Part shown: positions 1 to 64,000 of the stretch, piece by piece
Layout: every line of letters starts with the position of its first letter
Numbering within the stretch: position 1 is the first letter of the stretch
NCBI GenBank assembly: GCA_013151045.1
Contig: JAADIY010000038.1
Span: 311 to 64,310 of the forward strand
Length of the DNA: 64,000 bases
Direction: 5' to 3'
DNA from: Gammaproteobacteria bacterium
Lineage (GTDB): Bacteria; Pseudomonadota; Gammaproteobacteria; GCA-2400775
The notes under the pieces: generated by a model
The model's input: the letters and a program-made list of their open reading frames with translations, nothing else
What the model was told of the DNA's origin: nothing
Databases searched by the model: none
Program-made: the position numbers and the translations under genes

Positions 1-361
1 TTATCACTATTCGAATATTCCCCATACTTTCACTTTTTTCATTTTTAATTCAATGCCTTACACAAGAGATGGCATCGTACTAATAAGAGACTAAAACCGA
101 ATCACAACAATGCTCTAATCGGGTTATCATTCTTACGCTATTACGTACAAAATACATAAATAGCTTTATAACTCAAAAAGTTATTGGAAATTGAACCAAG
201 CATTACCGATGAGAAATACGTAATCCCTATATTTGCCTATCCCTTTTTAGAGAACCGCACCTAGATAAATGTGTCTACCAGACTCGATTCTTTTATCAAT
301 ATACCAAGTCGCCATTAAATAAGGAAGGTAGCAGTATAGGTTTGGTTTTTCGCGACCCTCT

Positions 362-488
362 CATCAGCCTCGCTATCGAATTAAATGCGCGACGAGAGTG
401 AGGACTGTCTGAGCCGATCGCATCGGCGAGTTCCGCAGCTCCGCGTATTTAATTCGATAGCGAGGTTACGCATGGAATGCGGCTGATG
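362..488. repeat. large imperfect inverted repeat / nested hairpin element
   Basis: Arms cctcgctatcgaattaaatgcgcg (368-391) and cgcgtatttaattcgatagcgagg (442-465) are reverse complements with 1 mismatch; outer catcagcc/ggctgatg extension; inner perfect palindrome gccgatcgcatcggc (413-427). Lies in noncoding DNA ~190 nt 3' of tRNA-Met. Confidence 0.5.
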
Positions 489-677
489 TGTGGGAGTCAA
501 TGCTTTTGGTTATTTTTGGCGTAACAAAAGTAACTCGCCTAAAAAAGGCGAAAAACAATGATGAAAAAGAAAGCCAATAGACATGGATTCCCTCAATTAC
601 TTGAGGACTGCGCCTACCTGCGCAGGTATGACGATAAAAGGGAATGACGTAAGAAAAACAAAAGAGAAAAAACGGAA

Positions 678-754
678 TGGTGGCTATGGGTGGACTTGAA
701 CCACCGACCCCAGCATTATGAATGCTGTGCTCTAACCAACTGAGCTACATAGCC
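678..754 (-). tRNA. tRNA-Met (anticodon CAT), 77 nt with encoded CCA
   Basis: Reverse complement ggctatgtagctcagttggttagagcacagcattcataatgctggggtcggtggttcaagtccacccatagccacca folds as cloverleaf; anticodon loop ttCATaa; close to E. coli elongator tRNA-Met. Confidence 0.85.
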
Positions 755-851
755 GTACCGAAAGGGGTGAGTATTCTATCGCACTCGCCTGGGACTCGCC
801 AAGCAGTGTTTTACCCGAAAACCCAATAAACGAATACTGATTAACTACTAT

Positions 852-1943
852 TTAAACGTTAAAGCGGAAATGTACGACATCACCGTCGTGCATGATGTAT
901 TCCTTACCTTCTAGACGCCATTTACCGGCCTCTTTGGCACCTGACTCACCTTTGCAGGCAATAAAGTCGTCATAGGCAATGACTTCAGCGCGGATAAAGC
1001 CTTTTTCAAAATCGGTGTGAATACAGCCTGCACCTTGCGGCGCGGTTGAACCTGCTGTAATTGTCCAGGCTCTGACTTCTTTTTCACCGGCGGTAAAATA
1101 AGTTTCTAGACCTAGCAAGTCGTAACCTGCGCGAATGACGCGATTAAGCCCTGGCTCATCGAGACCTAAGTCTGAGAGAAAATCACCTTTATCGGCATCA
1201 TCAAGCTCGGCGATGTCAGATTCGACTGCGGCACAAACGGCGACGACGCCAGCGCCTTCACTTTTTGCGTAGTCTTCTACCGCGGTGAGAAACGGATTAT
1301 CAGAAAAGCCTGATTCATCAACATTGGCGATATACATGGTTGGCTTTAAGGTGAGCAAATGCATGTCTTCTAACATGGCTAATTTGTCTTCGTCTAAGTT
1401 CATGCTGCGTACCGGCTGACAGGCATCGAGCACGTCTCGTACTTGTGTAAACAGTTCTAGCTTAGCTTTGGCTCCTTTGGGGTCGCCCTTAGCCATTTTA
1501 GTGGCACGGGCTAAAGCTTTTTCTACTTTGTCTAAATCAGCCAAGGCTAATTCTGTGTGAATCACTTCGATATCAGCCAGCGGTTCTATTTTACCGGCGA
1601 CATGGGTCACGTCATCATCTTCAAAACAGCGTACGACATGGGCAATAGCATCAACTTCGGAGATATGACCTAGAAATTGATTGCCTAAACCTTCGCCTTT
1701 TGATGCGCCTTCTACCAAACCGGCAATATCGACAAACTGCATGGTGGTGGCGATAGTTTTTTGTGGGTTTACAAGTTCTGCAATCGCATCTAAACGTGTG
1801 TCAGGCATAGGCACCATGCCAACGTTTGGCTCGATGGTACAAAAAGGGTAGTTTTCTGCAGCAATACCCGATTGGGTTAGCGCATTAAACAAGGTCGATT
1901 TACCAACATTCGGCAAGCCAACAATTCCACATTTAAAACCCAT
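852..1943 (-). CDS. ychF: redox-regulated ATPase YchF (Obg-family GTPase)
   Basis: 363-aa ORF, N-terminal GxxxxGKS P-loop ([15 protein letters not shown]), C-terminal TGS domain; conserved ychF-pth-rplY-prs synteny. Confidence 0.93.
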
Positions 1944-1971
1944 GCTGTTTCCTTAATTCTCTGCAGCGAAC

Positions 1972-2556
1972 TTATGTCGGTGCTTTTGTGTGCAAACGTT
2001 TCATCACGGCTTCGAACTCACCTTCGATGATTGCTTCTATTTCAGCTAACGACTTGTCGAGAACATCGTCCAATAGCCGCTTATCGTCTGGTGACGGCTT
2101 ACTTAGTACATACGATGATACTTGGCTTGAATGACCTGGATGACCTATACCAATTCGTAACCGTAAAAATGCTTTGCTGCCTGTGCTTTGGCAAATATCG
2201 CGCAAGCCATTATGACCACCGTGACCACCACCACTTTTTAATCGCACTGTACCCGGCGGCAAATCGAGTTCATCGTAGATGACCAAGGTTTGTGCTGGTT
2301 CGATTTTATAAAAGTTGAGTAGCGGCGCTACGCTGCCACCACTGTCGTTCATAAACGTTTGTGGTTTTAATAAGCGGACGTCTCCGGCGGGGGTATTAGC
2401 TAAAGCTAACTCACCTTTAAATTTCGATTCTTCGCGAAAATTTGCTTGGTAACGTCTAGCGATGGCATCAAGCAACCAAAAACCCGCATTGTGACGGGTT
2501 TCAAGGTAACGCGGCCCTGGGTTACCAAGGCCGACAATACATGCAATGGCTGTCAT
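1972..2556 (-). CDS. pth: peptidyl-tRNA hydrolase
   Basis: 194 aa; N-terminal LIVGLGNPG..Y..TRHNAGF motif typical of Pth; synteny. Confidence 0.93.
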   Translation of the reverse strand: MTAIACIVGLGNPGPRYLETRHNAGFWLLDAIARRYQANFREESKFKGELALANTPAGDVRLLKPQTFMNDSGGSVAPLLNFYKIEPAQTLVIYDELDLPPGTVRLKSGGGHGGHNGLRDICQSTGSKAFLRLRIGIGHPGHSSQVSSYVLSKPSPDDKRLLDDVLDKSLAEIEAIIEGEFEAVMKRLHTKAPT

Positions 2557-2598
2557 GATGCTAACGCTATAACAGTATTAGCAAGACGCGAAACGAGC

Positions 2599-3255
2599 CT
2601 ATTCGGCTGCTGCGTCGCCTTCTGCTGCGTCGCCTTCTGTGGCAGCGGCATCATCAGCATCATCTATCGCACCACGTGGAAGATGAATACTGGCTACTGG
2701 CTGGGCATGTTCAGCACCGTGAGTTAAGGCAACAACCGTAACACCGTCAGGCACAACAATGTCTGACAAATGCGCTGCATCACCGACATTCAATTCAGAA
2801 ATATCAACGGTTAAGAACTCTGGCAAGTCTTTTGGTAAACAGCTAATTTCAACATCAATAGAGTGATGAGAAACATTACCACCTTGCAATTTAACGCCTG
2901 GCGCAACGTCTTCACCGGTAAAGTGAAGCGGCACGTTCATGATGATTTTTTCGTTAGCGTTAACACGTAATAAGTCAAAATGCAGAACACGTGCTTTACT
3001 TGGATGGCGTTGCAGGTCTTTTAAGACAACGTTCTCGGCCTTAGCACCGTCTACGGTGACGTCAAGAATATGCGAATAAAACGCTTCGTTATCTAGCTGA
3101 TAAGCAAGGTCTTTATGGGCAATAGAAACAGACACTGAGTCTTTACCATCACCATAGATAATCCCTGGAACCATGTCGCTATGACGTAGGCGGCGGCTCG
3201 CACCCTTCCCCTTGTCTGCGCGTGTTTCCAAGCTTAATTTAAATTCAAAACCCAT
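2599..3255 (-). CDS. rplY: 50S ribosomal protein L25 / general stress protein Ctc
   Basis: ORF with KGKGASRRLR motif near N-term, acidic C-terminal tail; second in-frame ATG (3255) has GGAGA SD 5 nt upstream so chosen over 3267. Confidence 0.85.
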   Translation of the reverse strand: MGFEFKLSLETRADKGKGASRRLRHSDMVPGIIYGDGKDSVSVSIAHKDLAYQLDNEAFYSHILDVTVDGAKAENVVLKDLQRHPSKARVLHFDLLRVNANEKIIMNVPLHFTGEDVAPGVKLQGGNVSHHSIDVEISCLPKDLPEFLTVDISELNVGDAAHLSDIVVPDGVTVVALTHGAEHAQPVASIHLPRGAIDDADDAAATEGDAAEGDAAAE

Positions 3256-3310
3256 GTTGTTCTCCAATATCGCCCAATAATATTAGGCTATTACCAAGGC
3301 TCTAGCTTTA

Positions 3311-3341
3311 CTAGCCTAAAACCAAAAAATCCTCACTTGCG
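3311..3341 (-). terminator. rho-independent terminator downstream of prs
   Basis: On minus strand: stem cctcact/agtgagg (7 bp, loop ggtcgca) followed immediately by auuuuuugguuu; located ~50 nt after prs stop and before rplY promoter region. Confidence 0.55.
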
Positions 3342-3391
3342 ACCAGTGAGGAATGCTTGCGCATCTTGTTGCGGCATTTTTAATGCCGCCA

Positions 3392-4330
3392 TTAATCTAT
3401 AAATAGCGAGCTTACTGATTCTTCTGCGTTAATTCGGCGCATGGTCTCTGCTAGCAATTCAGCAACGCTAAGCTGACGTATTTTTTTGCACGCTTTGGCA
3501 TCTTCACTCAATGGGATGGTGTCTGTAATCACCAACTCATCAATTTGCGAGCCTTCAATATTCTTGACCGCCTGACCTGACAATACGGCATGGGTGCAGT
3601 AAGCAAACACTTGCGCTGCACCTTTTTCTTTTAGCGCGCGTGACGCTTCGCATAAAGTCCCTGCCGTATCAACCAAGTCATCGACCAAAATACAACTGCG
3701 ACCTGCTACGTCGCCTATAATATTCATGACCTTAGCCATATTGGCTTGCGGGCGACGTTTATCGATAATCGCTAGATCAGCATCATCTAAGCGCTTAGCC
3801 ATAGCTCGCGCCCTGACCACGCCGCCCACATCTGGCGACACAACCATTGGCTTGCCACCCACTCGGCGCCATATATCGCCGAGCAACACCGGTGACGCAT
3901 AGACATTATCGACACCAATATTAAAAAAGCCTTGTATCTGGTCTGAGTGCAAATCTACTGTTAGTACGCGATCTGCACCGGCACTAGCAATCATGTCTGC
4001 GACCACTTTTGCGCTAATCGGCACGCGCGCTGAACGCGGGCGTCGATCTTGGCGCGAATAACCAAAATACGGTATCACTGCGGTGATGCGGCTCGCTGCT
4101 GAGCGTTTGACTGCATCGACCATCATTAACAATTCCATAATGTGGTCATTAGTCGGCTGACACGTCGGCTGAATAATAAATACATCGCGGCCACGGACAT
4201 GTTCAGCGAGCTCAACCTGAATTTCACCATCGCTGAAACTACCCACAAAAGCTTTACCTAGCGGTATATTTAGGTAGCGCGCAATATCTTTGGCCAGTGG
4301 CCGATTGGCATTACCTGAAAATACCATCAT
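3392..4330 (-). CDS. prs: ribose-phosphate pyrophosphokinase
   Basis: Strong Prs similarity (PRPP-binding motif, [11 protein letters not shown]...); six-frame ORF extends to 4462 but that overlaps tRNA-Gln; start trimmed to [13 protein letters not shown] matching Prs N-termini. Confidence 0.9.
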
Positions 4331-4428
4331 GGTCTTATCAATGAACATTGTGATCCACGTCATGCCCGTCGGCACGCTGCTATGAGTAGCGCTTACCGCC
4401 CTCACTAGGGCAGAAGCTAAAATGATAT

Positions 4429-4502
4429 TGGCTGGGGTGCCAGGATTCGAACCTGGGATCACGGGATCAAAACCCGATGCCTTACCGCTTGGCTACACCC
4501 CA
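4429..4502 (-). tRNA. tRNA-Gln (anticodon TTG)
   Basis: Reverse complement tggggtgtagccaagcggtaaggcatcgggttttgatcccgtgatcccaggttcgaatcctggcaccccagcca; anticodon loop tTTGa; matches E. coli tRNA-Gln architecture. Confidence 0.85.
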
Positions 4503-4518
4503 TCCACTTCTTCTAAAA

Positions 4519-5382
4519 CTACGCTGGCAAGCGACTTCGCTCGACCAACGGTGACACATCGACGCCTTTGGCTATAAAGCCACGCCACTTGTTCGGCATT
4601 TTAGCCAAAACTTGCTGCGCTGACGCTGCATCATCAAAATTCACAAAAACCGATGCCCCGGTTCCTGTCATCCGCGGTTTACCATAAGCGGACAGCCAGG
4701 CTAAGGCCTCAAGAACCGCGGGGTAGTGACGCGCCACCACCGATTCAAAGACGTTGACACCAACTCCACGAAAAAATCCGGCTATTGTGATGGGAGGACA
4801 ATTCCTTGTCAATTCAGGAAGCGAAAATATTTCACTTGTATTGATATGACAGGACGGGGTTATAACCAAATAATGGCGTTCACCCCAGTACTCAACCAGC
4901 TCTATTGGCTCTAACTGCTCACCAACACCTTCAGCCCACGCCGAATGCCCCTTAACGAATACCGGCACATCTGCGCCCAACTGAACCGCTAAATCAAGCA
5001 ACTCTTGCACGGGCAATTGTAATTGCCAAAGCCTGTTTAAAGCAACAAGTGTTGTTGCGGCGTCAGAACTACCTCCACCAAGCCCGCCACCCATGGGCAA
5101 ATGCTTGTCGAGTCGAATACGCACTCCGTGCGGGCATTGCGCATGCGATTGCAATAATTTCGCGGCACGTACGACCAAATCCTCTTCAGCTGGCACACCC
5201 TCAATATCATTGATGCGCGCAATCTCTCCGCCATCGACGATATCAAAATACAGCTCATCACCAACGTCGAGCAATTGAAACACCGTTTGCAATTCATGGT
5301 AACCATCATCACGGCGGCCGGTAATGTGCAAAAACAAATTAAGCTTAGCAGGCGCTGGCCATGAAAGTACATCAGTCATCAA
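4519..5382 (-). CDS. ispE: 4-diphosphocytidyl-2-C-methyl-D-erythritol kinase
   Basis: 287 aa GHMP kinase with PMGGGLGGGSSDAA motif; lolB-ispE-prs synteny. Confidence 0.92.
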   Translation of the reverse strand: MMTDVLSWPAPAKLNLFLHITGRRDDGYHELQTVFQLLDVGDELYFDIVDGGEIARINDIEGVPAEEDLVVRAAKLLQSHAQCPHGVRIRLDKHLPMGGGLGGGSSDAATTLVALNRLWQLQLPVQELLDLAVQLGADVPVFVKGHSAWAEGVGEQLEPIELVEYWGERHYLVITPSCHINTSEIFSLPELTRNCPPITIAGFFRGVGVNVFESVVARHYPAVLEALAWLSAYGKPRMTGTGASVFVNFDDAASAQQVLAKMPNKWRGFIAKGVDVSPLVERSRLPA

Positions 5383-5464
5383 TTCTTATTCGCTATCTGT
5401 GCATACAAGTTGGAGTTTAATATTAAGGGTTAGTGTTATTTTATACTACCAATAAACAGGCTAA

Positions 5465-6118
5465 CTAACTTGACAAGCTCCATCGATCGAGCACTAACTT
5501 CAGGCGTAAATTATCGTTTTCTATTTTTATTTTGCGCGGTAGATTAACTCCACGTAGTGGCCGATATGCCGAATAATCAATTTGCCAACCTTGCTGATTT
5601 AACTGATCAAGCACACCTGACGCATTCAACGTCAAACCATCTATCTGGCCCGGTGCCGGCAACCCACGCAACCAATAATGTAACGATGAGACTGGCACTG
5701 ACCAGCCTAAATACTCTAGCAACAATGCCTCTGCGTCGCTGGCAACGACTGCTTCTTGTCCCGCAATGTGCACACTAACTGTATCAGGAGAGCCCTCTAT
5801 CGTTACCGCACCTCGACCAAAAGGGCCAGCTAAACGCACGCGATAGTCATCAACATTTTGCTGCCAAGTCAGTGTTGCGCTCCAACTTTCTTTTTCGCTG
5901 CGCAAGGCCACGCGCCCTTTCGCATTCCAGATCGCTGCGCTAGTTATTTTTTGTTGATGTTGCAACCACAGTAATTTTGTTTCATTAGACGCACCAACAT
6001 TTGCTTGCTCTATTTGCTTAGGAGCGATTGCGCAAGCAGCCAGGCTTAAGGCAGCCAAAACAACAGAACCACGAAAACTCGTTAGAAACAACCTTGATAA
6101 AAAAACACGCTGAAACAC
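5465..6118 (-). CDS. lolB: outer-membrane lipoprotein LolB
   Basis: 217 aa; lipoprotein signal (LSLAAC); position immediately upstream of ispE as in many gammaproteobacteria. Confidence 0.8.
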   Translation of the reverse strand: MFQRVFLSRLFLTSFRGSVVLAALSLAACAIAPKQIEQANVGASNETKLLWLQHQQKITSAAIWNAKGRVALRSEKESWSATLTWQQNVDDYRVRLAGPFGRGAVTIEGSPDTVSVHIAGQEAVVASDAEALLLEYLGWSVPVSSLHYWLRGLPAPGQIDGLTLNASGVLDQLNQQGWQIDYSAYRPLRGVNLPRKIKIENDNLRLKLVLDRWSLSS

Positions 6119-6132
6119 AAAAATACGCTGAC

Positions 6133-7893
6133 TTATAGACCCAAACGCTGCATAACTTCCTTCAGCACTTTGTTTTCTGAGCCTTCCTTTGCTGCGTCAC
6201 GCAAGACGCGGCGCGCTTCTGCGCGCTGGCCCGTCACCCAGAGAATTTCGCCTAGGTGCGCTGAAATTTCAGCATCTGATTGAATCGCTAATGCGCGGCG
6301 GATATAGGCTAAGGCTTCATCAAAATTACCTAAACGAAATTGCAACCAACCATAACTGTCGAGAACAAAGTGGCTATCGCCTTTAAGTTCTAGCGCACGC
6401 TTAATATATTTTTCAGCTTCATCATAGCGCGTTGTGCTATCTGCTAAATAGTAACCCAATGCATTCAGCGCATCGGCATGGTGCGCATCAAGCACTAATA
6501 TTGCTCGCACATCTTTTTCAAACAACTCAAAACGTTCTGTTTGTGCGTAAACTAAACTTCTTGCATATAAGATTTGTGTATTACTAGGGTTAGCTTTTAA
6601 TGCCTCGTCATAAACCGCAATCGCTTCATCATAGAGGTTAGCATCTTGCAGCAAACCACCTTCAACGAGGCTTGTCTGCACTGCCATTGCAGGAATATTG
6701 GTGCGCAATACACCAAGCTGCGCACGCGCTGTCAGAATATCACCCTGCATTGCCGTTAAAATCGCTATGCGTATTTGCGCTTCGGTATAATTTTGACCGC
6801 CCGTGACTTGCGAATACAAACGTAATGCACCATCAATATCTTCACGCACTTCTGCAATACGCGCTAAGTTATACGGCACATTAGGATTAGACGAACCACG
6901 CTGATACAAGGATTTAAATTGTGCTTCAGCAGCATCAATTTGTTGTAATTGCAACGACAATAAGCCACTGGCAAAAATAACTTCATCATTGTCTGGTGCC
7001 ATTTCTGCTAAACGCTGGTACTGCTCTAAGGCTTCGTCATAACGCCCAGCATCAACCAATAAGCCGGCGTAAGTGGAGCGCAAATCAAAATTATTCAGCT
7101 GCCGCTCTACTGCAGACGCTAAAAATTCAGCGGCCTCATTATTTTTCTGCATGCGACGTAATATTAAGGTTTTTTGCAGTATCACTGCTTGCTCGTCACC
7201 ACGCGCTTGCAACACTGGCTCTAATTCGCGGTTAGCACGCTCATACTGGCCAAACTGTAAGGCTAAGTAACTTTTGGCATAAGCAGCATCAATATCGCCA
7301 TTATGTGCTGCTGCCAATCGATCCATCAATTCTGTTGCGGCATCGCGCTGACGCGTCGCCACTAACAAACGTGCGACATACAAGAAGCCTTTACCTTCTT
7401 CATTAGCACGGCTGGCGCGAATCTGCTCTAGTCGCGTGTAGGCGTCATCAATACGCTGCTCACTTAAATATAAGCGCGTCACCAATGCCAACGCACGCTC
7501 ATCATTAGGGTTTATCTCCAACCAAAGCTCTAGTGCCGCTAATGCTCGCTTGCTATCGCCGGCTTGCATCGCCGACCGCACGGCATCTTCGGCCAAAGAG
7601 ACATCGCTGTTACGTCGCGCTAATTCAAGGTAATTTTCTGCGGCGACATTATAGTTTTGTCGCTGTGTTGAGATATCGGCAACCAAAAAGTCATACAAAT
7701 CATCTTTGTCTAACGATGACTCTATTACCGGCTGAGGCTGAATAAGCGCTGCGCTAGGTTTTGGCTGCTTGCTTTTATTAGCGCATGAAGACAAGCCAAC
7801 AACGGCAAATGCCGTTAAGGTCACCATCAAACAAGATTGGCCGACACTCTTCAGGCACCGAGAGCTTAAAAACTGAGTATTTTCTATTCGCAT
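6133..7893 (-). CDS. TPR-repeat lipoprotein (PA4667-like)
   Basis: 586 aa, lipobox (LSSCANKS), multiple TPR-like helical repeats; conserved neighbor of lolB/hemA in pseudomonads. Confidence 0.8.
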   Translation of the reverse strand: MRIENTQFLSSRCLKSVGQSCLMVTLTAFAVVGLSSCANKSKQPKPSAALIQPQPVIESSLDKDDLYDFLVADISTQRQNYNVAAENYLELARRNSDVSLAEDAVRSAMQAGDSKRALAALELWLEINPNDERALALVTRLYLSEQRIDDAYTRLEQIRASRANEEGKGFLYVARLLVATRQRDAATELMDRLAAAHNGDIDAAYAKSYLALQFGQYERANRELEPVLQARGDEQAVILQKTLILRRMQKNNEAAEFLASAVERQLNNFDLRSTYAGLLVDAGRYDEALEQYQRLAEMAPDNDEVIFASGLLSLQLQQIDAAEAQFKSLYQRGSSNPNVPYNLARIAEVREDIDGALRLYSQVTGGQNYTEAQIRIAILTAMQGDILTARAQLGVLRTNIPAMAVQTSLVEGGLLQDANLYDEAIAVYDEALKANPSNTQILYARSLVYAQTERFELFEKDVRAILVLDAHHADALNALGYYLADSTTRYDEAEKYIKRALELKGDSHFVLDSYGWLQFRLGNFDEALAYIRRALAIQSDAEISAHLGEILWVTGQRAEARRVLRDAAKEGSENKVLKEVMQRLGL

Positions 7894-8088
7894 AAATAAA
7901 AGACGGTTGCTGGGGTAATTAGTTCTGGGTTTTAGTTTGGGTTAGAGCTTTATCTCTGATTTTATATTGTGGCTTTAAGCCTTGAGTTAAATTAAGGCGT
8001 CTTAACGCACTTTGAATATAAGCATACCCCATTCAGCAATGGTGGGGGTGATCAAACACGCATTACTGCCGCGCTCTTTCGCCACGTT

Positions 8089-9852
8089 CTATGGCGGTGT
8101 CTCGTATCCTTGGATTAGCGTATTGAGCAATTTATTACCCGGCGCATTAACCAGTCCTTTATGCCAGGTCATCCTAGCGCGGTCCATGCTCCCTGCTTTC
8201 CATAGAGCCTCTCCAAGATAAGCTGAGATCAGCGGGTCGTCATCCAACCTTGACGCTTTCTCTAAATATGACACTGCCGAAACATGTTTTCCTAATCGCA
8301 GTTGCAACCAGCCATAGCCGGTTAGCGTCGAGGGATCGCTAGGCTCTAATAACAAAGCGCGACCCAAATAGCTTGTAGCCTGATCGTAGCGCTCATCAGC
8401 CACCATGGCCATGCCCAACTCTAGCAAGCTGGAATGATGCTCTTCATCTATATCTAAAGCCGCCATCAAATCATCGCGGAACCCTTCTCGGTTACCTCTA
8501 TCACGTGATAACAATGCGCGCGCATGCAATAGTGCAGCATGCTGTCTAGGTGGCCCGTCAAAGTGACGCGTATAAAGCTCATAAGCTTCATCAGCACGGC
8601 CAGCAATCACCAGGGTCGTCCCTTCCAATATGAGCACATCAGCAAAGTGACCCACGGGGTTAGACTCACGCAATTCGGCAATTGCCGATAGCGCTACATT
8701 ATATTGACCCTTGCTGACGAATAATTCGGCGGCACGTACTTGGCTTTCAAAAAAGAATTGGCTTGCACCCACCGAGCGATACCATGAAATAGCGGTATCG
8801 ATTTTGCTGTTCTCTTCTTCAATTTTACCGAGCATGTATTTAGCTTCTTCACCACGCTCGCCTCGCACAATCAGCTCTAAATAGTAACGCCACGCTGCAT
8901 CATAATCGTCGAGCCTATAAGCCATTTGCGCGAGCGCATAAATATAATCTTCATTCTCATTATCGTATTCGGTCAATATCAGATACTGCGCGAAGCTTTC
9001 AACTAATTGATCTAAACCGGCGAGCAAGCGTGCGTAGTACGCGCGCACCTGAAGGTCGTCAGGGTAGGACCGTAAAAACTTAAACAGATGATCGACCGCC
9101 TCGTCACTTCTATTGAGCAACTGTAACGATGATGCATATTGCACCGCGGCTGGACTAAAATCGGGCTGTATATCAAGTGCCCAACGACTTTCGCTTATCG
9201 AAAGCTCGTATAATCGAAAGCGCGTGGCAAGGTCAGCCATAGCAAAATGCGCATAAACATCGTATTGATGCCGCTGTACTAAACCTTGCATCAACTTGAT
9301 CGAAACTAGGTTGCTCGGATCACGAAACAATAAAGGCAGTAGTGGTAAATAACCGTGGTAACCATCACCAACACTTAGTTGGCGTAGACGATCGAGCTCG
9401 TCAACAGCTGGCTCAATCGCCGCCAAGCGTGAATAGGCGCGAATACGAAATTCGATCGCCATTTGGTCATCAGGATCGAGCCGAGCCCATAGTTTACCGG
9501 CAGCAAGCGCTGTTTTCCGATCATCTGCCAACAGCGCTGCACGCATTGCGTACTCGGCTAGCTGCACTTCTGGGTTGGTTTGCGCCGCGCGAAAAAAGTG
9601 GATCGCCGCAATATCAAACTCGCCGCTATCAAATGCAAGAAAACCTACCAGCAGATCGTAAGCACTATCGACCTTGGCCTGCGTAGCATTATTCGCACTA
9701 ACCGTAGATGTCACTAACAAAGACTCGTCAGCATCAGACTGGTCTGACCATATTGGCGTAGCGAGCAATGCCATTATTAAGCCAATAACAAACGTTATGC
9801 GCCGAGCTATGCTTTGGGCAGGGTATCTCTTAGTCCATTTTAACTTTGGCAT
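8089..9852 (-). CDS. TPR-repeat protein, tandem paralog of 6133-7893
   Basis: 587 aa; N-terminal signal/TM; C-terminal region alignable with upstream TPR protein (GYGWLQLRLG / SYGWLQFRLG; AYLGEALW / AHLGEILW). Confidence 0.8.
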   Translation of the reverse strand: MPKLKWTKRYPAQSIARRITFVIGLIMALLATPIWSDQSDADESLLVTSTVSANNATQAKVDSAYDLLVGFLAFDSGEFDIAAIHFFRAAQTNPEVQLAEYAMRAALLADDRKTALAAGKLWARLDPDDQMAIEFRIRAYSRLAAIEPAVDELDRLRQLSVGDGYHGYLPLLPLLFRDPSNLVSIKLMQGLVQRHQYDVYAHFAMADLATRFRLYELSISESRWALDIQPDFSPAAVQYASSLQLLNRSDEAVDHLFKFLRSYPDDLQVRAYYARLLAGLDQLVESFAQYLILTEYDNENEDYIYALAQMAYRLDDYDAAWRYYLELIVRGERGEEAKYMLGKIEEENSKIDTAISWYRSVGASQFFFESQVRAAELFVSKGQYNVALSAIAELRESNPVGHFADVLILEGTTLVIAGRADEAYELYTRHFDGPPRQHAALLHARALLSRDRGNREGFRDDLMAALDIDEEHHSSLLELGMAMVADERYDQATSYLGRALLLEPSDPSTLTGYGWLQLRLGKHVSAVSYLEKASRLDDDPLISAYLGEALWKAGSMDRARMTWHKGLVNAPGNKLLNTLIQGYETPP

Positions 9853-10019
9853 CTAGCCTCCGCGTGCCCTGCTCCCAAATATTTCTGAGACTCGGGCAAT
9901 TCGCCTCTTCCGAGAGCCGATTATTCGCATAATCACTCACAAAACTATCACCTCAACTATGTCCATCAGTATTAAGGGTGATAACGATCGGTCATCGTCT
10001 GTATCAACTCACTTTGAGA

Positions 10020-10660
10020 GTTAACAAGCAAAGCCTGTGCCTAAATTTTAGGCACAGCGGCTTTCTCGCCATCATGCCACAATACTTCACCATAATATCC
10101 TGCTGCTATCGCAGCCTCAGACCGCAGTTTTAGCAATGGCTCTAAATATTACCGTGCCTGGTGATAACACTCCTGCCCTACTAAAAACACACTCAAAACG
10201 GTAGGACTGGTACTGTGCTCAGGGCCATCAGTCAATAATTTCTTAAGCTTTGACTCGAAATAAGGCGGGTCACCGTAGTTTTTCGCTAAAACCGCCCGCG
10301 CCAATAGCAAATCCTGATCATTAGGCACCTCTTCTAAGTTAACCTCATAAACACTTTGGCTGCATCTGACTTACCCGCTTGCAGCAGCGGAGCTGCTTCT
10401 AACACTGCTAGCTCGGCACCGAAACAGCTAAAACCACGCAATTCACTAAATAGTGACGTGCTGCCACAACATACCGACTATCTTGGCGGGTAATATTCGC
10501 CAACAAAATGGCTTTGCCCACCGAATTCGCTGCATACTGCCCGATATCGCTGATTATATTCTCAGCATTGGCCAAGGCTGGCGCCAAAAATCGAGCATTA
10601 TTGCTCCCAGATTACCTGCTCGACGGTGTTTGAGCTGAGCGCCATGCTACCCAGCATTCT
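10020..10660 (-). pseudogene. decayed gene remnant (unknown family) with frameshifts/stops
   Basis: 880-bp ORF-poor gap between TPR gene and hemA; minus-strand fragments translate to protein-like stretches (e.g. NLEEVPNDQDLLLARAVLAKNYGDPPYFESKLKKLL; ALANAENIISDIGQYAANSVGKAILLANITRQDSRYVVAARHYL) in different frames separated by stops. Confidence 0.3.
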
Positions 10661-10822
10661 TTCACCTTATAATAAAATGACTACATCAACGTCAGTGGGT
10701 TCGCAGCTCATTAATTCGGCTCAGGCCAAAGTCATCACTTGCCATCGCCGCAATTTGCTATAATTACCTGTTATATAGCATTTATAGACGGCCTGAGAAA
10801 CCTCGCCTTCCTGGTAACAACC

Positions 10823-12088
10823 TTGACAGCATTAATCGCCATCGGAATTAACCACAAAACTGCGCCGCTTGAAGTTCGTGAGCGCGTTGCGTTTGCACCT
10901 GAGCGTATGGTTGATGCCTTACATGAAATTATTGGCAAAACTCCCGCTAGTGAAGCCAGCATACTGTCCACTTGTAATCGCACCGAATTGTTATGCTCAG
11001 CCGAACCTAGCGATAGCGAACATATTGTCAGTTGGTTTCGTGATTACCATGGCCTGACCCAAGAAGAAGTCGAACCCTATCTCTACGTCTTTCCCGCACA
11101 CAATGCAGTGCGGCACTTAATGCGCGTGGCAAGCGGATTAGACTCAATGGTATTAGGCGAACCGCAAATACTGGGGCAAGTAAAAGATGCCTACAGTAGC
11201 GCTAAAGAAGCCGGCACAGCGGGGCGTCTGCTTAACGGTGTTTATCAGCATGTCTTTTCTGTTGCTAAACAAGTACGTACTGATACGGCTATTGGCTCTA
11301 GCCCAGTATCGGTTGCCTTTGCCGCTGTCAGCCTCGCTAAACAATTGTTTTCTAACTTTGAAAAACATACCGCACTACTTATCGGTGCGGGCGAAACCAT
11401 AGAACTCACCGCTAAGCATCTTAGTGAAGCCGGTATGGGCAATTTAATTATTGCCAACCGCACGTTAGAACGCGCGCAAAAACTAACCCATTCATTAGGC
11501 GGCAAAGCCATTACGCTTGCCGAGATGCCGGATCATTTACAAAACGCCGATATCGTTATTTCTTCTACCGCGAGCCAACTACCTATTCTTGGTAAAGGCG
11601 CCGTTGAACGTGCTTTAAAGCAGCGCAAACATAAACCCATATTAATGATTGATATCGCCGTACCTCGCGATATCGAACCCGAAGTTAATCAGCTCGATGA
11701 CATTTATCTTTACAGTGTTGATGACTTGCAAGAGATCATCAACGAAGGCTTACGCTCACGCCAACAAGCCGCCGAACAAGCCGAAGAAATTATTAATGTA
11801 CAAGTGCTTCACTTTAATGGTTGGTTGCAATCACTTGATGCTGGCTTAACGATTGGCACTTACCGCCAAAACGCCGAACAACTGCGTGATGATGAATTGC
11901 AAAAAGCTTTGCAACTGATAGAACGTGGCGTTAACGCCGACGAAGTCATTAAACGTTTTGCTTACAACCTAACTAATAAATTGATTCATCACCCCAGCTC
12001 GCAAATGAAAAAAGCCAGCTATGAGGGACGTAACAATGTTATCGATGTTGCGCGCGAATTACTTGGCATTAAAGACCTCGACAACTAA
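10823..12088 (+). CDS. hemA: glutamyl-tRNA reductase
   Basis: Six-frame ORF starts 10739 but HemA homology begins at TTG 10823 (MTALIAIGINHKTAPLEVRERV matches canonical HemA N-terminus); NADP Rossmann motif GAGETIE. Confidence 0.88.
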   Translation: MTALIAIGINHKTAPLEVRERVAFAPERMVDALHEIIGKTPASEASILSTCNRTELLCSAEPSDSEHIVSWFRDYHGLTQEEVEPYLYVFPAHNAVRHLMRVASGLDSMVLGEPQILGQVKDAYSSAKEAGTAGRLLNGVYQHVFSVAKQVRTDTAIGSSPVSVAFAAVSLAKQLFSNFEKHTALLIGAGETIELTAKHLSEAGMGNLIIANRTLERAQKLTHSLGGKAITLAEMPDHLQNADIVISSTASQLPILGKGAVERALKQRKHKPILMIDIAVPRDIEPEVNQLDDIYLYSVDDLQEIINEGLRSRQQAAEQAEEIINVQVLHFNGWLQSLDAGLTIGTYRQNAEQLRDDELQKALQLIERGVNADEVIKRFAYNLTNKLIHHPSSQMKKASYEGRNNVIDVARELLGIKDLDN

Positions 12089-12142
12089 GCACCAACACCT
12101 AAACATATTGTTCACCACAGACCTCACACTCGGAAATTTACA

Positions 12143-13231
12143 GTGAAACCCACCATTATTGCCAAGCTCGAAAACATCGGCGAACGCCTAGAAGAACTCA
12201 GCGCATTACTCGCTGATCCTGGCGTTATGAGTGATCAAAATCGTTTCCGCAGCCTATCGCAAGAATATTCTAAGCTCGAGCCCGTGGTTCAGTGTTTCAA
12301 TAACTATAAACAAACACTCAACGATATTGATGGCGCTAAAGAACTGTTGAAAGACAGCGATCTTGACGTACGCGAAATGGCTAAAGAAGAATTCAACGAT
12401 AGCGAAACACGGAAAGAAGAATTAGAACAAGAACTACAGGTTTTATTGCTGCCTACCGACCCTCACGATGACAGCAATATCTTTTTAGAAGTCCGCGCCG
12501 GTACTGGCGGCGACGAAGCCGCTATTTTTGCCGGCGATCTATATCGTATGTATTCCCGCTATGCTGAAAACAAAGGTTGGCAAATTGAACTCATCAATAG
12601 TAACGCAGGTGAACATGGCGGCTTTAAAGAAATCATTGTGCGCTTAATTGGCCAAGGTGCTTATTCACGCTTGAAATTTGAGTCTGGCGCGCATCGCGTA
12701 CAACGTGTACCGGAAACCGAATCACAAGGCCGCATTCATACCTCGGCTTGCACCGTAGCCGTGATGCCCGAAGCTGATGAGATTGCAGAAATTGAAATAA
12801 ATCCATCAGACCTGAAAGTTGATACCTTTCGTGCCTCAGGCGCTGGTGGCCAGCACGTTAACAAAACCGACTCAGCAGTACGACTCACGCATTTACCTAC
12901 TGGTGTCGTGGTCGAATGCCAAGATGAGCGCTCGCAACATAAAAACCGCGCACGCGCGATGTCCGTATTAAAAGCTAGACTCCTCTCCGCTGAAGAAGAA
13001 AAGAAAGCGCAAGCCGAATCTGACACACGCCGCCAACTGGTCGGCAGTGGCGACCGTTCTGGTCGCATACGCACCTATAATTTTCCACAAGGCCGCGTTA
13101 CCGATCATCGCATCAATCTAACTTTGTATAAGCTCGAAGACATGATGCAAGGCAATGCCGATATGGTGATCGATGAACTCATCAAAGAACACCAGGCCGA
13201 CCAACTCGCCGCCATGTCTGACGACAGCTAA
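12143..13231 (+). CDS. prfA: peptide chain release factor 1
   Basis: 362 aa; GGQ motif ([16 protein letters not shown]); hemA-prfA-prmC synteny; GTG start. Confidence 0.93.
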
Positions 13232-13235
13232 TACT

Positions 13236-14175
13236 ATGGCAACACTTGCCAACGCCTTAGCAAATGCCACGCAACGTTTAGAGCACATATCAGATAGCGC
13301 ACGACTTGATGCCGAATTACTCGCCGGCCATTCCTTAGGCATGTCACGCGCACAACTCTTTACTCGCGATAGGGACATTATCAGCGCTGAATCCCTAGCT
13401 GCTTACGAGCCCTTAATACAACGTCGTGAACAAGGTGAACCTGTTGCCTATATTATCGGTAAACGTGAATTCTGGTCATTGGAACTCACCGTCAATGAGC
13501 ACACGCTCATTCCACGCCCTGAAACAGAATTACTCGTAGAATTAGCACTGAAATTTACCGATAAGAAGCAATTTTTTCACATTGCAGACCTTGGTACAGG
13601 TAGCGGTGCTATAGCACTTGCCATTGCTAAAGAACGTCACAACAGCGCTATCGACGCCTGCGACATCTCAACCCAAGCCTTGGCTACTGCAAGACTAAAT
13701 GCCCAACAGCACAATATCAATAATATTGAATTCATACAGAGCGATTGGTTTCAAAACCTGGCTCAAAAAAAATACGATTTAATTATTAGTAACCCCTTAT
13801 GTCGCGCCTGACGATAAACATCTACAACAAGGTGATGTCCGCTTTGAGCCAAAAACAGCGTTAAGCGCAGAGAATAATGGTTACGCCGATTTATTTAACA
13901 TTGCTGACCAAGCAAGAAATTATCTAACAAACAATGCTTATTTATTATTTGAGCACGGCTATGATCAACAGACTAAGCTAATCGAAGAGTTAAAAAACCT
14001 TGGCTACGTTGATGTCAAAGGACATAATGATTACGCACAACAAGCACGCGCCGTTAGCGCACAATGGAGAATGATAAATGATAAAAACGATCACACTGCC
14101 TCGCACTATGGTGAATGCCTTATTACACCAGGCGCAGCTTGCTGGCAAAAAGACAGCGCTAGGTTTAATTACCGA
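13236..14175 (+). pseudogene. prmC: release factor glutamine N5-methyltransferase PrmC/HemK, disrupted by frameshift in NPPY motif
   Basis: Frame 1 (13236-13811) ends ...LIISNPLCRA*; +1 frame continues with PYVAPDDKHLQQGDVRFEP... ; the catalytic NPPY codons read aaccccttat (13791-13800) i.e. two C missing from a C-run. Could be genuine pseudogene or sequencing error. Confidence 0.6.
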
Positions 14176-14449
14176 AAAAAATAATCAGGTGATCGGCCAC
14201 TACCCTTTCAGCGAAAGCATAAATTCCAGTGATATTAAAAAAACACTAGCAGAAATTCAAAACAATAACGAACAAATTTTTGCCGTCTATCGCTCAGGTG
14301 ATAATGAACAACACAAACTGCTTAATAAGGCTGTCGACAATAAAAACCTATTGCAGATGTCAATTTCACAAGACATAAAAGGCGTACTGCAACTTACCGG
14401 CGAACACGAAAAAACTGGGGCCAATGAAATACAGCTACTTATTAGCTAG
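14078..14449 (+). CDS. hypothetical protein (123 aa), AT-rich
   Basis: ORF with low GC relative to flanks; overlaps extended prmC 3' end; weak resemblance to a degenerate JAB/MPN-like N-terminal region only, not reliable. Confidence 0.4.
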   Translation: MIKTITLPRTMVNALLHQAQLAGKKTALGLITEKNNQVIGHYPFSESINSSDIKKTLAEIQNNNEQIFAVYRSGDNEQHKLLNKAVDNKNLLQMSISQDIKGVLQLTGEHEKTGANEIQLLIS

Positions 14450-14480
14450 AAATAGAAATACATCGTTAGAAGCCTAGAAT

Positions 14481-15029
14481 CTACCTCGCACCTTCTGCAT
14501 AGGCTCCCAAATCAAATCTACCTAAAGGCTCTTTCAAGCGGCCATTTACTAACCGACCAATGATCTTGTTCATCCCATAAACCCAACCCAAAATGGGTGC
14601 AAGCATTATAAACGGTGGTGTCATTATAAAGTGTTTCACTAAAGTAACATTCATTGAGAAAAATACGTTTCTAATTATTTCCCTCTGATCAGCATCGAGA
14701 TTTGATATTTTTCTCTCTAGTCTTTGATCAAAAGTCTCTTCATCTATCTGTTCATAAGTTTTATCAACAAGCAAAAAAGCTACCATATGCAGGAAACTTA
14801 TTCTATGCGAATAGCGAATAACACCATTCATCGTACTTCTGAGCATCCCATACGCATCATGATCAAATGGAATGTTATTTTCTACAGCCTGATCAAACAA
14901 ATCATCTCGCAAAGAAAATAAATCTTGTCTTAATTTATCCAATAAATAATCAGGATATAGCCAAAACAAAACCACAACTATCCCCAAAATGGATAACAAC
15001 GATAATATACTCATCAACTCAGCATTCAT
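14481..15029 (-). CDS. hypothetical membrane protein (182 aa), second gene of AT-rich two-gene module
   Basis: N-terminal TM helix (ILSLLSILGIVVVLFWLY), C-terminal hydrophobic segment; ATGA start/stop overlap with upstream gene 15026-15430. Confidence 0.55.
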   Translation of the reverse strand: MNAELMSILSLLSILGIVVVLFWLYPDYLLDKLRQDLFSLRDDLFDQAVENNIPFDHDAYGMLRSTMNGVIRYSHRISFLHMVAFLLVDKTYEQIDEETFDQRLERKISNLDADQREIIRNVFFSMNVTLVKHFIMTPPFIMLAPILGWVYGMNKIIGRLVNGRLKEPLGRFDLGAYAEGAR

Positions 15030-15430
15030 AAGATATCCTCAGGTCTACTATCACCGCGAGTAGTTAAGTTACTAGTTGATCTACTCGGATCAATTTTCAA
15101 CTCCAACTCGATAATCCTTGTCTGAAGCTTTTCTACTGTATCTTTACGCAATTTCTTTTGAAGAAAACCATAAATCACTGATATCACCGCAGTTACTACT
15201 ATAATAGTAACACTAACTTCCACTTCACCAAGAAATGATATTCCTATATCGGCTAATGTCGTATTTCCTGCAAGTGCATCAATTGATAAATAAATATAAC
15301 GTGCCAATAATACAATGGCGCCCCATTTTATTAAACTATTGGTAATAGAGACTAACCCCTCCATCAACCTTGATTTACGTAAGGACTTAAGATCAACTTC
15401 GAGTTCAGACCGTGATTTTCGCTTTCCCAA
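15026..15430 (-). CDS. hypothetical membrane protein (134 aa), first gene of AT-rich two-gene module
   Basis: TTG start preceded by AAGGAG SD (8-nt spacing); basic N-terminus, one or two TM helices, C-terminal coiled-coil-like segment; AT-rich. Confidence 0.5.
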   Translation of the reverse strand: MGKRKSRSELEVDLKSLRKSRLMEGLVSITNSLIKWGAIVLLARYIYLSIDALAGNTTLADIGISFLGEVEVSVTIIVVTAVISVIYGFLQKKLRKDTVEKLQTRIIELELKIDPSRSTSNLTTRGDSRPEDIL

Positions 15431-15482
15431 TTAGTACACTCCTTGTAGAAAAAACAACTATATCTATCCTTCAGATACCTAC

Positions 15483-16913
15483 CTAAGCTAATCTCTTCTT
15501 CAACAACTCATTGACCATCGCCGGATTAGCCTTGCCCTTACTGGCCTTCATTACCTGACCAACGAAGAAACCAAACAATTGTTCTTTACCACCTTTATAG
15601 GCTTCGACTTGGCCAGCATTATTGGCAATCACTTCATCAACGAGTGCTTCAATCGCACCCGCATCCGTGACTTGCTTTAGACCTTTGGCTTCGACAATGG
15701 TATCAACATCACCTTCGCCTGCCCACATGGCTTCGAACACAGTCTTGGCGATTTTCCCTGAGATCGTATTGTCTTTAATGCGGATTAACATACCGCCAAG
15801 CATTTCTGCGTTGACTGGGCTATCTGCTAAGTCTTTATCGTCTTTATTTAAAGATGCAGAAAAATCACCCATTACCCAGTTTGCTGCGAGCTTAGGTTCT
15901 TTACAGACGGCGACCACAGCTTCGTAATAATCAGCAAGCGGTCGGCTATCAGTAAGAATCGTCGCATCGTAATCGGACAAAGCAAACTCATCGACAAAAC
16001 GCTGGCGCTTGACATCGGGTAATTCGGGTAAGGTCTTACGCACACCTTCAACAAAACTTTCTTCCAACTCTACCGGCAATAAATCTGGGTCTGGGAAGTA
16101 ACGATAATCGTTAGCTTCTTCTTTTGATCGCATTGAGCGTGTTTCATCTTTGTCTGAATCATACAAACGTGTTTCTTGAACAATTACGCCGCCGTCTTCT
16201 AAGATCTCTTGCTGACGTTCGATCTCAAAATTAATGGCCTTTTCCATAAAACGGAAAGAGTTAATGTTTTTAATCTCGGCACGCGTGCCAAACTCTTCTT
16301 GGCCTTTTGGTCTTAAAGACACATTAGCATCACAACGGAAGGAGCCTTCTTGCATATTGCCATCGCAGATTTCGAGATAAATTAACAAGCCATGCAATTT
16401 TTTTGCGTAAGCAATGGCTTCTTTTGCTGAGCGCATATCGGGCTCGGTAACGATTTCAATCAACGGTGTGCCAGCACGATTGAGGTCGATTCCACTGTGT
16501 GCGGCAAAACCTTCGTGCATAGATTTACCAGCATCTTCTTCTAGATGCGCACGAGTAATACCTACTGTCTTCGTGCTAGCGTCTTCTTGTACGACATTGA
16601 TTTCGCCTTTACCAACAATAGGCAATTCGAACTGACTAATTTGATAGCCCTTAGGCAAATCTGGATAAAAATAATTTTTCCGTGCGAAAACTGAACGCAT
16701 GCCAATTTCTGCACCAATGGCTAAACCAAATTTCACCGCCATACGCACGGCTTCTTTATTGAGCACTGGCAACTGACCTGGAAAACCTAAATCAACCAAA
16801 CAAGCTTGACTGTTTGGCGCTGCGCCATAAGCCGTCGCTGCGCCAGAGAAAATTTTACTCTTTGTAGAAAGCTGAGCGTGTGTTTCTAGCCCAATGACAA
16901 CTTCCCATTCCAT
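15483..16913 (-). CDS. gatB: Asp-tRNA(Asn)/Glu-tRNA(Gln) amidotransferase subunit B
   Basis: 476 aa, strong GatB similarity throughout; gatCAB operon order. Confidence 0.95.
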
Positions 16914-16931
16914 ATCGTTAACCTCTAAATA

Positions 16932-18386
16932 CTACGCATAAGCCGACGGAGATTTTTTATGAAAGTCCGTCGCTTGTTGAAACTGGTGAGCAACGTTTAA
17001 CAAACGTGCTTCATCAAAATAATTACCAATTAACTGTAAACCTACTGGCAAGCCATTATCAAAACCTGCTGGTATCGACATACCTGGCAAACCGGCCAAG
17101 TTCACCGCTCCGGTATATAAATCAGACAAATACATCGACACAGGGTCATCGGTCTTTGCGCCAATTTTAAAGGCTGGACTGGGCGCTGTTGGACCCATGA
17201 TGACATCGACTTTTTTAAAGGCTTGCTCGAAATCATCACTGATTAAGCGACGCATTTTTTGTGCTTTTATATAATAAGCATCGTAGTAACCGGCTGATAA
17301 GGCATAGGTGCCTATCATAATGCGACGTTTTACTTCGGCACCGAAACCTTCACTACGTGAATTGACATAGAGTGACTCAAGATCCGTGACATTGTCACTG
17401 CGATAACCATAACGTACGCCATCAAAACGCGATAAGTTCGATGAACATTCTGCTGGTGCAATAACATAATAGGTCGGTATAGCCAGTGCGCTATTCGGCA
17501 AGCTTATCTCTACAACTTCTGCACCGAGCTTTTCATATTCTTTTATCGCTGCCTGCACTACTGCTGCGGTACCGGCCTCTAAACCGTCGCTGAAATACTC
17601 TTTAGGCAAACCAATTTTCAAACCTGCCATGGAATCATTCAATGTCGCTGCATAATTCGGTACTGGCCGATCTAGGCTTGTCGAATCGCGCGTATCAAAA
17701 CCGGCCATCACTCCCAACATTAAAGCGGCGTCTTCAGCATTTTGTGTGAATACTCCGCCCTGATCAAGACTGGATGCAAAAGCGATCATGCCGTAGCGTG
17801 ACACGCGACCATAAGTGGGTTTGATTCCCGTTATGCCACATAGTGATGCTGGCTGGCGAATAGAACCACCCGTATCCGTTCCGGTTGCGGCAGGCACTAA
17901 ACGTGCTGCAACGGCAGCAGCAGAGCCGCCGGATGAGCCACCCGGCACACAATCTAGATTCCAGGGGTTTTTAACGGTACCGTAATAACTGGTTTCATTA
18001 GATGAACCCATAGCGAACTCATCCATATTGGTTTTACCCAGCATCACTAAGCCAGCATCGTTACAGTTTTCAACCACGTGCGCATCGTAAGGTGAAATAA
18101 ACTTATCGAGCATTTTGGATCCGCAACTGGTCTTAACACCTTTGGTGCAAAAAATATCTTTTTGCGCGATTGGCACGCCGGTCAGCGGGCCAGCATCACC
18201 GCTAGCAATTTTTTCATCGGCAGCACGGGCTTGCGTCAGCGCCTCTTCACGCGTGATAGTGACGAAGGCATTGAGCTCTGAATTTTTTTCTTCCAGTCTA
18301 TCTAATAAACTAGAAGTGAGTTCTTCGCTAGAAAACTCTCGGGCTTGCAAGCCGTTTGCGAGTTCAGCGAGACTTTTATTGTGCAT
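16932..18386 (-). CDS. gatA: Glu-tRNA(Gln) amidotransferase subunit A
   Basis: 484 aa amidase-signature protein ([12 protein letters not shown]). Confidence 0.95.
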
Positions 18387-18442
18387 GGAAACTTCCTACT
18401 AAAAATTAAAAACCGAAATCAATCAAACAAAGTTCCTGGTGA

Positions 18443-18730
18443 TTATTCAATCACTTTTGGTACGAGATAGAGACCGGCCTCCGTCTCTGGCGCAATCGCT
18501 TGCGCGGCCTCGCGCAAATCAGGCTCGCTCACCACATCGTCGCGCAAACGCTGCACCGCATGAAGCGGATGTGCCATTGGCTCAATATGGTCAGTATCAA
18601 CAGCATTCATTTGCTCCACCCAAGCCATAATATTGGTGAGTTCTGTGGCATACCCCGGAATATCCTCTTCAGCGATACTAATACGGGCTAAATGCGCTAT
18701 TTTTTTTATATCTGAATCTTCAATCGACAT
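18443..18730 (-). CDS. gatC: Glu-tRNA(Gln) amidotransferase subunit C
   Basis: 95 aa GatC; upstream of gatA; divergent from mreB as in Pseudomonas. Confidence 0.9.
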   Translation of the reverse strand: MSIEDSDIKKIAHLARISIAEEDIPGYATELTNIMAWVEQMNAVDTDHIEPMAHPLHAVQRLRDDVVSEPDLREAAQAIAPETEAGLYLVPKVIE

Positions 18731-18749
18731 CTTTCTAATTCCAAGCTAG

Positions 18750-18771
18750 TTGCCGGTTATTGCCGGTTATT
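18750..18771. repeat. tandem direct repeat (ttgccggttat x2) in gatC-mreB divergent intergenic region
   Basis: Exact 10-11 bp unit repeated twice back to back. Confidence 0.6.
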
Positions 18772-18845
18772 TTCGTTAAATTACTACAGACAATCTGTCA
18801 ACGCGCCAAGGTACCACAGTTATTATCTTGCCCAAAGCCCTATAA

Positions 18846-19937
<1,092 letters not shown>

Positions 19938-20056
19938 TGCGTAAACGAGCCGTTTACTTGACACTAAGCTAGAGGCGACTCATTAATCCGATTTTCTCAC
20001 ACGGTCCGTCAACCAATTTACGCTTATTAATCGCGCTAACACTGGCGATCGCTTTA

Positions 20057-20932
20057 ATGGCAACGGACTATAAAAAAGACTATTTAACCGGTCTACGCAC
20101 CACTTTGTCTGCGGCCTTATACCCTATTCAGGTAGTGGTAGACCTGCCTCGCAGTGGCGGTAACTGGCTTAAGGAGACGTTTTCTTCGCGCCAACAATTA
20201 CAGGAAGAAAACGCCAGCTTACGCGCGCAAAATCTGCTGCTTGAAACCCGTCTGCAAAAATACGATGCCTTATTAGCTGAGAACAATCGCCTAAGAGAAC
20301 TGCTCGACTCATCCAGCAAAGTTAACGAAGACGTCCTCATTGCTGAAATATTATCCATAGACCTGGAGCCCTTCACCCGTCGTATTATCATCAACAAAGG
20401 CGATATCGAAGGCGTATTTCTTGAACAACCCTTACTCGACGCCAATGGCATATTGGGGCAGGTGGTTAGTATTGGCGCTTTTAGCAGCACGGCGATGCTG
20501 ATCACCGACCCTAGCCATGCATTGCCTGTGCAATCGCTACGCACCGGCGCACGTGCCATTGCCGTCGGTATCGCTACAGGCAATCAGCTCAAGCTTGAGC
20601 ATATCCCGAATAATGCAGATATTAAAATTGGTGACGTCTTAGTCACCTCAGGCTTAGGTGGCCGTTTCCCAGTTGGCTACCCTGTTGGCACTATTACCAC
20701 TTTTGAAATCGACCCCAGCCAACCTTTTGCCAAAGTCAGCGCCAAACCCAATGCTGATATTGAACATGTTCGAGAAGTCTTACTTGTGAGAAACAAACCG
20801 CCTACTCTCAACATTGAACACACTAATGAACTAAGCGAAGAGTTATCGGGCGAACCAACTCATTCTATTGTCGATGATGAACAAGATAGCACTGTCATTG
20901 ATACCCTCGATAACCAGGACGGCGAACAATGA
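20057..20932 (+). CDS. mreC: rod shape-determining protein MreC
   Basis: Coiled-coil then beta-rich domain typical of MreC; note conserved N-terminal segment (INPIFSHGPSTNLRLLIALTLAIAL) lies in frame upstream of this ATG (from ~19982) without a canonical start codon. Confidence 0.8.
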   Translation: MATDYKKDYLTGLRTTLSAALYPIQVVVDLPRSGGNWLKETFSSRQQLQEENASLRAQNLLLETRLQKYDALLAENNRLRELLDSSSKVNEDVLIAEILSIDLEPFTRRIIINKGDIEGVFLEQPLLDANGILGQVVSIGAFSSTAMLITDPSHALPVQSLRTGARAIAVGIATGNQLKLEHIPNNADIKIGDVLVTSGLGGRFPVGYPVGTITTFEIDPSQPFAKVSAKPNADIEHVREVLLVRNKPPTLNIEHTNELSEELSGEPTHSIVDDEQDSTVIDTLDNQDGEQ

Positions 20933-21411
20933 TGGGGGGACGTGGCGGTTTTACCATCTTACTGAGTTTTGCTGTGGCAATTGCCTTAATGATTGTATCC
21001 TTACCATCGTGGATCGCTTGGGCACGACCTGACTGGCTCGCACTAGCGCTTATCTATTGGTGCATCGCCCTGCCACATCGCATTGGTATTTTCAGTGGTT
21101 TTACTGCTGGCTTAGCGCTCGATGTCATTCGTGGCGGATTACTTGGCCAATACGCGGCTGCCTATACCGTTATCGCCTTTCTCGCGATCAAGCTACATCG
21201 ACGTATGCGCCATTTCCCAGTTTGGCAGCAAGCGCTGACTGTATTTTTAATACTATTATTGGGGCAACTGACTATTCTCTGGATTAAGGGTATTATCGAT
21301 GAACCCGTACCTATACTCTATTATTGGATACCGTCATTTACCGGCTTGCTAGTATGGCCTGTTGTCTTTATTGTTTTACGCTCTATCCGCCGCAACTTCC
21401 ACGTACAATAG
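20929..21411 (+). CDS. mreD: rod shape-determining protein MreD
   Basis: 160 aa polytopic membrane protein immediately after mreC; MreD-like N-terminus. Confidence 0.85.
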   Translation: MMGGRGGFTILLSFAVAIALMIVSLPSWIAWARPDWLALALIYWCIALPHRIGIFSGFTAGLALDVIRGGLLGQYAAAYTVIAFLAIKLHRRMRHFPVWQQALTVFLILLLGQLTILWIKGIIDEPVPILYYWIPSFTGLLVWPVVFIVLRSIRRNFHVQ

Positions 21412-21438
21412 AATGTCTTTTTGCAGACATAGTTAATC

Positions 21439-23301
21439 ATGCCACGCACGGGTTCACTTACTGACGACCTAAGAGAAAGCGAACAATTTCGCCGTCGTAC
21501 TATCGTCGCATTCCTCGTGGTCATATTAATGGTTACAGGTATTGTTGCCCGCCTAGTTTATCTGCAAGTAGTTAATCACCATCATTTCACCACACAAGCC
21601 GACCAGAACCGCGTCACCGTAGTGCCATTAGCGCCAACACGCGGATTAATCTTCGATCGTCGCGGCCGTGTGCTGGCCGAAAACTTGCCATCTTTTACCC
21701 TTGAACTCGTACCTGAACGCGTTATTGATCTCGACGCCACCATTAACGAACTTGGCCGTTATGTCGATATTTCGCAAAATAATATCCAACGCTTTTATGA
21801 CCAGCTACAGCGTAAACGCCGCCATGATTCCATTGCCATACGCTCACATTTAACAGAAGAAGAAGTCGCGCGCTTTGCCGTTAACCGCCATCGTTTTCCA
21901 GGTGTTGAAATTAACGCGCGCCTACTACGCAGCTACCCGTACGGACCACTGGCCGTGCATACCATCGGCTATGTTGGGCAAATTAACGAAAAAGAAGCCA
22001 GCAAAGTCAATCAAACCAATTACAGCGCCACAAGTTATATCGGCAAAATTGGTATCGAAAAATATTACGAGACCTTACTGCATGGCCAAATCGGTTATCA
22101 GCGCGTTGAAACCAATGCCCAAGGCCGTGTCATTGAAGTACTCGATAGCATAGCGCCTAAACCAGGCAGCAATTTGCATCTGACCATCGATGCCGAACTG
22201 CAACGTATTGCAGAAGCCATTCTTGGCGATCAACGCGGAGCAATCGTTGCTATAGAACCTGCTACCGGCAATCTATTATCCATGGTTAGCAAACCAAGCT
22301 ACGACCCTAATCTGTTTGTCCAAGGCATTGATCACGCCACCTTCAATGCGCTCAATAACTCGCCTGATCACCCGCTCTTTAATCGCATTTTACGTGGCAC
22401 CTACCCACCTGGCTCAACAATTAAACCGATCATTGCGCTGGCGGCATTGGAATACAATAAAATTGATGCCAATACCAGTGTATTTTGCCCAGGCTGGTAT
22501 TCCTTAGAAGGTGACAATCACCGCTATCGTGACTGGAAGCGCTGGGGCCATGGTCACACCGATATGAAAAAGGCTGTAGCCGAATCATGTGATGTCTTTT
22601 TTTATGATATCGCCTTTCGGCTTGGCATCGATCACATGCATGAATACATGACCAAATTTGGTTTTGGCAGTACTACAAAAGTTGATATCAGTGACGAACT
22701 CAGCGGTATCATGCCATCACGACAATGGAAACGTGATGCGCGCGGCCTACCGTGGTTTCCTGGTGAAACCCTGATCACTGGCATTGGCCAAGGGTTTATG
22801 ACCGCAACACCTTTACAACTCGCGCGTGCTACTGCGGCAATCGCCAATCGCGGCACCCTTGTTACCCCGCGAGTCGTCCGGGCAATAAGTGAAAACGGTG
22901 AAGAAGCAACAACCATTAATTTAATTGATACGGTCTCTGAACCCATCATTTTAAAAAATGAAAATCACTGGCAGGCCGTTGTTGATTCAATGAAAGAAGT
23001 TGTCCACGGCGCACATGGTACCGCGCGTAAAATCGCAACAAACTCACCTTTTACAATTGCTGGAAAAACCGGCACCGCGCAGGTTTTCGGTATTAAACAA
23101 GATGAAAACTATGACGCCGACGACCTAGATAAACGTCTACATGATCATGCTTTGTTTATTGGCTTTGCTCCAATTGAAAACCCGCAGATAGCCGTGGCGG
23201 TCATCGTCGAGAATGGCGGTAGCGGCAGCAGTACCGCAGCGCCAATCGCCTACCAAGTTTTACATCATTACCTCACTACCCTGGCCGACTATGGAACTTA
23301 A
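21439..23301 (+). CDS. mrdA: penicillin-binding protein 2 (peptidoglycan D,D-transpeptidase)
   Basis: 620 aa; N-terminal TM, transpeptidase motifs STIKP, SxN, KTGTA. Confidence 0.93.
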   Translation: MPRTGSLTDDLRESEQFRRRTIVAFLVVILMVTGIVARLVYLQVVNHHHFTTQADQNRVTVVPLAPTRGLIFDRRGRVLAENLPSFTLELVPERVIDLDATINELGRYVDISQNNIQRFYDQLQRKRRHDSIAIRSHLTEEEVARFAVNRHRFPGVEINARLLRSYPYGPLAVHTIGYVGQINEKEASKVNQTNYSATSYIGKIGIEKYYETLLHGQIGYQRVETNAQGRVIEVLDSIAPKPGSNLHLTIDAELQRIAEAILGDQRGAIVAIEPATGNLLSMVSKPSYDPNLFVQGIDHATFNALNNSPDHPLFNRILRGTYPPGSTIKPIIALAALEYNKIDANTSVFCPGWYSLEGDNHRYRDWKRWGHGHTDMKKAVAESCDVFFYDIAFRLGIDHMHEYMTKFGFGSTTKVDISDELSGIMPSRQWKRDARGLPWFPGETLITGIGQGFMTATPLQLARATAAIANRGTLVTPRVVRAISENGEEATTINLIDTVSEPIILKNENHWQAVVDSMKEVVHGAHGTARKIATNSPFTIAGKTGTAQVFGIKQDENYDADDLDKRLHDHALFIGFAPIENPQIAVAVIVENGGSGSSTAAPIAYQVLHHYLTTLADYGT

Positions 23302-24424
23302 GGAAAACGCGTTTCAACGCTGGGGAGAACAACGTCACCAATCATGGCTTGTGCGACGCATGCATTTAGATGTGCCCCTAACACTCGCCTTAATTGCCTT
23401 ATCTATGACCGGCCTAGCCATGCTCTATAGCGCAGGCAATCAAGATCTTGATCTAGTGTATCGCCAAATACTGCGCGTTGGCTTGGCCTTTAGCGCAATG
23501 CTAGTCATAGCCCAAATTCCGCCTGACCAACTTAAACGCTGGTCACCATGGCTAGCAGGCTTAGGCATTGCCTTGTTAATCGCTGTGGAAGTTGCCGGTG
23601 ATGTGGGTAAAGGAGCACAACGCTGGCTTGATCTCGGTTTTTTCCGCTTTCAACCTTCAGAAATAATGAAACTTGCCCTGCCCATGCTTCTCGCCTGGTA
23701 TTTGGCTGATCGCAAACTACCTCCCTCGCTTAAGCATCTTGCTGCTAGCGCTTTATTAATTGCGATACCGGTAACATTAATTGTTAAACAACCTGATTTG
23801 GGTACGTCTATTTTAATAGCCTCATCAGGGGTATTTGTCATTTTTCTCGCCGGTATTTCTTGGCGTTTAATTATTTTCTTAAGCACAGTGTTTGCCGCGT
23901 GCCTGCCTTTAGCCTGGCTCAATATGCATGACTACCAAAAAACTCGCGTGCTCACTTTTCTTAATCCCGAGAGCGATCCTTTAAACTCTGGCTATCATAT
24001 TATTCAGTCAAAAATCGCCATAGGCTCTGGCGGCTTTTACGGCAAAGGCTTTTTGCAAGGCACACAGTCACATTTAGAGTTCTTGCCCGAGCGCTCTACC
24101 GACTTTATTTTTGCCGCTTTTGCTGAAGAACTGGGTCTTATCGGCGGCTTACTTTTGCTCGCTTTATACTTATTTATCGTGACCCGCGGCTTAGTCATTG
24201 CCACTCAAGCACAAGACAGCTACACAAGACTGCTCGCGGGCAGCCTGACATTAACCTTTTTTGTCTATGTTTTTGTTAATATTGGCATGGTTTCCGGCTT
24301 ACTACCCGTTGTTGGGCTGCCGTTGCCTTTAATGAGTTATGGTGGTACCTCGATGGTGACAATTATGGCGGCCTTCGGTGTCTTAATGTCGATTCACACC
24401 CATCGAAAAATGATTCGCAATTAG
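23291..24424 (+). CDS. rodA: peptidoglycan glycosyltransferase RodA (SEDS family)
   Basis: ORF from 23213 but RodA homology starts at MELKEN... (23291), overlapping mrdA end; 10 TM SEDS protein. Confidence 0.9.
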   Translation: MELKENAFQRWGEQRHQSWLVRRMHLDVPLTLALIALSMTGLAMLYSAGNQDLDLVYRQILRVGLAFSAMLVIAQIPPDQLKRWSPWLAGLGIALLIAVEVAGDVGKGAQRWLDLGFFRFQPSEIMKLALPMLLAWYLADRKLPPSLKHLAASALLIAIPVTLIVKQPDLGTSILIASSGVFVIFLAGISWRLIIFLSTVFAACLPLAWLNMHDYQKTRVLTFLNPESDPLNSGYHIIQSKIAIGSGGFYGKGFLQGTQSHLEFLPERSTDFIFAAFAEELGLIGGLLLLALYLFIVTRGLVIATQAQDSYTRLLAGSLTLTFFVYVFVNIGMVSGLLPVVGLPLPLMSYGGTSMVTIMAAFGVLMSIHTHRKMIRN

Positions 24425-25437
24425 TGAGAACTGACGTGATTAAACCTATTCTAGCATTAGCATTGGGCGCATTGATTGGCTTCAGCACAGCGCAAGCCGG
24501 CAACCTAAACGAACGTGATGATGTAAAACAGTTTATCGACAAAATGGTTTCTGAACATCAATTCGACAAGAAACAACTGCAAGAATGGTTTAGCAAAACC
24601 GAATTAAAGCCAAAAATTATCGAAGCAATTTCTCGCCCTGCTGAAAAGAAATTAAAATGGCATGAATATCGAAAAATTTTCGTTAAACCCAACCGCATAA
24701 ACAAAGGTGTAACATTTTGGAACGCACATAGAGACACATTGGCTCGCGCAGAAAAAGAATATGGCGTACCCGCCCATATTATTACTGCAATTATCGGTGT
24801 TGAAACCCGTTACGGCGAACACAAAGGTCGTTATCGCGTTATCGATTCGCTCGCCACACTGGGTTTCGATTATCCAAAACGCAGCAAATTTTTTAAAAGC
24901 GAGCTAGAGCAATATTTGTTACTAGTACGCGAAGAAAATGCCGACCCATTTAGTATTAAAGGCTCTTACGCTGGCGCCATGGGTATTCCACAATTTATTT
25001 CCAGCAGCTATCGTCACTACGCCGTCGATTTTGATGGCGATGGTATTCGTGATCTTTGGAACAATCCTGTTGATGCCATTGGTAGCGTCGCCAATTATTT
25101 TAAAAAGCACGGCTGGAAAGCCGGTGGAGATGTGGTTATCTCAACTAAAGTCAGCGGCGATAAGTATCAAACACTTGTTGAGCGTGGCCTCAAACCACAC
25201 ACCGCGCTGACTGAATTTTCTGATCACGGCCTAAATTTTACTGCAGATACAGACAATACTCAAAAAGCATCGTTGATAGAGCTTACACAACCAGCGAATA
25301 AAGAATATTGGATTGCGCTAAATAATTTTTACGTCATCACTCGCTATAACCACAGTGCGCTTTACGCCATGGCAGCACATCAACTAAGCCTCGAAATTAA
25401 AAAGGCTAGGAACACGGCGTTAAATGAAGCGTCATAA
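24424..25437 (+). CDS. mltB: lytic murein transglycosylase B
   Basis: 337 aa, signal peptide, MltB/Slt family motifs (ETRYGEHKG, GAMGIPQF). Confidence 0.85.
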   Translation: MRTDVIKPILALALGALIGFSTAQAGNLNERDDVKQFIDKMVSEHQFDKKQLQEWFSKTELKPKIIEAISRPAEKKLKWHEYRKIFVKPNRINKGVTFWNAHRDTLARAEKEYGVPAHIITAIIGVETRYGEHKGRYRVIDSLATLGFDYPKRSKFFKSELEQYLLLVREENADPFSIKGSYAGAMGIPQFISSSYRHYAVDFDGDGIRDLWNNPVDAIGSVANYFKKHGWKAGGDVVISTKVSGDKYQTLVERGLKPHTALTEFSDHGLNFTADTDNTQKASLIELTQPANKEYWIALNNFYVITRYNHSALYAMAAHQLSLEIKKARNTALNEAS

Positions 25438-25452
25438 CGTGCACTAAATAAT

Positions 25453-26358
25453 ATGTCTCAGCCAATTAAAACTTGCGCCGCACTATTAATATTTGCACTA
25501 GCTCTTACTGCTTGTAGCAGCTCACCAAAAAAGGGGAACGGCACATTCAAAAGGCCAACGGCCAGTGATGGCGCGCCTAATCGTAGTGTCGATATCGCAT
25601 CAATTCCCAATGCGGTACCAAAGCGTGAACCACGCAGCAAATATGGCAACCCCAAGTCTTATGTTGTCTTCGGAAAACGTTATCACGTATTAAACAGCAA
25701 TAAAGGTTTTGTCCAACGTGGCGTGGCATCTTGGTACGGCACTAAATTTCATGGCAAACGCACATCCAGCGGCGAACCCTACAATATGTTCGCAATGACG
25801 GCAGCGCATAAAACCTTGCCATTACCTACCTATGTTGAAGTGACCAACCTCGATAACGGCCGTAAAGTCATTGTTAAAGTTAACGACCGCGGCCCTTTTG
25901 TCGCTGGTAGAATTATTGATTTGTCGCACACTGCAGCGAAAAAGCTCAATATCATTGGCTCAGGAACAGGACGTGTTGAAATTCGCGCCATTGCCCCTGG
26001 CCGCTATGGAAAATCAGTAAAAAAGCCACCTCTACAGAAAAAAGTACAAAAAAAGCCTAGCAGAGTCAGCGCCTCTAGGCCGAAAACACCTAAGGCCAGC
26101 GTCACGCCAGCCAATGAACGTTTATTTGTTCAAATAGGTGCTTTCAACAATAGTCATAACGCTGAAAACATGCAAAAAAACCTCTACCAACGCCTAGGGC
26201 CACGCCTGCGTATTGATGCCCACTATAGCGAAACCGAAAAGCTCTATCGCGTTCGCATTGGGCCTATCTCCAGTAGAGATGATGCCGATCGTGTCCACAC
26301 AAAACTAAAACGCATTGGCTTTCCTAGCAGCCGCATTATTTCTGAACCACCGCGCTAA
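25453..26358 (+). CDS. rlpA: septal ring lytic transglycosylase RlpA (DPBB + SPOR domains)
   Basis: Lipoprotein signal (LTACSS), DPBB domain (GVASWYG...TSSGE), C-terminal SPOR domain (FVQIGAFNN...). Confidence 0.88.
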   Translation: MSQPIKTCAALLIFALALTACSSSPKKGNGTFKRPTASDGAPNRSVDIASIPNAVPKREPRSKYGNPKSYVVFGKRYHVLNSNKGFVQRGVASWYGTKFHGKRTSSGEPYNMFAMTAAHKTLPLPTYVEVTNLDNGRKVIVKVNDRGPFVAGRIIDLSHTAAKKLNIIGSGTGRVEIRAIAPGRYGKSVKKPPLQKKVQKKPSRVSASRPKTPKASVTPANERLFVQIGAFNNSHNAENMQKNLYQRLGPRLRIDAHYSETEKLYRVRIGPISSRDDADRVHTKLKRIGFPSSRIISEPPR

Positions 26359-26452
26359 GCCTCATCAGCCCCATATATCACTAAATTTGCCAGACGTGCA
26401 CGCTAGGACACGTTAGAATAGACATCTATTACAACGGCCTTATAACAACGTC

Positions 26453-27631
26453 ATGCCAGCAAAAACATTTTTGAACCACCACACTTCTGTTGTTTCACTA
26501 CTATCTAGCATTCTTCTCATCGCTCTACTCAGCGTGAGTTTTTCATTGCTCGCCGCACCAAGGCCTATCCCCGCAGCACCAGCCGTTGCCGCCAGCGGAT
26601 ATATTTTACAAGATTTCCACACTGGGAAAATCATTGCTAGTAGCAAAGCAGATGAAAGACTGGAACCAGCCAGTCTGACAAAGCTGATGTCAGCCTATAT
26701 CGTTTTTACCGAGCTAGAAAAAAACAATATTGGACTTGCCGATGAAGTACTAATTAGTGAGACCGCGTGGCGCACAGGTGGATCACGCATGTTTGTTGAA
26801 GCTGGCTCTAAAGTCAGTGTAGAAAATTTAATTAAAGGCATGATTATTCAATCTGGCAACGATGCTACCGTTGCTTTAGCAGAATACGTCGCAGGCACCG
26901 AAGGTGCATTTGCCGAGCTGATGAATCATGAAGCAAAATTGCTTGGCATGACTAGTTCTAATTTTCAAAATGCATCAGGCCTACCTGGCAAAGAGCACTA
27001 CACCACAGCAACTGATCTGGCGATTTTAACGCGCGCATTAATCGCCAACTTCCCGGCTTATTACCCATGGTATTCACAAAAAGAATTTACTTATAATGAC
27101 ATCACACAGCCTAACCGTAATAAGTTACTCTGGCGCGATGACACCGTCGATGGCGTTAAGACAGGCCACACCAGTTCAGCCGGTTATTGTTTAGTCACTT
27201 CAGCACTACGCGATGGCATGCGTTTGATTTCAGTCGTACTTGGCACCAAAAGCCCCGATGCTCGTGCCAGAGAAAGCCAAAAATTGCTTAACTACGGTTA
27301 CCGTTTTTTTGAAACGCGCCGTTTATATGTAGCAGGTGAAAGCTTATCCACAAGCAAGCTTTGGAAAGGCAATCGTGATCAAATCAGCGTCGGAGTTAAT
27401 GAAGATATTTACGTTACTATTCCACGCGGCCAAGACGATGCTTTATCAGCAACGATTCAGATACAAGAACAAATCATAGCGCCAATAGAAAAAAATTCTA
27501 AACTTGGTATCGCCACCGTTACTTTCGGCGAAGAAGTCCTAGTCGAACAAGCTGTTATTGCATTAGATGAGTATAGCGAAGGTGGTTTAATACAGCGCCT
27601 CAAGGATACCGTCTTATTATTCTTTGAATAG
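26453..27631 (+). CDS. dacA: D-alanyl-D-alanine carboxypeptidase (PBP5/6 family)
   Basis: 392 aa; signal peptide; SxxK (SLTKLM), SGN, KTG motifs. Confidence 0.9.
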   Translation: MPAKTFLNHHTSVVSLLSSILLIALLSVSFSLLAAPRPIPAAPAVAASGYILQDFHTGKIIASSKADERLEPASLTKLMSAYIVFTELEKNNIGLADEVLISETAWRTGGSRMFVEAGSKVSVENLIKGMIIQSGNDATVALAEYVAGTEGAFAELMNHEAKLLGMTSSNFQNASGLPGKEHYTTATDLAILTRALIANFPAYYPWYSQKEFTYNDITQPNRNKLLWRDDTVDGVKTGHTSSAGYCLVTSALRDGMRLISVVLGTKSPDARARESQKLLNYGYRFFETRRLYVAGESLSTSKLWKGNRDQISVGVNEDIYVTIPRGQDDALSATIQIQEQIIAPIEKNSKLGIATVTFGEEVLVEQAVIALDEYSEGGLIQRLKDTVLLFFE

Positions 27632-27637
27632 CGCACC

Positions 27638-28486
27638 ATGAATACTTCATCTACAGCCTACATCAATGGTCAATTTGTTCCTTTATCCGAAGTGACTATC
27701 TCGCCACTAGACCGCGGCTTTGTCTTCGGTGATGGCGTTTATGAAGTCATACCTGTTTACCACGGTGTCGCCTTTCGACTTGATGAGCACTTACTACGTT
27801 TAAATAATAGTTTAAGCGCTATCCGTTTAGACAACCCCTACTCTGATGAAAAATGGGCAACGGTATTAAACCAGCTTATTGAAGAAAATCAGGCAGGCGA
27901 TCAATCACTGTATATTCAGATCACACGCGGTGTTGCTGAACGCGATCACGCATTTCCTGAAACGAGTGCAGCAACCATATTTGCTATGAGCAAGCCTTTG
28001 CCTGCTTCTCAACAAGCTCCTATCAAGGCAATAACCTTGCAAGACATTCGTTGGCAATGGTGCCATATAAAATCAACTGCCTTGTTAGGCAATTTATTAT
28101 TACGTCAGCAAGCCATCGATAGGGGTTGCCAAGAAGCTATTTTATTACGTGACGGTGTGCTGACAGAAGGAGCCGCGAGCAACGTATTTATTGTTAAAGA
28201 TGGCGTCATTCTTACACCCCAAAAGAGCAACCAGATTCTGCCTGGCATTACCCGTGACATTGTTGTCGAATTAGCCGAAGAAAATAATGTCGCGATCGCG
28301 GAAACAGAAATCAGCGAACAGCAACTGCTCAGTGCTGATGAGATATGGGTGACTAGTGCGACCAAAGAAATTGCACCGGTGATAGAACTTAACGGTAAAC
28401 CCATCAATAGTGGAAAGATAGGACCGGCTTGCCAAGTGATGCAAAAACTTTTCAATCAGTTTAAACAAACACTACGCAATCAGTAA
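27638..28486 (+). CDS. class IV aminotransferase (D-amino-acid transaminase-like)
   Basis: 282 aa fold-type IV PLP enzyme (FGDGVYEV..., catalytic Lys region); sits between dacA and ybeD. Confidence 0.75.
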   Translation: MNTSSTAYINGQFVPLSEVTISPLDRGFVFGDGVYEVIPVYHGVAFRLDEHLLRLNNSLSAIRLDNPYSDEKWATVLNQLIEENQAGDQSLYIQITRGVAERDHAFPETSAATIFAMSKPLPASQQAPIKAITLQDIRWQWCHIKSTALLGNLLLRQQAIDRGCQEAILLRDGVLTEGAASNVFIVKDGVILTPQKSNQILPGITRDIVVELAEENNVAIAETEISEQQLLSADEIWVTSATKEIAPVIELNGKPINSGKIGPACQVMQKLFNQFKQTLRNQ

Positions 28487-28492
28487 TATGAT

Positions 28493-28765
28493 ATGAGCGC
28501 TAGCGATGAAGAACTCGGCTTACAATTTCCTTGTGATTTCCCAATCAAAGTCATAGGTAAAAGTGAGCGTGCCTTACAGGACTCTGTAGAAAAAATTCTC
28601 AATATTCATGTTGATACCGAGCATCAAACCTCTATCAAAGAACGTCATAGTAAAGGCGCGCGCTTTATCTCGATTACTGTGACCATTCAAGCACAAAGCC
28701 GAAAACAACTCGACGAGTTATATATTGCCTTCAATAAGCACGATGACATCATGATGGTGCTTTGA
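28493..28765 (+). CDS. ybeD: UPF0250/YbeD family protein
   Basis: 90 aa, FPCDFPIKVIG motif typical of YbeD; conserved upstream of lipB. Confidence 0.85.
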   Translation: MSASDEELGLQFPCDFPIKVIGKSERALQDSVEKILNIHVDTEHQTSIKERHSKGARFISITVTIQAQSRKQLDELYIAFNKHDDIMMVL

Positions 28766-28795
28766 CGCTATCCTAAATAGCCTGAGACAGACCGA

Positions 28796-29461
28796 ATGAA
28801 ATTAACTTGTCGTTACTTTGCTCGCAACGACTATAACGCCATGCTCAAATCAATGCAGGCGTTTACTGATACACGTAACGAAGACACTAACGATGAGCTT
28901 TGGCTAACGGAACACAATCCTGTTTTTACTTTAGGTCGCGCCGGTAAGGAAGAACACATATTGAATGCTGGCAACATTCCCGTAGTGCGCAGTGATCGCG
29001 GCGGACAAGTGACTTATCATGGGCCCGGTCAACTTATTGGCTACATGCTATTCGATTTAAAAAGATTAAACCTTGGCGTAAAGAGGTTTGTTGCTAAAAC
29101 CGAACAGGTGTTAATCAATTTTTTGTCTGATAATCATATCCAAGGCGTTCGGCGAGACGGGGCTCCGGGGGTTTATGTTGACGAAGCCAAGATAGCTGCA
29201 CTGGGTTTGCGTATTCGCCGTCACCGTGCTTACCATGGATTTAGCCTCAACGTTAATATGGATCTCGCTCCATTTTCCCGTATTAACCCTTGTGGCTACG
29301 CCAATCTCAGCGTCACCGACCTTCAAACACTGGGACTCAATCATACATTTGGCAGTGCCAGTGATACCCTTTGCGCCCAAATTCAGCATATTTTCGGTTA
29401 CACTGGGCTATTGATTGACGAGCACGCAGTAATAACAAATGACCGAACCCAAGGCACTTAG
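28796..29461 (+). CDS. lipB: octanoyltransferase LipB
   Basis: 221 aa; [12 protein letters not shown] motif; overlaps lipA start. Confidence 0.92.
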
Positions 29462-30437
29462 CCCCGAAATTAAGACGGCACAAAACAAAGCCCCACGTAA
29501 TAAAACCGGTGTTTTATTGCGCGGGGCCGACAAGGTTGCCCGCATACCTATTAAGGTTCAACCAACGACCACTATGGCTCGCAAACCTAGCTGGATTCGT
29601 GCACGTGCGCCTAATCTGCCTGAGGTGGTTCGACTCAAAGCAATTTTACGTGAAAATCATTTACACACCGTCTGTGAAGAAGCCTCTTGCCCAAACCTAG
29701 GCGAGTGTTTTAGTCACGGCACCGCAACCTTTATGATCATGGGTGATATTTGTACGCGACGCTGCCCATTTTGCGATGTCGGCCATGGTCGCCCCAACCC
29801 ACTCGATGCAGACGAGCCTAATAACTTAGCCCGCACAATCAAAGCAATGGAATTGAAATACGTCGTTGTCACTTCGGTAGACCGTGACGATCTACGTGAT
29901 GGTGGTGCCGGGCACTTTGTTCAATGTATCGATGCCATTCGCAAGCAATCACCTAGCACCAAAATCGAAATCTTAGTCCCTGATTTTCGTGGCCGTATGG
30001 ATATTGCATTAGAAATCATTAAACAATCGCCACCCAATGTATTTAATCATAATCTCGAAACCATTCCACGCATGTATAAAGCGGTTCGACCAGGTTCAGA
30101 TTATGCTTGGTCACTAAACCTGATTAAGCGTTTCAAAGCACTGTATCCCGATGTGCCGACCAAATCCGGTCTCATGTTAGGTCTTGGTGAAAGCTTAGAC
30201 GAAGTTGCCGAAGTCATGCGCGACCTTAGAGCACATGACTGTGACATGCTCACATTAGGGCAATACTTACAACCGAGCAAATATCACTTACCGGTAGAAC
30301 GTTTTGTTCATCCAGATGAGTTTAATGAATTAAGAGTATTAGGCGAAGAGCTTGGCTTTAGCAATGTCGCGAGCGGTCCATTGGTTCGCTCGTCTTATCA
30401 TGCTGATCAGCAAGCTGCGGGCAACGCTATTAGCTAA
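29439..30437 (+). CDS. lipA: lipoyl synthase (radical SAM)
   Basis: 332 aa; [12 protein letters not shown] and CTRRCPFC cysteine clusters. Confidence 0.94.
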
Positions 30438-30668
30438 CACCCACAGCTGCATGATAACAATTAGACATATGCAGTCCCAATAGTATGGCTGCCTAGCACC
30501 ACACCCTCAACACAATTATCACAAAAGCATAACTTCGGTGAAGGCCTCATCGCGCAGCCTCCTAATTATGCTAAGGTAAGCTCATAGTAGGCTACTAAAC
30601 TAGTGACTATGAGCGAAAGGATTTAGCTCTAATTGCAGACTAGAGCATGACATGCTCGGAGGGATTCT

Positions 30669-32408
30669 ATGCTTACCAATACAACTACTGAGATCGTTCC
30701 CGTCGGTAAAGCCAAAATAATACGCGTCTTGCATATCGAGGATGATCGCTTCGACGCACGTTTTATATCAGCAGCCATCGCCGGTCATCACTGCCACATT
30801 ACCCATAGTAAAACTCTAGCGAACGCCATTAAACGGCTCAACCGCTATGCACATAATGTAGTGTTGCTTGATTTGAATCTGCCCGACTCACAAGGGCTTA
30901 ATACTATAGATACTCTACATGAACACTTCCCTGAGCTAGCTATCGTTGTCTTATCTAGCAACAACGAAGAAGATAACGCATTAGCAGCCGTGCGCCTCGG
31001 CGCTCAAAACTATATACCCAAAAATGTCGCCGATGCAGCACACCTTTTACGTACGCTGCATTATGCAATTGATCGCAAAGAGTACGAACTCAACTTAATA
31101 AGTTTGGCTTTTCACGATCCTGTTTCTAACTTGGCCAGTCGAAATTTATTTTTCAATACTTTACAACAATCTATGCAGCGATGCGATCGCACAAAAGAAC
31201 GCATGGCGCTCATGTTTCTCGATCTTGATCATTTTAAAGAGATCAATGATCAATATGGCCATGATGCCGGTGATCACGTATTGCGCGAATGCGCGCAACG
31301 GCTTTCTAAATGTGTAAGAAAACAAGATTTAGTCGCAAGACTAGGTGGCGATGAATTCACTGTTATTCTTGAGAATATCAAAGATTGTCGTAATGCCAAG
31401 CGTATCACCCAAAAAATTGTTAACAGCTTAAGTCAATCGATTGAAATTAATGGCATGCAAGTTAACATCAGCGCTAGTATCGGCATTTCATTTTATGATG
31501 GCCAGGTAGAAATTCCTGCCGAAACACTGATAAAGCAAACTGACATCGCCATGTATCACGCCAAAAAAGCAGGCCGCAATACCTACAAATACTTTATGCG
31601 CAACATAAAAGAGATTAATTCTCCAGGCGACAATATTTCTGCCCTACTCAATCATGCTTTAGAACACAATGAATTTCATCTTCACTATCAGCCTCAAATC
31701 GATGCCGAAACACATGAGCTAGTTGGCGCTGAAGCATTATTACGTTGGAACAATAAGGAGCTAGGCTCAGTATTACCGTCCGTATTCATTCCCTTACTTG
31801 AAGACAGCGGCCATATTGTTGAAGTCGGTGAGTGGGTATTAAAAACAGCCTGCCAAAACTGGGCAAGCTGGGTCAAGAAAGGCAAAATCAATACAAACAC
31901 GACCATTTCCGTCAATCTCTCAGCATTGCAATTTACCCAGGAAGACATTGCAAAAACCATTGCTAAAATACTTAGCAAAACCGGCCTCCAAGCCAGTCAA
32001 CTCGACTTAGAGCTCACTGAAAGCACCTTGCTCAGCAACACCGAACGTAATTTACATACGTTGAAGAAAATCAAAAACCTCGGTGTTAGCCTAACTATCG
32101 ATGACTTTGGTACCGGCTTTAGTTCGTTGCCTTATCTAAAACATTTTTGCTTTGATCGCTTGAAAGTTGACCGCTCTTATATCAACCATGTTCTCGACAA
32201 CTCCGTCGACGCGGCAATTTCATCGTCGATTATTAACTTAGCAAAAAACTTAGACCTCAAAGTCATCGCAGAAGGCGTAGATAGCTGGGATAAAGTCAGC
32301 CGTGTTAAATCTTATGGTTGCACAATCATGCAAGGCTTCTATTACAGCAGACCTCTTGCGGCGAATACCTTTTTAGAGCGTTATGCCTGCGCCGCTATTG
32401 TTCATTAA
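30669..32408 (+). CDS. response-regulator receiver-GGDEF-EAL protein (c-di-GMP turnover)
   Basis: N-terminal REC domain (LLDLNLPD), intact GGDEF (RLGGDEF) and EAL (EALLRW) motifs. Confidence 0.88.
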   Translation: MLTNTTTEIVPVGKAKIIRVLHIEDDRFDARFISAAIAGHHCHITHSKTLANAIKRLNRYAHNVVLLDLNLPDSQGLNTIDTLHEHFPELAIVVLSSNNEEDNALAAVRLGAQNYIPKNVADAAHLLRTLHYAIDRKEYELNLISLAFHDPVSNLASRNLFFNTLQQSMQRCDRTKERMALMFLDLDHFKEINDQYGHDAGDHVLRECAQRLSKCVRKQDLVARLGGDEFTVILENIKDCRNAKRITQKIVNSLSQSIEINGMQVNISASIGISFYDGQVEIPAETLIKQTDIAMYHAKKAGRNTYKYFMRNIKEINSPGDNISALLNHALEHNEFHLHYQPQIDAETHELVGAEALLRWNNKELGSVLPSVFIPLLEDSGHIVEVGEWVLKTACQNWASWVKKGKINTNTTISVNLSALQFTQEDIAKTIAKILSKTGLQASQLDLELTESTLLSNTERNLHTLKKIKNLGVSLTIDDFGTGFSSLPYLKHFCFDRLKVDRSYINHVLDNSVDAAISSSIINLAKNLDLKVIAEGVDSWDKVSRVKSYGCTIMQGFYYSRPLAANTFLERYACAAIVH

Positions 32409-32409
32409 A

Positions 32410-32689
32410 CCCAATAGAGATAGACGATAGTCAATTTTATATCGAAACCTATACAAAATTGGCAACACGAATGCAAGCCTTAATTAATGACTTGTTTGAA
32501 TACGCACGCACCAATAACAACGCACAGCGTTGCACCATGACTGACATGAATACTGTTCTCGAACATACGCGTAAAAATTCATACGAAGCCATCAATGAAA
32601 GTAACGCCAACATCATTAGCGACACCCTAGCTACTTTATCGATCAACCCACCATATACTATTCGCTTATTACAAATAAGCGATGATTAA
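32410..32689 (+). pseudogene. histidine-kinase remnant (fragment spanning post-H-box to N-box region)
   Basis: + strand frame overlapping end of GGDEF-EAL gene translates to IETYTKLATRMQALINDLFEYARTNNN...NANIISDTLATL, typical of HisKA/HATPase_c linker; no start, no ATP-lid; truncated both sides. Confidence 0.4.
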
Positions 32690-32765
32690 TTAAAAATTAA
32701 TCCCCGTTTCGATAATGACAAGTTCGAAATTTCAAGATGACATTAAAAACACCTAAGCCACTATT

Positions 32766-33710
32766 TTAGTTCACTTTATTCCAGTCATCATCGACAATAA
32801 AATAACGTTGCTTTTCTTGCCATAACACACCTTTATTCATCTCGGCTATTTGAATTGGCATGAAAACCAAGTTCTCTTTTTTGCTAGAAAAATAATTCAG
32901 AAAAAAAGATTTTAGCTCTCTAGCCGTTAGTAGCCTGTCTTTATCGCTAAGTAAAAATGGCGAACACCACTCTCTTCTTTCTAGCACTACCCAACTGCTG
33001 TTTTCGTCTTCACTCAACAATAGCAACAATTCATCTTCTCTTAGCCGTATACCCCTACTATGACTCGACTCAGAATCTATTGGGCTTTGCATACCCAGAA
33101 CAGAAGCCGGATAAAACAGCATACCTTTTAACGCAAGCTCTGAGCTAACACCCTCCACTCCAAGCTCATGCAATGACTCACACCCTTCTTCGGTTGTTGA
33201 TAGCCGCATTTGCCTATCAATCAACGTTGTATATTTTATATCTAGCCGGTCACCGCGCGCCGGGCCTATCCAAGAGCTGAGCTTAAACGGCTGGCTTTCT
33301 GCATCACAACCCTGCACACCGATATAAAACTTTATCGCCGTTTCGAGATGGATATGAATTTGACGTCGGCGGCAGTAATAGACGAAATCGTACTCGCCGA
33401 TCGTCTGTTTATTTTTTCTAACTTGTCTATTCTTTGCCAACAAGTCGGCTACGCCGGCGTAGCGTAAATAGTATTCCCATAGCGCCTCATAATAGATGCC
33501 GAGCCGTGTACTTTTCAGCGATGAGATGTGGTCAAGCAAGGTATTTGGGTTTTTATCTAAATCTAAAAACCATTGTTCCAAATGAGAAAAATGAATATTC
33601 ACCTCATTAAAGCTGGCAACATTACATCCGGATGCCATTAAATCTTTGCCAAAACAGGCGCAGTATAAATCTCGTACAGCATGCTGCGTTAGCTGCTGCA
33701 ACAGCGACAT
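32766..33710 (-). CDS. conserved hypothetical protein, DUF1853-like with putative PD-(D/E)xK motif
   Basis: 314 aa; start ATG overlaps ppx stop (operonic); segment EYDFVYY...IHIHLETAIKFY resembles D...E.K nuclease core. Confidence 0.6.
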   Translation of the reverse strand: MSLLQQLTQHAVRDLYCACFGKDLMASGCNVASFNEVNIHFSHLEQWFLDLDKNPNTLLDHISSLKSTRLGIYYEALWEYYLRYAGVADLLAKNRQVRKNKQTIGEYDFVYYCRRRQIHIHLETAIKFYIGVQGCDAESQPFKLSSWIGPARGDRLDIKYTTLIDRQMRLSTTEEGCESLHELGVEGVSSELALKGMLFYPASVLGMQSPIDSESSHSRGIRLREDELLLLLSEDENSSWVVLERREWCSPFLLSDKDRLLTARELKSFFLNYFSSKKENLVFMPIQIAEMNKGVLWQEKQRYFIVDDDWNKVN

Positions 33711-35233
33711 TAGCCTACCGTAATACTTTGCTGGTCTGCATCAGACTCACTAGACAGCAATGACAATTTAAATTGAATGTCCTGACTAATCCAATAATGA
33801 CTTTCTGCTTCTAACTCTTCGCTCGTCAGCGGATGATTTGCCAGCCATTCCTCGTCTATTTTCACAACAAATTTCTTTTTACTTATTTTGAATCGAAGCT
33901 GAGGCAGCTCTTCATCTTTTCTTGCGCGACAAAATAAACATGCCAAACGAAAGGCCAGCACCAACAGCCAATCTGCGGTGAAATGATAGCTTTCAGCTAC
34001 CGCTCGTATCCGTCGGCGCTGATTTAGTACAATAAAACTGATTTGTTTTTGTTCTAGCTTCGAAAAGCCCAGCATATCCCCATTTAAAATAATGTAAGCA
34101 CTGTGTTTTTGAAAACCACTATGAGAAATTGTTAACCCTATTTCATGCAAACTAGCGGCCCAGGATATTAGTCTCTGAGCGGGCTTTATTTTCGTAGTGA
34201 GATCATTTTTTAGCAGTTTCAATAGTGATATGGCGTGCGCTTCTACGCAACTCGATTGCAACTCATCGGCACGGTAGTTGACCATCATATTTGACACTGT
34301 AATATCACGCGCATCAGATCGCCGCACGCGGCCCACCAAATCGTGGATAATCCCTTCTTTCATTGCGTAGCTTGATACTTGCATACGCTCAATAGTTAAT
34401 TCTAAAAATATCGCATGCAGTATGACCACGCCACCCATAATAACAGGCCGACGATTTTCTTTTAATCCTACAAGCTCAATAGCATCACTATGACCAAACT
34501 TAATTAATTTTTTCGCTAGCTTGTCTAAGCTATGCAAAGTGATATCGTGCTCATCTGGCCAATGATGATTAACTATTTCACCAACGCTACGGATAGTACC
34601 TGACGAACCTACTGCCTCACCCCAGCTCTCCTTAGAAAACTGATCAGCGTGTGCCCACAACTCTCTACGTGCAGCGCGCAGCGCCTTGTCATATCGCTCT
34701 TGATTTATCTCTCCATCTTTAAAAAATCGACAGTTATACGACACGCAACCCATATAGAGGCTTTCTAGTTTTTTCGGTGCAATACCTTTACCGATAATTA
34801 GCTCTGTTGAACCACCACCGATATCTACAACTAGACGCTTCTCTTCACTAGGCGCTAAATCTTGTGTTACGCCTAAATAAATTAAGCGTGCCTCTTCGAT
34901 ACCGCTGATGATATTAATAGGCACACCGAGAATTGATTCAGCTTTTTCTAGAAAAGCATCACCATCTCGCATCGTGCGCATGGTATTCGTACCGACAACA
35001 CGTACCGACTCGACATCGATACCATTAATAATTTCCGCAAAACGATGTAAGGCAGCAAAAGCTCGCTCAGCAACTTTTTCGCTTAATTTGTTATTTGAAT
35101 CTAAACCTTCGGCCAGACGCACCATTTCCTTGTGGCGGTCGAGGTATCGAATTTTATCGCTATCTATTCTTGCTATAAGTAAATGAAAGCTATTAGAACC
35201 CAAATCTAATGCGGCGACACGTCCATCACTCAT
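33710..35233 (-). CDS. ppx: exopolyphosphatase / guanosine pentaphosphate phosphohydrolase
   Basis: 507 aa Ppx/GppA (ASKHA fold: AALDLGSNSFHL, DIGGGSTE). Confidence 0.93.
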   Translation of the reverse strand: MSDGRVAALDLGSNSFHLLIARIDSDKIRYLDRHKEMVRLAEGLDSNNKLSEKVAERAFAALHRFAEIINGIDVESVRVVGTNTMRTMRDGDAFLEKAESILGVPINIISGIEEARLIYLGVTQDLAPSEEKRLVVDIGGGSTELIIGKGIAPKKLESLYMGCVSYNCRFFKDGEINQERYDKALRAARRELWAHADQFSKESWGEAVGSSGTIRSVGEIVNHHWPDEHDITLHSLDKLAKKLIKFGHSDAIELVGLKENRRPVIMGGVVILHAIFLELTIERMQVSSYAMKEGIIHDLVGRVRRSDARDITVSNMMVNYRADELQSSCVEAHAISLLKLLKNDLTTKIKPAQRLISWAASLHEIGLTISHSGFQKHSAYIILNGDMLGFSKLEQKQISFIVLNQRRRIRAVAESYHFTADWLLVLAFRLACLFCRARKDEELPQLRFKISKKKFVVKIDEEWLANHPLTSEELEAESHYWISQDIQFKLSLLSSESDADQQSITVG

Positions 35234-35270
35234 TGTTCTATTACACCAATTACGTTCTCATCCCTGCGCA

Positions 35271-37454
35271 CTATATCAAGGCCGTTTGACGCTGGTCTAA
35301 TAAAGTTTTTAGCGCCTGTTGCCCACGCCCAGATTCTGCTGCTGTGATATATTCATGAATCGCAATTTGCGAATCCACTTTACGACGATTACCTCTCGGC
35401 ACATAGGCATTGCTATGCGCCTCATCTATCATTCGAGCACGACAATTATCATTCGACTGCAATCGCAAAATATCGATGATTCGTCGTTTTATTTGCTCAT
35501 CATAAATCGGTAAGCTCACTTCAACGCGATGATCGATATTTCTTGTCATCATGTCTGCTGAACTAATATAGACACTTGGGTTATCATCATTGGCAAATAC
35601 ATAGACACGCGAATGCTCAAGAAAACGACCAACGATACTAATCGCTTCAATATTTTCACTAACACCTGGAACATTCGGCACTAATGAGCAGATAGAGCGA
35701 GCGATAATCTTTACTTTTACCCCAATGCGGCTTGCCTCATATAACTTATCTACCAACTCTCCATCAGAAAGATTATTAACTTTGATGAATATCCATGCTG
35801 TCTTCCCCGAGCGAGCATTGACCATCTCATCATCAATTTTCTTTCTTAATTGATCACGAAAATTAATTGGCGAAACCAGTAAATGTTCGAAGTTAAATCG
35901 ACGATAACTGTTCGCTGAAAACTCAAAGACTTTTTCAACTTCCCGTGTAATTTCTGGCTTGGCGGTAAAGACTGCAAAATCGGTATAAACACGCGCCGTT
36001 TTTTCATGAAAGTTACCGGTGCCAACTACGGCATAATTAACTTCAGTGCCTTCTTCCACGCGCTTAATCAGACAAATCTTAGAATGAAATTTAAGCCCTT
36101 GAATACCAAAAGAGACCTTTACACCTGACTCGGTTAAACGCTGCGCCCAACCAATATTAGCTTTCTCATCAAAGCGCGCTTGTAACTCAACAATTACATG
36201 CACTGCCTTACCATTTTGCGCAGCATTAATCAGTGAATTCATCACTCGCGACTCACTTGCCACGCGATAAACAGACATTCTAATTTCAGTTACACGTGAA
36301 TCAAGTGCTGCCTCACGCAAAAAATTAGTGAAATAGGCAAAACTTTGGTAAGGATAATGCAAAAACACATCATTTTTTTTCACCGCATCAAATGTTGTTA
36401 TCTCTGCATCAATTGCTGAACACGCTATAGCTGGCAATGGTTTGTGTTCCAAATAGGCTGGGCCTAAATTTGGAAAACTCATAAAATCTTTAAAATTATG
36501 ATATTTTTCACCAGGGGTAACACTATCGTAATCTGACAAGTTAAGTTGCTTCATAAAGAAGGCAACCATCGCTTTTGGCATACCACGCTCATACATCAAC
36601 CGCGTTGGTTGCGCCGCATGACGCCCTTTTAAACTAAAAGACATTTTATCGAGCAAACTTTGCGTGATCCCATCACCAATAGTCAACTCTGCATCGCGCG
36701 TGAGCTTAATGGTATAAGCACTGATCGATTGGAAATCAATCAGCCCTGTAAAAATTTCATCAAGCCCAATACGCAAGACATCATCAAGCATGATAAGACG
36801 CTTAATACGTTTTGATCGCTTGCTAGGAATTTGAATAAAGCGCGGTATTTTATCCGTTGGCACTTCGAGCACAGCATAAGGCTTATTACGCGGATTTTTA
36901 TTGTTGTAATCAATTTTCAGTGCTAAATAAACGAGCTCCTCTGACAGGGTCGGAAGACGACTCCCTTCATCCAGCATGATCGGCGCCAACACTGGCAATA
37001 TCGATTCTCTAAAATATTTTCGCAGATAACGGCGCTGACCATCACTTAAATCTTCTTCAGTTAAAAAATAGATATGGTTTTTCTTTAACTCATTAAAGAG
37101 ATCGTTGTATGTCCGGTTGTAATTTTCTTGTAAGGTTGCAATCTGTCGCTGCAACTTTCTAAGCAGCTTAGCCGCGACCGATTGCGTGGCATTTTGCGCA
37201 TCCTCTAATAGAATACGTCGCCGCACGTCTGCGACGCGAACGCGGAAAAATTCGTCAAGGTTATTTGAAACAATACCAAGTAACCGTATACGCTCAATGA
37301 TGGGCACGCTGTGGTCACGCGTTTCTTGCAATACACGCTCATTGAAATAGAGCCAGCTTACTTCTTTATCGACAAAATATTTTGCGGTAAGGCTCTGGGC
37401 ACCACCAGCAACGTCGCTATTCATCTCTTCGGCCATTTGTGTCATTGAATCCAA
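35271..37454 (-). CDS. ppk: polyphosphate kinase 1
   Basis: 727-aa ORF, PPK1 similarity over full length (two PLD-like HKD regions); true start probably a few codons downstream (M7 or M11). Confidence 0.93.
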   Translation of the reverse strand: MDSMTQMAEEMNSDVAGGAQSLTAKYFVDKEVSWLYFNERVLQETRDHSVPIIERIRLLGIVSNNLDEFFRVRVADVRRRILLEDAQNATQSVAAKLLRKLQRQIATLQENYNRTYNDLFNELKKNHIYFLTEEDLSDGQRRYLRKYFRESILPVLAPIMLDEGSRLPTLSEELVYLALKIDYNNKNPRNKPYAVLEVPTDKIPRFIQIPSKRSKRIKRLIMLDDVLRIGLDEIFTGLIDFQSISAYTIKLTRDAELTIGDGITQSLLDKMSFSLKGRHAAQPTRLMYERGMPKAMVAFFMKQLNLSDYDSVTPGEKYHNFKDFMSFPNLGPAYLEHKPLPAIACSAIDAEITTFDAVKKNDVFLHYPYQSFAYFTNFLREAALDSRVTEIRMSVYRVASESRVMNSLINAAQNGKAVHVIVELQARFDEKANIGWAQRLTESGVKVSFGIQGLKFHSKICLIKRVEEGTEVNYAVVGTGNFHEKTARVYTDFAVFTAKPEITREVEKVFEFSANSYRRFNFEHLLVSPINFRDQLRKKIDDEMVNARSGKTAWIFIKVNNLSDGELVDKLYEASRIGVKVKIIARSICSLVPNVPGVSENIEAISIVGRFLEHSRVYVFANDDNPSVYISSADMMTRNIDHRVEVSLPIYDEQIKRRIIDILRLQSNDNCRARMIDEAHSNAYVPRGNRRKVDSQIAIHEYITAAESGRGQQALKTLLDQRQTALI

Positions 37455-37565
37455 CGTAATATAAAACCACCAATTACAACAGGTTTTTATGACAAAAATA
37501 AAACCCTTGCTGATATCAAGTTTAGCATGGACGGCTACGCCGTATAGATGCTCTTAATCATGCTA

Positions 37566-38042
37566 CTATCTTTGCGGCGCGGCACTAAAAAACGTGCTGC
37601 CTGAACGCGAATCAATTTGATGCCACTGGTCACAGTCAAACTGAATAGTGATAACTTCACAGGTTGATAACTCGTCGATATTCTGTGCTACCAACGCACG
37701 AACCATGTCAGATAGCCCTGGATTGTGGCCCACTAACATGATCTTATCGTGGCGATCATCAAGGCCCCAGACGACATCGAGTAAAGTATCGCTATTTGCT
37801 TCATAAATACATTTGTCCGTAGCAAAATCAGCAGTCTTTATACCCAATGTCTCAGCAAACTGCTTAGCCGTTGTCAGTGCCCGTAAAGCTGGGCTCGATA
37901 CAATATATTGCGGCACAATGCTTTTCTCTAACAGGTGTTGCGCCATAACTAAACTATCGCTAACACCGCGCTCATTAAGCGGTCGCTGAAAATCGGCCAA
38001 ACCAGAACCGCCCCATCCAGCCTTAGCATGCCTCACTACCAT
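37566..38042 (-). CDS. sixA: phosphohistidine phosphatase SixA
   Basis: ORF to 38114 but homology starts at MVVRHAKAGWG (RHG/RHA phosphoglycerate-mutase-like motif); ~158 aa. Confidence 0.8.
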   Translation of the reverse strand: MVVRHAKAGWGGSGLADFQRPLNERGVSDSLVMAQHLLEKSIVPQYIVSSPALRALTTAKQFAETLGIKTADFATDKCIYEANSDTLLDVVWGLDDRHDKIMLVGHNPGLSDMVRALVAQNIDELSTCEVITIQFDCDQWHQIDSRSGSTFFSAAPQR

Positions 38043-38070
38043 TAATTGTTTCACTATAATCCTTCGACTA

Positions 38071-38673
38071 TCAAACTGCAGCCATCGTAGTTTGTATATA
38101 AGCGCTAATACCATCCAGCAGCATTTGTATTGATATCATAATTAACAACATCCCCATCAATTTTTCGATTGCGCGTAAACCACGCTTACCTAAAACTCGC
38201 ATAAGCGGTTCTGTGCCAACCAATATCAATGCCGCTGCAACCCAAGCCATACTCAAGGCACCAAACCATGACCACATTTGCTCTGGGTAGCGACTGCCCA
38301 ATAATAGCAAAGCTGCAATCGCTGATGGGCCTGCGACAAAGGGCACCGCCAGCGGGACAATAAACGGATCATTATCGTTGTCATCAACCAACTGACCATG
38401 CTGGGTAGGAAACACCATGCGTATGGCAATTAAGAATAAGACCACGCCACCAGCAATACTTAAGGAAGAGTTTTCTAGACCTAGAACACCGAGAATATGC
38501 TCTCCGGCGAACAAGAATACACATAAGATAATATAGGCAAAAAGAAGCTCACGAACCACTACAAAACGGCGGCGTTCTACAGGCAGTTTATCGGTCACCA
38601 CTTGATAAAGCGGAATATTGCCAAGTGGGTCCATAATCATAAACAACAATATTGTTGCTGATATGAAATCCAT
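38071..38673 (-). CDS. MarC family (UPF0056) integral membrane protein
   Basis: 200 aa, 6 predicted TM segments, MarC-like N-terminus (MDFISATILLFMIMDPLGNIPL). Confidence 0.8.
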   Translation of the reverse strand: MDFISATILLFMIMDPLGNIPLYQVVTDKLPVERRRFVVVRELLFAYIILCVFLFAGEHILGVLGLENSSLSIAGGVVLFLIAIRMVFPTQHGQLVDDNDNDPFIVPLAVPFVAGPSAIAALLLLGSRYPEQMWSWFGALSMAWVAAALILVGTEPLMRVLGKRGLRAIEKLMGMLLIMISIQMLLDGISAYIQTTMAAV

Positions 38674-38757
38674 CTCACACTCCTAAAAGTAGAACAGGAC
38701 CCTATAATTTAATTAAGTCCTATCAATACCACTGTATCGTCACTAATTCGGCTATCT

Positions 38758-40047
38758 CTATAGATTGCCACGCATATCACGCAGAGAAAAACCCATTAAA
38801 TCGGTATAGCAATTACGGCCCAACGCAATCACTTTAAACGTCTCACCCATTTCACCTGGCATAGTCAGGCGCCGCACCTGCTGCGCCAACTCAATACGCT
38901 CAATGTCACTCACTTCTTCCATATCAACCATATCTGCCAAACCACAGGACATTAAAAAATAAGCCTGACTGGTATACCCCAGCACTTCTAATTGATTATC
39001 GACTGCCATTTCAGCAACAGCGGTAAAATCAACATGCGCGGTAATATCTTGCAAACCAGGGTAAATAAACGGGTCATCATGGGCGTGATGACGATAATGA
39101 CAGCGTAAACTACCGTGCACTCGCTGTGGATGATAATACTCAGCGCGCGCGCTGCCATAATCGATTAATAGCACTAGCGCATGCTCTAAGCACTGCGCCA
39201 AGCTAACCAACCATGCGTCCATCGTTAAACATAATTCAGCCGTATAAGCGCTATCAAACTCCGTTAATAACGGAGCAATACGCTGATTTAAATTGCTTAT
39301 CGCGGCGGTATCACCAGACAGCTCGACGTAGTGCAGCTGGCCATTATCATGTGAGACACCTAGCTCCCTAAACCCACCTTCTTGGTTTACCAAACGATTG
39401 ACCGGTAGCGCATCGAGCAATTCATTCGCTACGATGATTCCTGAAAACGGTGTTGACGGCAACGCGTCGAGCCATTCAATTTGCGCAAAGTATTCAGGCA
39501 CACTGTCTTGCAATAAAGCTTGCTGGCGTTGACGTAAATCTGCGCTACTTTCTAGTATGAAATAACGCTGAGGCAAGCTATCTAAGGCGGACAATTCACA
39601 TAAAATATCGCGCGCCAATTTACCCGACCCTGCGCCAACCTCAAGAATAGCGACATCACCCTCTATTTCTGGCATCGCTTGCCGACATTGCCTGGCGATA
39701 CAACGACCGAATAAGGGAGAAATTTCTGGTGCGGTAACAAAATCACCTGCTGAACCAAACTTATTAGAACCAGCGGTATAATAGCCAAGGCCAGGAGCAT
39801 AGAGCGCATGTTGCATATAACGCGCAAAATCGATGACTCCACCCTGCTCATTAATATCTGACTTGATATATTCAACCAAAGCCTGGCTATGCAAAATAGC
39901 CTCAGCACTTGGCTTTGGCCAGTCACTGGGGATTGATCCTGAATTATTACCCGGCGGGTTATTATCTAATGACATACTGCTATTGTAATAGGCATTAACG
40001 TAATCAGCAAAACGATCATAACAATCAAAACTTTTAGGAAGCACCAT
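38758..40047 (-). CDS. class I SAM-dependent methyltransferase, DUF185/MidA (NDUFAF7-like) family
   Basis: 429 aa; motif EVGAGSGKLARDIL and MidA-like architecture. Confidence 0.8.
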   Translation of the reverse strand: MVLPKSFDCYDRFADYVNAYYNSSMSLDNNPPGNNSGSIPSDWPKPSAEAILHSQALVEYIKSDINEQGGVIDFARYMQHALYAPGLGYYTAGSNKFGSAGDFVTAPEISPLFGRCIARQCRQAMPEIEGDVAILEVGAGSGKLARDILCELSALDSLPQRYFILESSADLRQRQQALLQDSVPEYFAQIEWLDALPSTPFSGIIVANELLDALPVNRLVNQEGGFRELGVSHDNGQLHYVELSGDTAAISNLNQRIAPLLTEFDSAYTAELCLTMDAWLVSLAQCLEHALVLLIDYGSARAEYYHPQRVHGSLRCHYRHHAHDDPFIYPGLQDITAHVDFTAVAEMAVDNQLEVLGYTSQAYFLMSCGLADMVDMEEVSDIERIELAQQVRRLTMPGEMGETFKVIALGRNCYTDLMGFSLRDMRGNL

Positions 40048-40777
40048 GCAAGAACATAAAGTCGCACTAGTTACTGGCGGCGCACAACGCGTCGGCGCTA
40101 CGCTATGCCGACACCTCCATGCCGCGGGCTACAATGTCCTTATCCACTATCGCCAATCAGCAGAAGCGGCTTCTAAACTCGCCAAAGAACTTAATACAAT
40201 TCGACCAGGGTCTGCTCACGGTATTCCTGCCGATTTACTGAAAATTAAAGATATTGATCGACTCATAAAAGCGGCATTGCAACCATGGCAACGACTAGAC
40301 CTAGTCGTTAACAATGCTTCTAGCTTTTACCCCACCAAAGTCGGCGAAACCAAAGAAGATGAATGGAACGACCTCATCGGCAGTAACATGAAAGCGCCTT
40401 TCTTTATCGCCCAATATGCCGCAAAGGAATTAGCAAAACAACAAGGCTGTATTATTAATATCGTTGATATCCATGCTGAAAAACCGCTACAAGAGCATAG
40501 TGTTTACTGCGCGGCTAAAGCGGGCTTAGCTATGCTAACGCGTTCATTAGCCGTAGAATTAGCACCCAATATACGTGTCAACGGCATTGCACCCGGCGCC
40601 ATTCTTTGGCCAGCCAATGAACCTAGCGAAGAAAACAAACAAAAGATCATTAGCGAGATACCATTGCAACGGCTTGGCGAACCTATCGATATTGCTAAAA
40701 CCGTATTGTTTTTAGCGCGCGATACCCGCTACATTACCGGACAAATTATTGCGGTCGATGGTGGTCGCTCGCTATAA
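40046..40777 (+). CDS. short-chain dehydrogenase/reductase, pteridine reductase (FolM-like)
   Basis: 243 aa; TGGAQRVG Rossmann motif, YxxxK (YCAAK); adjacent to folB-folK. Confidence 0.8.
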   Translation: MQEHKVALVTGGAQRVGATLCRHLHAAGYNVLIHYRQSAEAASKLAKELNTIRPGSAHGIPADLLKIKDIDRLIKAALQPWQRLDLVVNNASSFYPTKVGETKEDEWNDLIGSNMKAPFFIAQYAAKELAKQQGCIINIVDIHAEKPLQEHSVYCAAKAGLAMLTRSLAVELAPNIRVNGIAPGAILWPANEPSEENKQKIISEIPLQRLGEPIDIAKTVLFLARDTRYITGQIIAVDGGRSL

Positions 40778-40789
40778 ATAGCGTGCTAT

Positions 40790-41284
40790 TTATAGCGGCC
40801 ACTGAAGCGGCACTACGTCTTGCTTCACTTGTTCAGGATCAAACTTCGCCCACATCTCAGTATAAGTTTTACCCAACTCAGGGTGGATATGATCAGGAGC
40901 GATATCGGCTAGCGGTTGCAGGACAAAAGCGTATTGTTCAATGTCTTCACGCGGAATACGAATACGACCATCCGTTAGCACTAGGTCATCATAAAGAATT
41001 AAATCTAAATCTAAGGTACGAGAACTAAACTTAACACCATCGCGCACGCGCTGACGTTTATCTTCAATAGCTCGCAGTATTTTTGCAACCTCATACACAG
41101 ATTCTTCAGTATCAAAGCTAAGCACTAAATTATAAAAATTATCACCATCAAAACCAAACGCAACACTCTCATAAACCGGCGAGCACTCTAAGTCACCGAA
41201 CCGTTCAGCCAGGTCATCTAAAGCAGAGAGAATGTTTTTCTCTCGATCTACATTGCTGCCAACACTGAGATACACTTGTGCCAT
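40790..41284 (-). CDS. folK: 2-amino-4-hydroxy-6-hydroxymethyldihydropteridine pyrophosphokinase
   Basis: 164 aa HPPK (YLSVGSNV...GPRTLDLDLIL). Confidence 0.92.
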   Translation of the reverse strand: MAQVYLSVGSNVDREKNILSALDDLAERFGDLECSPVYESVAFGFDGDNFYNLVLSFDTEESVYEVAKILRAIEDKRQRVRDGVKFSSRTLDLDLILYDDLVLTDGRIRIPREDIEQYAFVLQPLADIAPDHIHPELGKTYTEMWAKFDPEQVKQDVVPLQWPL

Positions 41285-41643
41285 CAGATTTTAGTGCCGC
41301 GCTCAATCAAAACACCGACATCACGCGCGCCTCTAATTGCGCCGCGTTTATTAATCTTAACTTTCACCCAAGGCACGTCAAATTCATCGCGAATAATACC
41401 TGCGATACGCTCAGCCAAGGTTTCAACCAACTGAAATTCGCTATCACCTACGTATTGAATAAGACGCTTAGCCACCGCCTTATAATTTAAGGTGTCATCA
41501 ATTTGGTCTGACTCTGCCGCTCGCGCAATATCTGCTCCCATCTCAAGATTAATGACAACTTCTTGCTTAATCTTGCGTTCCCAGTCCCAAATACCAATTA
41601 CAGTTTCAATTTTAAGTTCGCTGAGATAAATAATATCCATCAA
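41284..41643 (-). CDS. folB: dihydroneopterin aldolase
   Basis: 119 aa; FolB motifs (GIWDWER, ...DTLNYKAV); 1-nt overlap with folK. Confidence 0.9.
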   Translation of the reverse strand: MMDIIYLSELKIETVIGIWDWERKIKQEVVINLEMGADIARAAESDQIDDTLNYKAVAKRLIQYVGDSEFQLVETLAERIAGIIRDEFDVPWVKVKINKRGAIRGARDVGVLIERGTKI

Positions 41644-41732
41644 TCACTACCAATCTTCATATAAAGTTTGTGGCACTATAGCGGCTTAACAATTTCGTAA
41701 CCAGTCAGAGTTCAACTAAAATACCATAGCTA

Positions 41733-42326
41733 ATGATGATACCTATCGCACTTTGCCTGCTGGCTTATTTCTTTGGCTCACTGTCCAGCGCCATTATTCT
41801 TTGTCGCCTGTCTGGTCTGCCAGACCCTAGAACACAAGGCTCTGGCAATCCTGGCGCCACCAACGTATTACGCTTTGGCGGTAGAGGCCTCGCTGCGCAA
41901 GTATTACTTGGCGACATGCTAAAAGGCCTTATACCTGTACTTTTTGCCGCTTGGATTGACGGCACCACCAGTGTTTTGGCAGCGGTCGCGCTCTGCGCAT
42001 TTTTAGGCCATCTCTACCCAATATTTTTCAATTTCAAAGGCGGAAAAGGCGTTGCCACCAGCCTAGGTGTCATACTCGGTTTAATGTGGCCTGTTGGCCT
42101 AGCCCTAATAGCAACTTGGATCACTGTTGCCGTGACCAGCCGAATCTCATCACTAGGTGCTCTTGTTGCCGCGATAGCAGCGCCCTTTTACACCTGGTAT
42201 TTATCCGAACACAATCAGTACATTATACTCACTGCCATCATCTCGATATTATTGATTTGGCGTCATCGCGCCAATATACAAAAACTATTTAATGGCACAG
42301 AAAGAAAAGTGGGTTCTTCATCTTAA
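41733..42326 (+). CDS. plsY: glycerol-3-phosphate acyltransferase PlsY
   Basis: 197 aa membrane protein; GSGNPGATN motif. Confidence 0.92.
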   Translation: MMIPIALCLLAYFFGSLSSAIILCRLSGLPDPRTQGSGNPGATNVLRFGGRGLAAQVLLGDMLKGLIPVLFAAWIDGTTSVLAAVALCAFLGHLYPIFFNFKGGKGVATSLGVILGLMWPVGLALIATWITVAVTSRISSLGALVAAIAAPFYTWYLSEHNQYIILTAIISILLIWRHRANIQKLFNGTERKVGSSS

Positions 42327-42367
42327 CTTGCTGCGCCAAACGCCAAACAAATCAACTTACTCAACGA

Positions 42368-43381
42368 CTAAGCAACACTCAATTCGCTTAGCGGCCAACG
42401 TGGCCGCACATCAGTGCCGTTACTGGCATTTGGATTCAATTCAAAACGTCGAAAACCAGCATAAGCAATCATGGCACCATTGTCGGTACAAAATTCATTT
42501 CGCGGAAAATACACCTCTACCGATGATTGCTGGGAATAATCCGCAAACCGTTGGCGCAAGGAATGATTGGCGCTGACACCACCAGCGATAACAAGCTGCT
42601 TAAGTTGTGTCGCGTCTAAAGCTCGCCGACATTTAATCAACAAGGTATCTACCACTGCATCTTCAAAGGCACGCGCCACATCGCGTTTATCCTGGTCATT
42701 ACCGTCAGTCTTTCTAAATGTCGTTAAGGAATGAGTTTTTAAGCCGCTGAAGCTAAAATCACAACCAGGCCGGTTAGTCATCGGCCGTGGAAAACGAAAA
42801 CGATCAGGGTTACCATCAACAGCCAACTTGGCTAAAGCAGGACCACCAGGGTAATCAAGGCCTAACATTTTTGCCGTCTTATCAAAGGCTTCACCAGCAG
42901 CATCATCAACCGACTCACCCATTAATTCATATTCGCCGATCCCATCAACACGCACCAACTGCGTATGCCCACCCGACACCAATAAGGCAACAAAGGGGAA
43001 AGTAGGCGCTTGCTCTTCAAGCATTGGCGCTAATAAGTGCGCCTCCATATGATGAATTGGCAATGCCGGTATATCTAAAGCAAATGCCAAAGACCGCGCA
43101 AACGACGCTCCTACCAATAATGCACCAATTAAACCTGGGCCAGCGGTATAAGCAATCGCGCTTATATCAGCACGCTGTCGATTAGCAGCAGACAATACTT
43201 CATTAAATAAAGGTGTTATGCGCCGCACATGATCACGCGATGCTAATTCCGGAACAACGCCTCCGTGCTCCTGGTGTAGATCAATTTGGCTGTGTAAACA
43301 ATGCGCAAGCAAGCCTTGTTCGCTATCGTACAAGGCCAAACCCGTTTCGTCGCAGGATGTTTCTATTCCTAAAATCAACAT
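42368..43381 (-). CDS. tsaD: tRNA N6-adenosine threonylcarbamoyltransferase TsaD
   Basis: 337 aa Kae1/TsaD ([19 protein letters not shown]). Confidence 0.95.
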
Positions 43382-43385
43382 AACA

Positions 43386-43844
43386 TTAGCCGTGGCATTC
43401 GCTCACCGCCTTATCATCCGTATTACCTTGCAACCAACGACTCTGCTCACCGTGATGCTCTTGCTTCCAAAATGGCGCCTTATGCTTTAGATAATGAATG
43501 ATATAGCGACAAGCATCAAACGCTTGCGACCGATGTGTTGACCACACAGCAACTAATACCAAAGCATCTCCAGGCTCAACCTTGCCGTAACGATGCATGA
43601 TCAAATAATCATCCACCTGCCATTGCTTGGTAGCCGCATCACAAACTTTTTCTATTTCTTGCAAAGCCATTTCTGGATAACATTCAATCGTCATGGCATC
43701 GACAGGAAAATCTTCGTGCATATCACGCAGGCTGCCAACAAAAGTCACAGCCGCCCCAGACTCACCTGGCTTACGACATTGCTCTTCGTACTCTTGTAGA
43801 CGCTGGTACGGTAAAAACTCAAACTCTTGTAGCACAACAGGCAT
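43386..43844 (-). CDS. moaE: molybdopterin synthase catalytic subunit MoaE
   Basis: 152 aa MoaE family; follows moaD. Confidence 0.85.
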
Positions 43845-43845
43845 T

Positions 43846-44103
43846 TTAGCCCCCTGTCACTGGTGGGAAAAATGCGATTTCATCACCGTCATTTATCCTG
43901 GTATCTAACGAGGCATAATCTTGATTCACTGCGACTAAAATATTACTCGGCAACTCAAGAGAAGCGTTAAGTTGCGCCCAAACTTCGCTAGCACTGCAAC
44001 CACATTCCGGCACTTGGCACTGTTGCTCCGCCTGCCCGACATGCTCTCTTAAGGATGCAAAATATTTAACCGTTACTGACATAATATTTAGGGCGAAACC
44101 CAA
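43846..44103 (-). CDS. moaD: molybdopterin synthase sulfur carrier MoaD
   Basis: 85 aa ending in GG (…PPVTGG) ubiquitin-like carrier. Confidence 0.85.
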   Translation of the reverse strand: MGFALNIMSVTVKYFASLREHVGQAEQQCQVPECGCSASEVWAQLNASLELPSNILVAVNQDYASLDTRINDGDEIAFFPPVTGG

Positions 44104-44597
44104 TCGCTGCTTTTACCGCCGGTCTTTTTTTGCACGTGCACACCACCAATAACCATGGTCTTATCTACTGCTTTACACATATCGTAAATAGTCAGCAATG
44201 CAATCTGCACTGCTGTTAACGCTTCCATTTCTACACCTGTTCGCGCCTGACAGCGAACCACCGCTTGGCAGATCACTTGCTGCTGATCCGTATTTAACTC
44301 AAACAAAACGTCGACTTTAGACAACGGCAAAGTATGACATAGGGGTATTAAATCAGCCGTGCGCTTTGCCGCCATAATGCCAGCGATACGCGCAACAGAA
44401 AGCACATCGCCTTTTTTATGATTGCCTGCAGCCAACAAATCGAATGCAACAGCAGACATGCTGATACAACCTTGCGCTGTCGCCTCGCGATCAGTCACGG
44501 CTTTATCACCGACATCAACCATGCGTGCTTCACCATCACTATTGATATGGCTTAATTTATTCTCAGGTTTTTTATGAGGAAACTCTGCCATCTTCAC
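44088..44597 (-). CDS. moaC: cyclic pyranopterin monophosphate synthase MoaC
   Basis: 169 aa MoaC (HIN/MVDVGDK motifs). Confidence 0.9.
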   Translation of the reverse strand: MKMAEFPHKKPENKLSHINSDGEARMVDVGDKAVTDREATAQGCISMSAVAFDLLAAGNHKKGDVLSVARIAGIMAAKRTADLIPLCHTLPLSKVDVLFELNTDQQQVICQAVVRCQARTGVEMEALTAVQIALLTIYDMCKAVDKTMVIGGVHVQKKTGGKSSDWVSP

Positions 44598-44614
44598 TCT
44601 TTTTAGTTAAAGGC

Positions 44615-45655
44615 TTACCCGCCAATTTGAGTCATGCTGATACGTGATACAGCAATTTTCGACGTGCTACGTTCACGTGCCTCAACACCATCTATCGCTT
44701 TTGCGCCAACCGCTGCTCTAATCTGAAAAAGCAACTGTTCATCGCTCGCATCTCTGCGCATTAAACCACGCAGATCATAATCTGTCCCAGAATACAGGCA
44801 ATTACGTAGCTGACCATCTGCCGTTATGCGAATGCGATTACAATTGCGGCAGAGGCTGCGCGTGAAAGCAGGAATTACCGCAACCGCGCCTTGGTAACCT
44901 TTTATACGATAATGATGATGCTCTGTCTCGGAGCCTTTATCAGCCATCAAACCATCATAGAGACCATGTAGCTTGGCAACGATATCTTTAGCACGCATCA
45001 AATAATCGCCTTCACACCATAATTGCTTCGCATCAAAAGGCATAAATTCAATAAAACGCACCGTCACTTTATTATCGCGTGTGAGTTCACTAAATTGCTT
45101 TATCTCATCGTCATTAAACCCGCGCATAACAACAACGTTGATTTTTACGCTGTCAAAGCCTTTGGCTAGGGCAAGCTTAATATTATCTAATGTCTGCTCT
45201 AAACCAGCACGGCGGGTAATTTTTTTAAAACGATCAGCGTGCAAACTATCAAGACTGATATTCAACCCGGTCAAACCTGCTCGCTTTAACTGATCCGCGA
45301 CACGATGCAATAGCAAACCATTAGTTGTAAGAAAAACTTGATCAACACCAGGCGTATGCAATGATGTCGCAATCAACTCTGGCAAATCTTTACGCAAAGT
45401 CGGCTCGCCACCGGTAAAGCGTATTTTATTGACACCTGCCGCGGCTAAAACACGCACCAGGCGCGACACTTCATTTTTACTTAATAGTTTTTCAGGCGGC
45501 TGAAAATCAACGCCCTCTTCAGGCATACAGTAGGTACAACGTAAATTACAGCGCTCATTAAGCGCGATACGAGCGTAGTTAAATATACGCCCGTATCGAT
45601 CAAGCAATGCCGGAAGCATTGTAGATTTAACCGCGTGTTGCAACTTTAGTGGCAT
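44615..45655 (-). CDS. moaA: GTP 3',8-cyclase MoaA (radical SAM)
   Basis: CNLRCTYC radical-SAM cluster and C-terminal CxxCxxxxxxxxxxxxxC; start may be a downstream ATG (~45619). Confidence 0.9.
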   Translation of the reverse strand: MPLKLQHAVKSTMLPALLDRYGRIFNYARIALNERCNLRCTYCMPEEGVDFQPPEKLLSKNEVSRLVRVLAAAGVNKIRFTGGEPTLRKDLPELIATSLHTPGVDQVFLTTNGLLLHRVADQLKRAGLTGLNISLDSLHADRFKKITRRAGLEQTLDNIKLALAKGFDSVKINVVVMRGFNDDEIKQFSELTRDNKVTVRFIEFMPFDAKQLWCEGDYLMRAKDIVAKLHGLYDGLMADKGSETEHHHYRIKGYQGAVAVIPAFTRSLCRNCNRIRITADGQLRNCLYSGTDYDLRGLMRRDASDEQLLFQIRAAVGAKAIDGVEARERSTSKIAVSRISMTQIGG

Positions 45656-45720
45656 TTTCTAATGACATAACAAATGATTTATCGCATTCTATCGTAGAGA
45701 GACACTATACAAACGTAAAC

Positions 45721-46488
45721 ATGCTGAATGATGATCAATTAGTACGCTATAGCCGCCAAATCTTACTGCCAGATATCGACATATCCGGCCAAGAAAAGTT
45801 ACTGAGCGCGCATGTACTCATTATTGGGCTAGGCGGGCTAGGCTCTCCTGTTGCCATGTACCTTGCTGGCGCCGGCATCGGCCGTATCACTCTGGCCGAC
45901 TTTGATGTCGTTGATATCACTAATTTGCACCGACAAATCGCCCATGGCACTGAAGACATTGGCACCAACAAGGCACACTCAGCCAAAGCGACCTTAAACA
46001 ATATTAATCCTGATATCGAAATCGACTGCATTGACAACCATATTGATGAGAACGCATTACTGCAACATGTGTTAGACCAAGCCGTCGACGTTATCGTTGA
46101 CGCAACCGATAATTTCACCAGTCGCCATGCCATCAACCGTATTTCAATTGCCAGTAACATCCCTTTAGTTTCCGGTGCAGCAATACGTATGGAAGGCCAA
46201 ATTAGCGTATTCGATCCTCGCGATAGGAGTAACCCCTGCTACGCCTGCCTTTATTCAGAGGACGGCGACAATAACGAAACCTGCTCCCAAGCCGGCGTTG
46301 TTGGCCCCGCTGTTGGCGCTATTGCCAGCCTACAAGCCATGGAAACCATAAAATTGATCGCCAATTTTGGCCAAACTTTGGTCGGCCGAGTTCAGCTCTT
46401 TGACGCCAAACAATGCGAATGGCGCAGCCTAAATCTCAAAAAAGATCCAAAATGCGGTGTTTGTGGCGAAAAAAGCCTTAATTTTTAA
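45721..46488 (+). CDS. moeB: molybdopterin-synthase adenylyltransferase MoeB (ThiF/E1-like)
   Basis: ORF from 45649 but homology starts MLNDDQLVRYSRQI (45721); GxGxxG nucleotide motif, C-terminal CxxC pair. Confidence 0.88.
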   Translation: MLNDDQLVRYSRQILLPDIDISGQEKLLSAHVLIIGLGGLGSPVAMYLAGAGIGRITLADFDVVDITNLHRQIAHGTEDIGTNKAHSAKATLNNINPDIEIDCIDNHIDENALLQHVLDQAVDVIVDATDNFTSRHAINRISIASNIPLVSGAAIRMEGQISVFDPRDRSNPCYACLYSEDGDNNETCSQAGVVGPAVGAIASLQAMETIKLIANFGQTLVGRVQLFDAKQCEWRSLNLKKDPKCGVCGEKSLNF

Positions 46489-46517
46489 CAAAACTGCCCG
46501 CTAAGCAACAATAGAAA

Positions 46518-46545
46518 TTGCATCTCGGTGCAAAACGCCTATAAT
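46518..46545 (+). promoter_or_regulatory. sigma70-type promoter candidate for rpsU-yqeY-dnaG-rpoD operon
   Basis: TTGCAT (46518-46523) - 16 bp - TATAAT (46540-46545), ~80 nt upstream of rpsU ATG. Confidence 0.5.
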
Positions 46546-46625
46546 TACCGGCCTTTCCTTGTGCGTAGCCTTGCCTTTTGGTTAGCTGAAGGAAAACCTG
46601 TTAAACCTCTGGAATTGAGATTTTT

Positions 46626-46841
46626 ATGCCATCAGTACGAATGAAAGAAAACGAACCGTTTGAAGTTGCAATGCGTCGCTTCAAGCGTACTTGCGAAAAA
46701 GCAGGCACTTTGTCTGAAATCCGTCGTCGCGAGTTTTATGAAAAGCCAACTGCCGTTCGCAAGCGCAAAGCCGCTGCAGCAGTTAAGCGTCATGCTAAAA
46801 AAGTCGACCGTGAAGTTGCGCGTCGCGTTCGTTTGTATTAA
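46626..46841 (+). CDS. rpsU: 30S ribosomal protein S21
   Basis: 71 aa, near-identical to S21 consensus ([21 protein letters not shown]...). Confidence 0.96.
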
Positions 46842-46870
46842 TCACCCCCTCTATATAAGCTTCTAGTCAC

Positions 46871-47323
46871 GTGTCTGCCCTCAAAAAGCGCATCACTGAA
46901 GACATGAAAGCTGCTATGCGCGCCAAAGATAAGGCGCGCTTAAGCGTTATTCGTATGACTTTAGCGGCAATCAAGCAACGCGAAGTCGATGAACGTATAG
47001 AACTTGATGATAGCCAAGTAACGGCCATTATCGACAAAATGATCAAACAGCGCCGTGATTCTGTTGCTCAATTTCAAGACGCTGGTCGCGACGAACTCGC
47101 TGCTATTGAAACTGCTGAAATTGCCGTATTGCAAGACTATATGCCACCTGCAATGAGCGACGACGATATCGCCGCTGCCATTGATAAAGCTATTGCCGAT
47201 ACCGGTGCCAGCTCAATCAAAGATATGGGCAAACTGATGGGCGTGCTCAAACCGCTGCTCCAGGGACGTGCTGACTTAGGCGCCGTTAGCGGTACGATCA
47301 AGCAAAAACTGGCTGCGCTATAA
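46871..47323 (+). CDS. yqeY: GatB/YqeY domain protein
   Basis: 150 aa; classic position between rpsU and dnaG; GTG start. Confidence 0.85.
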   Translation: MSALKKRITEDMKAAMRAKDKARLSVIRMTLAAIKQREVDERIELDDSQVTAIIDKMIKQRRDSVAQFQDAGRDELAAIETAEIAVLQDYMPPAMSDDDIAAAIDKAIADTGASSIKDMGKLMGVLKPLLQGRADLGAVSGTIKQKLAAL

Positions 47324-47408
47324 GCGCTGCTCCATTCTAAGCACTTCATTCTCAAGCAAATCTTACATACTGGCTGACAGCCGGACACCCGCAACATAGA
47401 ATTACCTC

Positions 47409-49175
47409 ATGGCGGGCAAAATTCCTCAACAGTTTATCGATGACATTTTGTCTCGCACCGACATTGTCGAGCTCATTGACGCACGCGTCACACTAAAAAA
47501 AGCGGGTAAAGACTTTCAGGCCTGCTGTCCTTTTCACGGCGAAAAAACACCCTCATTTACGGTAAGCCAAAGCAAACAGTTTTATCACTGTTTTGGCTGC
47601 GGCGCTCATGGCACTGCTATTGGCTTTCTAATGGAATACGACAATCTCGATTTTGTCGAAGCCATACATGAACTTGCTGACACGCTGAGCCTAGAAGTAC
47701 CACGCGAGGACGGCGGCACACAGCAACGCCCATCGACGAACACTAAAGCCTTGTTCTCGCTTACCGGGCAAGCCAATGATTTTTACCAAAAACAATTACG
47801 CGAACACCCGCAAAAAGATAAAGCCGTCGATTATCTTAAGGGTCGCGGACTCAGCGGCCAGATCGCTAAACGCTTCGCAATAGGCTTTTGTGCCGATGAA
47901 TGGCGCGCTATTCAAACAGCCCTAGGCTCAGACGAACACCTGCGTGAGCAGCTCGTCGAAGTCGGGCTACTGATCAAAAAAAGTGCCAATGATTACTATG
48001 ATCGCTTTCGCCATCGCATCATGTTCCCCATTCGAGATTTACGTGGGCGGGTCATTGGCTTTGGTGGGCGCGTACTGAGTGACGATACGCCAAAATATCT
48101 CAATTCACCTGAAACTCCGCTATTCCATAAAGGTAAAGAGCTTTATGGTTTTTATGAGGCCTGCCAGAGTAATCGCAACCTCAGCCAGGTCATCGTTGTT
48201 GAAGGCTATATGGATGTCGTTGCACTGGCCCAGCACGGTATCACTTATGCGGTGGCTACGCTTGGCACGGCAACCAGTGGCGAACATATCGAACGCTTAT
48301 TTCGTAAAGTCGATGATATCGTTTTTTGTTTTGATGGCGATCGCGCCGGTCGTGATGCTGCCTGGCGCGCGCTGGAAAACGCCTTACCGACCCTGCGCGA
48401 GGGCCGTCAAATTCGTTTTCTGTTCTTACCAGACGGCGAAGACCCAGACACCTTGGTGCGCAAAGAAGGCAATGAACGTTTTAACCAACGCATTACGCAA
48501 GCCAATACCTTGTCACAATATTTGTTTGATCACTTAAGTACCGACGTCGATGCCAGCAGCATTGACGGCCGAGCACGGCTCGCCGAGGCCACCAAGCCTC
48601 TATTAAAGAAACTTCCACAAGGTACGTTTCAGCAGATGATGATTGCCGAATTAGCACAACGCACACGCATCGACGTCAATCTGCTCAGCGTCGACATTAG
48701 CGGCGACACAGTAAAACAGACACAAATCAATCAACGCCAGCAAGCAACTATTACGCAACGCGGTCCATCGCTAGTACGCAAAGCCATTACAGTATTGTTA
48801 CATCGCCCTAATCTTGTCACAGCAGCAACTGATACCAGCTGGCTAAAAGATATCGATCAAGCCGGCATTGTTTTATTACTCGACCTACTTGAACTCTTGC
48901 GCCAGCAACCCCACCTTAGTACGGGTGGTATTTTGGAGCACTGGCGCGACACCGAACACGGTCGACATCTCGCCAAGCTGGCAGCACAACCGGCGCTACT
49001 CGAAAGTGAAGCGCTGGCAGCAGAATGGGACGATGCATTAACTCGACTCAAGAGCGCGGCCAGTGAAGCTCAGCTTGAAAGACTTGAAGAGCGAGATCGC
49101 CTAGGTATCGCCAACAATGACGAAAAAGCCGAGCTTAAGCGACGCTACCAAGAACTGGGGCAACGCAAAGACTGA
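47409..49175 (+). CDS. dnaG: DNA primase
   Basis: 588 aa; zinc ribbon CPFHGEKTPSF, TOPRIM (EGYMDV..DGDRAG). Confidence 0.95.
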   Translation: MAGKIPQQFIDDILSRTDIVELIDARVTLKKAGKDFQACCPFHGEKTPSFTVSQSKQFYHCFGCGAHGTAIGFLMEYDNLDFVEAIHELADTLSLEVPREDGGTQQRPSTNTKALFSLTGQANDFYQKQLREHPQKDKAVDYLKGRGLSGQIAKRFAIGFCADEWRAIQTALGSDEHLREQLVEVGLLIKKSANDYYDRFRHRIMFPIRDLRGRVIGFGGRVLSDDTPKYLNSPETPLFHKGKELYGFYEACQSNRNLSQVIVVEGYMDVVALAQHGITYAVATLGTATSGEHIERLFRKVDDIVFCFDGDRAGRDAAWRALENALPTLREGRQIRFLFLPDGEDPDTLVRKEGNERFNQRITQANTLSQYLFDHLSTDVDASSIDGRARLAEATKPLLKKLPQGTFQQMMIAELAQRTRIDVNLLSVDISGDTVKQTQINQRQQATITQRGPSLVRKAITVLLHRPNLVTAATDTSWLKDIDQAGIVLLLDLLELLRQQPHLSTGGILEHWRDTEHGRHLAKLAAQPALLESEALAAEWDDALTRLKSAASEAQLERLEERDRLGIANNDEKAELKRRYQELGQRKD

Positions 49176-49273
49176 TACGAAGCTACCCAGAGCAAGAAAA
49201 TATCAGGTATAATTGACGGTTCTATTTTTTAAACTCAACTTTCATACGCCGCTAGGCAAGGTTACACACATCG

Positions 49274-51103
49274 ATGGATGCCCAACAGCAGCAATCCCAG
49301 CTTAAGATATTGATTGCAAAAGGAAAGGAACAAGGTTACCTGACCTATCGCGAAGTTAACGATCATCTCCCCGACACTATTGTCGACCCAGAACAGATCG
49401 AAGACATCGTCAACATGATCAATGACATGGGTATCGAGGTGCACGAGATTGCACCTGACGCCGATAGCCTCATTATGAAAGACGCTGTTGATGAAGACAG
49501 CGCCGACGAAGCCGCCGCCGCGCTTGCTATCGTAGGTAGCGAGTTTGGTCGTACAACTGACCCAGTACGCATGTATATGCGCGAAATGGGAACCGTTGAA
49601 TTGCTAACACGTGAAGGCGAAATTCGTATCGCCAAACGTATTGAAGCCGGCTTGTCACAGATGATGTCGGCACTAGCGACGTTTCCTGCGACTATCGAGA
49701 CCATTCTAGGTGACTACGCGCTTTATCAAAATGAAGAGAAGCGCTTGTCAGATATCATTGTCGGCTTTTTGAGCGACGCAGATCTCGACACAACGGCTAT
49801 TCCTAAACCTGCGGCAGCACGTACCGCCGAAGAAAAGGAAGAAGACGAAGTAGAAAAAGAAGCTGGCCCTGACCCAGAAATGGTTAAAGACTATTTCTCA
49901 AAACTCGCTAAGCTCTTTGATAAGGTGCAAAAATCACGCGCTAAAAATGGTAAAGACCATAAAACCACCGTTAACGCTGTCAATGATCTCGACGATTGTT
50001 TTAAACGTTTTAAATTCATCCCAAAATTTTCAGAACGCTTGATTGTTGCACTGCGCGAAATTGTTGACGTCATTCGCAAACATGAACGCAATATTATGCA
50101 TCTGTGTATCAACGAAGCACGCATGCCACGCAAAGCCTTTATTACCAGCTTCCCTGATAATGAAACCGATCTTGAATGGTTAGATCGCGAAATTGCTTCA
50201 GGTGCCAAATATTCTGAGGTATTGAAAGAACACAAAGACGTTATTGCTGGTGAACAAGCACACCTCGCCGAACTAGAGAAAAAATGGAATTTCAGCATTA
50301 ACGAAATTAAAGAAATCAATCGTAAAATGTCGATTGGTGAAGCTAAGGCGCGTCGCGCCAAAAAAGAAATGATCGAAGCAAACTTGCGTTTGGTTATTTC
50401 TATTGCAAAAAAATACACCAACCGCGGCCTACAATTCCTCGATCTCATCCAAGAAGGCAATGTTGGTTTAATGAAGGCGGTTGATAAATTCGAATACCGT
50501 CGTGGTTATAAATTTTCAACCTATGCCACATGGTGGATTCGCCAAGCCATTACACGCTCAATTGCTGACCAAGCGCGAACGATTCGTATCCCAGTACATA
50601 TGATTGAAACCATTAATAAGCTCAATCGTATTTCACGCCAAATGCTACAAGAAATGGGCCGCGAAGCAACACCAGAAGAATTGGCTGAACGCATGGAAAT
50701 GCCAGAAGACAAAGTCCGTAAGGTATTAAAAATCGCCAAAGAGCCCATCTCGATGGAAACCCCAATCGGTGATGATGAAGACTCACACCTTGGCGATTTC
50801 ATCGAAGACTCTAACGTCATGTCACCGCCCGAATCAGCCACCTTTGAAGGCTTACGCGAGCAAACACAAAACGTACTAGAAAGCCTTACCGCACGTGAAG
50901 CTAAAGTTTTACGCATGCGTTTTGGTATCGGCATGAACACCGACCACACGCTAGAAGAAGTAGGCAAACAGTTTGATGTAACACGTGAACGTATACGTCA
51001 AATCGAAGCCAAAGCACTACGTAAATTGCGCCATCCAACACGTTCAGAACGTTTACGTAGCTTCCTCGACAGTGATGGCAACCCCACAGGCAACGGCACT
51101 TAA
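49274..51103 (+). CDS. rpoD: RNA polymerase sigma factor RpoD (sigma70)
   Basis: 609 aa with regions 1.1, acidic NCR, 2 ([37 protein letters not shown]), 3, 4. Confidence 0.97.
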
Positions 51104-51143
51104 AGAGTCTTTGTCGCTATAACACCATAAGCCTCCCGGTTTC

Positions 51144-51220
<77 letters not shown>

Positions 51221-51597
51221 ATTTCACAAGCCTTATATACAAAAACTTACAAGGGATTTACCAGTGATTTATTGGTGTCCTTTTAAGCCCGCATATCTCC
51301 CAACTCTAGACACTCATACTATTACTGACACCACTCTTACCAGAGTACTTAACGGCCCAACATTGTCAGCGATAAGAGTAATGGTAAGAGGTGGAACAGA
51401 TGGGCTCAAAATGAATACTGTTTGTACAGAGCATCGCACCGATAACCGTATAGCTGATAATGAACGCCAAGAAAACCACTACACAGACCACACCATCTAT
51501 AAAAATACTTTTCACACAAAGCAATTCCAGATGTTCTTTATACTCCACCATTTCGCTTGCAATAGGGATCAGTCACTAACTAACAATACATACTAAA

Positions 51598-51958
51598 ATG
51601 AAAAAAATGGCAAAACGTAACATCCAGTTAGAAAGAACTAAAAATAACTGCTTATCAACAAAAACATACCGATGCTCATAATATAAGCGGTATTGATTTA
51701 TTCTCAGGCGCTGGCAGGATGTCATTAGACGAAAAACTTGCAGGAATTGATATTCATCTCGTCGTTGAAGCTAACAAACATGCCGCCGCAACATCACTCC
51801 ATACGCTTTACACAAATCCACCCAAAGGATCGGCAATACACCACGTCACCGCTTATCTAGCCGAAAATACCGCACCGATAATATTAGTTACTCAATTTAT
51901 TATGCTATTTGATGGTTTGGGCTCCCGCACATTAATGCGCCCAATTAAATTAAACTAA
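51598..51958 (+). pseudogene. DNA (cytosine-5) methyltransferase N-terminal fragment (frameshifted, truncated)
   Basis: Frame from 51632 gives …ISGIDLFSGAGRMSLDEKLAGIDIHLVVEANKHAAATSLHTLYTN (C5-MTase motif I FxGxG and motif II E.NK.A..T); ATG at 51598/51607 is in a different frame (MAKRNIQLERTKNN…*), implying a frameshift ~51660-51680; no PCQ motif downstream. Confidence 0.45.
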
Positions 51959-52021
51959 ACTATGTAAAAATTAGCCGATAACATAAGTTATGTTAAATAT
52001 ACATTACTGAGGAGTATAGAG

Positions 52022-52384
52022 ATGAGCGATGCACAGCAGCTAACCAAAGGAATCGCCTCGCATGGCATGTGGAAACAGCGTCTAATTGATGCAATCAAAA
52101 GTGGAAAAAGTGACTGGAAACCTGCAATTGTATGTAAAGACGATCAATGTGAATTTGGTAAGTGGCTATATTCATGCTCAGCACAGGATAAAGCTGGCGC
52201 TCACTATAGAAACGTCAGAGAATTACATACTGATTTTCATAAAAATGCTGCAAACGTATTAGAGCTGGCATTAGAAAATAAACAAGCTGAAGCTGAAAGT
52301 GCCATCCAATATGGCAGCAAATATGCCAGCACTTCTTCAGAATTGACTAAAGCTATGATGAATTGGAAGAAGGAATTATCTTAA
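52022..52384 (+). CDS. standalone CZB (chemoreceptor zinc-binding) domain protein
   Basis: 120 aa; HGMWKQRL…CKDDQCEFGKWLY…HYRNVRELHTDFH matches CZB H-x3-W … C-x-F/LGKW … H … H-x2-H signature. Confidence 0.7.
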   Translation: MSDAQQLTKGIASHGMWKQRLIDAIKSGKSDWKPAIVCKDDQCEFGKWLYSCSAQDKAGAHYRNVRELHTDFHKNAANVLELALENKQAEAESAIQYGSKYASTSSELTKAMMNWKKELS

Positions 52385-52902
52385 TGCTAATTGCAGAAGC
52401 GGTTTTAGAAAAAAGTACGATCAACAAGCGCATGCCTGAAATCAGCATAGAACAATGTCTAATACGCCATAAATCGAATGAAGCCCAATCAAAGCCATTT
52501 AGGGCAAACGTGAAAACTTAAAACGGTTATCACTTTGATATCTTCTATAAATGAAAAAGCAAACCGTATTTGGCATTCCTTACACTTGCTGCAGGGTCAC
52601 TTACTTACAACGCAAACTATCAGGCAAGTCTAAGCTACGACAATTCAGGCTTATATTTTGATCCTCCGGCGCACTCAAATTGCGTTATAAATTTCACGAG
52701 TTCAGTGTCGGGGGCACATCAATGATGAGTCATTGACCTTTGTCGACACCAGACGCTTTACACAAATTTACCGAAAGAATGTGCCATACGCAATGTCATC
52801 TGTCTTTTCTACGACTTGCATTTTTCAGCCTTTTCTAATCTTATCTTCTGCGCTTCACACTTTTTCACATAGGCCTCAAGTGACCACCTAGGCACACCTC
52901 CT

Positions 52903-53530
52903 TCATCCCGCAACCCCTAGTGATAAGAGAGCCACCGAAGAGGAGTCCGGCAGCGACCCCATAATATCCCTGGCCCTCTGACTCACACCCCGACACTCCA
53001 AATGTGCATAGCCCTGGGGCATCTGTACATCCATATGGCCTAATACCTTGACCGCTTCATACAAACTCGTACCGTTTTGGATTAAACGACAAGCACAGTT
53101 ATGATGCAAACCATGGATTCCCCCCCTATCCCCGCACGCTCTAATGCCCTTCTGATTCCGTGCATCGCATGGTTTATTGGCCCATCCTCTCCCTCATTGG
53201 TAAACACAGATTCCGATTCCACTGCCTTTTCTTTGAATCGTCGCTTTAGAAGCGTATAGGCACGACTCGTCATATGAATGATGGATTCATTCTTCACCTT
53301 CGATCACCATAGATGAATGACCTATTCTTCTAGACTAATCTAGTGCCAAGGAATTTCAGCAGTTTTCGAGTAACGCGCATCCAATAACAGCACCACAAAA
53401 TCATAATTATCATGCCGAGCACGCTTTTCTTTGTCTGGTCCGTTCTTATAGGCAAGACGATAAGGTAAGGCCTTGTAGGGATTGAGTATTCGTTGAAGTC
53501 TGATTTCAATCGGTCTATCTGCCTCCTCAA
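52903..53530 (-). pseudogene. tyrosine recombinase/integrase, degraded (multiple frameshifts)
   Basis: Three minus-strand ORF fragments (53530-53330, 53297-53082, 53109-52903) carry integrase C-terminal signature pieces (…LIQNGTSLYEAVKVLGH…GYAHLE with the catalytic Tyr), but with HxxR degraded (HHNCAC). Confidence 0.6.
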
Positions 53531-53645
53531 ATTAAGGCTTTTTTATCTTAAAATAACTCCGCCTCGCAAGAGCGATGGTAAGAGCAAAGCTCACTAAGAT
53601 TTTGAAATATAAGGGTTATTCGGAGCCCTCTTCTCACCTGACCAT

Positions 53646-53692
53646 CTCATAATCCCTTGGTCAAAGGTTCGAGCCCTTCTCGGCCCACCAAT
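53646..53692 (+). repeat. direct repeat of tRNA(CAT) 3' end (att-like site, ~47 bp, ~6 mismatches)
   Basis: ctcataatcccttggtcaaaggttcgagcccttctcggcccaccaat vs tRNA 51176-51222 ctcataatcccttggtcgaaggttcaagtccttcacggcccaccaat; integrase remnant adjacent. Confidence 0.7.
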
Positions 53693-53777
53693 CCACCCAC
53701 CGCGGAACTTTCTGCGCCAACATCTTCTCTTAACCCTTAAGGTTTACTATTTTTCAGCCTAAGGAGACAGCATTCTA

Positions 53778-53825
53778 ATGAACCATATTGCTGGACCTGA
53801 TATCTACTGTTATCCTCATGAATGA
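53778..53825 (+). other. 15-codon upstream ORF (MNHIAGPDIYCYPHE) with strong SD, stop overlapping start of downstream GGDEF-EAL gene
   Basis: AAGGAG at 53762-53767, ATG 53778; TGA 53823-53825 overlaps main ATG 53818 (ATGAATGA). Confidence 0.35.
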
Positions 53826-56130
53826 GTCTATTTATGAGGTGACAATGGAGGGTTTAAGTAATTCCACCACACTGCTGCTTGAAGAAATTCAGCAGTTACG
53901 TGCCGAGCTAAGCACTACCCAGCTAGAAGCACAAAAGCGCGCAACCGAACTTGATAAAAGCGAAGAACGCTTGTCTCTAGCCATGCGCTGGGCCAACGAT
54001 GGCTTATGGGATTGGAATATTGAAACTAACGAAGTCTATTACTCTCCTCGCTGGAAAAGCATGTTGGGCTATGAAGAGAATGAGCTTGATAACAATATCA
54101 ATACTTGGGAGAACCTAGTCCACCCTGACGATAAAAACATGGCAATACAAGCCGCTCAGGATTATCTAGCGGGTCGAGCAGACTCATTTGAAATTGAAAT
54201 ACGAATGTCACACAAAGATAATCGCGATATTTTTGTACTGTCCCAAGCATTCATAGTCGGTCGCGAGCCTGATAATAAGCCAGTTCGCCTCGTTGGCACT
54301 CATATCGATATCACTGAGCGCAAAAAAACAGCAGCGTTCAATAACAATAATGCCAAAATTCTAGAGATGATTGCCATAGGGAATCCCGCATCTGATATCT
54401 ATAATGCTATTGCCTTAATGTATGAAGACCGTCACCCAGGCTTACGATGCTCCATGCTCGAGCTGCATGGCAGCAAACTTATGCACGGGGGAGCGCCAAG
54501 CTTACCTAGCGAATATTGTAAAGCCTTGCACGGCCTAGAAAATGGCCCCAGTGTTGGCTCATGTGGAACATCGACTTTCAGCGGGAAACGTGTTCTTGTC
54601 GAAAATATTGAAACAGACCCTAAATGGGGAAACATTAAACACCTAGCATTGCCTCATGGTATGCGGTGTTGCTGGTCCGAGCCGATTAAAAGCTCTTCTG
54701 GAGACGTGCTAGGCGCGTTTGGTATGTACTATAACCACCCTGCGTTACCAAATGAAGACGAATTAAATGACCTTAGTTCTGCGGCACGACTAACAAGTAT
54801 TGTTATGGAGCGAGATCAAGCTCAAAAGCGTATAAGAGCATTAGCTTATAGCGATGAATTGACTAAACTTTCTAGTCGCGCCCACTTTTACCTGCACCTT
54901 GAAGCAGCCATCAAAACCTCTAGTCGATACAAACATCGTTTTGCCCTGCTATATATTGATTTAGATGGCTTCAAGGGTATTAATGATAGTCTTGGCCATG
55001 ATGCTGGTGACTTACTCCTGATAAATATTGCAAAACGTTTGCAAAGCACCTGTCGTGACATTGACTTTATTGCACGCCTCAGTGGCGACGAGTTTTGTAT
55101 CCTCATTAGCGAGCTAAGTGATAATTATACAGCTGCCAATGTGGCGCAACGGTGTCTTAATACTGTATCACAACCTGTCGAACTTTCTACGAGAAAGCAT
55201 ACACCAGCATGCAGTATTGGCATCGCGCACTACCCTGATGACGGCAACGACCTAGCAAGCTTAATCAAGGCAGCAGACACTGCTCTTTACGCAGCAAAAA
55301 AAAATGGCAAGAACCAATACGCTTTCTATAAACCAGAGCTCACCCGTCAAGCCGAACATCGTTTCCTAGTTGAACAATATCTACGAGAAGCAATTGAAAA
55401 TCAGCAACTTTCTCTCGTCTATCAACCACAAATCAATCTTAAAACCGGAAAAATTATCGGCGTCGAGGCATTATCACGCTGGGATCACCCGATATTAGGC
55501 GGAGTTCCACCGGTTGAATTTATTGCCACAGCTGAAAGAATCGGCATGATTAAACCGCTCACTGAATGGGTACTAAGCACCGCTTGCCAACAAGCCGTTG
55601 CCTGGAAAAAAGAAGGCTTTCCTGTACCGCGTATGGCAATCAATATTTCGTCAAGTCATTTTATCGATAAAGAAATTGTGCCACTAATCAAACGAATTAT
55701 TAATGAAACAGGAATAACCCCGACCGAATTAGAATTGGAAGTGACCGAAAGCGTTGTCCAAACTGACCCTAGAAACCTTTCCATTTTTCAAAACTTAAAA
55801 AGTCTTGGTATTCAACTAGCCATTGATGATTTCGGAACCGGCTATTCATCTTTTGCTTCTCTTAAACACCTTAAAGTTGATTGCCTAAAAATAGACAAAT
55901 ATTTTGTTGATGATATGCTTGACGATGAAAAAGCATTACTCCTTATTGGCTCAATGATAGAGATGGGCCATCAGTTGGGTTATAGCATTGTTGCCGAAGG
56001 GGTGGAAACGTCAGAACAGTTTTATACTTTAAAAAATCTAGGTTGCGATACTGCTCAGGGATATTTATTTAGTAAACCCGTCAAAGCTCAGGCTATTGCT
56101 AAATTAATAAAAAATGATTATAACATTTGA
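53818..56130 (+). CDS. PAS-GAF-GGDEF-EAL signalling protein
   Basis: ORF from TTG 53788; first ATG 53818 (MNESIYE). PAS (WDWNIETNEVYYSPRW), GAF-like region, GGDEF (RLSGDEF), EAL (EALSRW, DDFGTGYSS). Confidence 0.88.
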   Translation: MNESIYEVTMEGLSNSTTLLLEEIQQLRAELSTTQLEAQKRATELDKSEERLSLAMRWANDGLWDWNIETNEVYYSPRWKSMLGYEENELDNNINTWENLVHPDDKNMAIQAAQDYLAGRADSFEIEIRMSHKDNRDIFVLSQAFIVGREPDNKPVRLVGTHIDITERKKTAAFNNNNAKILEMIAIGNPASDIYNAIALMYEDRHPGLRCSMLELHGSKLMHGGAPSLPSEYCKALHGLENGPSVGSCGTSTFSGKRVLVENIETDPKWGNIKHLALPHGMRCCWSEPIKSSSGDVLGAFGMYYNHPALPNEDELNDLSSAARLTSIVMERDQAQKRIRALAYSDELTKLSSRAHFYLHLEAAIKTSSRYKHRFALLYIDLDGFKGINDSLGHDAGDLLLINIAKRLQSTCRDIDFIARLSGDEFCILISELSDNYTAANVAQRCLNTVSQPVELSTRKHTPACSIGIAHYPDDGNDLASLIKAADTALYAAKKNGKNQYAFYKPELTRQAEHRFLVEQYLREAIENQQLSLVYQPQINLKTGKIIGVEALSRWDHPILGGVPPVEFIATAERIGMIKPLTEWVLSTACQQAVAWKKEGFPVPRMAINISSSHFIDKEIVPLIKRIINETGITPTELELEVTESVVQTDPRNLSIFQNLKSLGIQLAIDDFGTGYSSFASLKHLKVDCLKIDKYFVDDMLDDEKALLLIGSMIEMGHQLGYSIVAEGVETSEQFYTLKNLGCDTAQGYLFSKPVKAQAIAKLIKNDYNI

Positions 56131-56244
56131 ACAATCTTCAGCCATTAGTCCCTCAGTCACATTGTGAAAAAATTTTTCAATTTCAAAAAATAGCTAACAT
56201 AGAATAATATTTGGCAATCCTCCTCGTTTAATATTATTGATGAT

Positions 56245-56603
56245 TTCAATCGAGGAGGTTTACGTAAGCAAACACAAAATGTACTAGAAAGCCTTACGCA
56301 TGCGCTTTGGTATCGACATGAACACCGACCACACGCCAGAAGAAGTAGGTAAATAATTTGATGTAACACGCGCACGTATACGTCAAACCGAAGTAAAAGC
56401 ACTACGTAACTACGCCATCCAACACGCTCAGAACATTTACGTAGCTTCCTCGACAGTGATGGCAACCCCACAGACAACGGACTTAAAGAGTCTTTGTCGC
56501 TATAACACTATAAGTCTCTCGGTTTCAGGCGTTAACTCAGTTGACTATAGCATCCAACTCATAACCGGAAGACTCCATGGTCAAGTCACGGAGGGCATAC
56601 CAA
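56245..56603 (+). pseudogene. degenerate duplicate of rpoD 3' end plus tRNA(CAT)
   Basis: Aligns to 50845-51212 at roughly 85-90% identity with a ~22-bp deletion and premature stop (taaataatttg vs caaacagtttg); tRNA-like part retains ctcataa anticodon loop but has disrupted stems. Confidence 0.75.
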
Positions 56604-56649
56604 ACTCATCAAATATTCTGGCCTTACTAATTTTTTTCTAGTCTAGAGC

Positions 56650-57297
56650 TTATTCGTTTGATGATGTGCTAAAGCTTATTTTCAATTCATTAATTCGACG
56701 TTTAATTCCCACCGCCAATGCTGAATTTGGATTCGCCGCCAACCATTGCTGCCAAGTCTTTACCGCCTGCGAGTGATTTTTAAGCTCAACATAAACGACA
56801 CCTAAATTAAATAAGGTAGCGCCATCATCAGGTGAAAGCTTAAGGTTTTCTTCTAGCAAGCGGCGAGCTTCATCAACATTGCCTTGTTCAAGCTTGATTG
56901 ATGCCAGATTAGAACGAGCATCGATGTGTTGCGGATTCAACTGCAAAAGACGTTCATAAAGTGGCGCCGCATCGTCGAACCTTCTAATCATCAAGCTTGC
57001 ATTAGCAAGCCCCATTAGCGCCATCTCATCATCTGGATTTTCATTTAAAAGCGTGCGTAAAAACTGGATTTGCTGCACTGGATTAGACGAACCTATATCC
57101 GGTGGATGGGTGGATGGTAACTCCTGCTTTGATCCGGCCGCATCAAGATCAGCCAGCGCTATAATCTTTGGCGCTAATGGTGTTGCAAGAGCCGCTTTAG
57201 AATCATTAGCGCCAAATTGATTGAGTGCAATGATGGTTGACCCTGCGACCAAAACCAGGGTTGGTACTACGAAGCGATAATCACGCAGTAATTTCAT
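56650..57297 (-). CDS. TPR-repeat protein with N-terminal membrane anchor
   Basis: ORF to 57315; GGGAGG SD favours ATG at 57297 (MKLLRDY…); TM segment then 3-4 TPR units; 26 nt after upstream gene. Confidence 0.7.
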   Translation of the reverse strand: MKLLRDYRFVVPTLVLVAGSTIIALNQFGANDSKAALATPLAPKIIALADLDAAGSKQELPSTHPPDIGSSNPVQQIQFLRTLLNENPDDEMALMGLANASLMIRRFDDAAPLYERLLQLNPQHIDARSNLASIKLEQGNVDEARRLLEENLKLSPDDGATLFNLGVVYVELKNHSQAVKTWQQWLAANPNSALAVGIKRRINELKISFSTSSNE

Positions 57298-57323
57298 TGT
57301 TAAACGACCTCCCATAGCAGCAA

Positions 57324-59735
57324 CTACTTTATATCACCTGAATCAGCATGATGAGCGATGCCTTTATTGGTCTCGATAAAGTTCACAATCGAGGCTTCAT
57401 CAAACTCATCAAATGTTTCAAGCTTGGCCCATGCAGTCACAGCAATTTTTGATTCCATTAGCGGATACGGCGCCAAAATTACATACTCAGGATAACGTTT
57501 TAAAATATCCTCAAGTTTGGCAACCGTATCAGGGCAGGCTTTACGACAATTATATTGAATCACCACCCCCCCAACCTTTAAGTTATAGACTTGCAATGCT
57601 AACGGCAACGGCACTTGATAAGCACCCCAATCGGCGATGAAGGGTAAATGTGCCCCTGAAGTTGGCGGGTTGCTACTATAAGGTTCATGCGTTTCAAGAG
57701 GATGGTAAATATACTCACCGCTTGCTTGTGATGCAGTCTTACCCTTCTCGGCACCGTCTTCTTTCTCAGATAATTTTGGTACACGCCGGGTATCCCCCAA
57801 CAAGGCCAAGTCAAATTTCTCGTCAGGAATACCGCTGTTTATCTTAACCTGATCGATCTTTACCTCTTCGGTCCTGCCATTATCGAGCACACGCTCTAAT
57901 CGACCAGGCATGGAATACATTTTGTCTATTTTTTTATAATCGTAAAATTTAGTTTCAATGATACCGCCAAACTGCTTGCTTTCTGTTTGGTGCCCTTCCG
58001 CTTTGTTTACCGGAAATTTTTCTATCAGGTTTGTCGGGTAAGCTGTATTTGCGTCCACCCAAAGTTGCGGCACGGCTTGCCCTGTTTCGTTGGCGCCAAT
58101 AACATAGTAGCGATGTGGTTCATGGCCTTCTGCATGCTGATGATCGTGATCTGTATGAGAGCCGTCTTTTTCTTCTTTTTCCTCAAATTCCATGACTACA
58201 TCCACTGCGATGCCACTTCGAAGATAAGAACTGCCGGGTACATCACCGGCCAAACGCTGTATTGCCTCATCAACCGATAGACTTGATAAGCCATAGAGCG
58301 AAGATAATAAATTTTGTCGCGGTGTCACCCAAAAACGACCGTCCTCAAGTATGGATACACTTGTCCCAGCTTGCGCCAGGCGCACTAGCCCACCTTCTGC
58401 TTCGGTTCTTAACCAGTTTGGAGCTTTGTAATATTGCATTCGCTGAGAAAGCGTCGAGGGATTTTTGGCTGGCTGTGTCTCCACATCCTTTTCTTCACCA
58501 TTCTCTTTTGCACTGACGCCAACTGAATCCACTTTCCAGGTTGCCGTTTCGCGCCATGAAAGGTCAGAATACGGTGCGCTCACACTTTGCATTTGCTTAA
58601 TAATCTTCTTCACTAGTTGCCGCGAACGTCCCTCGCTGTTTAGCAAGTCATCACGGACACTGAGCGGCACCTGTACTAACTCGACATCCATCGGCACATC
58701 ACCCGTCGAAAAGGATCGAAGAGTTTTCAGGGTCTTGCCATCTAATTCAATGAGTTCACGGTTGAGTTGATCCAACACATAAAGCTTATCGCCATCGAAG
58801 CTCCCCTCGACTAGACCACCATTGATCGTAGCAGCGTTAATTTCTGTAATAACCGGCCACGGGCGCACTGAGAAATCTGTCTCATAAAGTACAACATAAC
58901 TTTTTTTGATACCTAAGCCGCGCCAACATAAAACTGCCATTTTAGTCTCATCGGGAGACAGCAATATTGCCTGTGGTGCAGAACAAGTTGGAACTCCACG
59001 ACCATCACCATGCACATTAATCAGGCTAAGCCCGTTGGTCTCGCTATCGGCTGTCAACAAAAAAGGCTCTTTTGCCGACACAATAATACTGGTCGGGCCA
59101 AGCCCCGTACGTTGAGTGGCAGGACTAACTGGTGATGGCGTCGAATTTTTTAAATCATAGGGATAGTTAACAATGTAAGAATAGCGTTCACTTTCAACTT
59201 TAGATTGCGGATCAAAACGCGCCATATAAAACCCCGCGCTATCCTGCCGTTGAACCAGATCGTAGATCTTGTTTATTTCTGTGACCTTAACGCCGAGCCT
59301 ATCACCATTTTTAGGGTCAATTTTATAAAGCCCTGAACGCGGCCAACTAAACGTAACAAACTGCTCTCCATCATTGCTAAATATACCTGGCCCACGATAA
59401 GGAAGCACATGTTTAATTTCATGATCAGTTAGGTCAATTATCGCTGTTGACTCCGAGTACCAATGCTGAGCCAATAGTTGTTTACCATCCGGCGAGGAAA
59501 CCAAACGCCAAGGACCCGCACCCGCATAGATCTTGCGTAGCGTTTTTCCAGATGAAAGATCAACAACCTGAATGTTGTTATTCGCTGCATTAGCAATGTA
59601 AGCTAATGTAGTTTTCTCAATGGGGGAAGAGACAGAAGAATTCGTTACCTCAGCAGCGCTTGCTCCGATACCAACAAAAAGTGTCAACATTGTTAAAAAT
59701 GATATTAGAACTCGCATAAACTTCTTACACCTCAC
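57324..59735 (-). CDS. secreted multidomain protein: YVTN-type beta-propeller + LolA-like middle domain + His-rich linker + C-terminal DUF3105-like domain
   Basis: 803 aa; signal peptide (MRVLISFLTMLTLFVGIGASA); N-terminal repeats typical of YVTN beta-propellers; HTDHDHQHAEGHEPH linker; C-terminus (…SGAHLPF…VYNLKVGGVVIQY…YVILAPYP…IAVTAWAKLE…) matches DUF3105 shape with NLEHG-like motif altered. Confidence 0.75.
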   Translation of the reverse strand: MRCKKFMRVLISFLTMLTLFVGIGASAAEVTNSSVSSPIEKTTLAYIANAANNNIQVVDLSSGKTLRKIYAGAGPWRLVSSPDGKQLLAQHWYSESTAIIDLTDHEIKHVLPYRGPGIFSNDGEQFVTFSWPRSGLYKIDPKNGDRLGVKVTEINKIYDLVQRQDSAGFYMARFDPQSKVESERYSYIVNYPYDLKNSTPSPVSPATQRTGLGPTSIIVSAKEPFLLTADSETNGLSLINVHGDGRGVPTCSAPQAILLSPDETKMAVLCWRGLGIKKSYVVLYETDFSVRPWPVITEINAATINGGLVEGSFDGDKLYVLDQLNRELIELDGKTLKTLRSFSTGDVPMDVELVQVPLSVRDDLLNSEGRSRQLVKKIIKQMQSVSAPYSDLSWRETATWKVDSVGVSAKENGEEKDVETQPAKNPSTLSQRMQYYKAPNWLRTEAEGGLVRLAQAGTSVSILEDGRFWVTPRQNLLSSLYGLSSLSVDEAIQRLAGDVPGSSYLRSGIAVDVVMEFEEKEEKDGSHTDHDHQHAEGHEPHRYYVIGANETGQAVPQLWVDANTAYPTNLIEKFPVNKAEGHQTESKQFGGIIETKFYDYKKIDKMYSMPGRLERVLDNGRTEEVKIDQVKINSGIPDEKFDLALLGDTRRVPKLSEKEDGAEKGKTASQASGEYIYHPLETHEPYSSNPPTSGAHLPFIADWGAYQVPLPLALQVYNLKVGGVVIQYNCRKACPDTVAKLEDILKRYPEYVILAPYPLMESKIAVTAWAKLETFDEFDEASIVNFIETNKGIAHHADSGDIK

Positions 59736-59997
59736 TAAAAACTAATTTGAACTACTGATACTAAACATGAGCATATGACACATATAAATGTAATGTCATG
59801 TACTGAAGGTTTGCCCATGAATGAAATACGTAAAGAATCTTATTTCGCGCAGCTTAAGAAGTGGACAACTCAAGCACTAAGTGCTCTATTAGCTTGCTAC
59901 TTTGTAATAATCGATCATAGCAATGTGTCAGTATTTGGGCGGGCAACTGATAACAACTGCAGATGTACATTAACCTTTCAGTTAAAAATCTATGTCC

Positions 59998-60027
59998 TGA
60001 TCGGTTGCTAATATTAGCAACCGATCA
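59998..60027. repeat. perfect 30-bp palindrome (15-bp arms, no spacer) between cytochrome gene and beta-propeller gene
   Basis: tgatcggttgctaat|attagcaaccgatca; 44 nt downstream of cytochrome stop; possible terminator/attenuator or protein-binding site. Confidence 0.6.
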
Positions 60028-60070
60028 CCGCCCATCTCTTCATAAAACTGACACTGTCCACATACCGAGA

Positions 60071-63000
60071 CTAACGTCGCCGTCCGTGACGGCCACCACT
60101 TCTCGTTGTCGTTGTCGTCGCAACGGTAGTAGTAGCAGGAGCAGGAGCGCTTGTTGACGCAAGTGCAGCAGATTGCCCGGTAGCAAAACCAAGTGGCACT
60201 GAAGTATCACCTCTGCCATTAGTACGGCTAGTGGCAGTCTGGAAGCTCCAGCTAACTGCTGCATTACTACAGTTATTTGAAAAATCACAAATACCTGCCG
60301 CTAATCGTGCTGTATAAGTAGCCCCCGTGCGTAAGAAGATATCATGAGCAAACAAGGCCCATGTACCATCACCGATCTGATCAACAAATGCCGGTACTGG
60401 TAACCCACGCGAATCGACCAGGGTAAACGTTCTATTGTCTACTCCTGTCACTGGCTCGTTAAAAGTCACTTTAGCAACAAAGTTGCTGTAAACACTGCTT
60501 GCGCCATTTACCGGATAAGTTTCTGTAACACTCGGTGCTACATTATCCGCAGCCAAATTAATCACCCAGCTCTTCACCTCCATAGGTACAGGTGGCGCGC
60601 CTTCAACCACTGCAGGCTCAGTAGATGGCGTACGCCCACCATCACATAGTCCCTTCAGAACACAAGGTTCTAGCACTGGCAAAGGAGCGTTTGCCGGATC
60701 AGCGAGATACGCTGCTGACTCTTGGTCCAGGTCAGTGTTAGCCAAATTACCCAGGAACTCCTCAGCAATAATCGCCTCTAGAGACTGGTAATACATCGCC
60801 GCAGTAACAGCAATAGGGCCCACCGCATTAGCTGGAATGATGACCGAATAACGATCACTCAGATCTGCAACTGCGGCAGCCATAGGCAATGGGCTCAAAC
60901 GTGTGTCAATCAGAAACGAATCATCAAACAGATCGCCATCACCATCGACATCCATATACTGTGGAATACCGCGCGGGTTATTTCGATCAATCGCCACACC
61001 GCTAGCATCAATAGGCACGCCATCATCGTTAGTGACTATATTGACCGCCGTTGCATAAGCCAGCGCCAGAGTCGGGCAGCCATCACCCAGCGTAGCAACT
61101 GCTCTCATTATGCGAGCATAAGGATCTGGTGATCCAGCTCTCACACTCCAGTCACACCCTGGGAAGTTAGGGTCGACCATCTCTTCGGTGGTGAAGTAAC
61201 CGACACCGGTAGAAGTGCGATCCCACACTGAGTCGTGAATGTCTAACTCAGCACCTGTGGCCGTATCAAAAGCTCTCACTGCGACCCAGCTAATACGCCC
61301 TTCAGGAAAACCTGTGGGGAAATTATGACCGCTACCATCGTTAGTCACCGTCAATGTCGATATCCCTACAGTGTCACCAGCATTAGCGGTAACCGCTGCT
61401 GACAGATCCAATGACACGGCATTACGTAGACGATCCCAGGCCATCCGCGAATGATGCGTCGGTGTGCCTGTACCCGTCGAGTTGTAATAGGCCCAATGGA
61501 ATTTACTACCTGAGCTAGCAGACGTAAAGCTGGCACTCGATAGCACTGGATAGGGTTGCACCGCACCACTGCTGCCACCTCCGCCATGGCGACGACCACC
61601 ACCGCCAGTAGCAACCGTAGCACCGAGAAGGTTGGTTACATATGCATTGCCACCGACGAAATGATGGGTGTATAAAGCGTCACGCACAGGCCCACGAAAG
61701 CCAACCACCCCTCTAAGCGGTGCAATTGACCTGCCGTTGCTATACAAAGTCTGGGTCGTACCAGGCTGACCAAAATCCTGCTGCATATGACAGGTTTGAC
61801 AATCACGCTTAAAAGCGGGATCAAAGTTTGCCTGCGTTCTGCCAGTTACGGGATCAATACGGTCTGCATAACGACTATTTGACCACTCGCTATAGGTTCG
61901 CTCAATCGGAAAGCCACCTACCCATTGTTCTAATGGGTTAAGAACCGTGACTGGATTAGTCACATCATGACAAGCACCGCAAAACTCGGAGCGTTCAAAT
62001 TTGACATGATAGTAACCTTCATGCCCGCCATGACGACCTCCGCCTCCGCCGCCACGACGGCCACCACCGTGACCACCACCAGCAAAACGATCTTGGTTAG
62101 CTATCGTGGTATCAAAAACGTCGCTGATGTACGGATCAACACCGCCAACAGCGCCATTCCATATTGGTCCAAAACGCGCTGGTCGGTTAATAGCATTGGG
62201 CGACAAACGGAACGTACCACCACCAATACCGTAGCCTAAGTTAGGGCTGTTCGCATCCGGAATGTTACCTACGTTACCTGAATTACCCAAGATACTCGAA
62301 CGTGAACCACTACCCTGAGAAGGTATATATTCCACCCCTGATTGCACATAGGATGAATAAGGTGTGCGCTTGGATTCTGCATTGGTATGACAGACCGCGC
62401 AAAATATACCGCGCTTACCACTTGCAGTATTGCGATAAAGCGACTGCGCCGAGTCTATGACTGTAGCATAGGCTCTGTCAGTGCCATTTGATGAGGTGGG
62501 ATCATAGTTGGGGATGACCGCTGCGTGCTCAAAATTACTGCCATCACCCAGGTCATCTATATTGACGCCGGCAAGTGGCACCGCATCAATATAGTTAGAG
62601 GGCATATGACAACGCGAGCAAAAGTCATCAAAAAGCGAACCGGACCCTGTCGTAGTCGCCGTCGCACCACCTCCGAGATTAAATCTAGATGAAGTGCCGT
62701 CGATAGCAAACGGGTTGAGGTCATTGCAAGCATAGGCCTCGGTACCGTCTATCGCCCGGCCTTGCGCATTAAGGTTCTCAAGCACATCGCCGCAACCGTC
62801 GGTCGCTGTCGCGCGTGCCGTTAACAAAAATACGGCTTGCCAGGCTGGATCGCGCCAGGCATTGGCCTTCATAGAGCCATTCCATTCACTGAAAATACGA
62901 TCATGACAACCTGAGCACTGGCCAGGATTGTTAACATTATTCCAGTCGCTCTCAAAGGGCGGCGCATGGCCTGTGAAGCCACCAAAAAAACCCGCTTCTT

Positions 63001-63139
63001 GCAAATTATAAGGTGCCGGCTCGGCAATACGGTTTGGTAACTCGCCATGGCGAGCATGAGCCTGTGAAACAAAACCGATCAATCCAATTATCGCGCCCGA
63101 CACTGCAAGCGCACGTAGCCAATGTGCTTTAACATCCAT
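60071..63139 (-). CDS. secreted pentaheme c-type cytochrome with G/R/H-rich inserts and C-terminal Ig-like (SbsA/Big_5-type) domain
   Basis: ORF to 63307, but signal peptide and GGAGA SD support ATG 63139 (MDVKAHWLRALAVSGAIIGLIGFVSQAHA). Five CxxCH: CSGCH, CSRCH, CAVCH, CGACH, CQTCH; two CxxCH…SEW.(G/N)S units; GGGHGGGRRGGGGGGRHGGHEG and GGGGRRHGGGGSSG inserts; C-terminal Ig-like domain; poly-Thr + RSGGRHGRRR tail. Confidence 0.8.
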   Translation of the reverse strand: MDVKAHWLRALAVSGAIIGLIGFVSQAHARHGELPNRIAEPAPYNLQEAGFFGGFTGHAPPFESDWNNVNNPGQCSGCHDRIFSEWNGSMKANAWRDPAWQAVFLLTARATATDGCGDVLENLNAQGRAIDGTEAYACNDLNPFAIDGTSSRFNLGGGATATTTGSGSLFDDFCSRCHMPSNYIDAVPLAGVNIDDLGDGSNFEHAAVIPNYDPTSSNGTDRAYATVIDSAQSLYRNTASGKRGIFCAVCHTNAESKRTPYSSYVQSGVEYIPSQGSGSRSSILGNSGNVGNIPDANSPNLGYGIGGGTFRLSPNAINRPARFGPIWNGAVGGVDPYISDVFDTTIANQDRFAGGGHGGGRRGGGGGGRHGGHEGYYHVKFERSEFCGACHDVTNPVTVLNPLEQWVGGFPIERTYSEWSNSRYADRIDPVTGRTQANFDPAFKRDCQTCHMQQDFGQPGTTQTLYSNGRSIAPLRGVVGFRGPVRDALYTHHFVGGNAYVTNLLGATVATGGGGRRHGGGGSSGAVQPYPVLSSASFTSASSGSKFHWAYYNSTGTGTPTHHSRMAWDRLRNAVSLDLSAAVTANAGDTVGISTLTVTNDGSGHNFPTGFPEGRISWVAVRAFDTATGAELDIHDSVWDRTSTGVGYFTTEEMVDPNFPGCDWSVRAGSPDPYARIMRAVATLGDGCPTLALAYATAVNIVTNDDGVPIDASGVAIDRNNPRGIPQYMDVDGDGDLFDDSFLIDTRLSPLPMAAAVADLSDRYSVIIPANAVGPIAVTAAMYYQSLEAIIAEEFLGNLANTDLDQESAAYLADPANAPLPVLEPCVLKGLCDGGRTPSTEPAVVEGAPPVPMEVKSWVINLAADNVAPSVTETYPVNGASSVYSNFVAKVTFNEPVTGVDNRTFTLVDSRGLPVPAFVDQIGDGTWALFAHDIFLRTGATYTARLAAGICDFSNNCSNAAVSWSFQTATSRTNGRGDTSVPLGFATGQSAALASTSAPAPATTTVATTTTTRSGGRHGRRR

Positions 63140-63440
63140 ATTAATTCTCCATTTGGGTTTATTCCACTCAAACCCACTTAACTTTAATTCAGCCTCATTT
63201 CTTAGCCAAATTTTATTTCCGTTGATTAATGTATCAGCTTTCGTTACCAATAAGCAAATCAAGTTTGCAACAACCCTGTCCAAACTCGGGCATAGACCGC
63301 CAGCCAAAAATTACTAGGAGTGCACGACATGAATACATCAGCAACAATACGCCAACTGTTTCAGTTTATCCGAAGCCATTCTGAAAAATGGATTTTGCCA
63401 GCAATAATTCGTCGGCACTGCAACAGTGAATTTTTTCTAA

Positions 63441-64000
63441 CTAACGGTTCACCGAGCTTTTTATCAAAAAATATTTGTTAGTCATCTTAGGAAAATCACC
63501 AATCAAATTACGCAACTTATCAAGATCACTAACATCACCTCGATATGCGATACGATCAAACATTGCAGCCAATGCTAATGTAGATTGAGCCAACTCAGGC
63601 CTCTCCACAGCAACGCGTCTCGCAAAGCTAGATACCGTTTCACCTTGGCTTCGTTTTATTCCTAAATTCTCAGCCTTCCTAATAAATTTATCTATCAAAC
63701 GAATTGCAATAGGCAATGGGCGCTTGCGATTAATAAGATAAAAATAGAGAAACAGAGCCAAACCAAGTGCTAAGCTAGCAATAACAACAATCATCGCAAT
63801 ACGCCATGGCTCAGCACCACCAAATATTTTTTCTAAAACACCTTTTTGTGATTGACGATCATAACTAACCACCCATCGATTCCACACATAACCGACAGCA
63901 TCAACACGTTGTCGTAGCGATTTCATCCAAGGAAACTCACCATACGCGCCGCTGCCAACAAGCTGTAAATCTGACTCACTTAAGGCATCGGCAATTCCAT
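63441..64000 (-). CDS. DUF4129-like domain membrane protein (5' end beyond window)
   Basis: Frame remains open from 63926 to window edge (…GIADALSESDLQLVGSGAYGEFPWMKSLRQ…); TM helix (IAMIVVIASLALGLALFLYFYL) then C-terminal domain with DUF4129-like pattern (…TVSSFARRVAVERPELAQSTLALAAMFDRIAYRG…). Confidence 0.6.
   Translation of the reverse strand, partial: GIADALSESDLQLVGSGAYGEFPWMKSLRQRVDAVGYVWNRWVVSYDRQSQKGVLEKIFGGAEPWRIAMIVVIASLALGLALFLYFYLINRKRPLPIAIRLIDKFIRKAENLGIKRSQGETVSSFARRVAVERPELAQSTLALAAMFDRIAYRGDVSDLDKLRNLIGDFPKMTNKYFLIKSSVNR

Follow-up and report, generated by a model that had tools for sequence, protein, structure and literature searches.

Between prmC and gatB in the window (the whole 64,000-nucleotide stretch of DNA analyzed), two small overlapping genes lie in an AT-rich segment, and the locus raises the question of how this pair came to be there and what it does. 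A preliminary description, made from the sequence alone, saw an insertion of about 1.4 kb that carried two small membrane proteins plus a hypothetical gene, and guessed at a defense or holin-like function. On balance, and with moderate confidence, we read the locus as a horizontally acquired two-gene membrane cassette that has no TIR gene, is probably expressed by read-through, and would act as an autonomous antiphage module.

Looking for the segment in relatives, as the preliminary description had proposed, we found in its place a spacer of 67 to 210 bp between a 123-amino-acid (aa) gene and gatB. This was the case in five related loci (L007, L008, L011, L012, and L013), all of which retain the order hemA-prfA-prmC-123-aa gene/gatB-gatA-gatC-mreB and lack the cassette; it was missing even from a relative with 87 to 95% DNA identity. 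Homology to L013 in blastn alignments broke at window positions 14454 and 15494, and refining the junctions by eye against positions 1120 to 1260 of L013 placed them at ~14455 to 14466 and ~15455 to 15470. The breaks, the low GC content, and the absence in relatives delimit an inserted cassette at ~14455 to 15461, whose genes are on the minus strand. Thus, the insertion was correctly recognized, but it is ~1.0 kb long rather than 1.4 kb. The GC content of its 1,007 bp is 0.357, whereas the window averages 0.456 (z = −3.4), and none of the 1,219 other segments of the same size in the 64 kb reached a value that low. Across positions 14550 to 15450 the GC content was 0.32 to 0.35, compared to 0.43 to 0.52 in the flanks, which bears out the lower GC content first noted.

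The hypothetical gene that had been counted as part of the insertion does not belong to it. This 123-aa open reading frame (ORF; positions 14078 to 14449, plus strand) is coupled to prmC, and it follows prmC directly in every relative examined and in all 14 homologues found. Its GC content is 0.40 and that of its orthologues is 0.38 to 0.42; its low GC content is native. We found no family match for it and no PDB match, profile searches included. The two membrane protein genes are the whole gene content of the insert. Its absence from close relatives and its foreign composition show that it was horizontally acquired, as the preliminary description had held. Among the ORFs of the window there was no mobility gene (integrase or transposase) in or adjoining the insert and no further phage gene near it, and its ends showed no convincing direct or inverted repeats or target-site duplication.

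Both genes of the pair are on the minus strand. The upstream gene, here called 2TM (positions 15026 to 15430), encodes 134 aa from a TTG start codon, the same start as in the NCBI call (P0007), and is preceded by the Shine-Dalgarno sequence AAGGAG (positions 15439 to 15444), 8 nt 5′ of the TTG. The downstream gene, 1TM (positions 14481 to 15029), encodes 182 aa from an ATG start codon. The stop codon of 2TM and the start codon of 1TM overlap in the sequence ATGA (positions 15026 to 15029), an arrangement that indicates translational coupling. The pair is codirectional with the native gatB (positions 15483 to 16913, minus strand), and 2TM begins 52 nt 3′ of it. The gene lengths, the TTG start codon, the Shine-Dalgarno sequence, the overlap, and the codirectional position downstream of gatB agree with what had been read from the sequence at the outset. 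By comparison to L013, the cassette took the place of the native spacer that separates gatB from the 123-aa gene, together with its bidirectional terminator, so that a terminator present in L013 is lost at the window locus. A consensus scan found no promoter- or terminator-like site between gatB and 2TM, and no promoter or terminator of the cassette's own. Because the native terminator was replaced and no promoter was found in the cassette, the pair is probably transcribed by read-through from gatB/gatCAB, which would make its expression constitutive.

As the preliminary description had it, the products are membrane proteins without catalytic motifs; hydrophobic helices occur in both and a catalytic domain in neither. 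The 2TM protein is predicted to be a helical hairpin in the membrane with a basic N terminus, and its AlphaFold2 (AF2) model, which is of low confidence (pLDDT of 68), shows the hairpin as helices 7 to 53 and 59 to 113. The C-terminal tail is conserved in the family alignment as R-[ST]-S-S-x-L-T-x-R-G-[DE]-x-R-P-E-D. The protein matched phrog_27816 (E = 7e-15) and no Pfam family, and a profile search of the 2TM family against the PDB gave nothing. In the 1TM protein, hydropathy and AF2 place an N-terminal transmembrane (TM) helix at about residues 5 to 25, followed by an all-helical domain in which R41, Y60, R64, and N68 are invariant among the conserved columns of the family. A second hydrophobic segment (residues ~131 to 155) contains the dipeptide S-P. 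The AF2 model of 1TM has a pLDDT of 91.3 and a pTM of 0.85. The protein matched phrog_13156 (E = 2e-25), and its family amounts to about 3,100 sequence clusters and has no Pfam entry. The model had no relative among PDB folds (best E = 0.5, TM of 0.23), and a profile search of the family against the PDB found nothing. The sole notable fold match in BFVD was a "minor tail protein" of Mycobacterium phage PhancyPhin (TM of 0.59, E = 6e-3).

One known defense system resembles the pair. Rst_2TM_1TM_TIR comprises three genes and comes from the P2-like phage AC1, in which it occupies a defense hotspot (Rousset et al. 2022; PMC9122126). The AC1 locus confers protection from lambda, LF82_P8, and P2; its genes were assayed only together. 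Models of this system exist in DefenseFinder and PADLOC. The 182-aa protein of the window matched the PADLOC model 1TM-TIR (PDLC02977) with an E value of 1.6e-10, residues 32 to 157 aligning with positions 30 to 152 of 186, and the match lies outside the N-terminal TM helix. The same model was matched by 113 of the 125 members of the 1TM family. Thus, by sequence comparison, 1TM is homologous to the membrane component 1TM of the AC1 system. The 2TM protein of the window did not match the PADLOC model 2TM-TIR (PDLC02978) at E ≤ 1, and 1 of 16 members of its family did so weakly (E = 0.022).

Both the AC1 system and the pair are borne by temperate phages, and the name of the AC1 system suggests that there, too, a two-TM protein accompanies a one-TM protein. 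The window pair differs in having no TIR gene and in the lack of detectable homology between its 2TM protein and the PADLOC 2TM-TIR model. There was no TIR gene in the insert or next to the pair at any of the other loci examined, nor was TIR among the top 25 Pfam families listed for the neighbors of those loci. A locus of the AC1 type with its TIR gene was found neither by tblastn against phages (E ≤ 10) nor in a viral scan with a broader alignment. The two also differ in abundance: the 1TM family has its thousands of clusters, whereas the complete system went undetected in one large survey. The TIR-less pair is far commoner than the complete TIR system. Because one of its proteins is related to a component of the validated three-gene system, the window pair is probably a widespread two-gene version of that system, minus TIR, that has so far gone unstudied. 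A literature search for the model and PHROG identifiers, and for follow-up of the AC1 system, returned nothing beyond Rousset et al. 2022 and survey papers.

The two genes recur together. In about 35 loci (~26 distinct pairs; L001 to L006, L016 to L023, L026 to L042, and L043 to L045), 2TM immediately precedes 1TM, and this order held in every examined locus whose upstream partner is a member of the window's 2TM family. Most homologous pairs also overlap by 4 nt or 1 nt. The two families co-diverge; across 26 pairs the pairwise identities of 2TM and 1TM were correlated (r = 0.63, Mantel P ≤ 2e-4). Pairs were spread over the Pseudomonadota, Planctomycetota, and Acidobacteriota, as well as phages and a phage-like plasmid. 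A clear 1TM homologue on plasmids and prophages of Leptospira interrogans (hhalign, 99.6%) likewise has a small-protein gene upstream and lies near genes for DprA and DUF4041, but its upstream partner is annotated as DUF2335 and has no relationship to 2TM. Repeats in L027 were considered as an integron cassette array; this was rejected, since they form a segmental duplication with terminator-containing repeats in which attC-like core sites were not recognized.

Part of these loci are phages, prophage ends, and defense islands. The pair adjoins the integrase in a Burkholderia phage, and it occurs in Mu-like and other viral contigs, in one of which (L021) it sits as a moron between virion-morphogenesis genes. 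One locus is near SIR2 and a prophage integrase, and one adjoins a CBASS operon; other neighbors include AAA_15/DUF4276, methyltransferases, PD-T7-4 homologues, NERD, and toxin-antitoxin modules, HigBA and Phd/YefM among them. Many metagenomic pairs, however, lie amid ordinary metabolic and transport genes, not in defense islands. These contexts and the homology of 1TM to the AC1 component favor the defense half of the initial guess, and from them we infer that the TIR-less pair has an antiphage function.

Other small membrane proteins of phage resistance offer parallels. SieB of lambda and P22, which acts in superinfection exclusion or abortive infection, is likewise ~180 to 190 aa long, anchored in the membrane at its N terminus, and prophage borne, and an exclusion-type function is plausible for the window pair; SieB differs in being a single gene without a 2TM partner. 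Membership of 1TM in the SieB family (PF14163) was rejected: its score of 25.1 bits fell short of the cutoff of 26 and came from only 50 residues, just 2 of the 125 members of the 1TM family had the match, and hhalign gave a probability of 0.5% against lambda SieB. Cap15 and other TM effectors of CBASS, the TM effectors of Pycsar and Thoeris, and lambda RexAB are also small membrane proteins thought to disturb the membrane and so halt infection, and RexAB is, in addition, a prophage module of two genes. However, no sequence or fold similarity of any of these to the pair was detected. The signaling TM effectors differ further: each needs its own dedicated cyclase, TIR, or sensor, whereas the window pair is two membrane proteins with no enzyme gene.

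If the pair is an autonomous antiphage module, the two coupled inner-membrane proteins would form one membrane complex, coupled translation holding them in fixed proportion. The C-terminal tail of 2TM would probably dock on the conserved, arginine-rich surface of the helical domain in 1TM, and the complex by itself would confer phage resistance. Upon infection, it might open or otherwise disturb the membrane (abortive infection) or block the entry of phage DNA (superinfection exclusion). We advance only tentatively, and on balance lean against, a stronger form of this proposal, in which the pair is a widespread, enzyme-free immune module that both senses infection and executes the response and whose fold is unmatched among solved structures, and the TIR of AC1 is a late addition to an older core and not its activator.

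Among other explanations, it is unlikely that the pair is a selfish addiction module, a membrane toxin with a membrane antidote that is kept because its loss kills and that has no primary antiphage role. The strict coupling of the genes would suit such a module, as would the solitary, minimal cassettes amid housekeeping genes and the co-occurrence with HigBA and Phd/YefM. Against it, 1TM has a homologue in a system that blocks phages (PMC9122126), and in phage genomes the pair is carried as a moron. Many modules of the toxin-antitoxin kind are themselves defense systems, so the two readings overlap.

Autonomy itself could be questioned. For AC1, it was proposed that the TIR protein produces a messenger by which the membrane proteins are switched on (PMC9122126), and because the AC1 genes were assayed only in combination, the membrane proteins may do nothing unless TIR supplies a signal. 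The pair would then be an effector half dependent on a nucleotide signal from a TIR protein or a cyclase whose gene lies elsewhere, or the decaying remnant of a three-gene system. The invariant Arg/Tyr/Asn cluster of 1TM could bind a phosphorylated ligand, and the one pair next to a CBASS operon fits as well. We nevertheless consider this quite improbable: without an adjacent TIR gene, the pair persists in about 35 loci across several phyla and phages with its ORFs intact, coupled, and co-diverging, and the ~3,100 clusters stand against a complete TIR system that the survey did not detect. Decay in particular is unlikely because an intact, coupled pair would not persist in this way.

There is little likelihood that the proteins are ordinary accessory components of the envelope, for example in stress or transport, with no link to phages. 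Neither has a catalytic or defense-specific domain, and housekeeping neighbors are common, as such a role would predict. Yet the distribution is patchy, down to absence from the relative with 87 to 95% identity, the composition is foreign, phages and a phage-like plasmid carry the pair, and a PADLOC defense model matched it. Finally, a prophage-derived lysis-timing or holin/antiholin-like pair is highly improbable and was rejected on gene context. In its favor, the two proteins are small, have moderately hydrophobic helices, and are encoded in phages, and the TM portion of an endolysin PHROG was faintly matched (E = 0.16). Yet endolysin or spanin genes adjoin the pair in no locus, no holin family was matched, the holin-lysozyme block of phage L045 is separate from its 2TM and 1TM genes, the L021 pair lies among virion-morphogenesis genes, and no lysis gene or other phage gene is near the pair in the window.

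The locus is a clean natural case of a promoterless cassette that took the place of a terminator and probably draws its transcription from a housekeeping operon. Because its model is confident (pLDDT of 91) and matches no solved structure, 1TM is a tractable structural target. Current detection tools demand a TIR gene and so miss the TIR-less pair. Should the pair prove able to act on its own, it would add a common, very compact (1 kb), membrane-only defense module to the known repertoire, and the reading of the 2TM-1TM-TIR system of AC1, its sole characterized relative, would be inverted: the two membrane proteins would be the ancestral, self-sufficient core and TIR the accessory.

Between gatB (15483-16913, minus strand) and prmC, the window carries two minus-strand ORFs, as the preliminary description had it. 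The upstream gene, encoding a 134-aa protein (2TM; 15026-15430), starts with TTG 52 nt downstream of gatB and is preceded by a Shine-Dalgarno sequence, AAGGAG (15439-15444, minus strand); it overlaps the gene for a 182-aa protein (1TM; 14481-15029) by ATGA (15026-15029, minus strand). GC content is 0.32 to 0.35 over 14550-15450 versus 0.43 to 0.52 in the flanks, which bears out the low GC first described. The insert as a whole (GC, 0.357) is the lowest among 1219 same-size windows of the 64 kb (z = -3.4). The next-lowest kilobases are 32001-33000 (0.389) and 56001-57000 (0.401); the window mean is 0.456.

The cassette is absent from five relatives (L007, L008, L011, L012, and L013). Their gene order is TPR-hemA-prfA-prmC-123-aa gene, convergent gatB-gatA-gatC, and mreB-mreC; the spacer between the 123-aa gene and gatB is 67 to 210 bp, and no membrane-protein gene lies within it. 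The close relative L013 (123-aa protein, 96% identity; DNA, 87 to 95% identity) aligns with window positions 13304-14454 and 15494-16304, and its 72-bp spacer contains a bidirectional terminator, aaaaaaaggccggtattaccggccttttttt, that is absent from the window. Because the relatives' spacers are short and the L013 alignment breaks there, we place the foreign segment at about 14455-15461. It is thus roughly 1.0 kb with two genes, not the 1.4 kb originally proposed, and consists of the Shine-Dalgarno sequence, the two ORFs, and about 20 to 30 nt on either side. Neither a mobility gene nor convincing flanking repeats are present at its ends. No promoter-like or terminator-like sites were found between gatB and the cassette, and the most economical inference is that the cassette is expressed by read-through from gatCAB.

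The hypothetical gene formerly included in the insertion (123 aa; 14078-14449, plus strand) belongs to the native locus. It is translationally coupled to prmC, with a GGAG ribosome-binding site inside the last prmC codons, and it lies directly 3' of prmC in every contig recovered. The 14 homologs found all come from MAGs and metagenome contigs of closely related Gammaproteobacteria. The GC content of the gene is 0.40 and that of its orthologs is 0.38 to 0.42; therefore, its composition is native. The protein has no match in Pfam, NCBIfam, PADLOC, or PDB. In the window's prmC, the codons for the catalytic NPPY motif (13790-13811) have a 2-bp deletion, AACC--CCTTAT versus AACCCGCCTTAT in L013. 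The resulting frameshift leads to a stop at about 13809-13811, and the remaining coding sequence runs on in a different frame as far as about 14073. Either the deletion is an error of the MAG assembly, or prmC is a genuine pseudogene here.

HMM searches placed the 1TM protein in a large, unnamed, and unstudied family. Residues 32 to 157 match the PADLOC model 1TM-TIR (PDLC02977; E = 1.6e-10), and the protein matches phrog_13156 (E = 2e-25), a PHROG without an assigned function; NCBIfam gave no match. Searched with the family profile, a set of 1.84 billion representative proteins yielded 3,092 clusters at E ≤ 1e-3, of which 2,151 reach E ≤ 1e-10; among the matches listed, lengths are mostly 175 to 200 aa. 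The 1TM-TIR model matches 113 of 125 diverse family members. The only Pfam hit, SieB, is subthreshold (25.1 bits versus a cutoff of 26, over 50 residues); we rejected it, as it touches 2 of the 125 members and a profile comparison with lambda SieB gave 0.5% probability. The AlphaFold2 model (125 sequences) is confident and all-helical (pLDDT, 91.3; pTM, 0.85); its N-terminal helix spans 47 residues, and the first ~20 of these are a predicted membrane anchor. In the soluble domain, helices one and two contain the invariant residues R41, Y60, R64, and N68; D31, R34, F38, F45, D46, G69, and R72 are near-invariant. A second hydrophobic segment (~131 to 155), around a conserved S-P, is present in most members. 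Neither Foldseek (best E = 0.5) nor the profile search found a relative of solved structure, and BFVD yielded one moderate match, an uncharacterized mycobacteriophage protein.

The 2TM protein matches phrog_27816 (E = 7e-15) and no Pfam family. In its family alignment, the N-terminal helix is basic, a conserved loop (L-A-G-x-T-T-x-A-D-I-G) separates two helices of moderate hydrophobicity, a further helix (Q-R-K-L-R-K-D-T-V-E-R-L) is conserved, and conservation is striking in the tail (R-[ST]-S-S-x-L-T-x-R-G-[DE]-x-R-P-E-D). The AlphaFold2 model (four sequences) is a helical hairpin of low confidence (pLDDT, 68) whose tail is disordered. The PADLOC 2TM-TIR model (PDLC02978) does not match the window's protein and matches 1 of 16 relatives (E = 0.022); since this model was expected beforehand, we take the match as a hint, and no more, of remote homology.

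The P2-like phage AC1 carries the sole characterized relative, a three-gene locus. In a lysogen or cloned, its three genes together protect E. coli C from lambda, LF82_P8, and P2, and the authors of that study proposed a nucleotide messenger, made by the TIR protein, as the activator of both membrane proteins (PMC9122126). Detection tools define this system, Rst_2TM_1TM_TIR, by all three genes; it is very rare, with zero detections in one large survey. The window cassette has the 1TM component and lacks the TIR component, and its 2TM protein is a candidate for the 2TM component. It therefore falls outside Rst_2TM_1TM_TIR and is instead a TIR-less relative within a much larger family.

The two genes travel together. 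In every locus examined with this 2TM family (about 35 loci, roughly 26 distinct pairs: L001-L006, L016-L023, L026-L042, and L043-L045), the 2TM gene immediately precedes the 1TM gene on the same strand, and in most pairs the two ORFs share 4 nt or 1 nt. Carriers include MAGs of Pseudomonadota, Planctomycetota, and Acidobacteriota, Burkholderia phages, and IMG/VR viral contigs. Pairwise identity within the 2TM family tracks that within the 1TM family (r = 0.63; Mantel p ≤ 2e-4; n = 26), as predicted by coinheritance as one module. On plasmids and prophage-like contigs of Leptospira interrogans (L025, 3456-4558; L046-L048), a 1TM homolog (hhalign, 99.6%) is preceded by an unrelated protein annotated DUF2335 in place of 2TM, with DprA and DUF4041 genes nearby.

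Some pair loci are clearly mobile or defense related. The pair lies directly after the integrase in Burkholderia phage vB_FUB5a, between virion-morphogenesis and protease genes in a Mu-like contig, in L045 between cI/cro-like genes and a holin-lysozyme-terminase block that the phage has of its own, beside SIR2 and a prophage integrase, beside PD-T7-4 homologs and NERD, beside HigBA or Phd/YefM toxin-antitoxin modules, and, in three variants of one island, beside CBASS, AAA_15/DUF4276, and methyltransferases. Those variants (L003, L004, and L005; 4700-12500 in each; one metagenome) share an anchor NTP_transferase and an identical pair, followed by CD-NTase and Cap15 CBASS, by HTH and nucleotidyltransferase, or by AAA_15, DUF4276, and methyltransferases; this looks like a variable defense island in which the pair marks the fixed edge. 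The deposited vB_FUB5a annotation leaves blank a 1-kb stretch after the integrase and omits a 151-aa 2TM gene (L006, 2462-2917; PQ789810.1, 34641-35096) directly upstream of an annotated 186-aa hypothetical. The marine metagenome contig L027 (2400-7600) has two near-identical pairs in a 3433-bp tandem duplication with HigBA between them. Direct repeats of ~250 nt, each with a terminator hairpin, flank either pair, and immediately 5' of the 2TM start is a 36-nt palindrome, TTAATCATTATTATTTAAAAGAATAATAATGATTAA, that may be an operator. Other loci resemble the window, with the pair standing alone among genes for transport or metabolism. No locus has a TIR gene adjoining the pair; the aggregated neighbor tables cover the 25 top Pfam families, so that a single weak hit in a more distant neighbor could fall outside them.

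The homology of 1TM to an AC1 component strengthens the defense interpretation proposed at the outset without proving it, and we lean slightly toward the pair being an autonomous anti-phage module. Less probable readings are an addiction module, an orphan effector awaiting a signal in trans, an ordinary envelope protein, and, least likely, a lysis function.

As an anti-phage module, 2TM and 1TM would form one inner-membrane complex at a ratio fixed by coupled translation. By the positive-inside rule, the basic N terminus and C-terminal helix and tail of 2TM and the helical domain of 1TM would be cytoplasmic. The conserved 2TM tail, disordered alone, probably binds 1TM at its conserved Arg/Tyr/Asn face. 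More tentatively, a phage-dependent trigger might release or rearrange amphipathic hairpins, disrupting the membrane by depolarization (abortive infection) or blocking genome entry (exclusion).

The function proposed for the pair derives from the homology of 1TM to a single component of a single validated system. The 1TM family is nonetheless large, with a confident fold that matches no solved structure, and it is missed by current defense-finding rules.

Follow-up and report, generated by a model that had tools for sequence, protein, structure and literature searches.

Among the closest described counterparts of the locus considered here are the orphan gene ends found in T6SS/Rhs loci, which were attributed to homology-facilitated illegitimate recombination (HFIR) (PMC5361080). 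In such Rhs, CDI and T6SS effector-immunity systems, the 3' end of a full gene recurs in 5'-truncated form beyond a stretch of cargo, with one homologous and one illegitimate junction (PMC5361080). The same arrangement is found in the window, the 64,000-nucleotide stretch of gammaproteobacterial DNA analysed here, in which a 5'-truncated 3' end of rpoD lies downstream of the full gene beyond a cargo (a CZB gene and a DGC/PDE gene). This cargo is absent downstream of the tRNA in the other clades. Nevertheless, the Rhs/CDI/T6SS 3' ends encode different toxins and their arrays are under selection, whereas the rpoD ends were identical when made, the rpoD and spacer copies as a whole being near-identical at that time, no diversification is seen, and the orphan decays.

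Islands that integrate into tRNA genes form a second family of comparison, and ileX is listed among the island insertion sites of E. coli (PMC7545054). The present locus resembles them in several respects: the site is an ileX-type tRNA beside rpoD, the region contains an integrase remnant and a 47-nt repeat derived from the 3' half of the tRNA, and the foreign 3' part of the pseudo-tRNA resembles a tRNA or att fragment borne by an element. There are also differences. What is repeated at 56253-56614 is the end of the upstream gene, the spacer and the 5' part of the tRNA, which is the opposite of an att duplication, and the preliminary description of this DNA was right to consider a simple att duplication inadequate. 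A repeat made of the tRNA 3' part does exist, but it is the separate 47-mer at 53646-53692. The heterology of the scar begins 5' of the anticodon loop, the DNA 3' of the live tRNA is vertical rather than the start of an island, and the only integrase is a remnant restricted to the window, no intact one being present. Nor do the relatives offer a precise empty site, as the corresponding interval of the scar-free relative L031 holds about 510 nt of unrelated DNA.

The third process to which the locus can be likened is one-ended ectopic gene conversion or templated double-strand-break repair, which gives rise to short dispersed duplications. Eukaryotes provide better documentation of such events than bacteria do. 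The likeness lies in a patch of about 330 nt with a homology end in the tRNA D arm, a microhomology-type end on the other side and an unchanged donor; the difference is that no intermediate state was seen here, the event being deduced from anatomy. Taken against these systems, 56253-56614 is a known kind of object, the pseudogenised remains of a recombination at a hot spot beside a tRNA, with the unusual composition of an upstream gene end and a chimeric pseudo-tRNA. The best explanation is that of a non-functional scar made of two unrelated pieces.

The live copy of the junction belongs to the operon rpsU-yqeY-dnaG-rpoD, whose order is common to the relatives. The intact rpoD (49274-51103, plus strand) is an open reading frame of 609 aa, the RpoD protein being 99% identical to P0128, and the duplicated segment derives from its last 256 nt (50848-51103). 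It is followed by a clade-specific spacer of 40 nt (51104-51143, plus strand); the spacers of L001-L003, L036 and L040 bear no relation to it in either sequence or length. Next comes a live tRNA(CAT) (51144-51220, plus strand) recognised by ARAGORN and by the Rfam tRNA model (74 bits), which folds at -34.2 kcal/mol (z -4.7 vs shuffles). It is the orthologue of E. coli ileX (tRNA-Ile2), because its top E. coli match is an annotated tRNA-Ile in the context dnaG-rpoD-mug-tRNA. Linkage between rpoD and tRNA(CAT) is retained in 11 of 16 related loci, and the anticodon arm GGGGA/CTCATAA/TCCCT is common to most of the rpoD-linked tRNAs of related loci. The tRNA of the sister clade differs from the live one by a single base, in the T loop, in a setting where the flanking genes show 22% nucleotide divergence.

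Directly 3' of the live tRNA, a flank of about 175 nt (51221-51395, plus strand) is kept in that 22% diverged clade, where it is homologous to L036 11939-12115. It includes GGTAAGAGGTGGA and, at 51334-51358, an imperfect inverted copy of the 5' 25 nt of the tRNA (inverted repeat I2). The flank is thus vertical DNA and not island DNA, and no island begins at the tRNA. It may represent a conserved RNA or regulatory element; an Rfam search of 51221-51395 returned no match.

The scar sits 5.4 kb downstream of this live copy. Its larger part, 56253-56552, is a 5'-truncated copy of about 90% identity that comprises the last 256 nt of rpoD, the spacer of 40 nt and some 26 nt from the start of tRNA(CAT). 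When 50700-51299 was compared by BLASTN with the whole window, 50903-51161 matched 56288-56543 (90.0% over 259 nt, E 5e-93) and a second match linked 50848-50893 to 56256-56300 (89%, E 4e-10). MAFFT alignment and repeat finding concurred on the second copy, so that the decayed duplicate announced in the preliminary description does exist. Homology sets in at about 56253, equivalent to rpoD 50845-50848, 256 nt before the stop. The left junction, 56252|56253, joins DNA downstream of the DGC/PDE gene to rpoD at about 50848; an 8-bp inverted repeat, CCTCCTCG...CGAGGAGG (56219-56258, plus strand), can be read from the sequence across it.

Within the copy, all on the plus strand, the rpoD' pseudogene fragment (56253-56486, a copy of 50848-51103) is 90.5% identical to the live gene. 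It has an in-frame TAA at 56354-56356, a 1-nt frameshift deletion and a deletion placed after 56293 between TTAC repeats; the stop and the deletion had both been noticed earlier, the latter measuring 23 nt and not ~22 bp. The spacer copy (56487-56526) is 92.5% identical. The 5' part of the pseudo-tRNA (56527-56552), which corresponds to the acceptor 5' strand and the D arm, is resident-like with 76% identity over tRNA positions 1-26 and carries a G1 deletion, G10A, G19A and U20C. The window and its relatives share two 1-nt deletions, one opposite 51021-51023 and the other in the tRNA G1-G3 run.

From the anticodon stem onwards the picture changes. The right piece of the scar (56553-56614, plus strand) consists of the 3' two-thirds of the pseudo-tRNA, from the anticodon stem to CCA (56553-56602), and of the next 12 nt; it is tRNA-like, with conserved loops and with stems unrelated to the resident tRNA. 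Identity to the live tRNA falls to 55% between the anticodon stem and CCA, with matches confined to the loops: 22 of 32 positions differ in the stems and variable loop vs 1 of 18 in the anticodon loop, T loop and ACCA (Fisher p 1.6e-5). The similarity had been said to cover most of the tRNA, and this holds for the rpoD end, the spacer and the tRNA start only. The broken tRNA stems of the preliminary description are real in so far as the acceptor, D, anticodon and T stems all contain mismatches and ARAGORN and Rfam recognised no tRNA in 56527-56602; the pseudo-tRNA folds at the level of shuffled sequence (-13.5 kcal/mol, z 0.10). What did not stand is their reading as a broken copy, as the 3' two-thirds are a different, foreign tRNA-like sequence. 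This heterology and the 47-nt repeat of the tRNA 3' half were absent from the earlier account and are new here, as is the resident origin of the left piece.

The contrast between the two pieces was seen when, in the window and in a close relative, L023, the live copy was compared with the dead one and the differences common to both dead copies were counted. These shared differences amount to 2/190 in rpoD', 2/40 in the spacer, 3/25 in tRNA 1-26, 23/51 in tRNA 27-77 and 6/12 in the next 12 nt, with a jump from 4/230 upstream to 23/51 in tRNA 27-77 (p 7e-16). Slow drift cannot account for the right piece because the live tRNA has kept all but one base across a divergence of 22% between clades. 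The recombination boundary lies between tRNA positions ~10 and 27, within 56527-56552, and the right piece is the remnant of a foreign tRNA(CAT)-like sequence. Its stems are partly self-complementary (TCCAA/CCGGA and CCATG/CACGG). As some 6-8 stem-breaking mismatches are common to all three orthologues, far in excess of the 1.7% of shared change in rpoD' and spacer, this sequence was a non-functional relic by the time the pieces were joined, unless it had never been a functional tRNA.

A tRNA or att copy borne by a mobile element is the most likely origin of the right piece. Among the rpoD-linked tRNAs of L001-L016 and L036-L040, none has the stem type of the pseudo-tRNA. Exact-pattern scans of viral and metagenome contigs with the foreign tRNA part gave no match, and its BLAST comparison with phages and plasmids returned generic tRNA(Met/Lys) similarity only (E 0.02-0.7). 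A scan of metagenomes with a 22-mer of the spacer also gave no match and was too strict, since none of the relatives found later matches it exactly. The other tRNA(CAT) of the window (678-754) was considered as a source and ruled out, being an ordinary elongator tRNA-Met with different stems. Resemblance to an initiator tRNA, that of E. coli, is only partial.

Beyond the conserved flank, a gene for a chemoreceptor zinc-binding (CZB) domain protein (52022-52384, plus strand; Pfam PF13682, E 1.7e-13) immediately precedes the DGC/PDE gene in every relative of the clade (L023, L028-L035). Between the two genes, the window contains a segment of 1,344 nt (52402-53745) that is absent from L023 and L028-L035. 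On its minus strand is a frameshifted and 5'-truncated tyrosine-integrase remnant (52903-53530) known from conceptual translations, one fragment of which matches Pfam PF00589 (E 4e-4). The segment also holds an att-type repeat of 47 nt (53646-53692, plus strand), which runs from the tRNA anticodon loop to CCAAT and is 91% identical to 51176-51222 (direct repeat D5; BLAST E 6e-13). This 47-mer is nearer to the tRNA 3' half of the sister clade, which has a TTCGAG T loop (93.6%), than to the resident tRNA. A 53-nt, 77%-identical copy of 51796-51848 is found in the same block at 52746-52798. An island spanning 51221-53692, bounded by the 47-nt repeats and with CZB as cargo, was considered and rejected, as the flank is vertical and the block with integrase and 47-mer is a window-only indel of 1.34 kb.

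The diguanylate cyclase/phosphodiesterase (DGC/PDE) gene that precedes the scar (53788-56130, plus strand) encodes a PAS-GAF-GGDEF-EAL protein by Pfam and has a 96% orthologue in L023. Orthologues at 76-78% occupy unrelated housekeeping contexts. PAS-GAF-GGDEF-EAL homologues with 70-78% aa identity were also observed in Nitrosomonas, Porticoccus, Alteromonadaceae and cyanobacteria (Synechococcus, Acaryochloris, Leptothoe). Because such identity is unusually high across phyla, it suggests a horizontal spread of this gene. On the other side, a TPR gene (56650-57315, minus strand; Pfam) converges on the scar and is the first of a TPR-DUF3105-Big_5/cytochrome module. The module (window 57324-63307 for its TPR-DUF3105-Big_5/cytochrome-like part) shows 85-95% protein identity to L019. 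In L018/L019 it is found at another location, beside a 443-aa gene and with no tRNA.

The DNA downstream of the rpoD-linked tRNA varies widely. In L036 the order is rpoD-tRNA-flank-TgpA, and the window has about 12 kb extra, consisting of CZB, DGC/PDE, scar and TPR-DUF3105-Big_5 module, before its homologue of TgpA (transglutaminase) at ~63.4-64.0 kb (~63441-64000). Still different DNA follows the tRNA in other relatives, whereas the contigs of the P0129 clade stop ~0.5 kb after the tRNA and were uninformative. In L038/L039, which have a sister-clade RpoD, three unannotated ORFs of 246, 168 and 146 aa (11941-13629) start 5 nt after the tRNA and replace the L036/L037-type flank. Probably this ORF block represents a further island that uses the same tRNA; within the contigs, it has no distal repeat. 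With five different downstream arrangements among the relatives, an insertion sequence in L028, the replacement of the scar in L031 and the window-only integrase/att fragment, the plasticity proposed in the preliminary description is supported, and the ileX-type tRNA beside rpoD is a recombination and insertion hot spot.

The best reading of the scar is a single event in the ancestor of the clade that placed a patch of resident DNA onto a foreign tRNA-like relic, by crossing over within the 5' part of the tRNA and joining illegitimately in rpoD. One-ended templated repair is proposed as its mechanism, tentatively and with slightly less than an even chance in our estimation. According to this proposal, a foreign tRNA-like relic, already damaged, would have been present at the hot spot before the left piece joined it. 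After a break beside the relic, its tRNA-like end would have invaded the live tRNA 5.4 kb upstream, and copying that ran leftwards across the spacer and on into rpoD would have added about 330 nt. Microhomology would then have served to rejoin the new end at 56252|56253 (= rpoD 50848). The scar has since drifted neutrally and gained lineage-specific deletions, stops and frameshifts; one lineage has acquired an adjacent IS, and another has had the scar replaced completely. Of the two junctions, one is homologous, in the conserved tRNA 5'/D-arm region, and the other illegitimate, in rpoD. The hot-spot context is illustrated by a second tRNA-derived relic in the same region, the 47-mer with the integrase remnant. 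The homology available for strand invasion is short (the D arm, about 20 nt). Among the relatives, no genome with the relic and without the rpoD' patch was found, and the order of events is deduced.

The same end product can come from a larger duplication followed by deletion, and this is the alternative that survives best; we regard it as a serious contender that is nonetheless doubtful. Here the whole of 50848-56252 (rpoD 3' end, tRNA, flank, CZB, DGC/PDE) would have undergone tandem duplication, or else conspecific DNA would have been inserted through HFIR or through Campbell-type integration of a circle, with two tRNA copies as the outcome. An att-borne fragment of a tRNA-targeting element would have recombined with the distal tRNA and replaced its positions ~10/27-76, after which the element and the remainder of the second copy would have been deleted. 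The join of 56252 to 50848 is a novel end-to-start junction, precisely as expected from tandem duplication or from an illegitimate insertion on one side, and the displaced 5'-truncated 3' end fits the orphan pattern of T6SS/Rhs loci (PMC5361080). The region holds debris of an integrase and of att sequence, and redundancy of the distal tRNA would account for the tolerance of a non-functional chimera. It is possible that the island and the DGC/PDE gene were inserted between two older copies. On the other hand, this course of events takes at least three steps (duplication, recombination with an element, deletion of ~5 kb plus the element) vs one for the templated patch. No second copy of the flank, CZB or DGC sequence was found in the window or any relative, and the collinearity of a tandem copy stops inside the tRNA. 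Furthermore, the heterology begins 5' of the anticodon loop, unlike the standard anticodon-loop crossover of integrases. A Campbell or specialised-transduction type of integration with the right tRNA as the resident original was also considered and is disfavoured, since this tRNA type occurs in no relative and has many shared defects.

The preliminary description had entertained import of a diverged rpoD-tRNA junction from a relative by homologous recombination, to which the present identity of only ~90% and the clearly non-resident tRNA part might lend weight. We consider such an import very improbable. At the split between the window and L023, the copy differed from the live rpoD and spacer at only 4 of 230 positions, and because of this closeness the rpoD'-spacer' segment must have been copied from the resident genome, shortly before that split. 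The comparison with rpoD 3' ends of relatives points the same way, as the dead copies are nearer to the live rpoD of this clade than to that of L036, L040 or L001 and group with this clade in distance. In addition, the spacer is clade-specific and cannot be aligned outside the clade, even with the nearest other clades. The polarity of the two shared rpoD differences is ambiguous, the outgroups being in conflict at 50971.

As the copy was near-identical to the live gene at the split, its present 10% divergence mostly reflects neutral decay after copying. In rpoD', the window has 12 private changes and L023 has 15, and the two dead copies differ by 14%, which is close to the 9-13.5% divergence of the two genomes at four-fold sites (dnaG, rpoD, CZB, DGC/PDE). 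Changes in the dead copies are distributed as 7/14/6 over the three codon positions with no bias, and those of the live copies as 0/0/4. Each lineage also has deletions of its own, 23 nt in the window and ~35 nt plus 19 nt in L023. The scar has thus drifted neutrally since it was made.

A further idea is that the segment has a function as a sigma-70 region-4 peptide, a decoy att site or a regulatory RNA. The public gene calls do contain ORFs of 62-77 aa with a Sigma70_r4 Pfam match on the orthologous segment (L030 15521-15754, L033 6300-6488, L034 6184-6372). These calls, which match PF04545, and the retention of the segment in three lineages speak for a function, which we nevertheless hold to be highly unlikely. 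In the window, the sigma-70 region-4 frame is full of stops and has frameshifts; the rate of evolution is neutral and lacks codon bias, third positions included. The L030 ORF starts at a non-ATG codon (first residue Leu) and R-to-H changes affect a conserved 10-residue motif. Promoter and terminator signals are not above background, and the segment was lost outright in L031. The Sigma70_r4 ORF calls on the orthologous scar are likely mis-annotations of pseudogene fragments.

Relatives were located via their DGC/PDE, TPR and RpoD proteins; exact look-ups with the RpoD, TPR and CZB proteins of the window gave no match. The same scar, with the left junction of the window and the sequence upstream of it, was found in L023 (= L029), L028, L030 and L032-L034, and L017 has it in part. 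The order in this set is rpoD-spacer-tRNA-flank-CZB-DGC/PDE-scar. In L017, a Logan contig with a 95% identical TPR, the scar abuts the TPR gene as it does in the window. In the L023/L028 lineage, an insertion lies 12 nt after the pseudo-tRNA; it is an IS30-like element (L028 15864-16967) that has an rve transposase and inverted repeats CCTGAATTCATATAGTAAGTGCAAT, and in L028 it is followed by TPR. A similar inverted-repeat-like sequence, CACATAGCAAGTGCAAC, is found in L040/L041 about 0.3 kb downstream of the tRNA. The scar-bearing assemblies are independent, coming from NCBI, ENA, JGI and Logan data, and the presence of the same scar in independent assemblies of close relatives shows that it is inherited and not an artefact. 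An assembly or chimeric-contig error, to which the tendency of the relatives' short-read contigs to break near the repeat (L017 inside rpoD', L023 in the IS) might point, has a negligible probability, since the two copies are 10% diverged with private indels and the structure was assembled independently from all four sources; the duplication artefact that the preliminary description named as a possible refutation can be set aside.

L031 deserves separate mention. It has the same RpoD protein, CZB, DGC/PDE and TPR, and the equivalent of 56211-56647 is swapped for ~510 nt of unrelated DNA (L031 13210-13728) that had no match in all other retrieved sequences. It is hence not a clean empty site, the scar interval being filled by this DNA. 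The distance between L028 and L031 is 2.36%, vs 3.3-3.45% for either against the window, and 60 informative sites favour ((L028,L031),window) vs 37 and 38 for the other arrangements. Distances and informative sites favouring that tree imply that L031 would have lost the scar, a conclusion with moderate support; the scar-free state of L031 could in principle be ancestral.

The scar does not indicate a new biological system, and its main value is for annotation and for the inference of genome history, the segment being better labelled as a pseudogene or scar than as a Sigma70_r4 ORF. A bolder reading, which we think unlikely, is that the tRNA-like att relics which mobile elements leave behind can still recombine with the live tRNA and capture pieces of adjacent essential genes by one-ended templated repair, and that region-4 mini-ORFs (77 aa in L030) persist in some strains and could be expressed. 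If true, capture by such relics would be a route for dispersed gene-end duplicates at tRNA hot spots. The chimeric pseudo-tRNA is a small and clean example of how broken stems can mean a foreign tRNA fragment and not decay. The left piece offers a yardstick of the neutral rate, as a dated and unconstrained copy of the end of an essential gene that can be compared across strains. Finally, the scar marks the ileX-type tRNA beside rpoD as an insertion hot spot in an uncultured Thiotrichales lineage.

Follow-up and report, generated by a model that had tools for sequence, protein, structure and literature searches.

A conserved, uncharacterised three-gene operon encoding a pentaheme cytochrome, a propeller/DUF3105 protein and a TPR protein

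Analysis of a 64,000-nucleotide stretch of gammaproteobacterial DNA (the window) identified three co-oriented genes on the minus strand, spanning positions 56650-63139, that encode a TPR protein, an 803-aa protein with a beta-propeller and a DUF3105 domain, and a pentaheme cytochrome (Table 1). An earlier note on this DNA had counted four genes in the unit, the fourth being a 161-aa 'DUF4129 protein' (63441-63926). This ORF was rejected as a gene of its own, since no in-frame stop codon occurs upstream up to base 64000, and it is instead the C-terminal end of a larger gene. In a 96%-identical relative (L088), the orthologue is a 667-aa protein comprising TgpA_N, Transglut_core and DUF4129, preceded by a MoxR gene and a gene in the DUF58 position. 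The fragment is the end of an adjoining MoxR-DUF58-TgpA operon, and the cluster does not run on past the window edge, as had been suggested it might. A tblastn match to the TgpA-like gene near the module was found in no locus other than L088.

Table 1. Positions of the module genes, their domains and motifs, and the neighbouring gene fragment in the window.
Feature	Position	Strand	Details
TgpA-like transglutaminase, C-terminal fragment	63441..64000	-	DUF4129 region; runs off the window; outside the module
Pentaheme c-type cytochrome	60071..63139	-	1022 aa; likely start ATG at 63139
Heme motif 1, CSGCH	62903..62917	-	residues 75-79; followed by family motif WNGSM
Heme motif 2, CSRCH	62606..62620	-	residues 174-178
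Heme motif 3, CAVCH	62387..62401	-	residues 247-251; aligned with GVNCVACHT of 5ze8
Gly/His/Arg-rich insert 1, GGGHGGGRRGGGGGGRHGG	62027..62083	-	residues ~353-371; low complexity
Heme motif 4, CGACH	61967..61981	-	residues 387-391; inside family pattern C[ASG][AST]CHDVTN
Heme motif 5, CQTCH	61787..61801	-	residues 447-451; aligned with CQTCHM of 5ze8
Gly/Arg/His-rich insert 2	61565..61606	-	residues ~512-525; low complexity
Beta-sandwich ('stem') domain	60770..61417	-	C-terminal to the heme domain
Big_5 bacterial Ig-like domain	60236..60547	-	residues ~865-968; Pfam E 1.8e-10
Stable stem-loop	59998..60027	-	directly after the cytochrome stop codon
Secreted 803-aa partner protein	57324..59735	-	
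His-rich acidic insert, EKDGSHTDHDHQHAEGHEPH	58113..58178	-	residues ~520-541; middle domain
DUF3105 domain	57363..57683	-	invariant C730-x3-C734
Membrane-anchored TPR protein	56650..57315	-	221 aa; N-terminal TM segment, then ~3-4 TPRs

The longest ORF for the cytochrome (60071-63307) begins at a TTG at 63307. Counted from the likely ATG start, the product consists of a Sec signal peptide (residues ~1-29; MDVKAHWLRALAVSGAIIGLIGFVSQAHA/R), a five-heme domain (~40-560), the beta-sandwich (~575-790), the Big_5 domain and a Thr-rich/RHGRRR tail. Exactly five CxxCH motifs were found, in line with the pentaheme assignment made previously. Heme motif 1 is essentially invariant among 77 family members, and weak profile matches to ExtKL and to the structure 5ze8 arise from this stretch. 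Invariant loops in the stem domain comprise GSGHNFPTGFPEGR (H605), PGCxW (C662) and GDGCPTL (C688). In the AlphaFold model the stem was modelled best, with strands through residues 575-785, and the heme domain was of low confidence (pLDDT 57.7).

The 803-aa protein starts with a signal peptide (~1-27; ...LFVGIGASA/AE), followed by a seven-bladed YVTN/lactonase-type beta-propeller (~41-357, with weak YVTN-repeat matches), two helices, a beta-rich middle domain of no recognised identity (~385-640) and DUF3105 (685-791; E 7.6e-21, 75 bits, cutoff 25). The propeller has no conserved metal or cofactor site, its invariant residues being mostly Trp, Pro, Gly, Arg and Asp. The modified DUF3105 signature pointed out earlier was confirmed: the family motifs WGVH and VHNLE[DH]GG read WGAY and VYNLKVGG in the window. 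Relative to standalone DUF3105 proteins, the window copy lacks two His and the Glu of the general signature, so the ancestral site may have lost its activity in this protein. The domain has a beta-alpha-beta-beta-beta-alpha secondary structure with Cys-x3-Cys at a helix start, and its profile matched ScsC (4gxz) marginally (E 0.0019); in this alignment YNCPxxCP falls on YNCPYC of the active site. With its invariant CxxxC, DUF3105 has a thioredoxin-like appearance.

The TPR protein carries an N-terminal TM segment (KLLRDYRFVVPTLVLVAGSTIIAL), and this anchor and the two signal peptides, all of which the earlier note had listed, were seen by eye in the N-termini. Many TPR Pfam families match this near-consensus TPR protein, including TPR_CcmH_CycH (47.8 bits against a cutoff of 42), and its best matches are generic. 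Orthologues lie directly after the DUF3105 gene in L001-3, L047, L088, L089 and L091 (68-86% identity) and, with lower identity, in a Nitrospiria MAG (L086, 40%) and a further MAG (L087, 37%).

The low-complexity His-rich and Gly/Arg/His-rich segments described in both large proteins are all present, but they prove to be clade-specific insertions of variable length and do not serve as evidence of metal binding. Inserts 1 and 2 of the cytochrome occur in the gammaproteobacterial clade only and have no counterpart in Acidobacteriota, Entotheonella and other members. Their length differs even among closely related proteins, and P0002 has a far longer G/H run at the position of insert 2. Restricted to a clade and variable in length, they cannot be core to the function of the cytochrome family. 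The insert of the 803-aa protein, within which pLDDT is low (residues 525-537), is kept in most gammaproteobacterial relatives, missing in one of the five sampled (P0125), modified in P0126 and absent in more distant relatives.

The order cytochrome-DUF3105 protein-TPR is the same in close gammaproteobacterial MAG relatives with three different flanks, namely MoxR-DUF58-TgpA (window and L088), a TonB-dependent receptor (L089/90) and integrases/transposase (L001-3). The trio also occurs in L086 and L087, and the cytochrome-DUF3105 pair alone is found in Acidobacteriota and Entotheonella in unrelated neighbourhoods. Two tandem cytochrome-DUF3105 pairs accompany a single TPR gene in L086, which suggests that the two proteins are pair-specific partners. 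Their pairwise identities correlate (Spearman 0.87, Pearson 0.96; 78 pairs). Co-conservation of the two genes, a check proposed earlier, was positive: the two lie side by side in 9 of 79 species-level loci, all in one clade, and in all nine metagenome loci fetched for the DUF3105-linked subfamily. Proteins with the complete propeller-DUF3105 architecture are scarce, forming ~20 clusters at 50% identity out of 1.84 billion representatives, and every locus examined for them also contained the cytochrome. The three genes are a conserved, uncharacterised operon.

Members of the cytochrome family, retrieved from genomes with the pattern FP[TS]GFPEGR, are numerous and known from MAGs and metagenomes only. 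An Alternative Complex III (ACIII) operon adjoins the cytochrome in 51 of the 79 species-level loci. In 42 of these, actB and the remaining operon lie upstream on the same strand, and in the other nine the operon is divergent; five further loci have merely a dihaem cytochrome c and a NarI-like cytochrome b nearby, genes that are also found as extras in the ACIII operons beside the family. In L065, an ORF in the actF position precedes the cytochrome gene, its stop overlapping the cytochrome start. Most of the cytochrome family is encoded as the last gene of ACIII operons, a new observation; in the literature searched, the cytochrome is not described as a subunit or partner of ACIII. The position beside the operon fits the place expected of an electron acceptor or added subunit of ACIII (ActABCDEF). 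The DUF3105-linked cytochromes form a single derived clade within the family and, unlike most relatives, the window module has no ACIII genes.

As the earlier note had supposed, no profile for Mtr/Omc, Nrf, Hao or other cytochrome families reached family threshold. Among the nearest counterparts is c552 of Thermochromatium tepidum (PDB 5ZE8), in which an N-terminal helical domain likewise holds five c-type hemes and precedes an Ig-like beta domain. Heme motifs 1, 3 and 5 of the window protein align with it; sequence similarity is at the detection limit, and c552 itself has no assigned function. The window cytochrome is much longer (1022 against ~400 aa). It has long inter-heme insertions, a far larger stem bearing invariant loops, a Big_5 domain that c552 lacks, and a tail of low complexity. 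A five-heme cap and Ig-like stem are likewise found in the polysulfide reductase MccSep/ExtKL (GSU2937-2936) and the 'PHC' family (cable-bacteria sPHC/lPHC, GSU2801), and ExtKL is the commonest weak NCBIfam match of the cytochrome family (17 of 38 members, best E 1.1e-5). In the stem, the invariant D-G-C-P loop is reminiscent of D-G-Sec-P in MccSep/ExtKL. The window cytochrome has no conserved heme-ligating Cys, contains no selenocysteine and is more than twice the size, and its family is partnered by ACIII or the DUF3105-propeller protein rather than by the ext porin-cytochrome cluster.

Whereas standalone DUF3105 (PF11303) proteins are TM-anchored and conserve WGVH and HNLE[DH], the window domain is secreted, fused to a propeller and middle domain, and without these motifs. 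DUF3105 has no assigned function, and a single paper in the literature searched mentions it. Its Cys-x3-Cys resembles ScsC/DsbA-like and Sco-like thioredoxin-fold proteins by its alignment on the ScsC active site, but the motif is CxxxC and not CxxC. The Cu- or heme d1-binding His/Cys clusters of hydrazine synthase, cd1 nitrite reductase, N2O reductase and thiocyanate dehydrogenase are absent from the window propeller, whose top matches are generic lactonase/YVTN propellers instead of propeller-plus-cytochrome enzymes.

The earlier reading of an uncharacterised, extracytoplasmic, heme-based redox cluster is supported, and both large proteins begin with Sec-type signal sequences. The ACIII-operon position of the family favours a role in respiratory electron transfer over metal handling in itself, and since relatives usually lie at the end of such operons in uncultured soil bacteria, the module is probably a periplasmic electron-transfer cluster of the cytochrome and its partner. 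Genes for an electron donor or acceptor, a quinol oxidase or ACIII were found neither in the 64-kb window nor beside any DUF3105-type locus, so that the link to the respiratory chain is drawn purely from homology. Our best explanation, in which we place about even confidence, is that the three genes are a self-contained operon encoding a periplasmic redox module with a docking partner and a TPR tether or chaperone. The Sec-exported cytochrome, with a c552/ExtKL 'pentaheme cytochrome' fold of five-heme cap, beta-sandwich stem and added Big_5 Ig domain, would move electrons to or from the respiratory chain, as its paralogues in quinol-oxidising ACIII operons suggest. The secreted propeller/DUF3105 protein would probably dock on the cytochrome, with the thioredoxin-like CxxxC domain as the likeliest redox-active or ligand-binding end, and the TPR protein may tether or chaperone the complex.

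It is rather unlikely that the propeller-DUF3105 and TPR proteins are instead dedicated maturation or assembly factors, the CxxxC domain keeping apocytochrome CxxCH thiols reduced (CcmG/ResA-like) and the TPR protein acting as a CcmI/CycH/NrfG-like apocytochrome chaperone. The N-terminal TM anchor is typical of CcmI, the TPR_CcmH_CycH match exceeds its cutoff in the window and is recorded in every orthologue, and ScsC, on whose active site the Cys motif aligns, is a periplasmic thiol oxidoreductase. However, generic TPR models and consensus TPR structures outscore the CcmH/NrfG models (NrfG, 14 bits against a cutoff of 306), and neither partner accompanies the ACIII-linked paralogues of the same phyla, or even of a single MAG (L012 versus L064). 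A special lyase is not required, as each of the five heme sites is a canonical CxxCH; Acidobacteriota loci contain the pair without the TPR protein, and a thiol-reductase role leaves ~650 aa of propeller and middle domain unexplained. A metal-binding or metal-redox (Cu/Fe/Mn) module at the cell envelope, in which the cytochrome would oxidise or reduce metal held by the His-rich loops, a Sco/ScsC-like CxxxC/His site and a CopC-like Ig domain, also appears improbable. ScsC is a copper-tolerance protein, CxxxC together with the conserved C-terminal His (DHH) is reminiscent of Sco proteins at the motif level only, standalone DUF3105 proteins share five to six conserved His and a Glu, and both window proteins have His-rich inserts. 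Against this, the inserts are clade-specific and variable in length, and the His/Glu signature is incomplete in the window DUF3105. The likeness to CopC is that of any generic Ig-like sandwich, and as the domain is internal, the copper-binding N-terminal His of CopC cannot be present. Copper-resistance, Sco, porin or metal-transport genes are not conserved beside the module, the TonB-dependent receptor being confined to L089/90. The Ig-like domain once described as a surface domain is real, but nothing indicates an outer-surface or outer-membrane location, no porin, lipobox or secretion-system partner being found. A metal-handling or outer-surface role is not supported, although the ScsC-like CxxxC domain and the CopC-like fold leave a copper or metal role some footing.

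The overall fold class common to the cytochrome, MccSep and c552 (bioRxiv 10.1101/2025.11.18.688581; PMC11976967) raises the idea of an MccSep/ExtKL-like reductase for sulfur or selenium compounds, in which the Cys of the stem D-G-C-P loop replaces selenocysteine and the CxxxC of the partner handles per- or polysulfide. The invariant GDGCPTL lies in the domain equivalent to the Ig-like stem of MccSep, the site of D323-G324-U325-P326, and Cys-type MccSep homologues have been reported (bioRxiv 10.1101/2025.11.18.688581). We consider this quite improbable: the loop equivalence is putative, by motif, and C662 and C688 may be no more than disulfide partners. The family has no conserved heme-domain Cys as candidate His/Cys ligand of heme 2, the only such Cys outside CxxCH being the pair C117/C149, both missing from the window protein. 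The ExtKL model scored 16 bits against a cutoff of 250, and many hosts belong to aerobic soil lineages in which caa3 oxidase genes adjoin the locus. That the genes are adjacent by chance and functionally unrelated is scarcely credible, even though most cytochrome family members have no such partner and a spacer of 335 nt, holding a strong hairpin, lies between the cytochrome and DUF3105 genes in the window. The synteny, which holds in four or more phyla and amid many unrelated flanks, already contradicts it, and the tandem pair duplication, the co-divergence and the constant company of the rare propeller-DUF3105 architecture with the cytochrome in the loci examined argue for a partnership. The stem-loop in the spacer has a free energy of -22.2 kcal/mol (z = -6.1), and compensatory changes preserve the stem in L088, L089 and L001.

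Three complete, co-oriented genes were present on the minus strand of the module region in the ORF listing, encoding a multiheme cytochrome, an 803-residue protein with a DUF3105 domain (the partner) and a TPR protein. A plausible start for the cytochrome is the ATG at 63139, which would give a protein of 1022 residues with the N-terminus MDVKAHWLRALAVSGAIIGLIGFVSQAHA followed by RHGE. Read by eye, the N-termini of the two large proteins are Sec-type signal sequences, and that of the TPR protein consists of a basic stretch and a single hydrophobic segment, taken as a transmembrane anchor. The window outside the module is occupied by housekeeping genes (ppx-ppk1, tsaD, moaA, dnaG-rpoD and tRNA-Met). 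The cytochrome gene (60071-63139) has a G+C content of 51.4%, whereas the window as a whole has 45.3% and the neighbouring DUF3105 gene 45.2%; either a protein composition rich in Gly, Ala and Arg or a high-GC lineage as the origin of the gene would fit this value. Promoter and terminator scans returned no more sites than were found in shuffled sequence.

Features of the module and its surroundings in the window
Feature	Coordinates	Strand	Remark
TPR protein, 221 aa	56650-57315	-	ORF listing
DUF3105 partner, 803 aa	57324-59735	-	ORF listing
Perfect 13-bp stem-loop	59998-60027	-	In the 59736-60070 spacer, directly after the cytochrome stop codon
Cytochrome, longest ORF	60071-63307	-	ORF listing
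Fragment with DUF4129	63441-64000	-	Pfam
GGDEF-EAL protein	30669-32408	+	
GGDEF-EAL protein	53788-56130	+	PAS-containing N-terminus

The cytochrome contains exactly five CxxCH motifs (residues 75, 174, 247, 387 and 447) in one N-terminal domain, and these are kept in 75-77 of 77 family members. Pfam detected a Big_5 domain (E 1.8e-10), while matches to cytochrome-type profiles in Pfam and NCBIfam were all below threshold. An exact-sequence lookup gave no match, and a search of 5.8 billion proteins gave 610. Leaving aside the four closest relatives, their typical full-length identity is 49-57%, and their sources include Thermoanaerobaculia and other Acidobacteriota, Ca. Entotheonella and Fimbriimonadaceae. 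Two Gammaproteobacteria MAGs, NORP163 and NORP174, are the genomes nearest to the window. Family members that we found carry no annotation beyond 'Ig-like domain-containing' or 'hypothetical'. A second search, with a Terriglobia member of the type linked to Alternative Complex III (ACIII, actABCDEF) as the query, returned only MAG and metagenome sequences, and no cultured organism is among the members listed. Members of the family number in the hundreds across metagenomes from soil, peat and the subsurface.

Conservation within the family is very strong, with a mean column identity of 58% in the alignment. Invariant elements include the loop WNGSM after heme 1, the loop HHF(I/V)GGNAY and, in the domain following the hemes, GSGHNFPTGFPEGR, PGCxW and GDGCPTL; the conserved His and Met residues are H373, H492, H493, H605, H315, M90 and M91. 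Compared with the family, the cytochrome of the window clade no longer has the C117/C149 pair, carries the changes H315N and M91K, and ends in a Thr-rich/RHGRRR tail where most Acidobacteriota members have a second Ig-like domain.

A gene for a DUF3105 protein with a beta-propeller directly follows the cytochrome gene in Gammaproteobacteria, Entotheonella (locus L010), a Nitrospiria MAG (L086) and L087, and the same order was seen in Thermoanaerobaculia and other Acidobacteriota (L004, L006, L008, L016, L028, L064, L092 and L093). At L009 (1419-10975) the propeller-DUF3105 gene lies ahead of two cytochrome paralogues in a row, both with about 54% identity to the protein of the window, and the Nitrospiria locus (478-12936) has two tandem cytochrome-DUF3105 pairs followed by a single TPR gene. 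Pairwise identities of the cytochromes and of their partners were correlated (Spearman 0.87, Pearson 0.96; 13 pairs of proteins). The pair is thus co-conserved across phyla, so that the lack of co-conservation by which the earlier note would have seen its cluster refuted does not apply, and chance adjacency of the module genes is excluded. A TPR orthologue (37-86% identity) comes after the pair in Gammaproteobacteria, in Nitrospiria and at L087, but none was found in this position in the Acidobacteriota loci. We therefore consider the pair to be the core, and the TPR protein an accessory of some lineages. In L086 and L087 (2446-12274), opposite-strand genes with FGE-sulfatase domains and a Reg_prop-like gene come after the module; they are not seen in other clades, and were rejected as module members for this reason.

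The spacer between the cytochrome and DUF3105 genes is 335 nt long in the gammaproteobacterial clade only, as against 10-130 nt in other clades. The stem-loop that it contains (-22.2 kcal/mol, z = -6.1) has been kept through compensatory substitutions in L088, L089 and L001, and may set the ratio of cytochrome to partner, by terminating transcription in part or by affecting mRNA stability.

A DUF4129 protein had been counted in the earlier note as a fourth gene of the cluster, which was thought to continue perhaps past the window edge. Pfam does find DUF4129 in this 161-aa fragment, but the frame has no stop from 63926 to base 64000 and remains open to the window edge, so that the fragment is only the C-terminal end of a longer gene. 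The metagenome contig L088 has a cytochrome 96% identical to that of the window; there, the genes upstream of the module (418-4379) encode a MoxR AAA+ ATPase, a 335-aa protein in the DUF58 position, with no Pfam match on record, and a 667-aa protein with TgpA_N, Transglut_core and DUF4129 domains. MoxR-DUF58-TgpA is a usual gene arrangement, and the fragment in the window belongs to the last gene of such an operon, as the C-terminal end of a TgpA-like transglutaminase. A DUF4129 match adjoining the module was found in none of 83 other loci; MoxR, DUF58 and DUF4129 are not conserved beside the module in other loci and were rejected as members. In the Thermoanaerobaculia MAG locus L004, too, about 1 kb separates the cytochrome-DUF3105 pair from a MoxR/DUF58/DUF4129/DUF4350 operon (3734-8007). 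The proximity of such an operon to the module, seen twice (in the window/L088 type and in L004), is probably a coincidence. The same three module genes stand beside a divergent TonB-dependent receptor gene in L089 and L090, and among integrases and a transposase in L001-L003. Since the flanks differ among relatives, the unit comprises three genes that have moved as a block, and it ends before the window edge.

Genomic context was counted in 79 species-representative loci from GTDB genomes. In 42 of these, actB precedes the cytochrome gene in the same orientation, together with the rest of the ACIII operon in the loci inspected for it, and in a further nine a divergent ACIII operon lies beside the cytochrome gene, giving 51 ACIII-adjoining loci in all. 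Only a dihaem cytochrome c and a NarI-like cytochrome b are directly upstream in five loci, a gene for a DUF3105 protein is adjacent in nine, flanks were too short to judge in 13, and one locus had none of these contexts. ACIII linkage is therefore the majority context of the family. The order at L065, which Pfam confirmed, runs cytochrome c, Nitrate_red_gam, multiheme ActA, ActB, NrfD-type ActC, ActD, cytochrome c ActE, an ORF without a Pfam match in the ActF position, and the large cytochrome, whose start overlaps the stop of the preceding ORF. In a neighbour-joining tree, all DUF3105-linked cytochromes, including that of the window, form one clade nested among the ACIII-linked ones, and on the midpoint-rooted tree ACIII linkage appears to be ancestral and the DUF3105 pairing derived. 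One MAG, DASYTJ01, carries both kinds of cytochrome (L012 and L064). No match to ActA, ActB, a NarI-like protein or cytochrome c was found anywhere in the 64,000-nt window.

The ACIII operons of these uncultured Acidobacteriota and Myxococcota have the dihaem cytochrome c and the NarI-like (Nitrate_red_gam) cytochrome b ahead of actABCDEF, and a pentaheme cytochrome of roughly 950 residues as the last gene (L065, 874-12763, and 50 other loci, e.g., L029-L083). We found no description of an ACIII variant with these three components in the literature searched. At L085 (identical to L017; 14891-23057), an ACIII-linked Acidobacteriota locus, the NarI-like protein is fused to ActA, as it is in some of these operons, and genes for a TonB-dependent receptor, cytochrome c and caa3 oxidase lie near the cytochrome gene. 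Also nearby is a gene for a 531-aa propeller protein resembling YncE, lactonase and cytochrome d1, with a weak tblastn match to the window propeller (36% identity over 56 aa).

The AlphaFold model of the cytochrome is weak in the heme region (mean pLDDT 57.7), as is to be expected of a model without cofactors. In this model the heme domain is followed by an Ig-like beta-sandwich, and the predicted overall fold superposes on a solved member of the superfamily with the 'pentaheme cytochrome' (PHC) fold. The additional Big_5 domain, as modelled, superposes on Ldt, SbsC and CopC-like domains. A profile search of the PDB with the whole family gave only a marginal match to 5ze8, the c552 of Thermochromatium tepidum. 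This c552, ExtKL and GSU2801 of Geobacter, and the PHCs of cable bacteria constitute one pentaheme family in which a heme domain precedes an Ig-like domain (PMC11976967). ExtKL (NF040886) was the commonest weak NCBIfam match (17 of 38 members, best E 1.1e-5), but the window protein scored only 16 bits against a cutoff of 250, with the heme-1 motif alone aligned. Although it has the cap and stem of this pentaheme family, the window cytochrome is 2.5 times larger and has the extra Big_5 domain. It thus belongs by fold to the c552/ExtKL PHC superfamily, and lies outside the ExtKL family.

The MtrC domain match (E 0.059) reached 13 bits against a cutoff of 30, and no porin-like gene of the Mtr/Omc type was present in the module or its conserved flanks. 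Neither Pfam nor NCBIfam matched the window cytochrome to NrfA, HAO or Otr, NrfH matches among 38 family members were all sub-threshold, no CxxCK motif is evident in the window cytochrome, and a pattern search revealed none in three relatives.

The partner protein gave a confident AlphaFold model (pLDDT 84.8, pTM 0.85), with a seven-bladed propeller (41-357), two helices, a beta-rich middle domain (about 385-640) and the DUF3105 domain, whose predicted secondary-structure order is beta-alpha-beta-beta-beta-alpha. Pfam places DUF3105 (PF11303) at residues 685-791 (E 7.6e-21; 75 bits against a gathering cutoff of 25); the N-terminus showed weak YVTN-repeat matches, and none was found for the middle domain. 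This architecture is rare, with about 20 clusters at 50% identity among 1.84 billion representatives. A profile of the DUF3105 domain matched the periplasmic thiol oxidoreductase ScsC (4gxz; E 0.0019), with the invariant YNC-x3-CP falling on the YNCPYC active site, which points to a probable thioredoxin-like fold; the secondary-structure order of the model agrees with it. The cysteine motif of the fusions is an invariant CxxxC, in contrast to the CxxC of ScsC and DsbA-like proteins. Standalone DUF3105 proteins, of about 170-240 aa with a single transmembrane anchor, conserve PPTSGPH, WGVH, VHNLE[DH]GG and DHH, whereas the Cys pair is only variably present. The pattern is reversed in the cytochrome-linked fusions, where CxxxC is invariant and the window clade has lost WGVH and HNLE; the window copy has WGAY and VYNLKVGG and keeps PPTSGAH and HH, and Acidobacteriota partners retain HNLEH. 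The modified DUF3105 signature described earlier is therefore real.

The best-supported reading is that these genes constitute a periplasmic redox module. By analogy with its ACIII-linked relatives, the PHC-type cytochrome would exchange electrons with the respiratory chain. It would act together with its cognate partner, whose sole invariant redox-capable feature is the CxxxC of the putative thioredoxin-like domain; complex formation and the direction of electron flow are both inferred. The TPR protein could tether or chaperone such a complex. Alternatively, the neighbours of the cytochrome could be its maturation factors. The TPR protein does match TPR_CcmH_CycH (PF23914; 47.8 bits against a cutoff of 42), as one of many TPR families in Pfam; generic TPR models outscore this profile, the NrfG model reached 14 bits against 306, and the best PDB matches were consensus TPRs and OGT. 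The module could also perform sulfur chemistry of the kind known from ExtKL, which has been characterised as the polysulfide reductase MccSep, with a His/Cys-ligated heme 2 and a selenocysteine in a D-G-U-P loop of its Ig-like stem (bioRxiv 10.1101/2025.11.18.688581). The invariant D-G-C-P (GDGCP) stem loop of the present family recalls that loop, an intriguing parallel at the level of sequence. Unlike MccSep, the window cytochrome has no conserved heme-domain Cys as a candidate ligand; the only conserved non-CxxCH cysteines of this domain in the family, C117 and C149, are both missing from it.

A further alternative, put forward in the earlier note, is that the module handles copper or another metal. 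Sco proteins have a CxxxC at the N-terminus of helix 1 of a thioredoxin fold, together with a His, but no Sco profile matched the DUF3105 domain of the partner. The low-complexity segments of both large proteins may bind metal ions, but within the system as a whole they are not conserved. The Gly/His/Arg runs of the cytochrome are insertions present only in the gammaproteobacterial clade, and their lengths vary even among relatives that are 85-96% identical. The His-rich run of the partner is likewise mostly restricted to this clade: one of five sampled gammaproteobacterial relatives (P0125) is without it, P0126, which is 62% identical, carries a His-rich insert of another kind at this site, and two more distant relatives have another His-rich stretch in another loop. 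Standalone DUF3105 proteins (P0334-P0456), which have an N-terminal Arg/Lys-rich stretch and a single transmembrane helix, keep five to six His and a Glu (PH.PY, SGPH, WGVH, VHNLE[DH] and DHH), suggesting a putative metal site.

Returning to the redox module, a more specific proposal, less likely than not to be right, is that the cytochromes of about 1000 residues are a so far unrecognised terminal module of ACIII respiration in uncultured soil Acidobacteriota and Myxococcota, and that in the derived clade of the window the cytochrome has been re-partnered with the propeller-DUF3105 protein to give a novel type of periplasmic oxidoreductase driven by cytochrome c. Its catalytic or ligand site would be the thioredoxin-like CxxxC, working as a dithiol/disulfide or with Cu. 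If true, this would be the first function for DUF3105 and a new respiratory electron sink or source. Multiheme cytochromes of PHC fold, propellers, thioredoxin-like domains and TPR proteins are all established kinds of component. In the literature searched, the family of roughly 1000-aa cytochromes, its systematic ACIII linkage and its pairing with a propeller-DUF3105 protein all appear to be undescribed. Literature searches on DUF3105 and on ACIII with pentaheme or Ig-like proteins revealed no account of the family, nor did a preprint on extracellular electron transfer in peat Acidobacteriota, whose EET1-4 clusters are porin and 8-13-heme systems, unlike the pentaheme family. Multiheme cytochromes set the electron acceptors and donors that a microbe can use, and the tight coupling to ACIII operons suggests a missing piece of the respiratory chain in abundant soil Acidobacteriota. 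The pairing provides a first functional context for DUF3105, and the compact three-gene gammaproteobacterial version looks convenient for heterologous expression and biochemistry.

A 443-aa gene without an assigned function lies directly downstream of the TPR gene in L088, L089 and L047; present only in some gammaproteobacterial relatives, it was rejected as a module member. In the window, about 0.5 kb without a convincing ORF separates the TPR gene from the second of two genes for GGDEF-EAL (c-di-GMP) proteins, which is directly downstream of the module on the opposite strand.

Follow-up and report, generated by a model that had tools for sequence, protein, structure and literature searches.

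In four phyla, we found a two-gene unit that pairs a large pentahaem cytochrome with a secreted protein built from a YVTN-type beta-propeller followed by LolA-like and DUF3105 domains, and the two are inherited together. Because the fusion gene always adjoins one cytochrome family in these phyla, its product probably serves the adjacent cytochrome as a dedicated helper or subunit. Both genes lie on the minus strand of the window, the 64,000-nt stretch of a gammaproteobacterial contig that was analyzed here (table 1). Our search of the literature on DUF3105, on YVTN proteins with multihaem cytochromes and on pentahaem cytochromes yielded no description of this fusion–cytochrome module, and for DUF3105 a single passing mention with no proposed function.

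Table 1. Features of the fusion–cytochrome locus, in coordinates of the window
Feature	Position	Strand	Basis or remark
Membrane-anchored TPR protein directly downstream of the fusion gene	56650..57315	-	PF23914 match; start possibly ATG 57297
ORF of the three-domain protein	57324..59735	-	GTG-start listing, 803 codons, GTG 59735 to stop 57324; probable ATG 59717 gives 797 aa
DUF3105 domain, residues ~670-797	57345..57728	-	Pfam HMM, AF2 model
Cysteine pair CRKACP (C730, C734), strand-to-helix junction	57531..57548	-	Alignment, AF2 model
Altered signature YNLKVGG, residues 717-723	57567..57587	-	Family consensus HNLE[D/H]GG
LolA-like domain, residues ~387-650	57786..58577	-	Foldseek fold match
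Flexible loop AEGHQTE with family-invariant H582	57981..58001	-	Alignment, AF2 model
His/acid-rich insertion KEEKDGSHTDHDHQHAEGHEP inside the LolA-like domain	58116..58178	-	pLDDT <50, clade specific
Seven-bladed YVTN-type beta-propeller, residues ~38-360	58656..59624	-	HMM, profile, AF2 model, Foldseek
Predicted Sec-type signal peptide MRVLISFLTMLTLFVGIGASA/AEV	59646..59717	-	Read from sequence
Sigma-70-like promoter match ATGACA-18-TATGCT, upstream of the fusion gene	59770..59799	-	Consensus match only
Perfect 13-bp-stem hairpin GATCGGTTGCTAA-TA-TTAGCAACCGATC	59999..60026	-	45 nt after the cytochrome stop
Partner gene: secreted ~1020-aa cytochrome, five CXXCH	60071..63139	-	ORF listed 60071-63307; probable start 63139

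The Fusion Gene and Its Family

The ORF product aligned end to end with 76 database proteins of 707–870 aa (coverage 94–100%), so the ORF, which the preliminary description had read as an 803-aa secreted protein, is a real and intact gene. The true start is probably ATG 59717 (M7), which is preceded by a GAGGTG Shine-Dalgarno sequence 9 nt 5' of it and is supported by the closest homologs, whose sequences start with MRVLISFL. The N-terminus that follows is a predicted Sec signal peptide, by which the protein is secreted, as first described. Many homologs of other phyla (~40% of homologs) have a lipobox (LxxC) instead of a plain signal peptide; the window protein has none.

These 76 family members are collinear with the window protein in all three domains, with identities ranging from 92% to 34%, and the architecture is conserved in Acidobacteriota, Nitrospirota, Gammaproteobacteria and Entotheonella. 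The fusion is as uncommon as had been suspected: the combination of LolA-like and DUF3105 domains occurs in ~20 of 1.84 billion representative proteins.

Propeller and LolA-Like Domain

The N-terminal domain had been read as a YVTN propeller, and profile, repeat, predicted fold and structure comparison all agreed with this. A profile of the fusion family matched the YVTN propeller 1l0q (E = 8.5e-21) and hydrazine synthase beta (5c2v_B, E = 3.9e-8), and a single repeat exceeded the cutoff of the YVTN repeat model TIGR02276 (29.7 bits versus 27.85); the YNCE model PF21783 reached 14.3 bits on the window protein, below its gathering score of 27.1. In the AF2 model of the whole protein (pLDDT 84.4, pTM 0.85), residues 41–357 form 28 strands, or seven blades, whose best Foldseek match was 1l0q_A (E = 8.4e-19). 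The fold and repeat type are those of the 1l0q surface-layer protein, Escherichia coli YncE and hydrazine synthase beta. Unlike them, the window propeller forms part of a larger multidomain protein and has family-specific invariant residues, which at its surface include W76, W92, R114, W131, D175 and RPWP (291–294).

For the middle domain, all of the top 50 Foldseek matches in the PDB belonged to the LolA superfamily (LolA, LolB and LolA-like proteins), with E-values from 3.8e-7 to 1e-3 and TM-scores of 0.4–0.57. A Pfam scan of the window protein gave no LolA, LolB, LolA_like or DUF4367 match at E ≤ 1. Thus, of the LolA/DUF4367-like domain claimed in the preliminary description, the fold stands and the sequence-profile relationship does not. 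The domain shares its fold with LolA/LolB and the wider superfamily (3bk5, 3buu, 9tp6, the DUF1329 protein 4z48 and VioE) but differs in lacking a profile match, in carrying a clade-specific His-rich insertion and in lying between two other domains. Its likeness to LolA is one of fold, and we found no evidence for lipoprotein carriage by it. Invariant motifs within it include TPRQ (471–474) and LAGDVPGS (495–502).

The stretch HTDHDHQHAEGHEPH (residues ~526–540) was found as earlier described. It had been taken for a His-rich interdomain linker with putative metal binding; instead, it belongs to a low-confidence insertion within the LolA-like domain, limited to the window's clade (6 of 77 fusion-family members). 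We considered whether this insertion generally compensates for the loss of H50 from the DUF3105 domain (see below) and rejected the idea, as one member (P0002) has both the insertion and H50.

The DUF3105 Domain

The C-terminal domain matched PF11303 (DUF3105) at 75 bits versus a cutoff of 25 (E = 7.6e-21, residues 685–791) and at 79.6 bits when taken in isolation, which confirmed its initial assignment. Most of the 1969 representative DUF3105 matches are 150–250 aa long, in line with the view that DUF3105 is usually a small standalone protein. Standalone members (~180–200 aa, with an N-terminal membrane anchor) show 48–55% domain identity with the window protein and share with it the PPTSG, APYP and TAW motifs, the CPxxC pair and the terminal DHH (H795 and H796 in the window protein). 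The window domain differs from them in its position C-terminal to a propeller and a LolA-like domain, and in that the near-invariant H39, H50 and E53 are replaced by Y706, Y717 and K720.

Among 236 standalone proteins, position 50 is His in 96% and position 53 is Glu in 99%. A Tyr replaces H50 in only 4 of 82 fused proteins and 2 of the 236 standalone ones; the altered signature pointed out in the preliminary description is therefore both real and rare. Across the fused family, conservation of H29, H50 and E53 drops to 33%, 80% and 70%, while the cysteine pair persists in 95% of members, versus 88% of standalone proteins. Judging from these alignments, the ancestral His/Glu site has decayed in the window's clade (H to Y, E to K) with the cysteine pair kept. 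If DUF3105 is active here, the cysteines would thus be its working part. We also considered HNLEH as an inverzincin HxxEH metalloprotease motif and discarded this reading because most standalone members have Asp in place of the second His.

The predicted secondary structure of the domain is alpha-beta-[CX3C]-alpha-beta-beta-beta-alpha, and the strand-CX3C-helix arrangement in the AF2 model agrees with a thioredoxin-type placement of the cysteine pair. The sole PDB match of the fused-family DUF3105 profile was the DsbA-like protein ScsC (E = 0.0016), with CPxxC aligned on the ScsC CPYC; a broader DUF3105 profile matched ribosomal uL23 beside ScsC (E = 0.0015–0.009), and because both appear with this profile, we do not claim homology to either. 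PDB Foldseek searches with the C-terminal half were dominated by LolA matches, and viral structures were used instead. These yielded at least six thioredoxin/TrxA matches over 85–108 columns (rmsd 3.6–4.5 Å, probability 0.5–0.8, weak E-values of 0.08–1). No thioredoxin, DsbA or Sco families emerged when 16 DUF3105 sequences were scanned against Pfam at E ≤ 10, and an hhalign comparison with a small TlpA/CcmG alignment brought the Cys motifs into register at a probability of 2.6%. On these models, DUF3105 probably has a thioredoxin-like fold with its CPxxC(P) pair where thioredoxins carry CXXC, an assignment that is not secure.

Periplasmic thioredoxin-fold thiol/metal proteins (ScsC/DsbA, TlpA/ResA/CcmG and Sco) likewise have their cysteine pair at a strand-to-helix junction. 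DUF3105 differs from them in having CX3C (C-R-K-A-C in the window protein, CPxxCP in the family consensus) rather than CXXC and an extra N-terminal His-rich segment; the CxxxCP spacing presumably resembles that of Sco. Other, independent fusions of DUF3105 were found with SurA_N, PPIase and TPR domains (P0396 and P0423, the TPR region of the latter scoring 54 bits on TPR_CcmH_CycH) and with a TlpA-like AhpC-TSA/Redoxin domain (P0452 and P0412). At the level of predicted domains, these Rosetta-stone fusions tie DUF3105 to extracytoplasmic protein folding and thiol redox. The gene contexts of standalone members are heterogeneous, and include loci beside selA-selB (L025 and L028) and a merB/arsR/HMA cluster (L027).

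Linkage to a Pentahaem Cytochrome Family

In all 16 informative loci, that is, those with enough flanking DNA, a homolog of the ~1000-aa pentahaem cytochrome adjoins the fusion gene on the same strand, as it does in the window. These loci cover four phyla, and the two genes are usually 8–20 nt apart or overlapping. In addition, pairwise divergences of the fusion protein and of the cytochrome are strongly correlated (r = 0.97, Mantel P ~ 2e-4). The proposed partnership, which the preliminary description had drawn from one locus, is thus strongly supported in other genomes. Adjacency could still be incidental and the protein independent of the cytochrome, which would suit the cytochromes that lack a fusion partner and the long spacer with its own promoter-like site in the window. 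With the pair kept in every informative locus, mostly <20 nt apart, this explanation is already disfavored and we regard it as very improbable.

The cytochrome has exactly five CXXCH motifs and a Big_5 Ig-like domain at its C-terminus; its large non-haem region includes the invariant motifs HHFxGGN and GSGHxFPTGFPEGR. As all five haem motifs are canonical, no need for a special lyase is evident. The >600 members of its family, which far exceeds the fusion family in size, come mostly from uncultured Acidobacteriota, Nitrospirota and subsurface Gammaproteobacteria. Members without a partner nearby are found beside NarI-like cytochrome b, ACIII or FeoAB, or alone. Because these are interspersed among paired cytochromes in the tree, the fusion partner is not generally required. 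A comparison of paired with unpaired cytochromes revealed seven weakly separating positions only, none of them a cysteine.

The haem region weakly matched the Thermochromatium tepidum pentahaem c552 (5ze8, E = 0.027), and 9 of 22 cytochrome members weakly matched the ExtKL/MccSep model (best E = 0.003). On this model (NF040886) the window cytochrome reached 16 bits versus a cutoff of 250, over the first haem motif only. With scores far below family cutoffs, it was not placed in the pentahaem c552 or MccSep (ExtKL) families. MccSep is a pentahaem polysulfide reductase whose structure its authors likened to that of T. tepidum c552 (10.1101/2025.11.18.688581). These resemblances would fit a fusion protein that carries a hydrophobic or thiophilic substrate (elemental sulfur, polysulfide, selenium or a soft metal), which the LolA-like pocket would hold, the Cys pair bind and the cytochrome oxidize or reduce. 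The standalone DUF3105 genes near selA-selB and in the merB/arsR/HMA cluster are also consistent with this, as is the match to ScsC, a copper-sensitivity suppressor. However, the cytochrome matches are confined to the first haem motif, the haem domain revealed no conserved active-site Cys or Sec, the standalone contexts are inconsistent, and no sulfur, selenium or metal genes were found flanking the window's operon. We therefore consider such a carrier role improbable.

Operon Context

The TPR protein encoded downstream of the fusion gene scored 47.8 bits on PF23914 (TPR_CcmH_CycH, gathering score 42), the TPR model of cytochrome-c biogenesis protein H (CcmI/NrfG-type); generic TPR models scored higher, which limits the specificity of this match. 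The fusion gene had been described as lying between this gene and the cytochrome gene. This is correct for the window, and the TPR gene recurs downstream in six loci, all from Gammaproteobacteria and Nitrospirota; the Acidobacteriota loci lack it. The fusion–cytochrome pair of one gammaproteobacterial lineage lies beside ccmABC...F. Beyond the pair, only clade-specific neighbors are conserved (ccm genes, a Reg_prop propeller, an FGE-sulfatase and a response regulator). The 335-nt spacer between cytochrome and fusion genes, with its hairpin, exists only in the window's clade.

The accessories of System I cytochrome c maturation include CcmG/CcmH/CcmI and NrfG. The operon, in which a thiol-pair domain and a TPR protein that passes the CcmH/CycH model are encoded beside a multihaem cytochrome, parallels CcmG/H plus CcmI, or NrfEFG next to NrfA. 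It differs from System I in that the 803-aa protein has no homology to CcmG, CcmH or CcmE, the operon contains no haem lyase gene and the haem motifs are canonical. Clusters such as uet of Ca. Tenderia likewise encode an NHL propeller and an NrfG-like TPR protein with multihaem cytochromes (10.1101/2022.05.06.490989). Compared with such clusters, the propeller type and cytochrome family are different, a porin is missing, and the NHL partners lack LolA-like and DUF3105 domains.

Possible Function of the Fusion Protein

We tentatively favor the view, quite plausible if short of probable, that the three-domain protein is dedicated to the pentahaem cytochrome as a periplasmic partner in assembly or in thiol/metal handling. 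The propeller and LolA-like domains may form a platform on which the ~1000-aa cytochrome or a hydrophobic ligand docks or is held. DUF3105 would contribute a thiol-based step during or after cytochrome assembly: it might keep cysteines reduced, isomerize them, or pass on a thiophilic metal. The TPR neighbor could act as a CcmI-like apocytochrome chaperone. Such a role is consistent with the complete synteny, the co-divergence, the CcmH/CycH-type TPR neighbor, the ccm neighborhood, the SurA- and TlpA-like fusions, the conservation of the cysteines, and the ScsC and thioredoxin hints. Against it stand the cytochromes that lack a partner, their canonical CXXCH motifs and the absence of a residue class marking paired cytochromes, as well as the insecure thioredoxin fold and the TPR gene missing in Acidobacteriota loci. 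The strongly conserved surfaces of the propeller and LolA-like domains would fit a permanent subunit equally well.

The main alternative, a possible one that we consider somewhat unlikely, is such a permanent subunit, which would serve a periplasmic cytochrome complex as a docking, anchoring or substrate-binding module. The propeller and LolA-like domains would bind the cytochrome or its substrate, a lipid anchor would tether the soluble cytochrome to the membrane in many lineages, and DUF3105 would be structural or decayed. The translationally coupled gene pairs and their co-divergence suit this role, as do the large number of Trp, Arg and Pro residues at the surface that are invariant across phyla, the frequent lipobox and the relaxed His/Glu signature of the fused family. 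Unpaired cytochromes adjoin membrane anchors such as NarI-like cytochrome b, and the family profile matches hydrazine synthase beta, itself a propeller subunit of a haem enzyme. NHL beta-propeller partners are reported to stabilize complexes of multihaem cytochromes in clusters for extracellular electron transfer (10.1101/2022.05.06.490989), which offers a precedent. On the other hand, the window protein has no lipobox, closely related cytochromes do without a partner, and in the window the spacer places a hairpin and a promoter-like site between the two genes. The higher conservation of the cysteine pair in fused than in standalone proteins also argues for a working DUF3105.

A more far-reaching form of the assembly role can be proposed, in which DUF3105 is an unrecognized extracytoplasmic thiol/metal maturation domain and the fusion, together with the CcmI-like TPR protein, a private assembly system for a new pentahaem cytochrome family, with the LolA-like domain holding a hydrophobic cofactor such as haem via H582. 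We consider this version rather doubtful.

Implications

DUF3105 is widespread (~2000 representative clusters), and the fusion family provides the first consistent context for this domain. Fusion genes are strictly linked to a single family of large pentahaem cytochromes, which is likewise uncharacterized. Should the fusion protein prove to be a dedicated subunit or assembly factor, a role would be assigned to DUF3105, and co-expression of the two or three genes would be the practical way to produce and characterize the cytochrome. Because the Cys pair is kept and the His/Glu signature is lost, the window's clade would represent a natural separation-of-function variant.

Domain Architecture of the Fusion Protein

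The gene between those for the TPR protein and the pentaheme cytochrome (table below) had been described preliminarily as encoding an 803-aa protein, and the ORF (803 codons from GTG) was found as described. It is intact: 76 database proteins (707–870 amino acids) align over 94–100% of its length at 92–34% identity. The real start is probably an internal ATG (M7), since a GAGGTG Shine–Dalgarno sequence lies 9 nt upstream of it and the nearest homologs begin with MRVLISFL. N-terminally, the sequence reads as a Sec signal peptide (…GASA/AEV); in many homologs from other phyla, a lipobox takes its place.

Coordinates of the fusion gene, its neighbors, and related features in compared genome loci (L-numbers)
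Feature	Sequence	Position	Strand
Housekeeping genes (tsaD, plsY, dnaG, rpoD, tRNA-Met)	window	42368–51220	
tRNA-Met	window	51144–51220	
CZB (chemoreceptor zinc-binding) protein	window	52022–52384	+
PAS-GAF-GGDEF-EAL protein	window	53788–56130	+
TPR protein	window	56650–57315	-
Fusion protein (GTG start)	window	57324–59735	-
Probable ATG start of fusion protein	window	59717	-
Spacer	window	59736–60070	
Spacer palindrome	window	59999–60026	
Cytochrome	window	60071–63139	-
Insertion GGRHGRRR (cytochrome C-terminus)	window	60074–60097	-
Motif GSGHxFPTGFPEGR	window	61295–61336	-
Insertion GGGGRRHGGGGSSG	window	61565–61606	-
Motif HHFxGGN	window	61646–61666	-
Insertion GGGHGGGRRGGGGGGRHGGHEG	window	62015–62080	-
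Probable ATG start of cytochrome	window	63139	-
TTG start of mechanical cytochrome ORF	window	63307	-
DUF4129-containing ORF	window	63441–63926	
Tandem cytochrome paralogs	L013	3198–9826	
Tandem cytochrome paralogs	L018	2612–9764	
Tandem cytochrome paralogs	L012	4617–10978	
FGE-sulfatase-domain gene	L013	13007–13981	
FGE-sulfatase-domain gene	L018	12997–14889	
FGE-sulfatase-domain gene	L020	4140–6442	
Homolog P0049	L009	9965–11854	
Standalone DUF3105 gene	L025	6001–6558	
Standalone DUF3105, two small genes, selA-selB	L028	3591–6272	
Multiheme cytochrome	L025	4017–5249	

The proposed beta-propeller was supported by several analyses. NCBIfam detected a single YVTN repeat, barely over its cutoff (29.7 vs. 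27.85), and a family profile (38 members) had hits to 1l0q, a YVTN propeller from an archaeon (E = 8.5e-21), and to hydrazine synthase beta (3.9e-8). In a confident AlphaFold2 model of the full protein built on the family alignment (pLDDT 84.4, pTM 0.85), residues 41–357 are predicted to form 28 strands, i.e., seven blades; two helices come next, then a middle domain rich in beta structure, and finally a C-terminal domain of alpha/beta type. The best Foldseek match of this model was 1l0q_A (E = 8.4e-19). When residues 385–803 were modeled separately (pLDDT 81.3), the top 50 matches in the PDB all belonged to the LolA superfamily (TM 0.4–0.57), including 3bk5 (E = 3.8e-7), LolA3, NE2245, DUF1329, LolA, LolB, and VioE. 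The suggested LolA/DUF4367-like domain thus holds at the level of fold only, because Pfam models for LolA and DUF4367 found no match in the protein.

The His-rich stretch HTDHDHQHAEGHEPH is not the interdomain linker it was taken for: it lies within the LolA-like domain, between strands 514–518 and 542–546 (pLDDT <50), and the true linker comprises residues ~651–669. Such an insertion (16–22 residues) occurs in 6 of 77 family members, all from the window's own clade. Judged from this alignment, it is a lineage-specific feature with putative metal binding.

DUF3105 Domain

Residues 685–791 were assigned to DUF3105 (PF11303) by Pfam (75 bits vs. a cutoff of 25, E = 7.6e-21), in agreement with the initial call. 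With a single HMM as reference, we aligned DUF3105 domains from 236 standalone and 82 fused proteins. The reported alteration of the signature is real, since Tyr at the H50 position is found in just 4 of the 82 fused and 2 of the 236 standalone domains; the window has YNLKVGG, with Y717 and K720 at H50 and E53, where the consensus is HNLE(D/H)GG.

Conservation of DUF3105 signature positions (domain numbering)
Position	Standalone (n = 236)	Fused (n = 82)	Window
H29	98%	33% (Arg 50%)	H696
H39	75%	85%	Y706
H50	96%	80%	Y717
E53	99%	70%	K720
CX3C cysteine pair	88%	95%	C730, C734

By this comparison, the window protein is the extreme of a relaxation found throughout the fused family, in which the conserved element is the cysteines and not the His/Glu site. 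The window protein also retains H683, H795, and H796. The fusion protein is a DUF3105 member by Pfam HMM score but fails the His/Glu signature.

The predicted order of elements is helix, strand, CX3C, helix, three strands, and helix. The fused-family DUF3105 profile had a sole match in the PDB, ScsC (4gxz, E = 0.0016), a DsbA-like thioredoxin-fold protein, with the family CPxxC aligned onto its CPYC. A more diverse DUF3105 profile matched ribosomal uL23 (E = 0.0015–0.008) alongside ScsC (0.0089). With TlpA/CcmG-like sequences, hhalign lined up the Cys motifs at a probability of just 2.6%. Viral structures contain few LolA-like folds; compared with them by Foldseek, the C-terminal half gave at least six thioredoxin/TrxA/oxidoreductase matches (85–108 columns, rmsd 3.6–4.5 Å) with probabilities of 0.5–0.8 but E = 0.08–1.

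Distribution of the Fusion Family

A phmmer search with residues 385–803 against 1.84 billion representative proteins returned 1969 hits, nearly all standalone DUF3105 proteins of 150–250 amino acids; only about 20 covered both the LolA-like and DUF3105 domains, consistent with the earlier remark that the fusion is uncommon. Genome matches were found in Acidobacteriota (Thermoanaerobaculia among others), Nitrospirota, Ca. Entotheonella, and several MAGs of Gammaproteobacteria; the closest were North Pond MAGs NORP174 and NORP163 (87–94% identity). From this distribution, the three-domain architecture is rare but old. The family is unnamed and, as far as database sequences indicate, already in public data without annotation; a literature search turned up DUF3105 once, in passing, and nothing that describes the module itself. 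The Ca. Entotheonella palauensis homolog (P0049) stops after the LolA-like domain, and tblastn found no DUF3105 downstream of it, so DUF3105 is dispensable in at least one lineage.

Other DUF3105 fusions are informative in the Rosetta-stone sense. Two proteins (P0396 and P0423) combine SurA_N, a PPIC-type PPIase, and TPR repeats with a C-terminal DUF3105; the TPR region of P0423 scores 54 bits on TPR_CcmH_CycH, and its gene is surrounded by housekeeping genes, as for a general PpiD-type chaperone. In P0452 and P0412, an AhpC-TSA/Redoxin (TlpA-like) domain is joined to DUF3105. Neighbors of standalone DUF3105 genes are mixed (selA-selB, a merB/arsR/HMA cluster, or an NDH-2-like gene). On Binatia-like contigs, two small unknown genes separate standalone DUF3105 from selA-selB downstream, and on one contig (L025) a divergent insertion beside the DUF3105 gene encodes a 410-aa multiheme cytochrome with Cytochrome_C554/MtrC-like hits.

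Association with a Pentaheme Cytochrome

The product of the upstream gene is secreted and has exactly five CXXCH motifs, a long non-heme region, and a Big_5 domain. Homolog alignment and a signal peptide (MDVKAHWLRALAVSG…AHA/RHGE) point to ATG as its probable start. Its G+C content is 0.51 (0.42–0.45 in the surroundings). Like the fusion protein, the cytochrome of this clade has gained low-complexity insertions, here Gly/His/Arg-rich; they are confined to the clade, where close relatives (P0078, P0080) have them in different lengths. Two non-heme motifs and four non-heme cysteines are invariant in all 22 aligned members and could form an additional metal or active site; the motifs match no known family.

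The cytochrome family is larger than the fusion family (more than 627 hits, all annotated as "Ig-like domain" or hypothetical). No solved relative was found; the only profile match was T. tepidum pentaheme c552 (E = 0.027, first heme motif alone), and ExtKL/MccSep matches were likewise weak and restricted to this motif. These weak matches and the MccSep study (10.1101/2025.11.18.688581) are the basis of a third, quite improbable reading, in which the fusion protein would carry sulfur, selenium, or a soft metal to a c552/MccSep-like cytochrome.

The anticipated cytochrome partnership was strongly supported. A cytochrome homolog (40–57% identity) is the same-strand neighbor of the fusion gene in 16/16 loci with enough flanking sequence, usually with a gap of 8–20 nt or an overlap, and pairwise divergences of the two proteins correlate across 13 loci (r = 0.97, Mantel p about 2e-4), the partner evolving faster (mean distance 0.49 vs. 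0.36). Incidental adjacency is thus very unlikely. Some cytochromes have no partner nearby and occur with NarI-like cytochrome b and a small cytochrome c, with ACIII and caa3 oxidase, with FeoAB and DHOR genes, or alone. In a neighbor-joining tree they are scattered among paired ones, and no residue class separating the two was found.

Nitrospirota loci and one locus from Acidobacteriota have two tandem cytochrome paralogs with only one partner gene, which in L012 lies ahead of them. The spacer between the cytochrome and partner genes is long in the NORP-like clade only (335 nt in the window, 308 nt in L001; 8–20 nt or overlap in other phyla). It contains a palindrome with a perfect 13-bp stem (GATCGGTTGCTAA TA TTAGCAACCGATC) 45 nt past the cytochrome stop, with a TTTTT run about 10 nt beyond, which could attenuate or partly terminate transcription and so set the cytochrome-to-partner ratio.

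The downstream TPR protein (221 aa, membrane-anchored) passes the Pfam CcmH/CycH TPR model (47.8 vs. 42). The gene also lies downstream of the fusion gene in six Gammaproteobacteria/Nitrospirota loci but is absent in Acidobacteriota, so this part of the suggested neighborhood is not general. In one gammaproteobacterial lineage, the cytochrome-partner pair adjoins ccmA, ccmB, ccmC, and ccmF. FGE-sulfatase-domain (formylglycine-generating-enzyme-like) genes lie directly 3' of the TPR gene in 3/3 Nitrospirota loci, duplicated in two. In the window, the operon is adjoined on the plus strand by the CZB and PAS-GAF-GGDEF-EAL genes, the latter convergent with that for the TPR protein; the two may indicate local c-di-GMP or zinc/redox signaling. 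Nearby housekeeping genes place the operon in the core chromosome rather than on an obvious mobile element. The DUF4129 ORF upstream of the cytochrome probably represents the C-terminal end of a longer, transglutaminase-like gene that continues past the window end.

Possible Function

The fusion protein is secreted, comprises three domains, and is inherited together with a pentaheme cytochrome; in this genome, a CcmI/NrfG-type TPR gene follows it. We tentatively favor a periplasmic partner dedicated to the assembly or maturation of the cytochrome. The large cytochrome, or else a hydrophobic ligand, would be held by the propeller and LolA-like domains; a thiol-redox or thiophilic-metal step would fall to the cysteine pair of DUF3105, and the TPR protein would act as apocytochrome chaperone. 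System I accessories (CcmG/H and CcmI, NrfG) and Sco/TlpA/ScsC-type periplasmic thiol proteins might work in a similar way; by the tests run, the fusion protein is a member of neither. Against an assembly role, the heme motifs are canonical, cytochromes exist unpaired, Acidobacteriota loci lack the TPR gene, and the DUF3105 fold is not settled. The main rival, somewhat less likely, is a permanent subunit for docking, anchoring, or substrate binding; it would agree with the lipobox of many homologs and the highly conserved surfaces, and has precedents in propeller partners of multiheme cytochromes (10.1101/2022.05.06.490989) and in hydrazine synthase beta.

The fusion protein and its cytochrome may represent a multiheme cytochrome with a putative dedicated accessory protein. 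They offer a starting point for hypotheses on DUF3105 and on a large uncharacterized cytochrome family.
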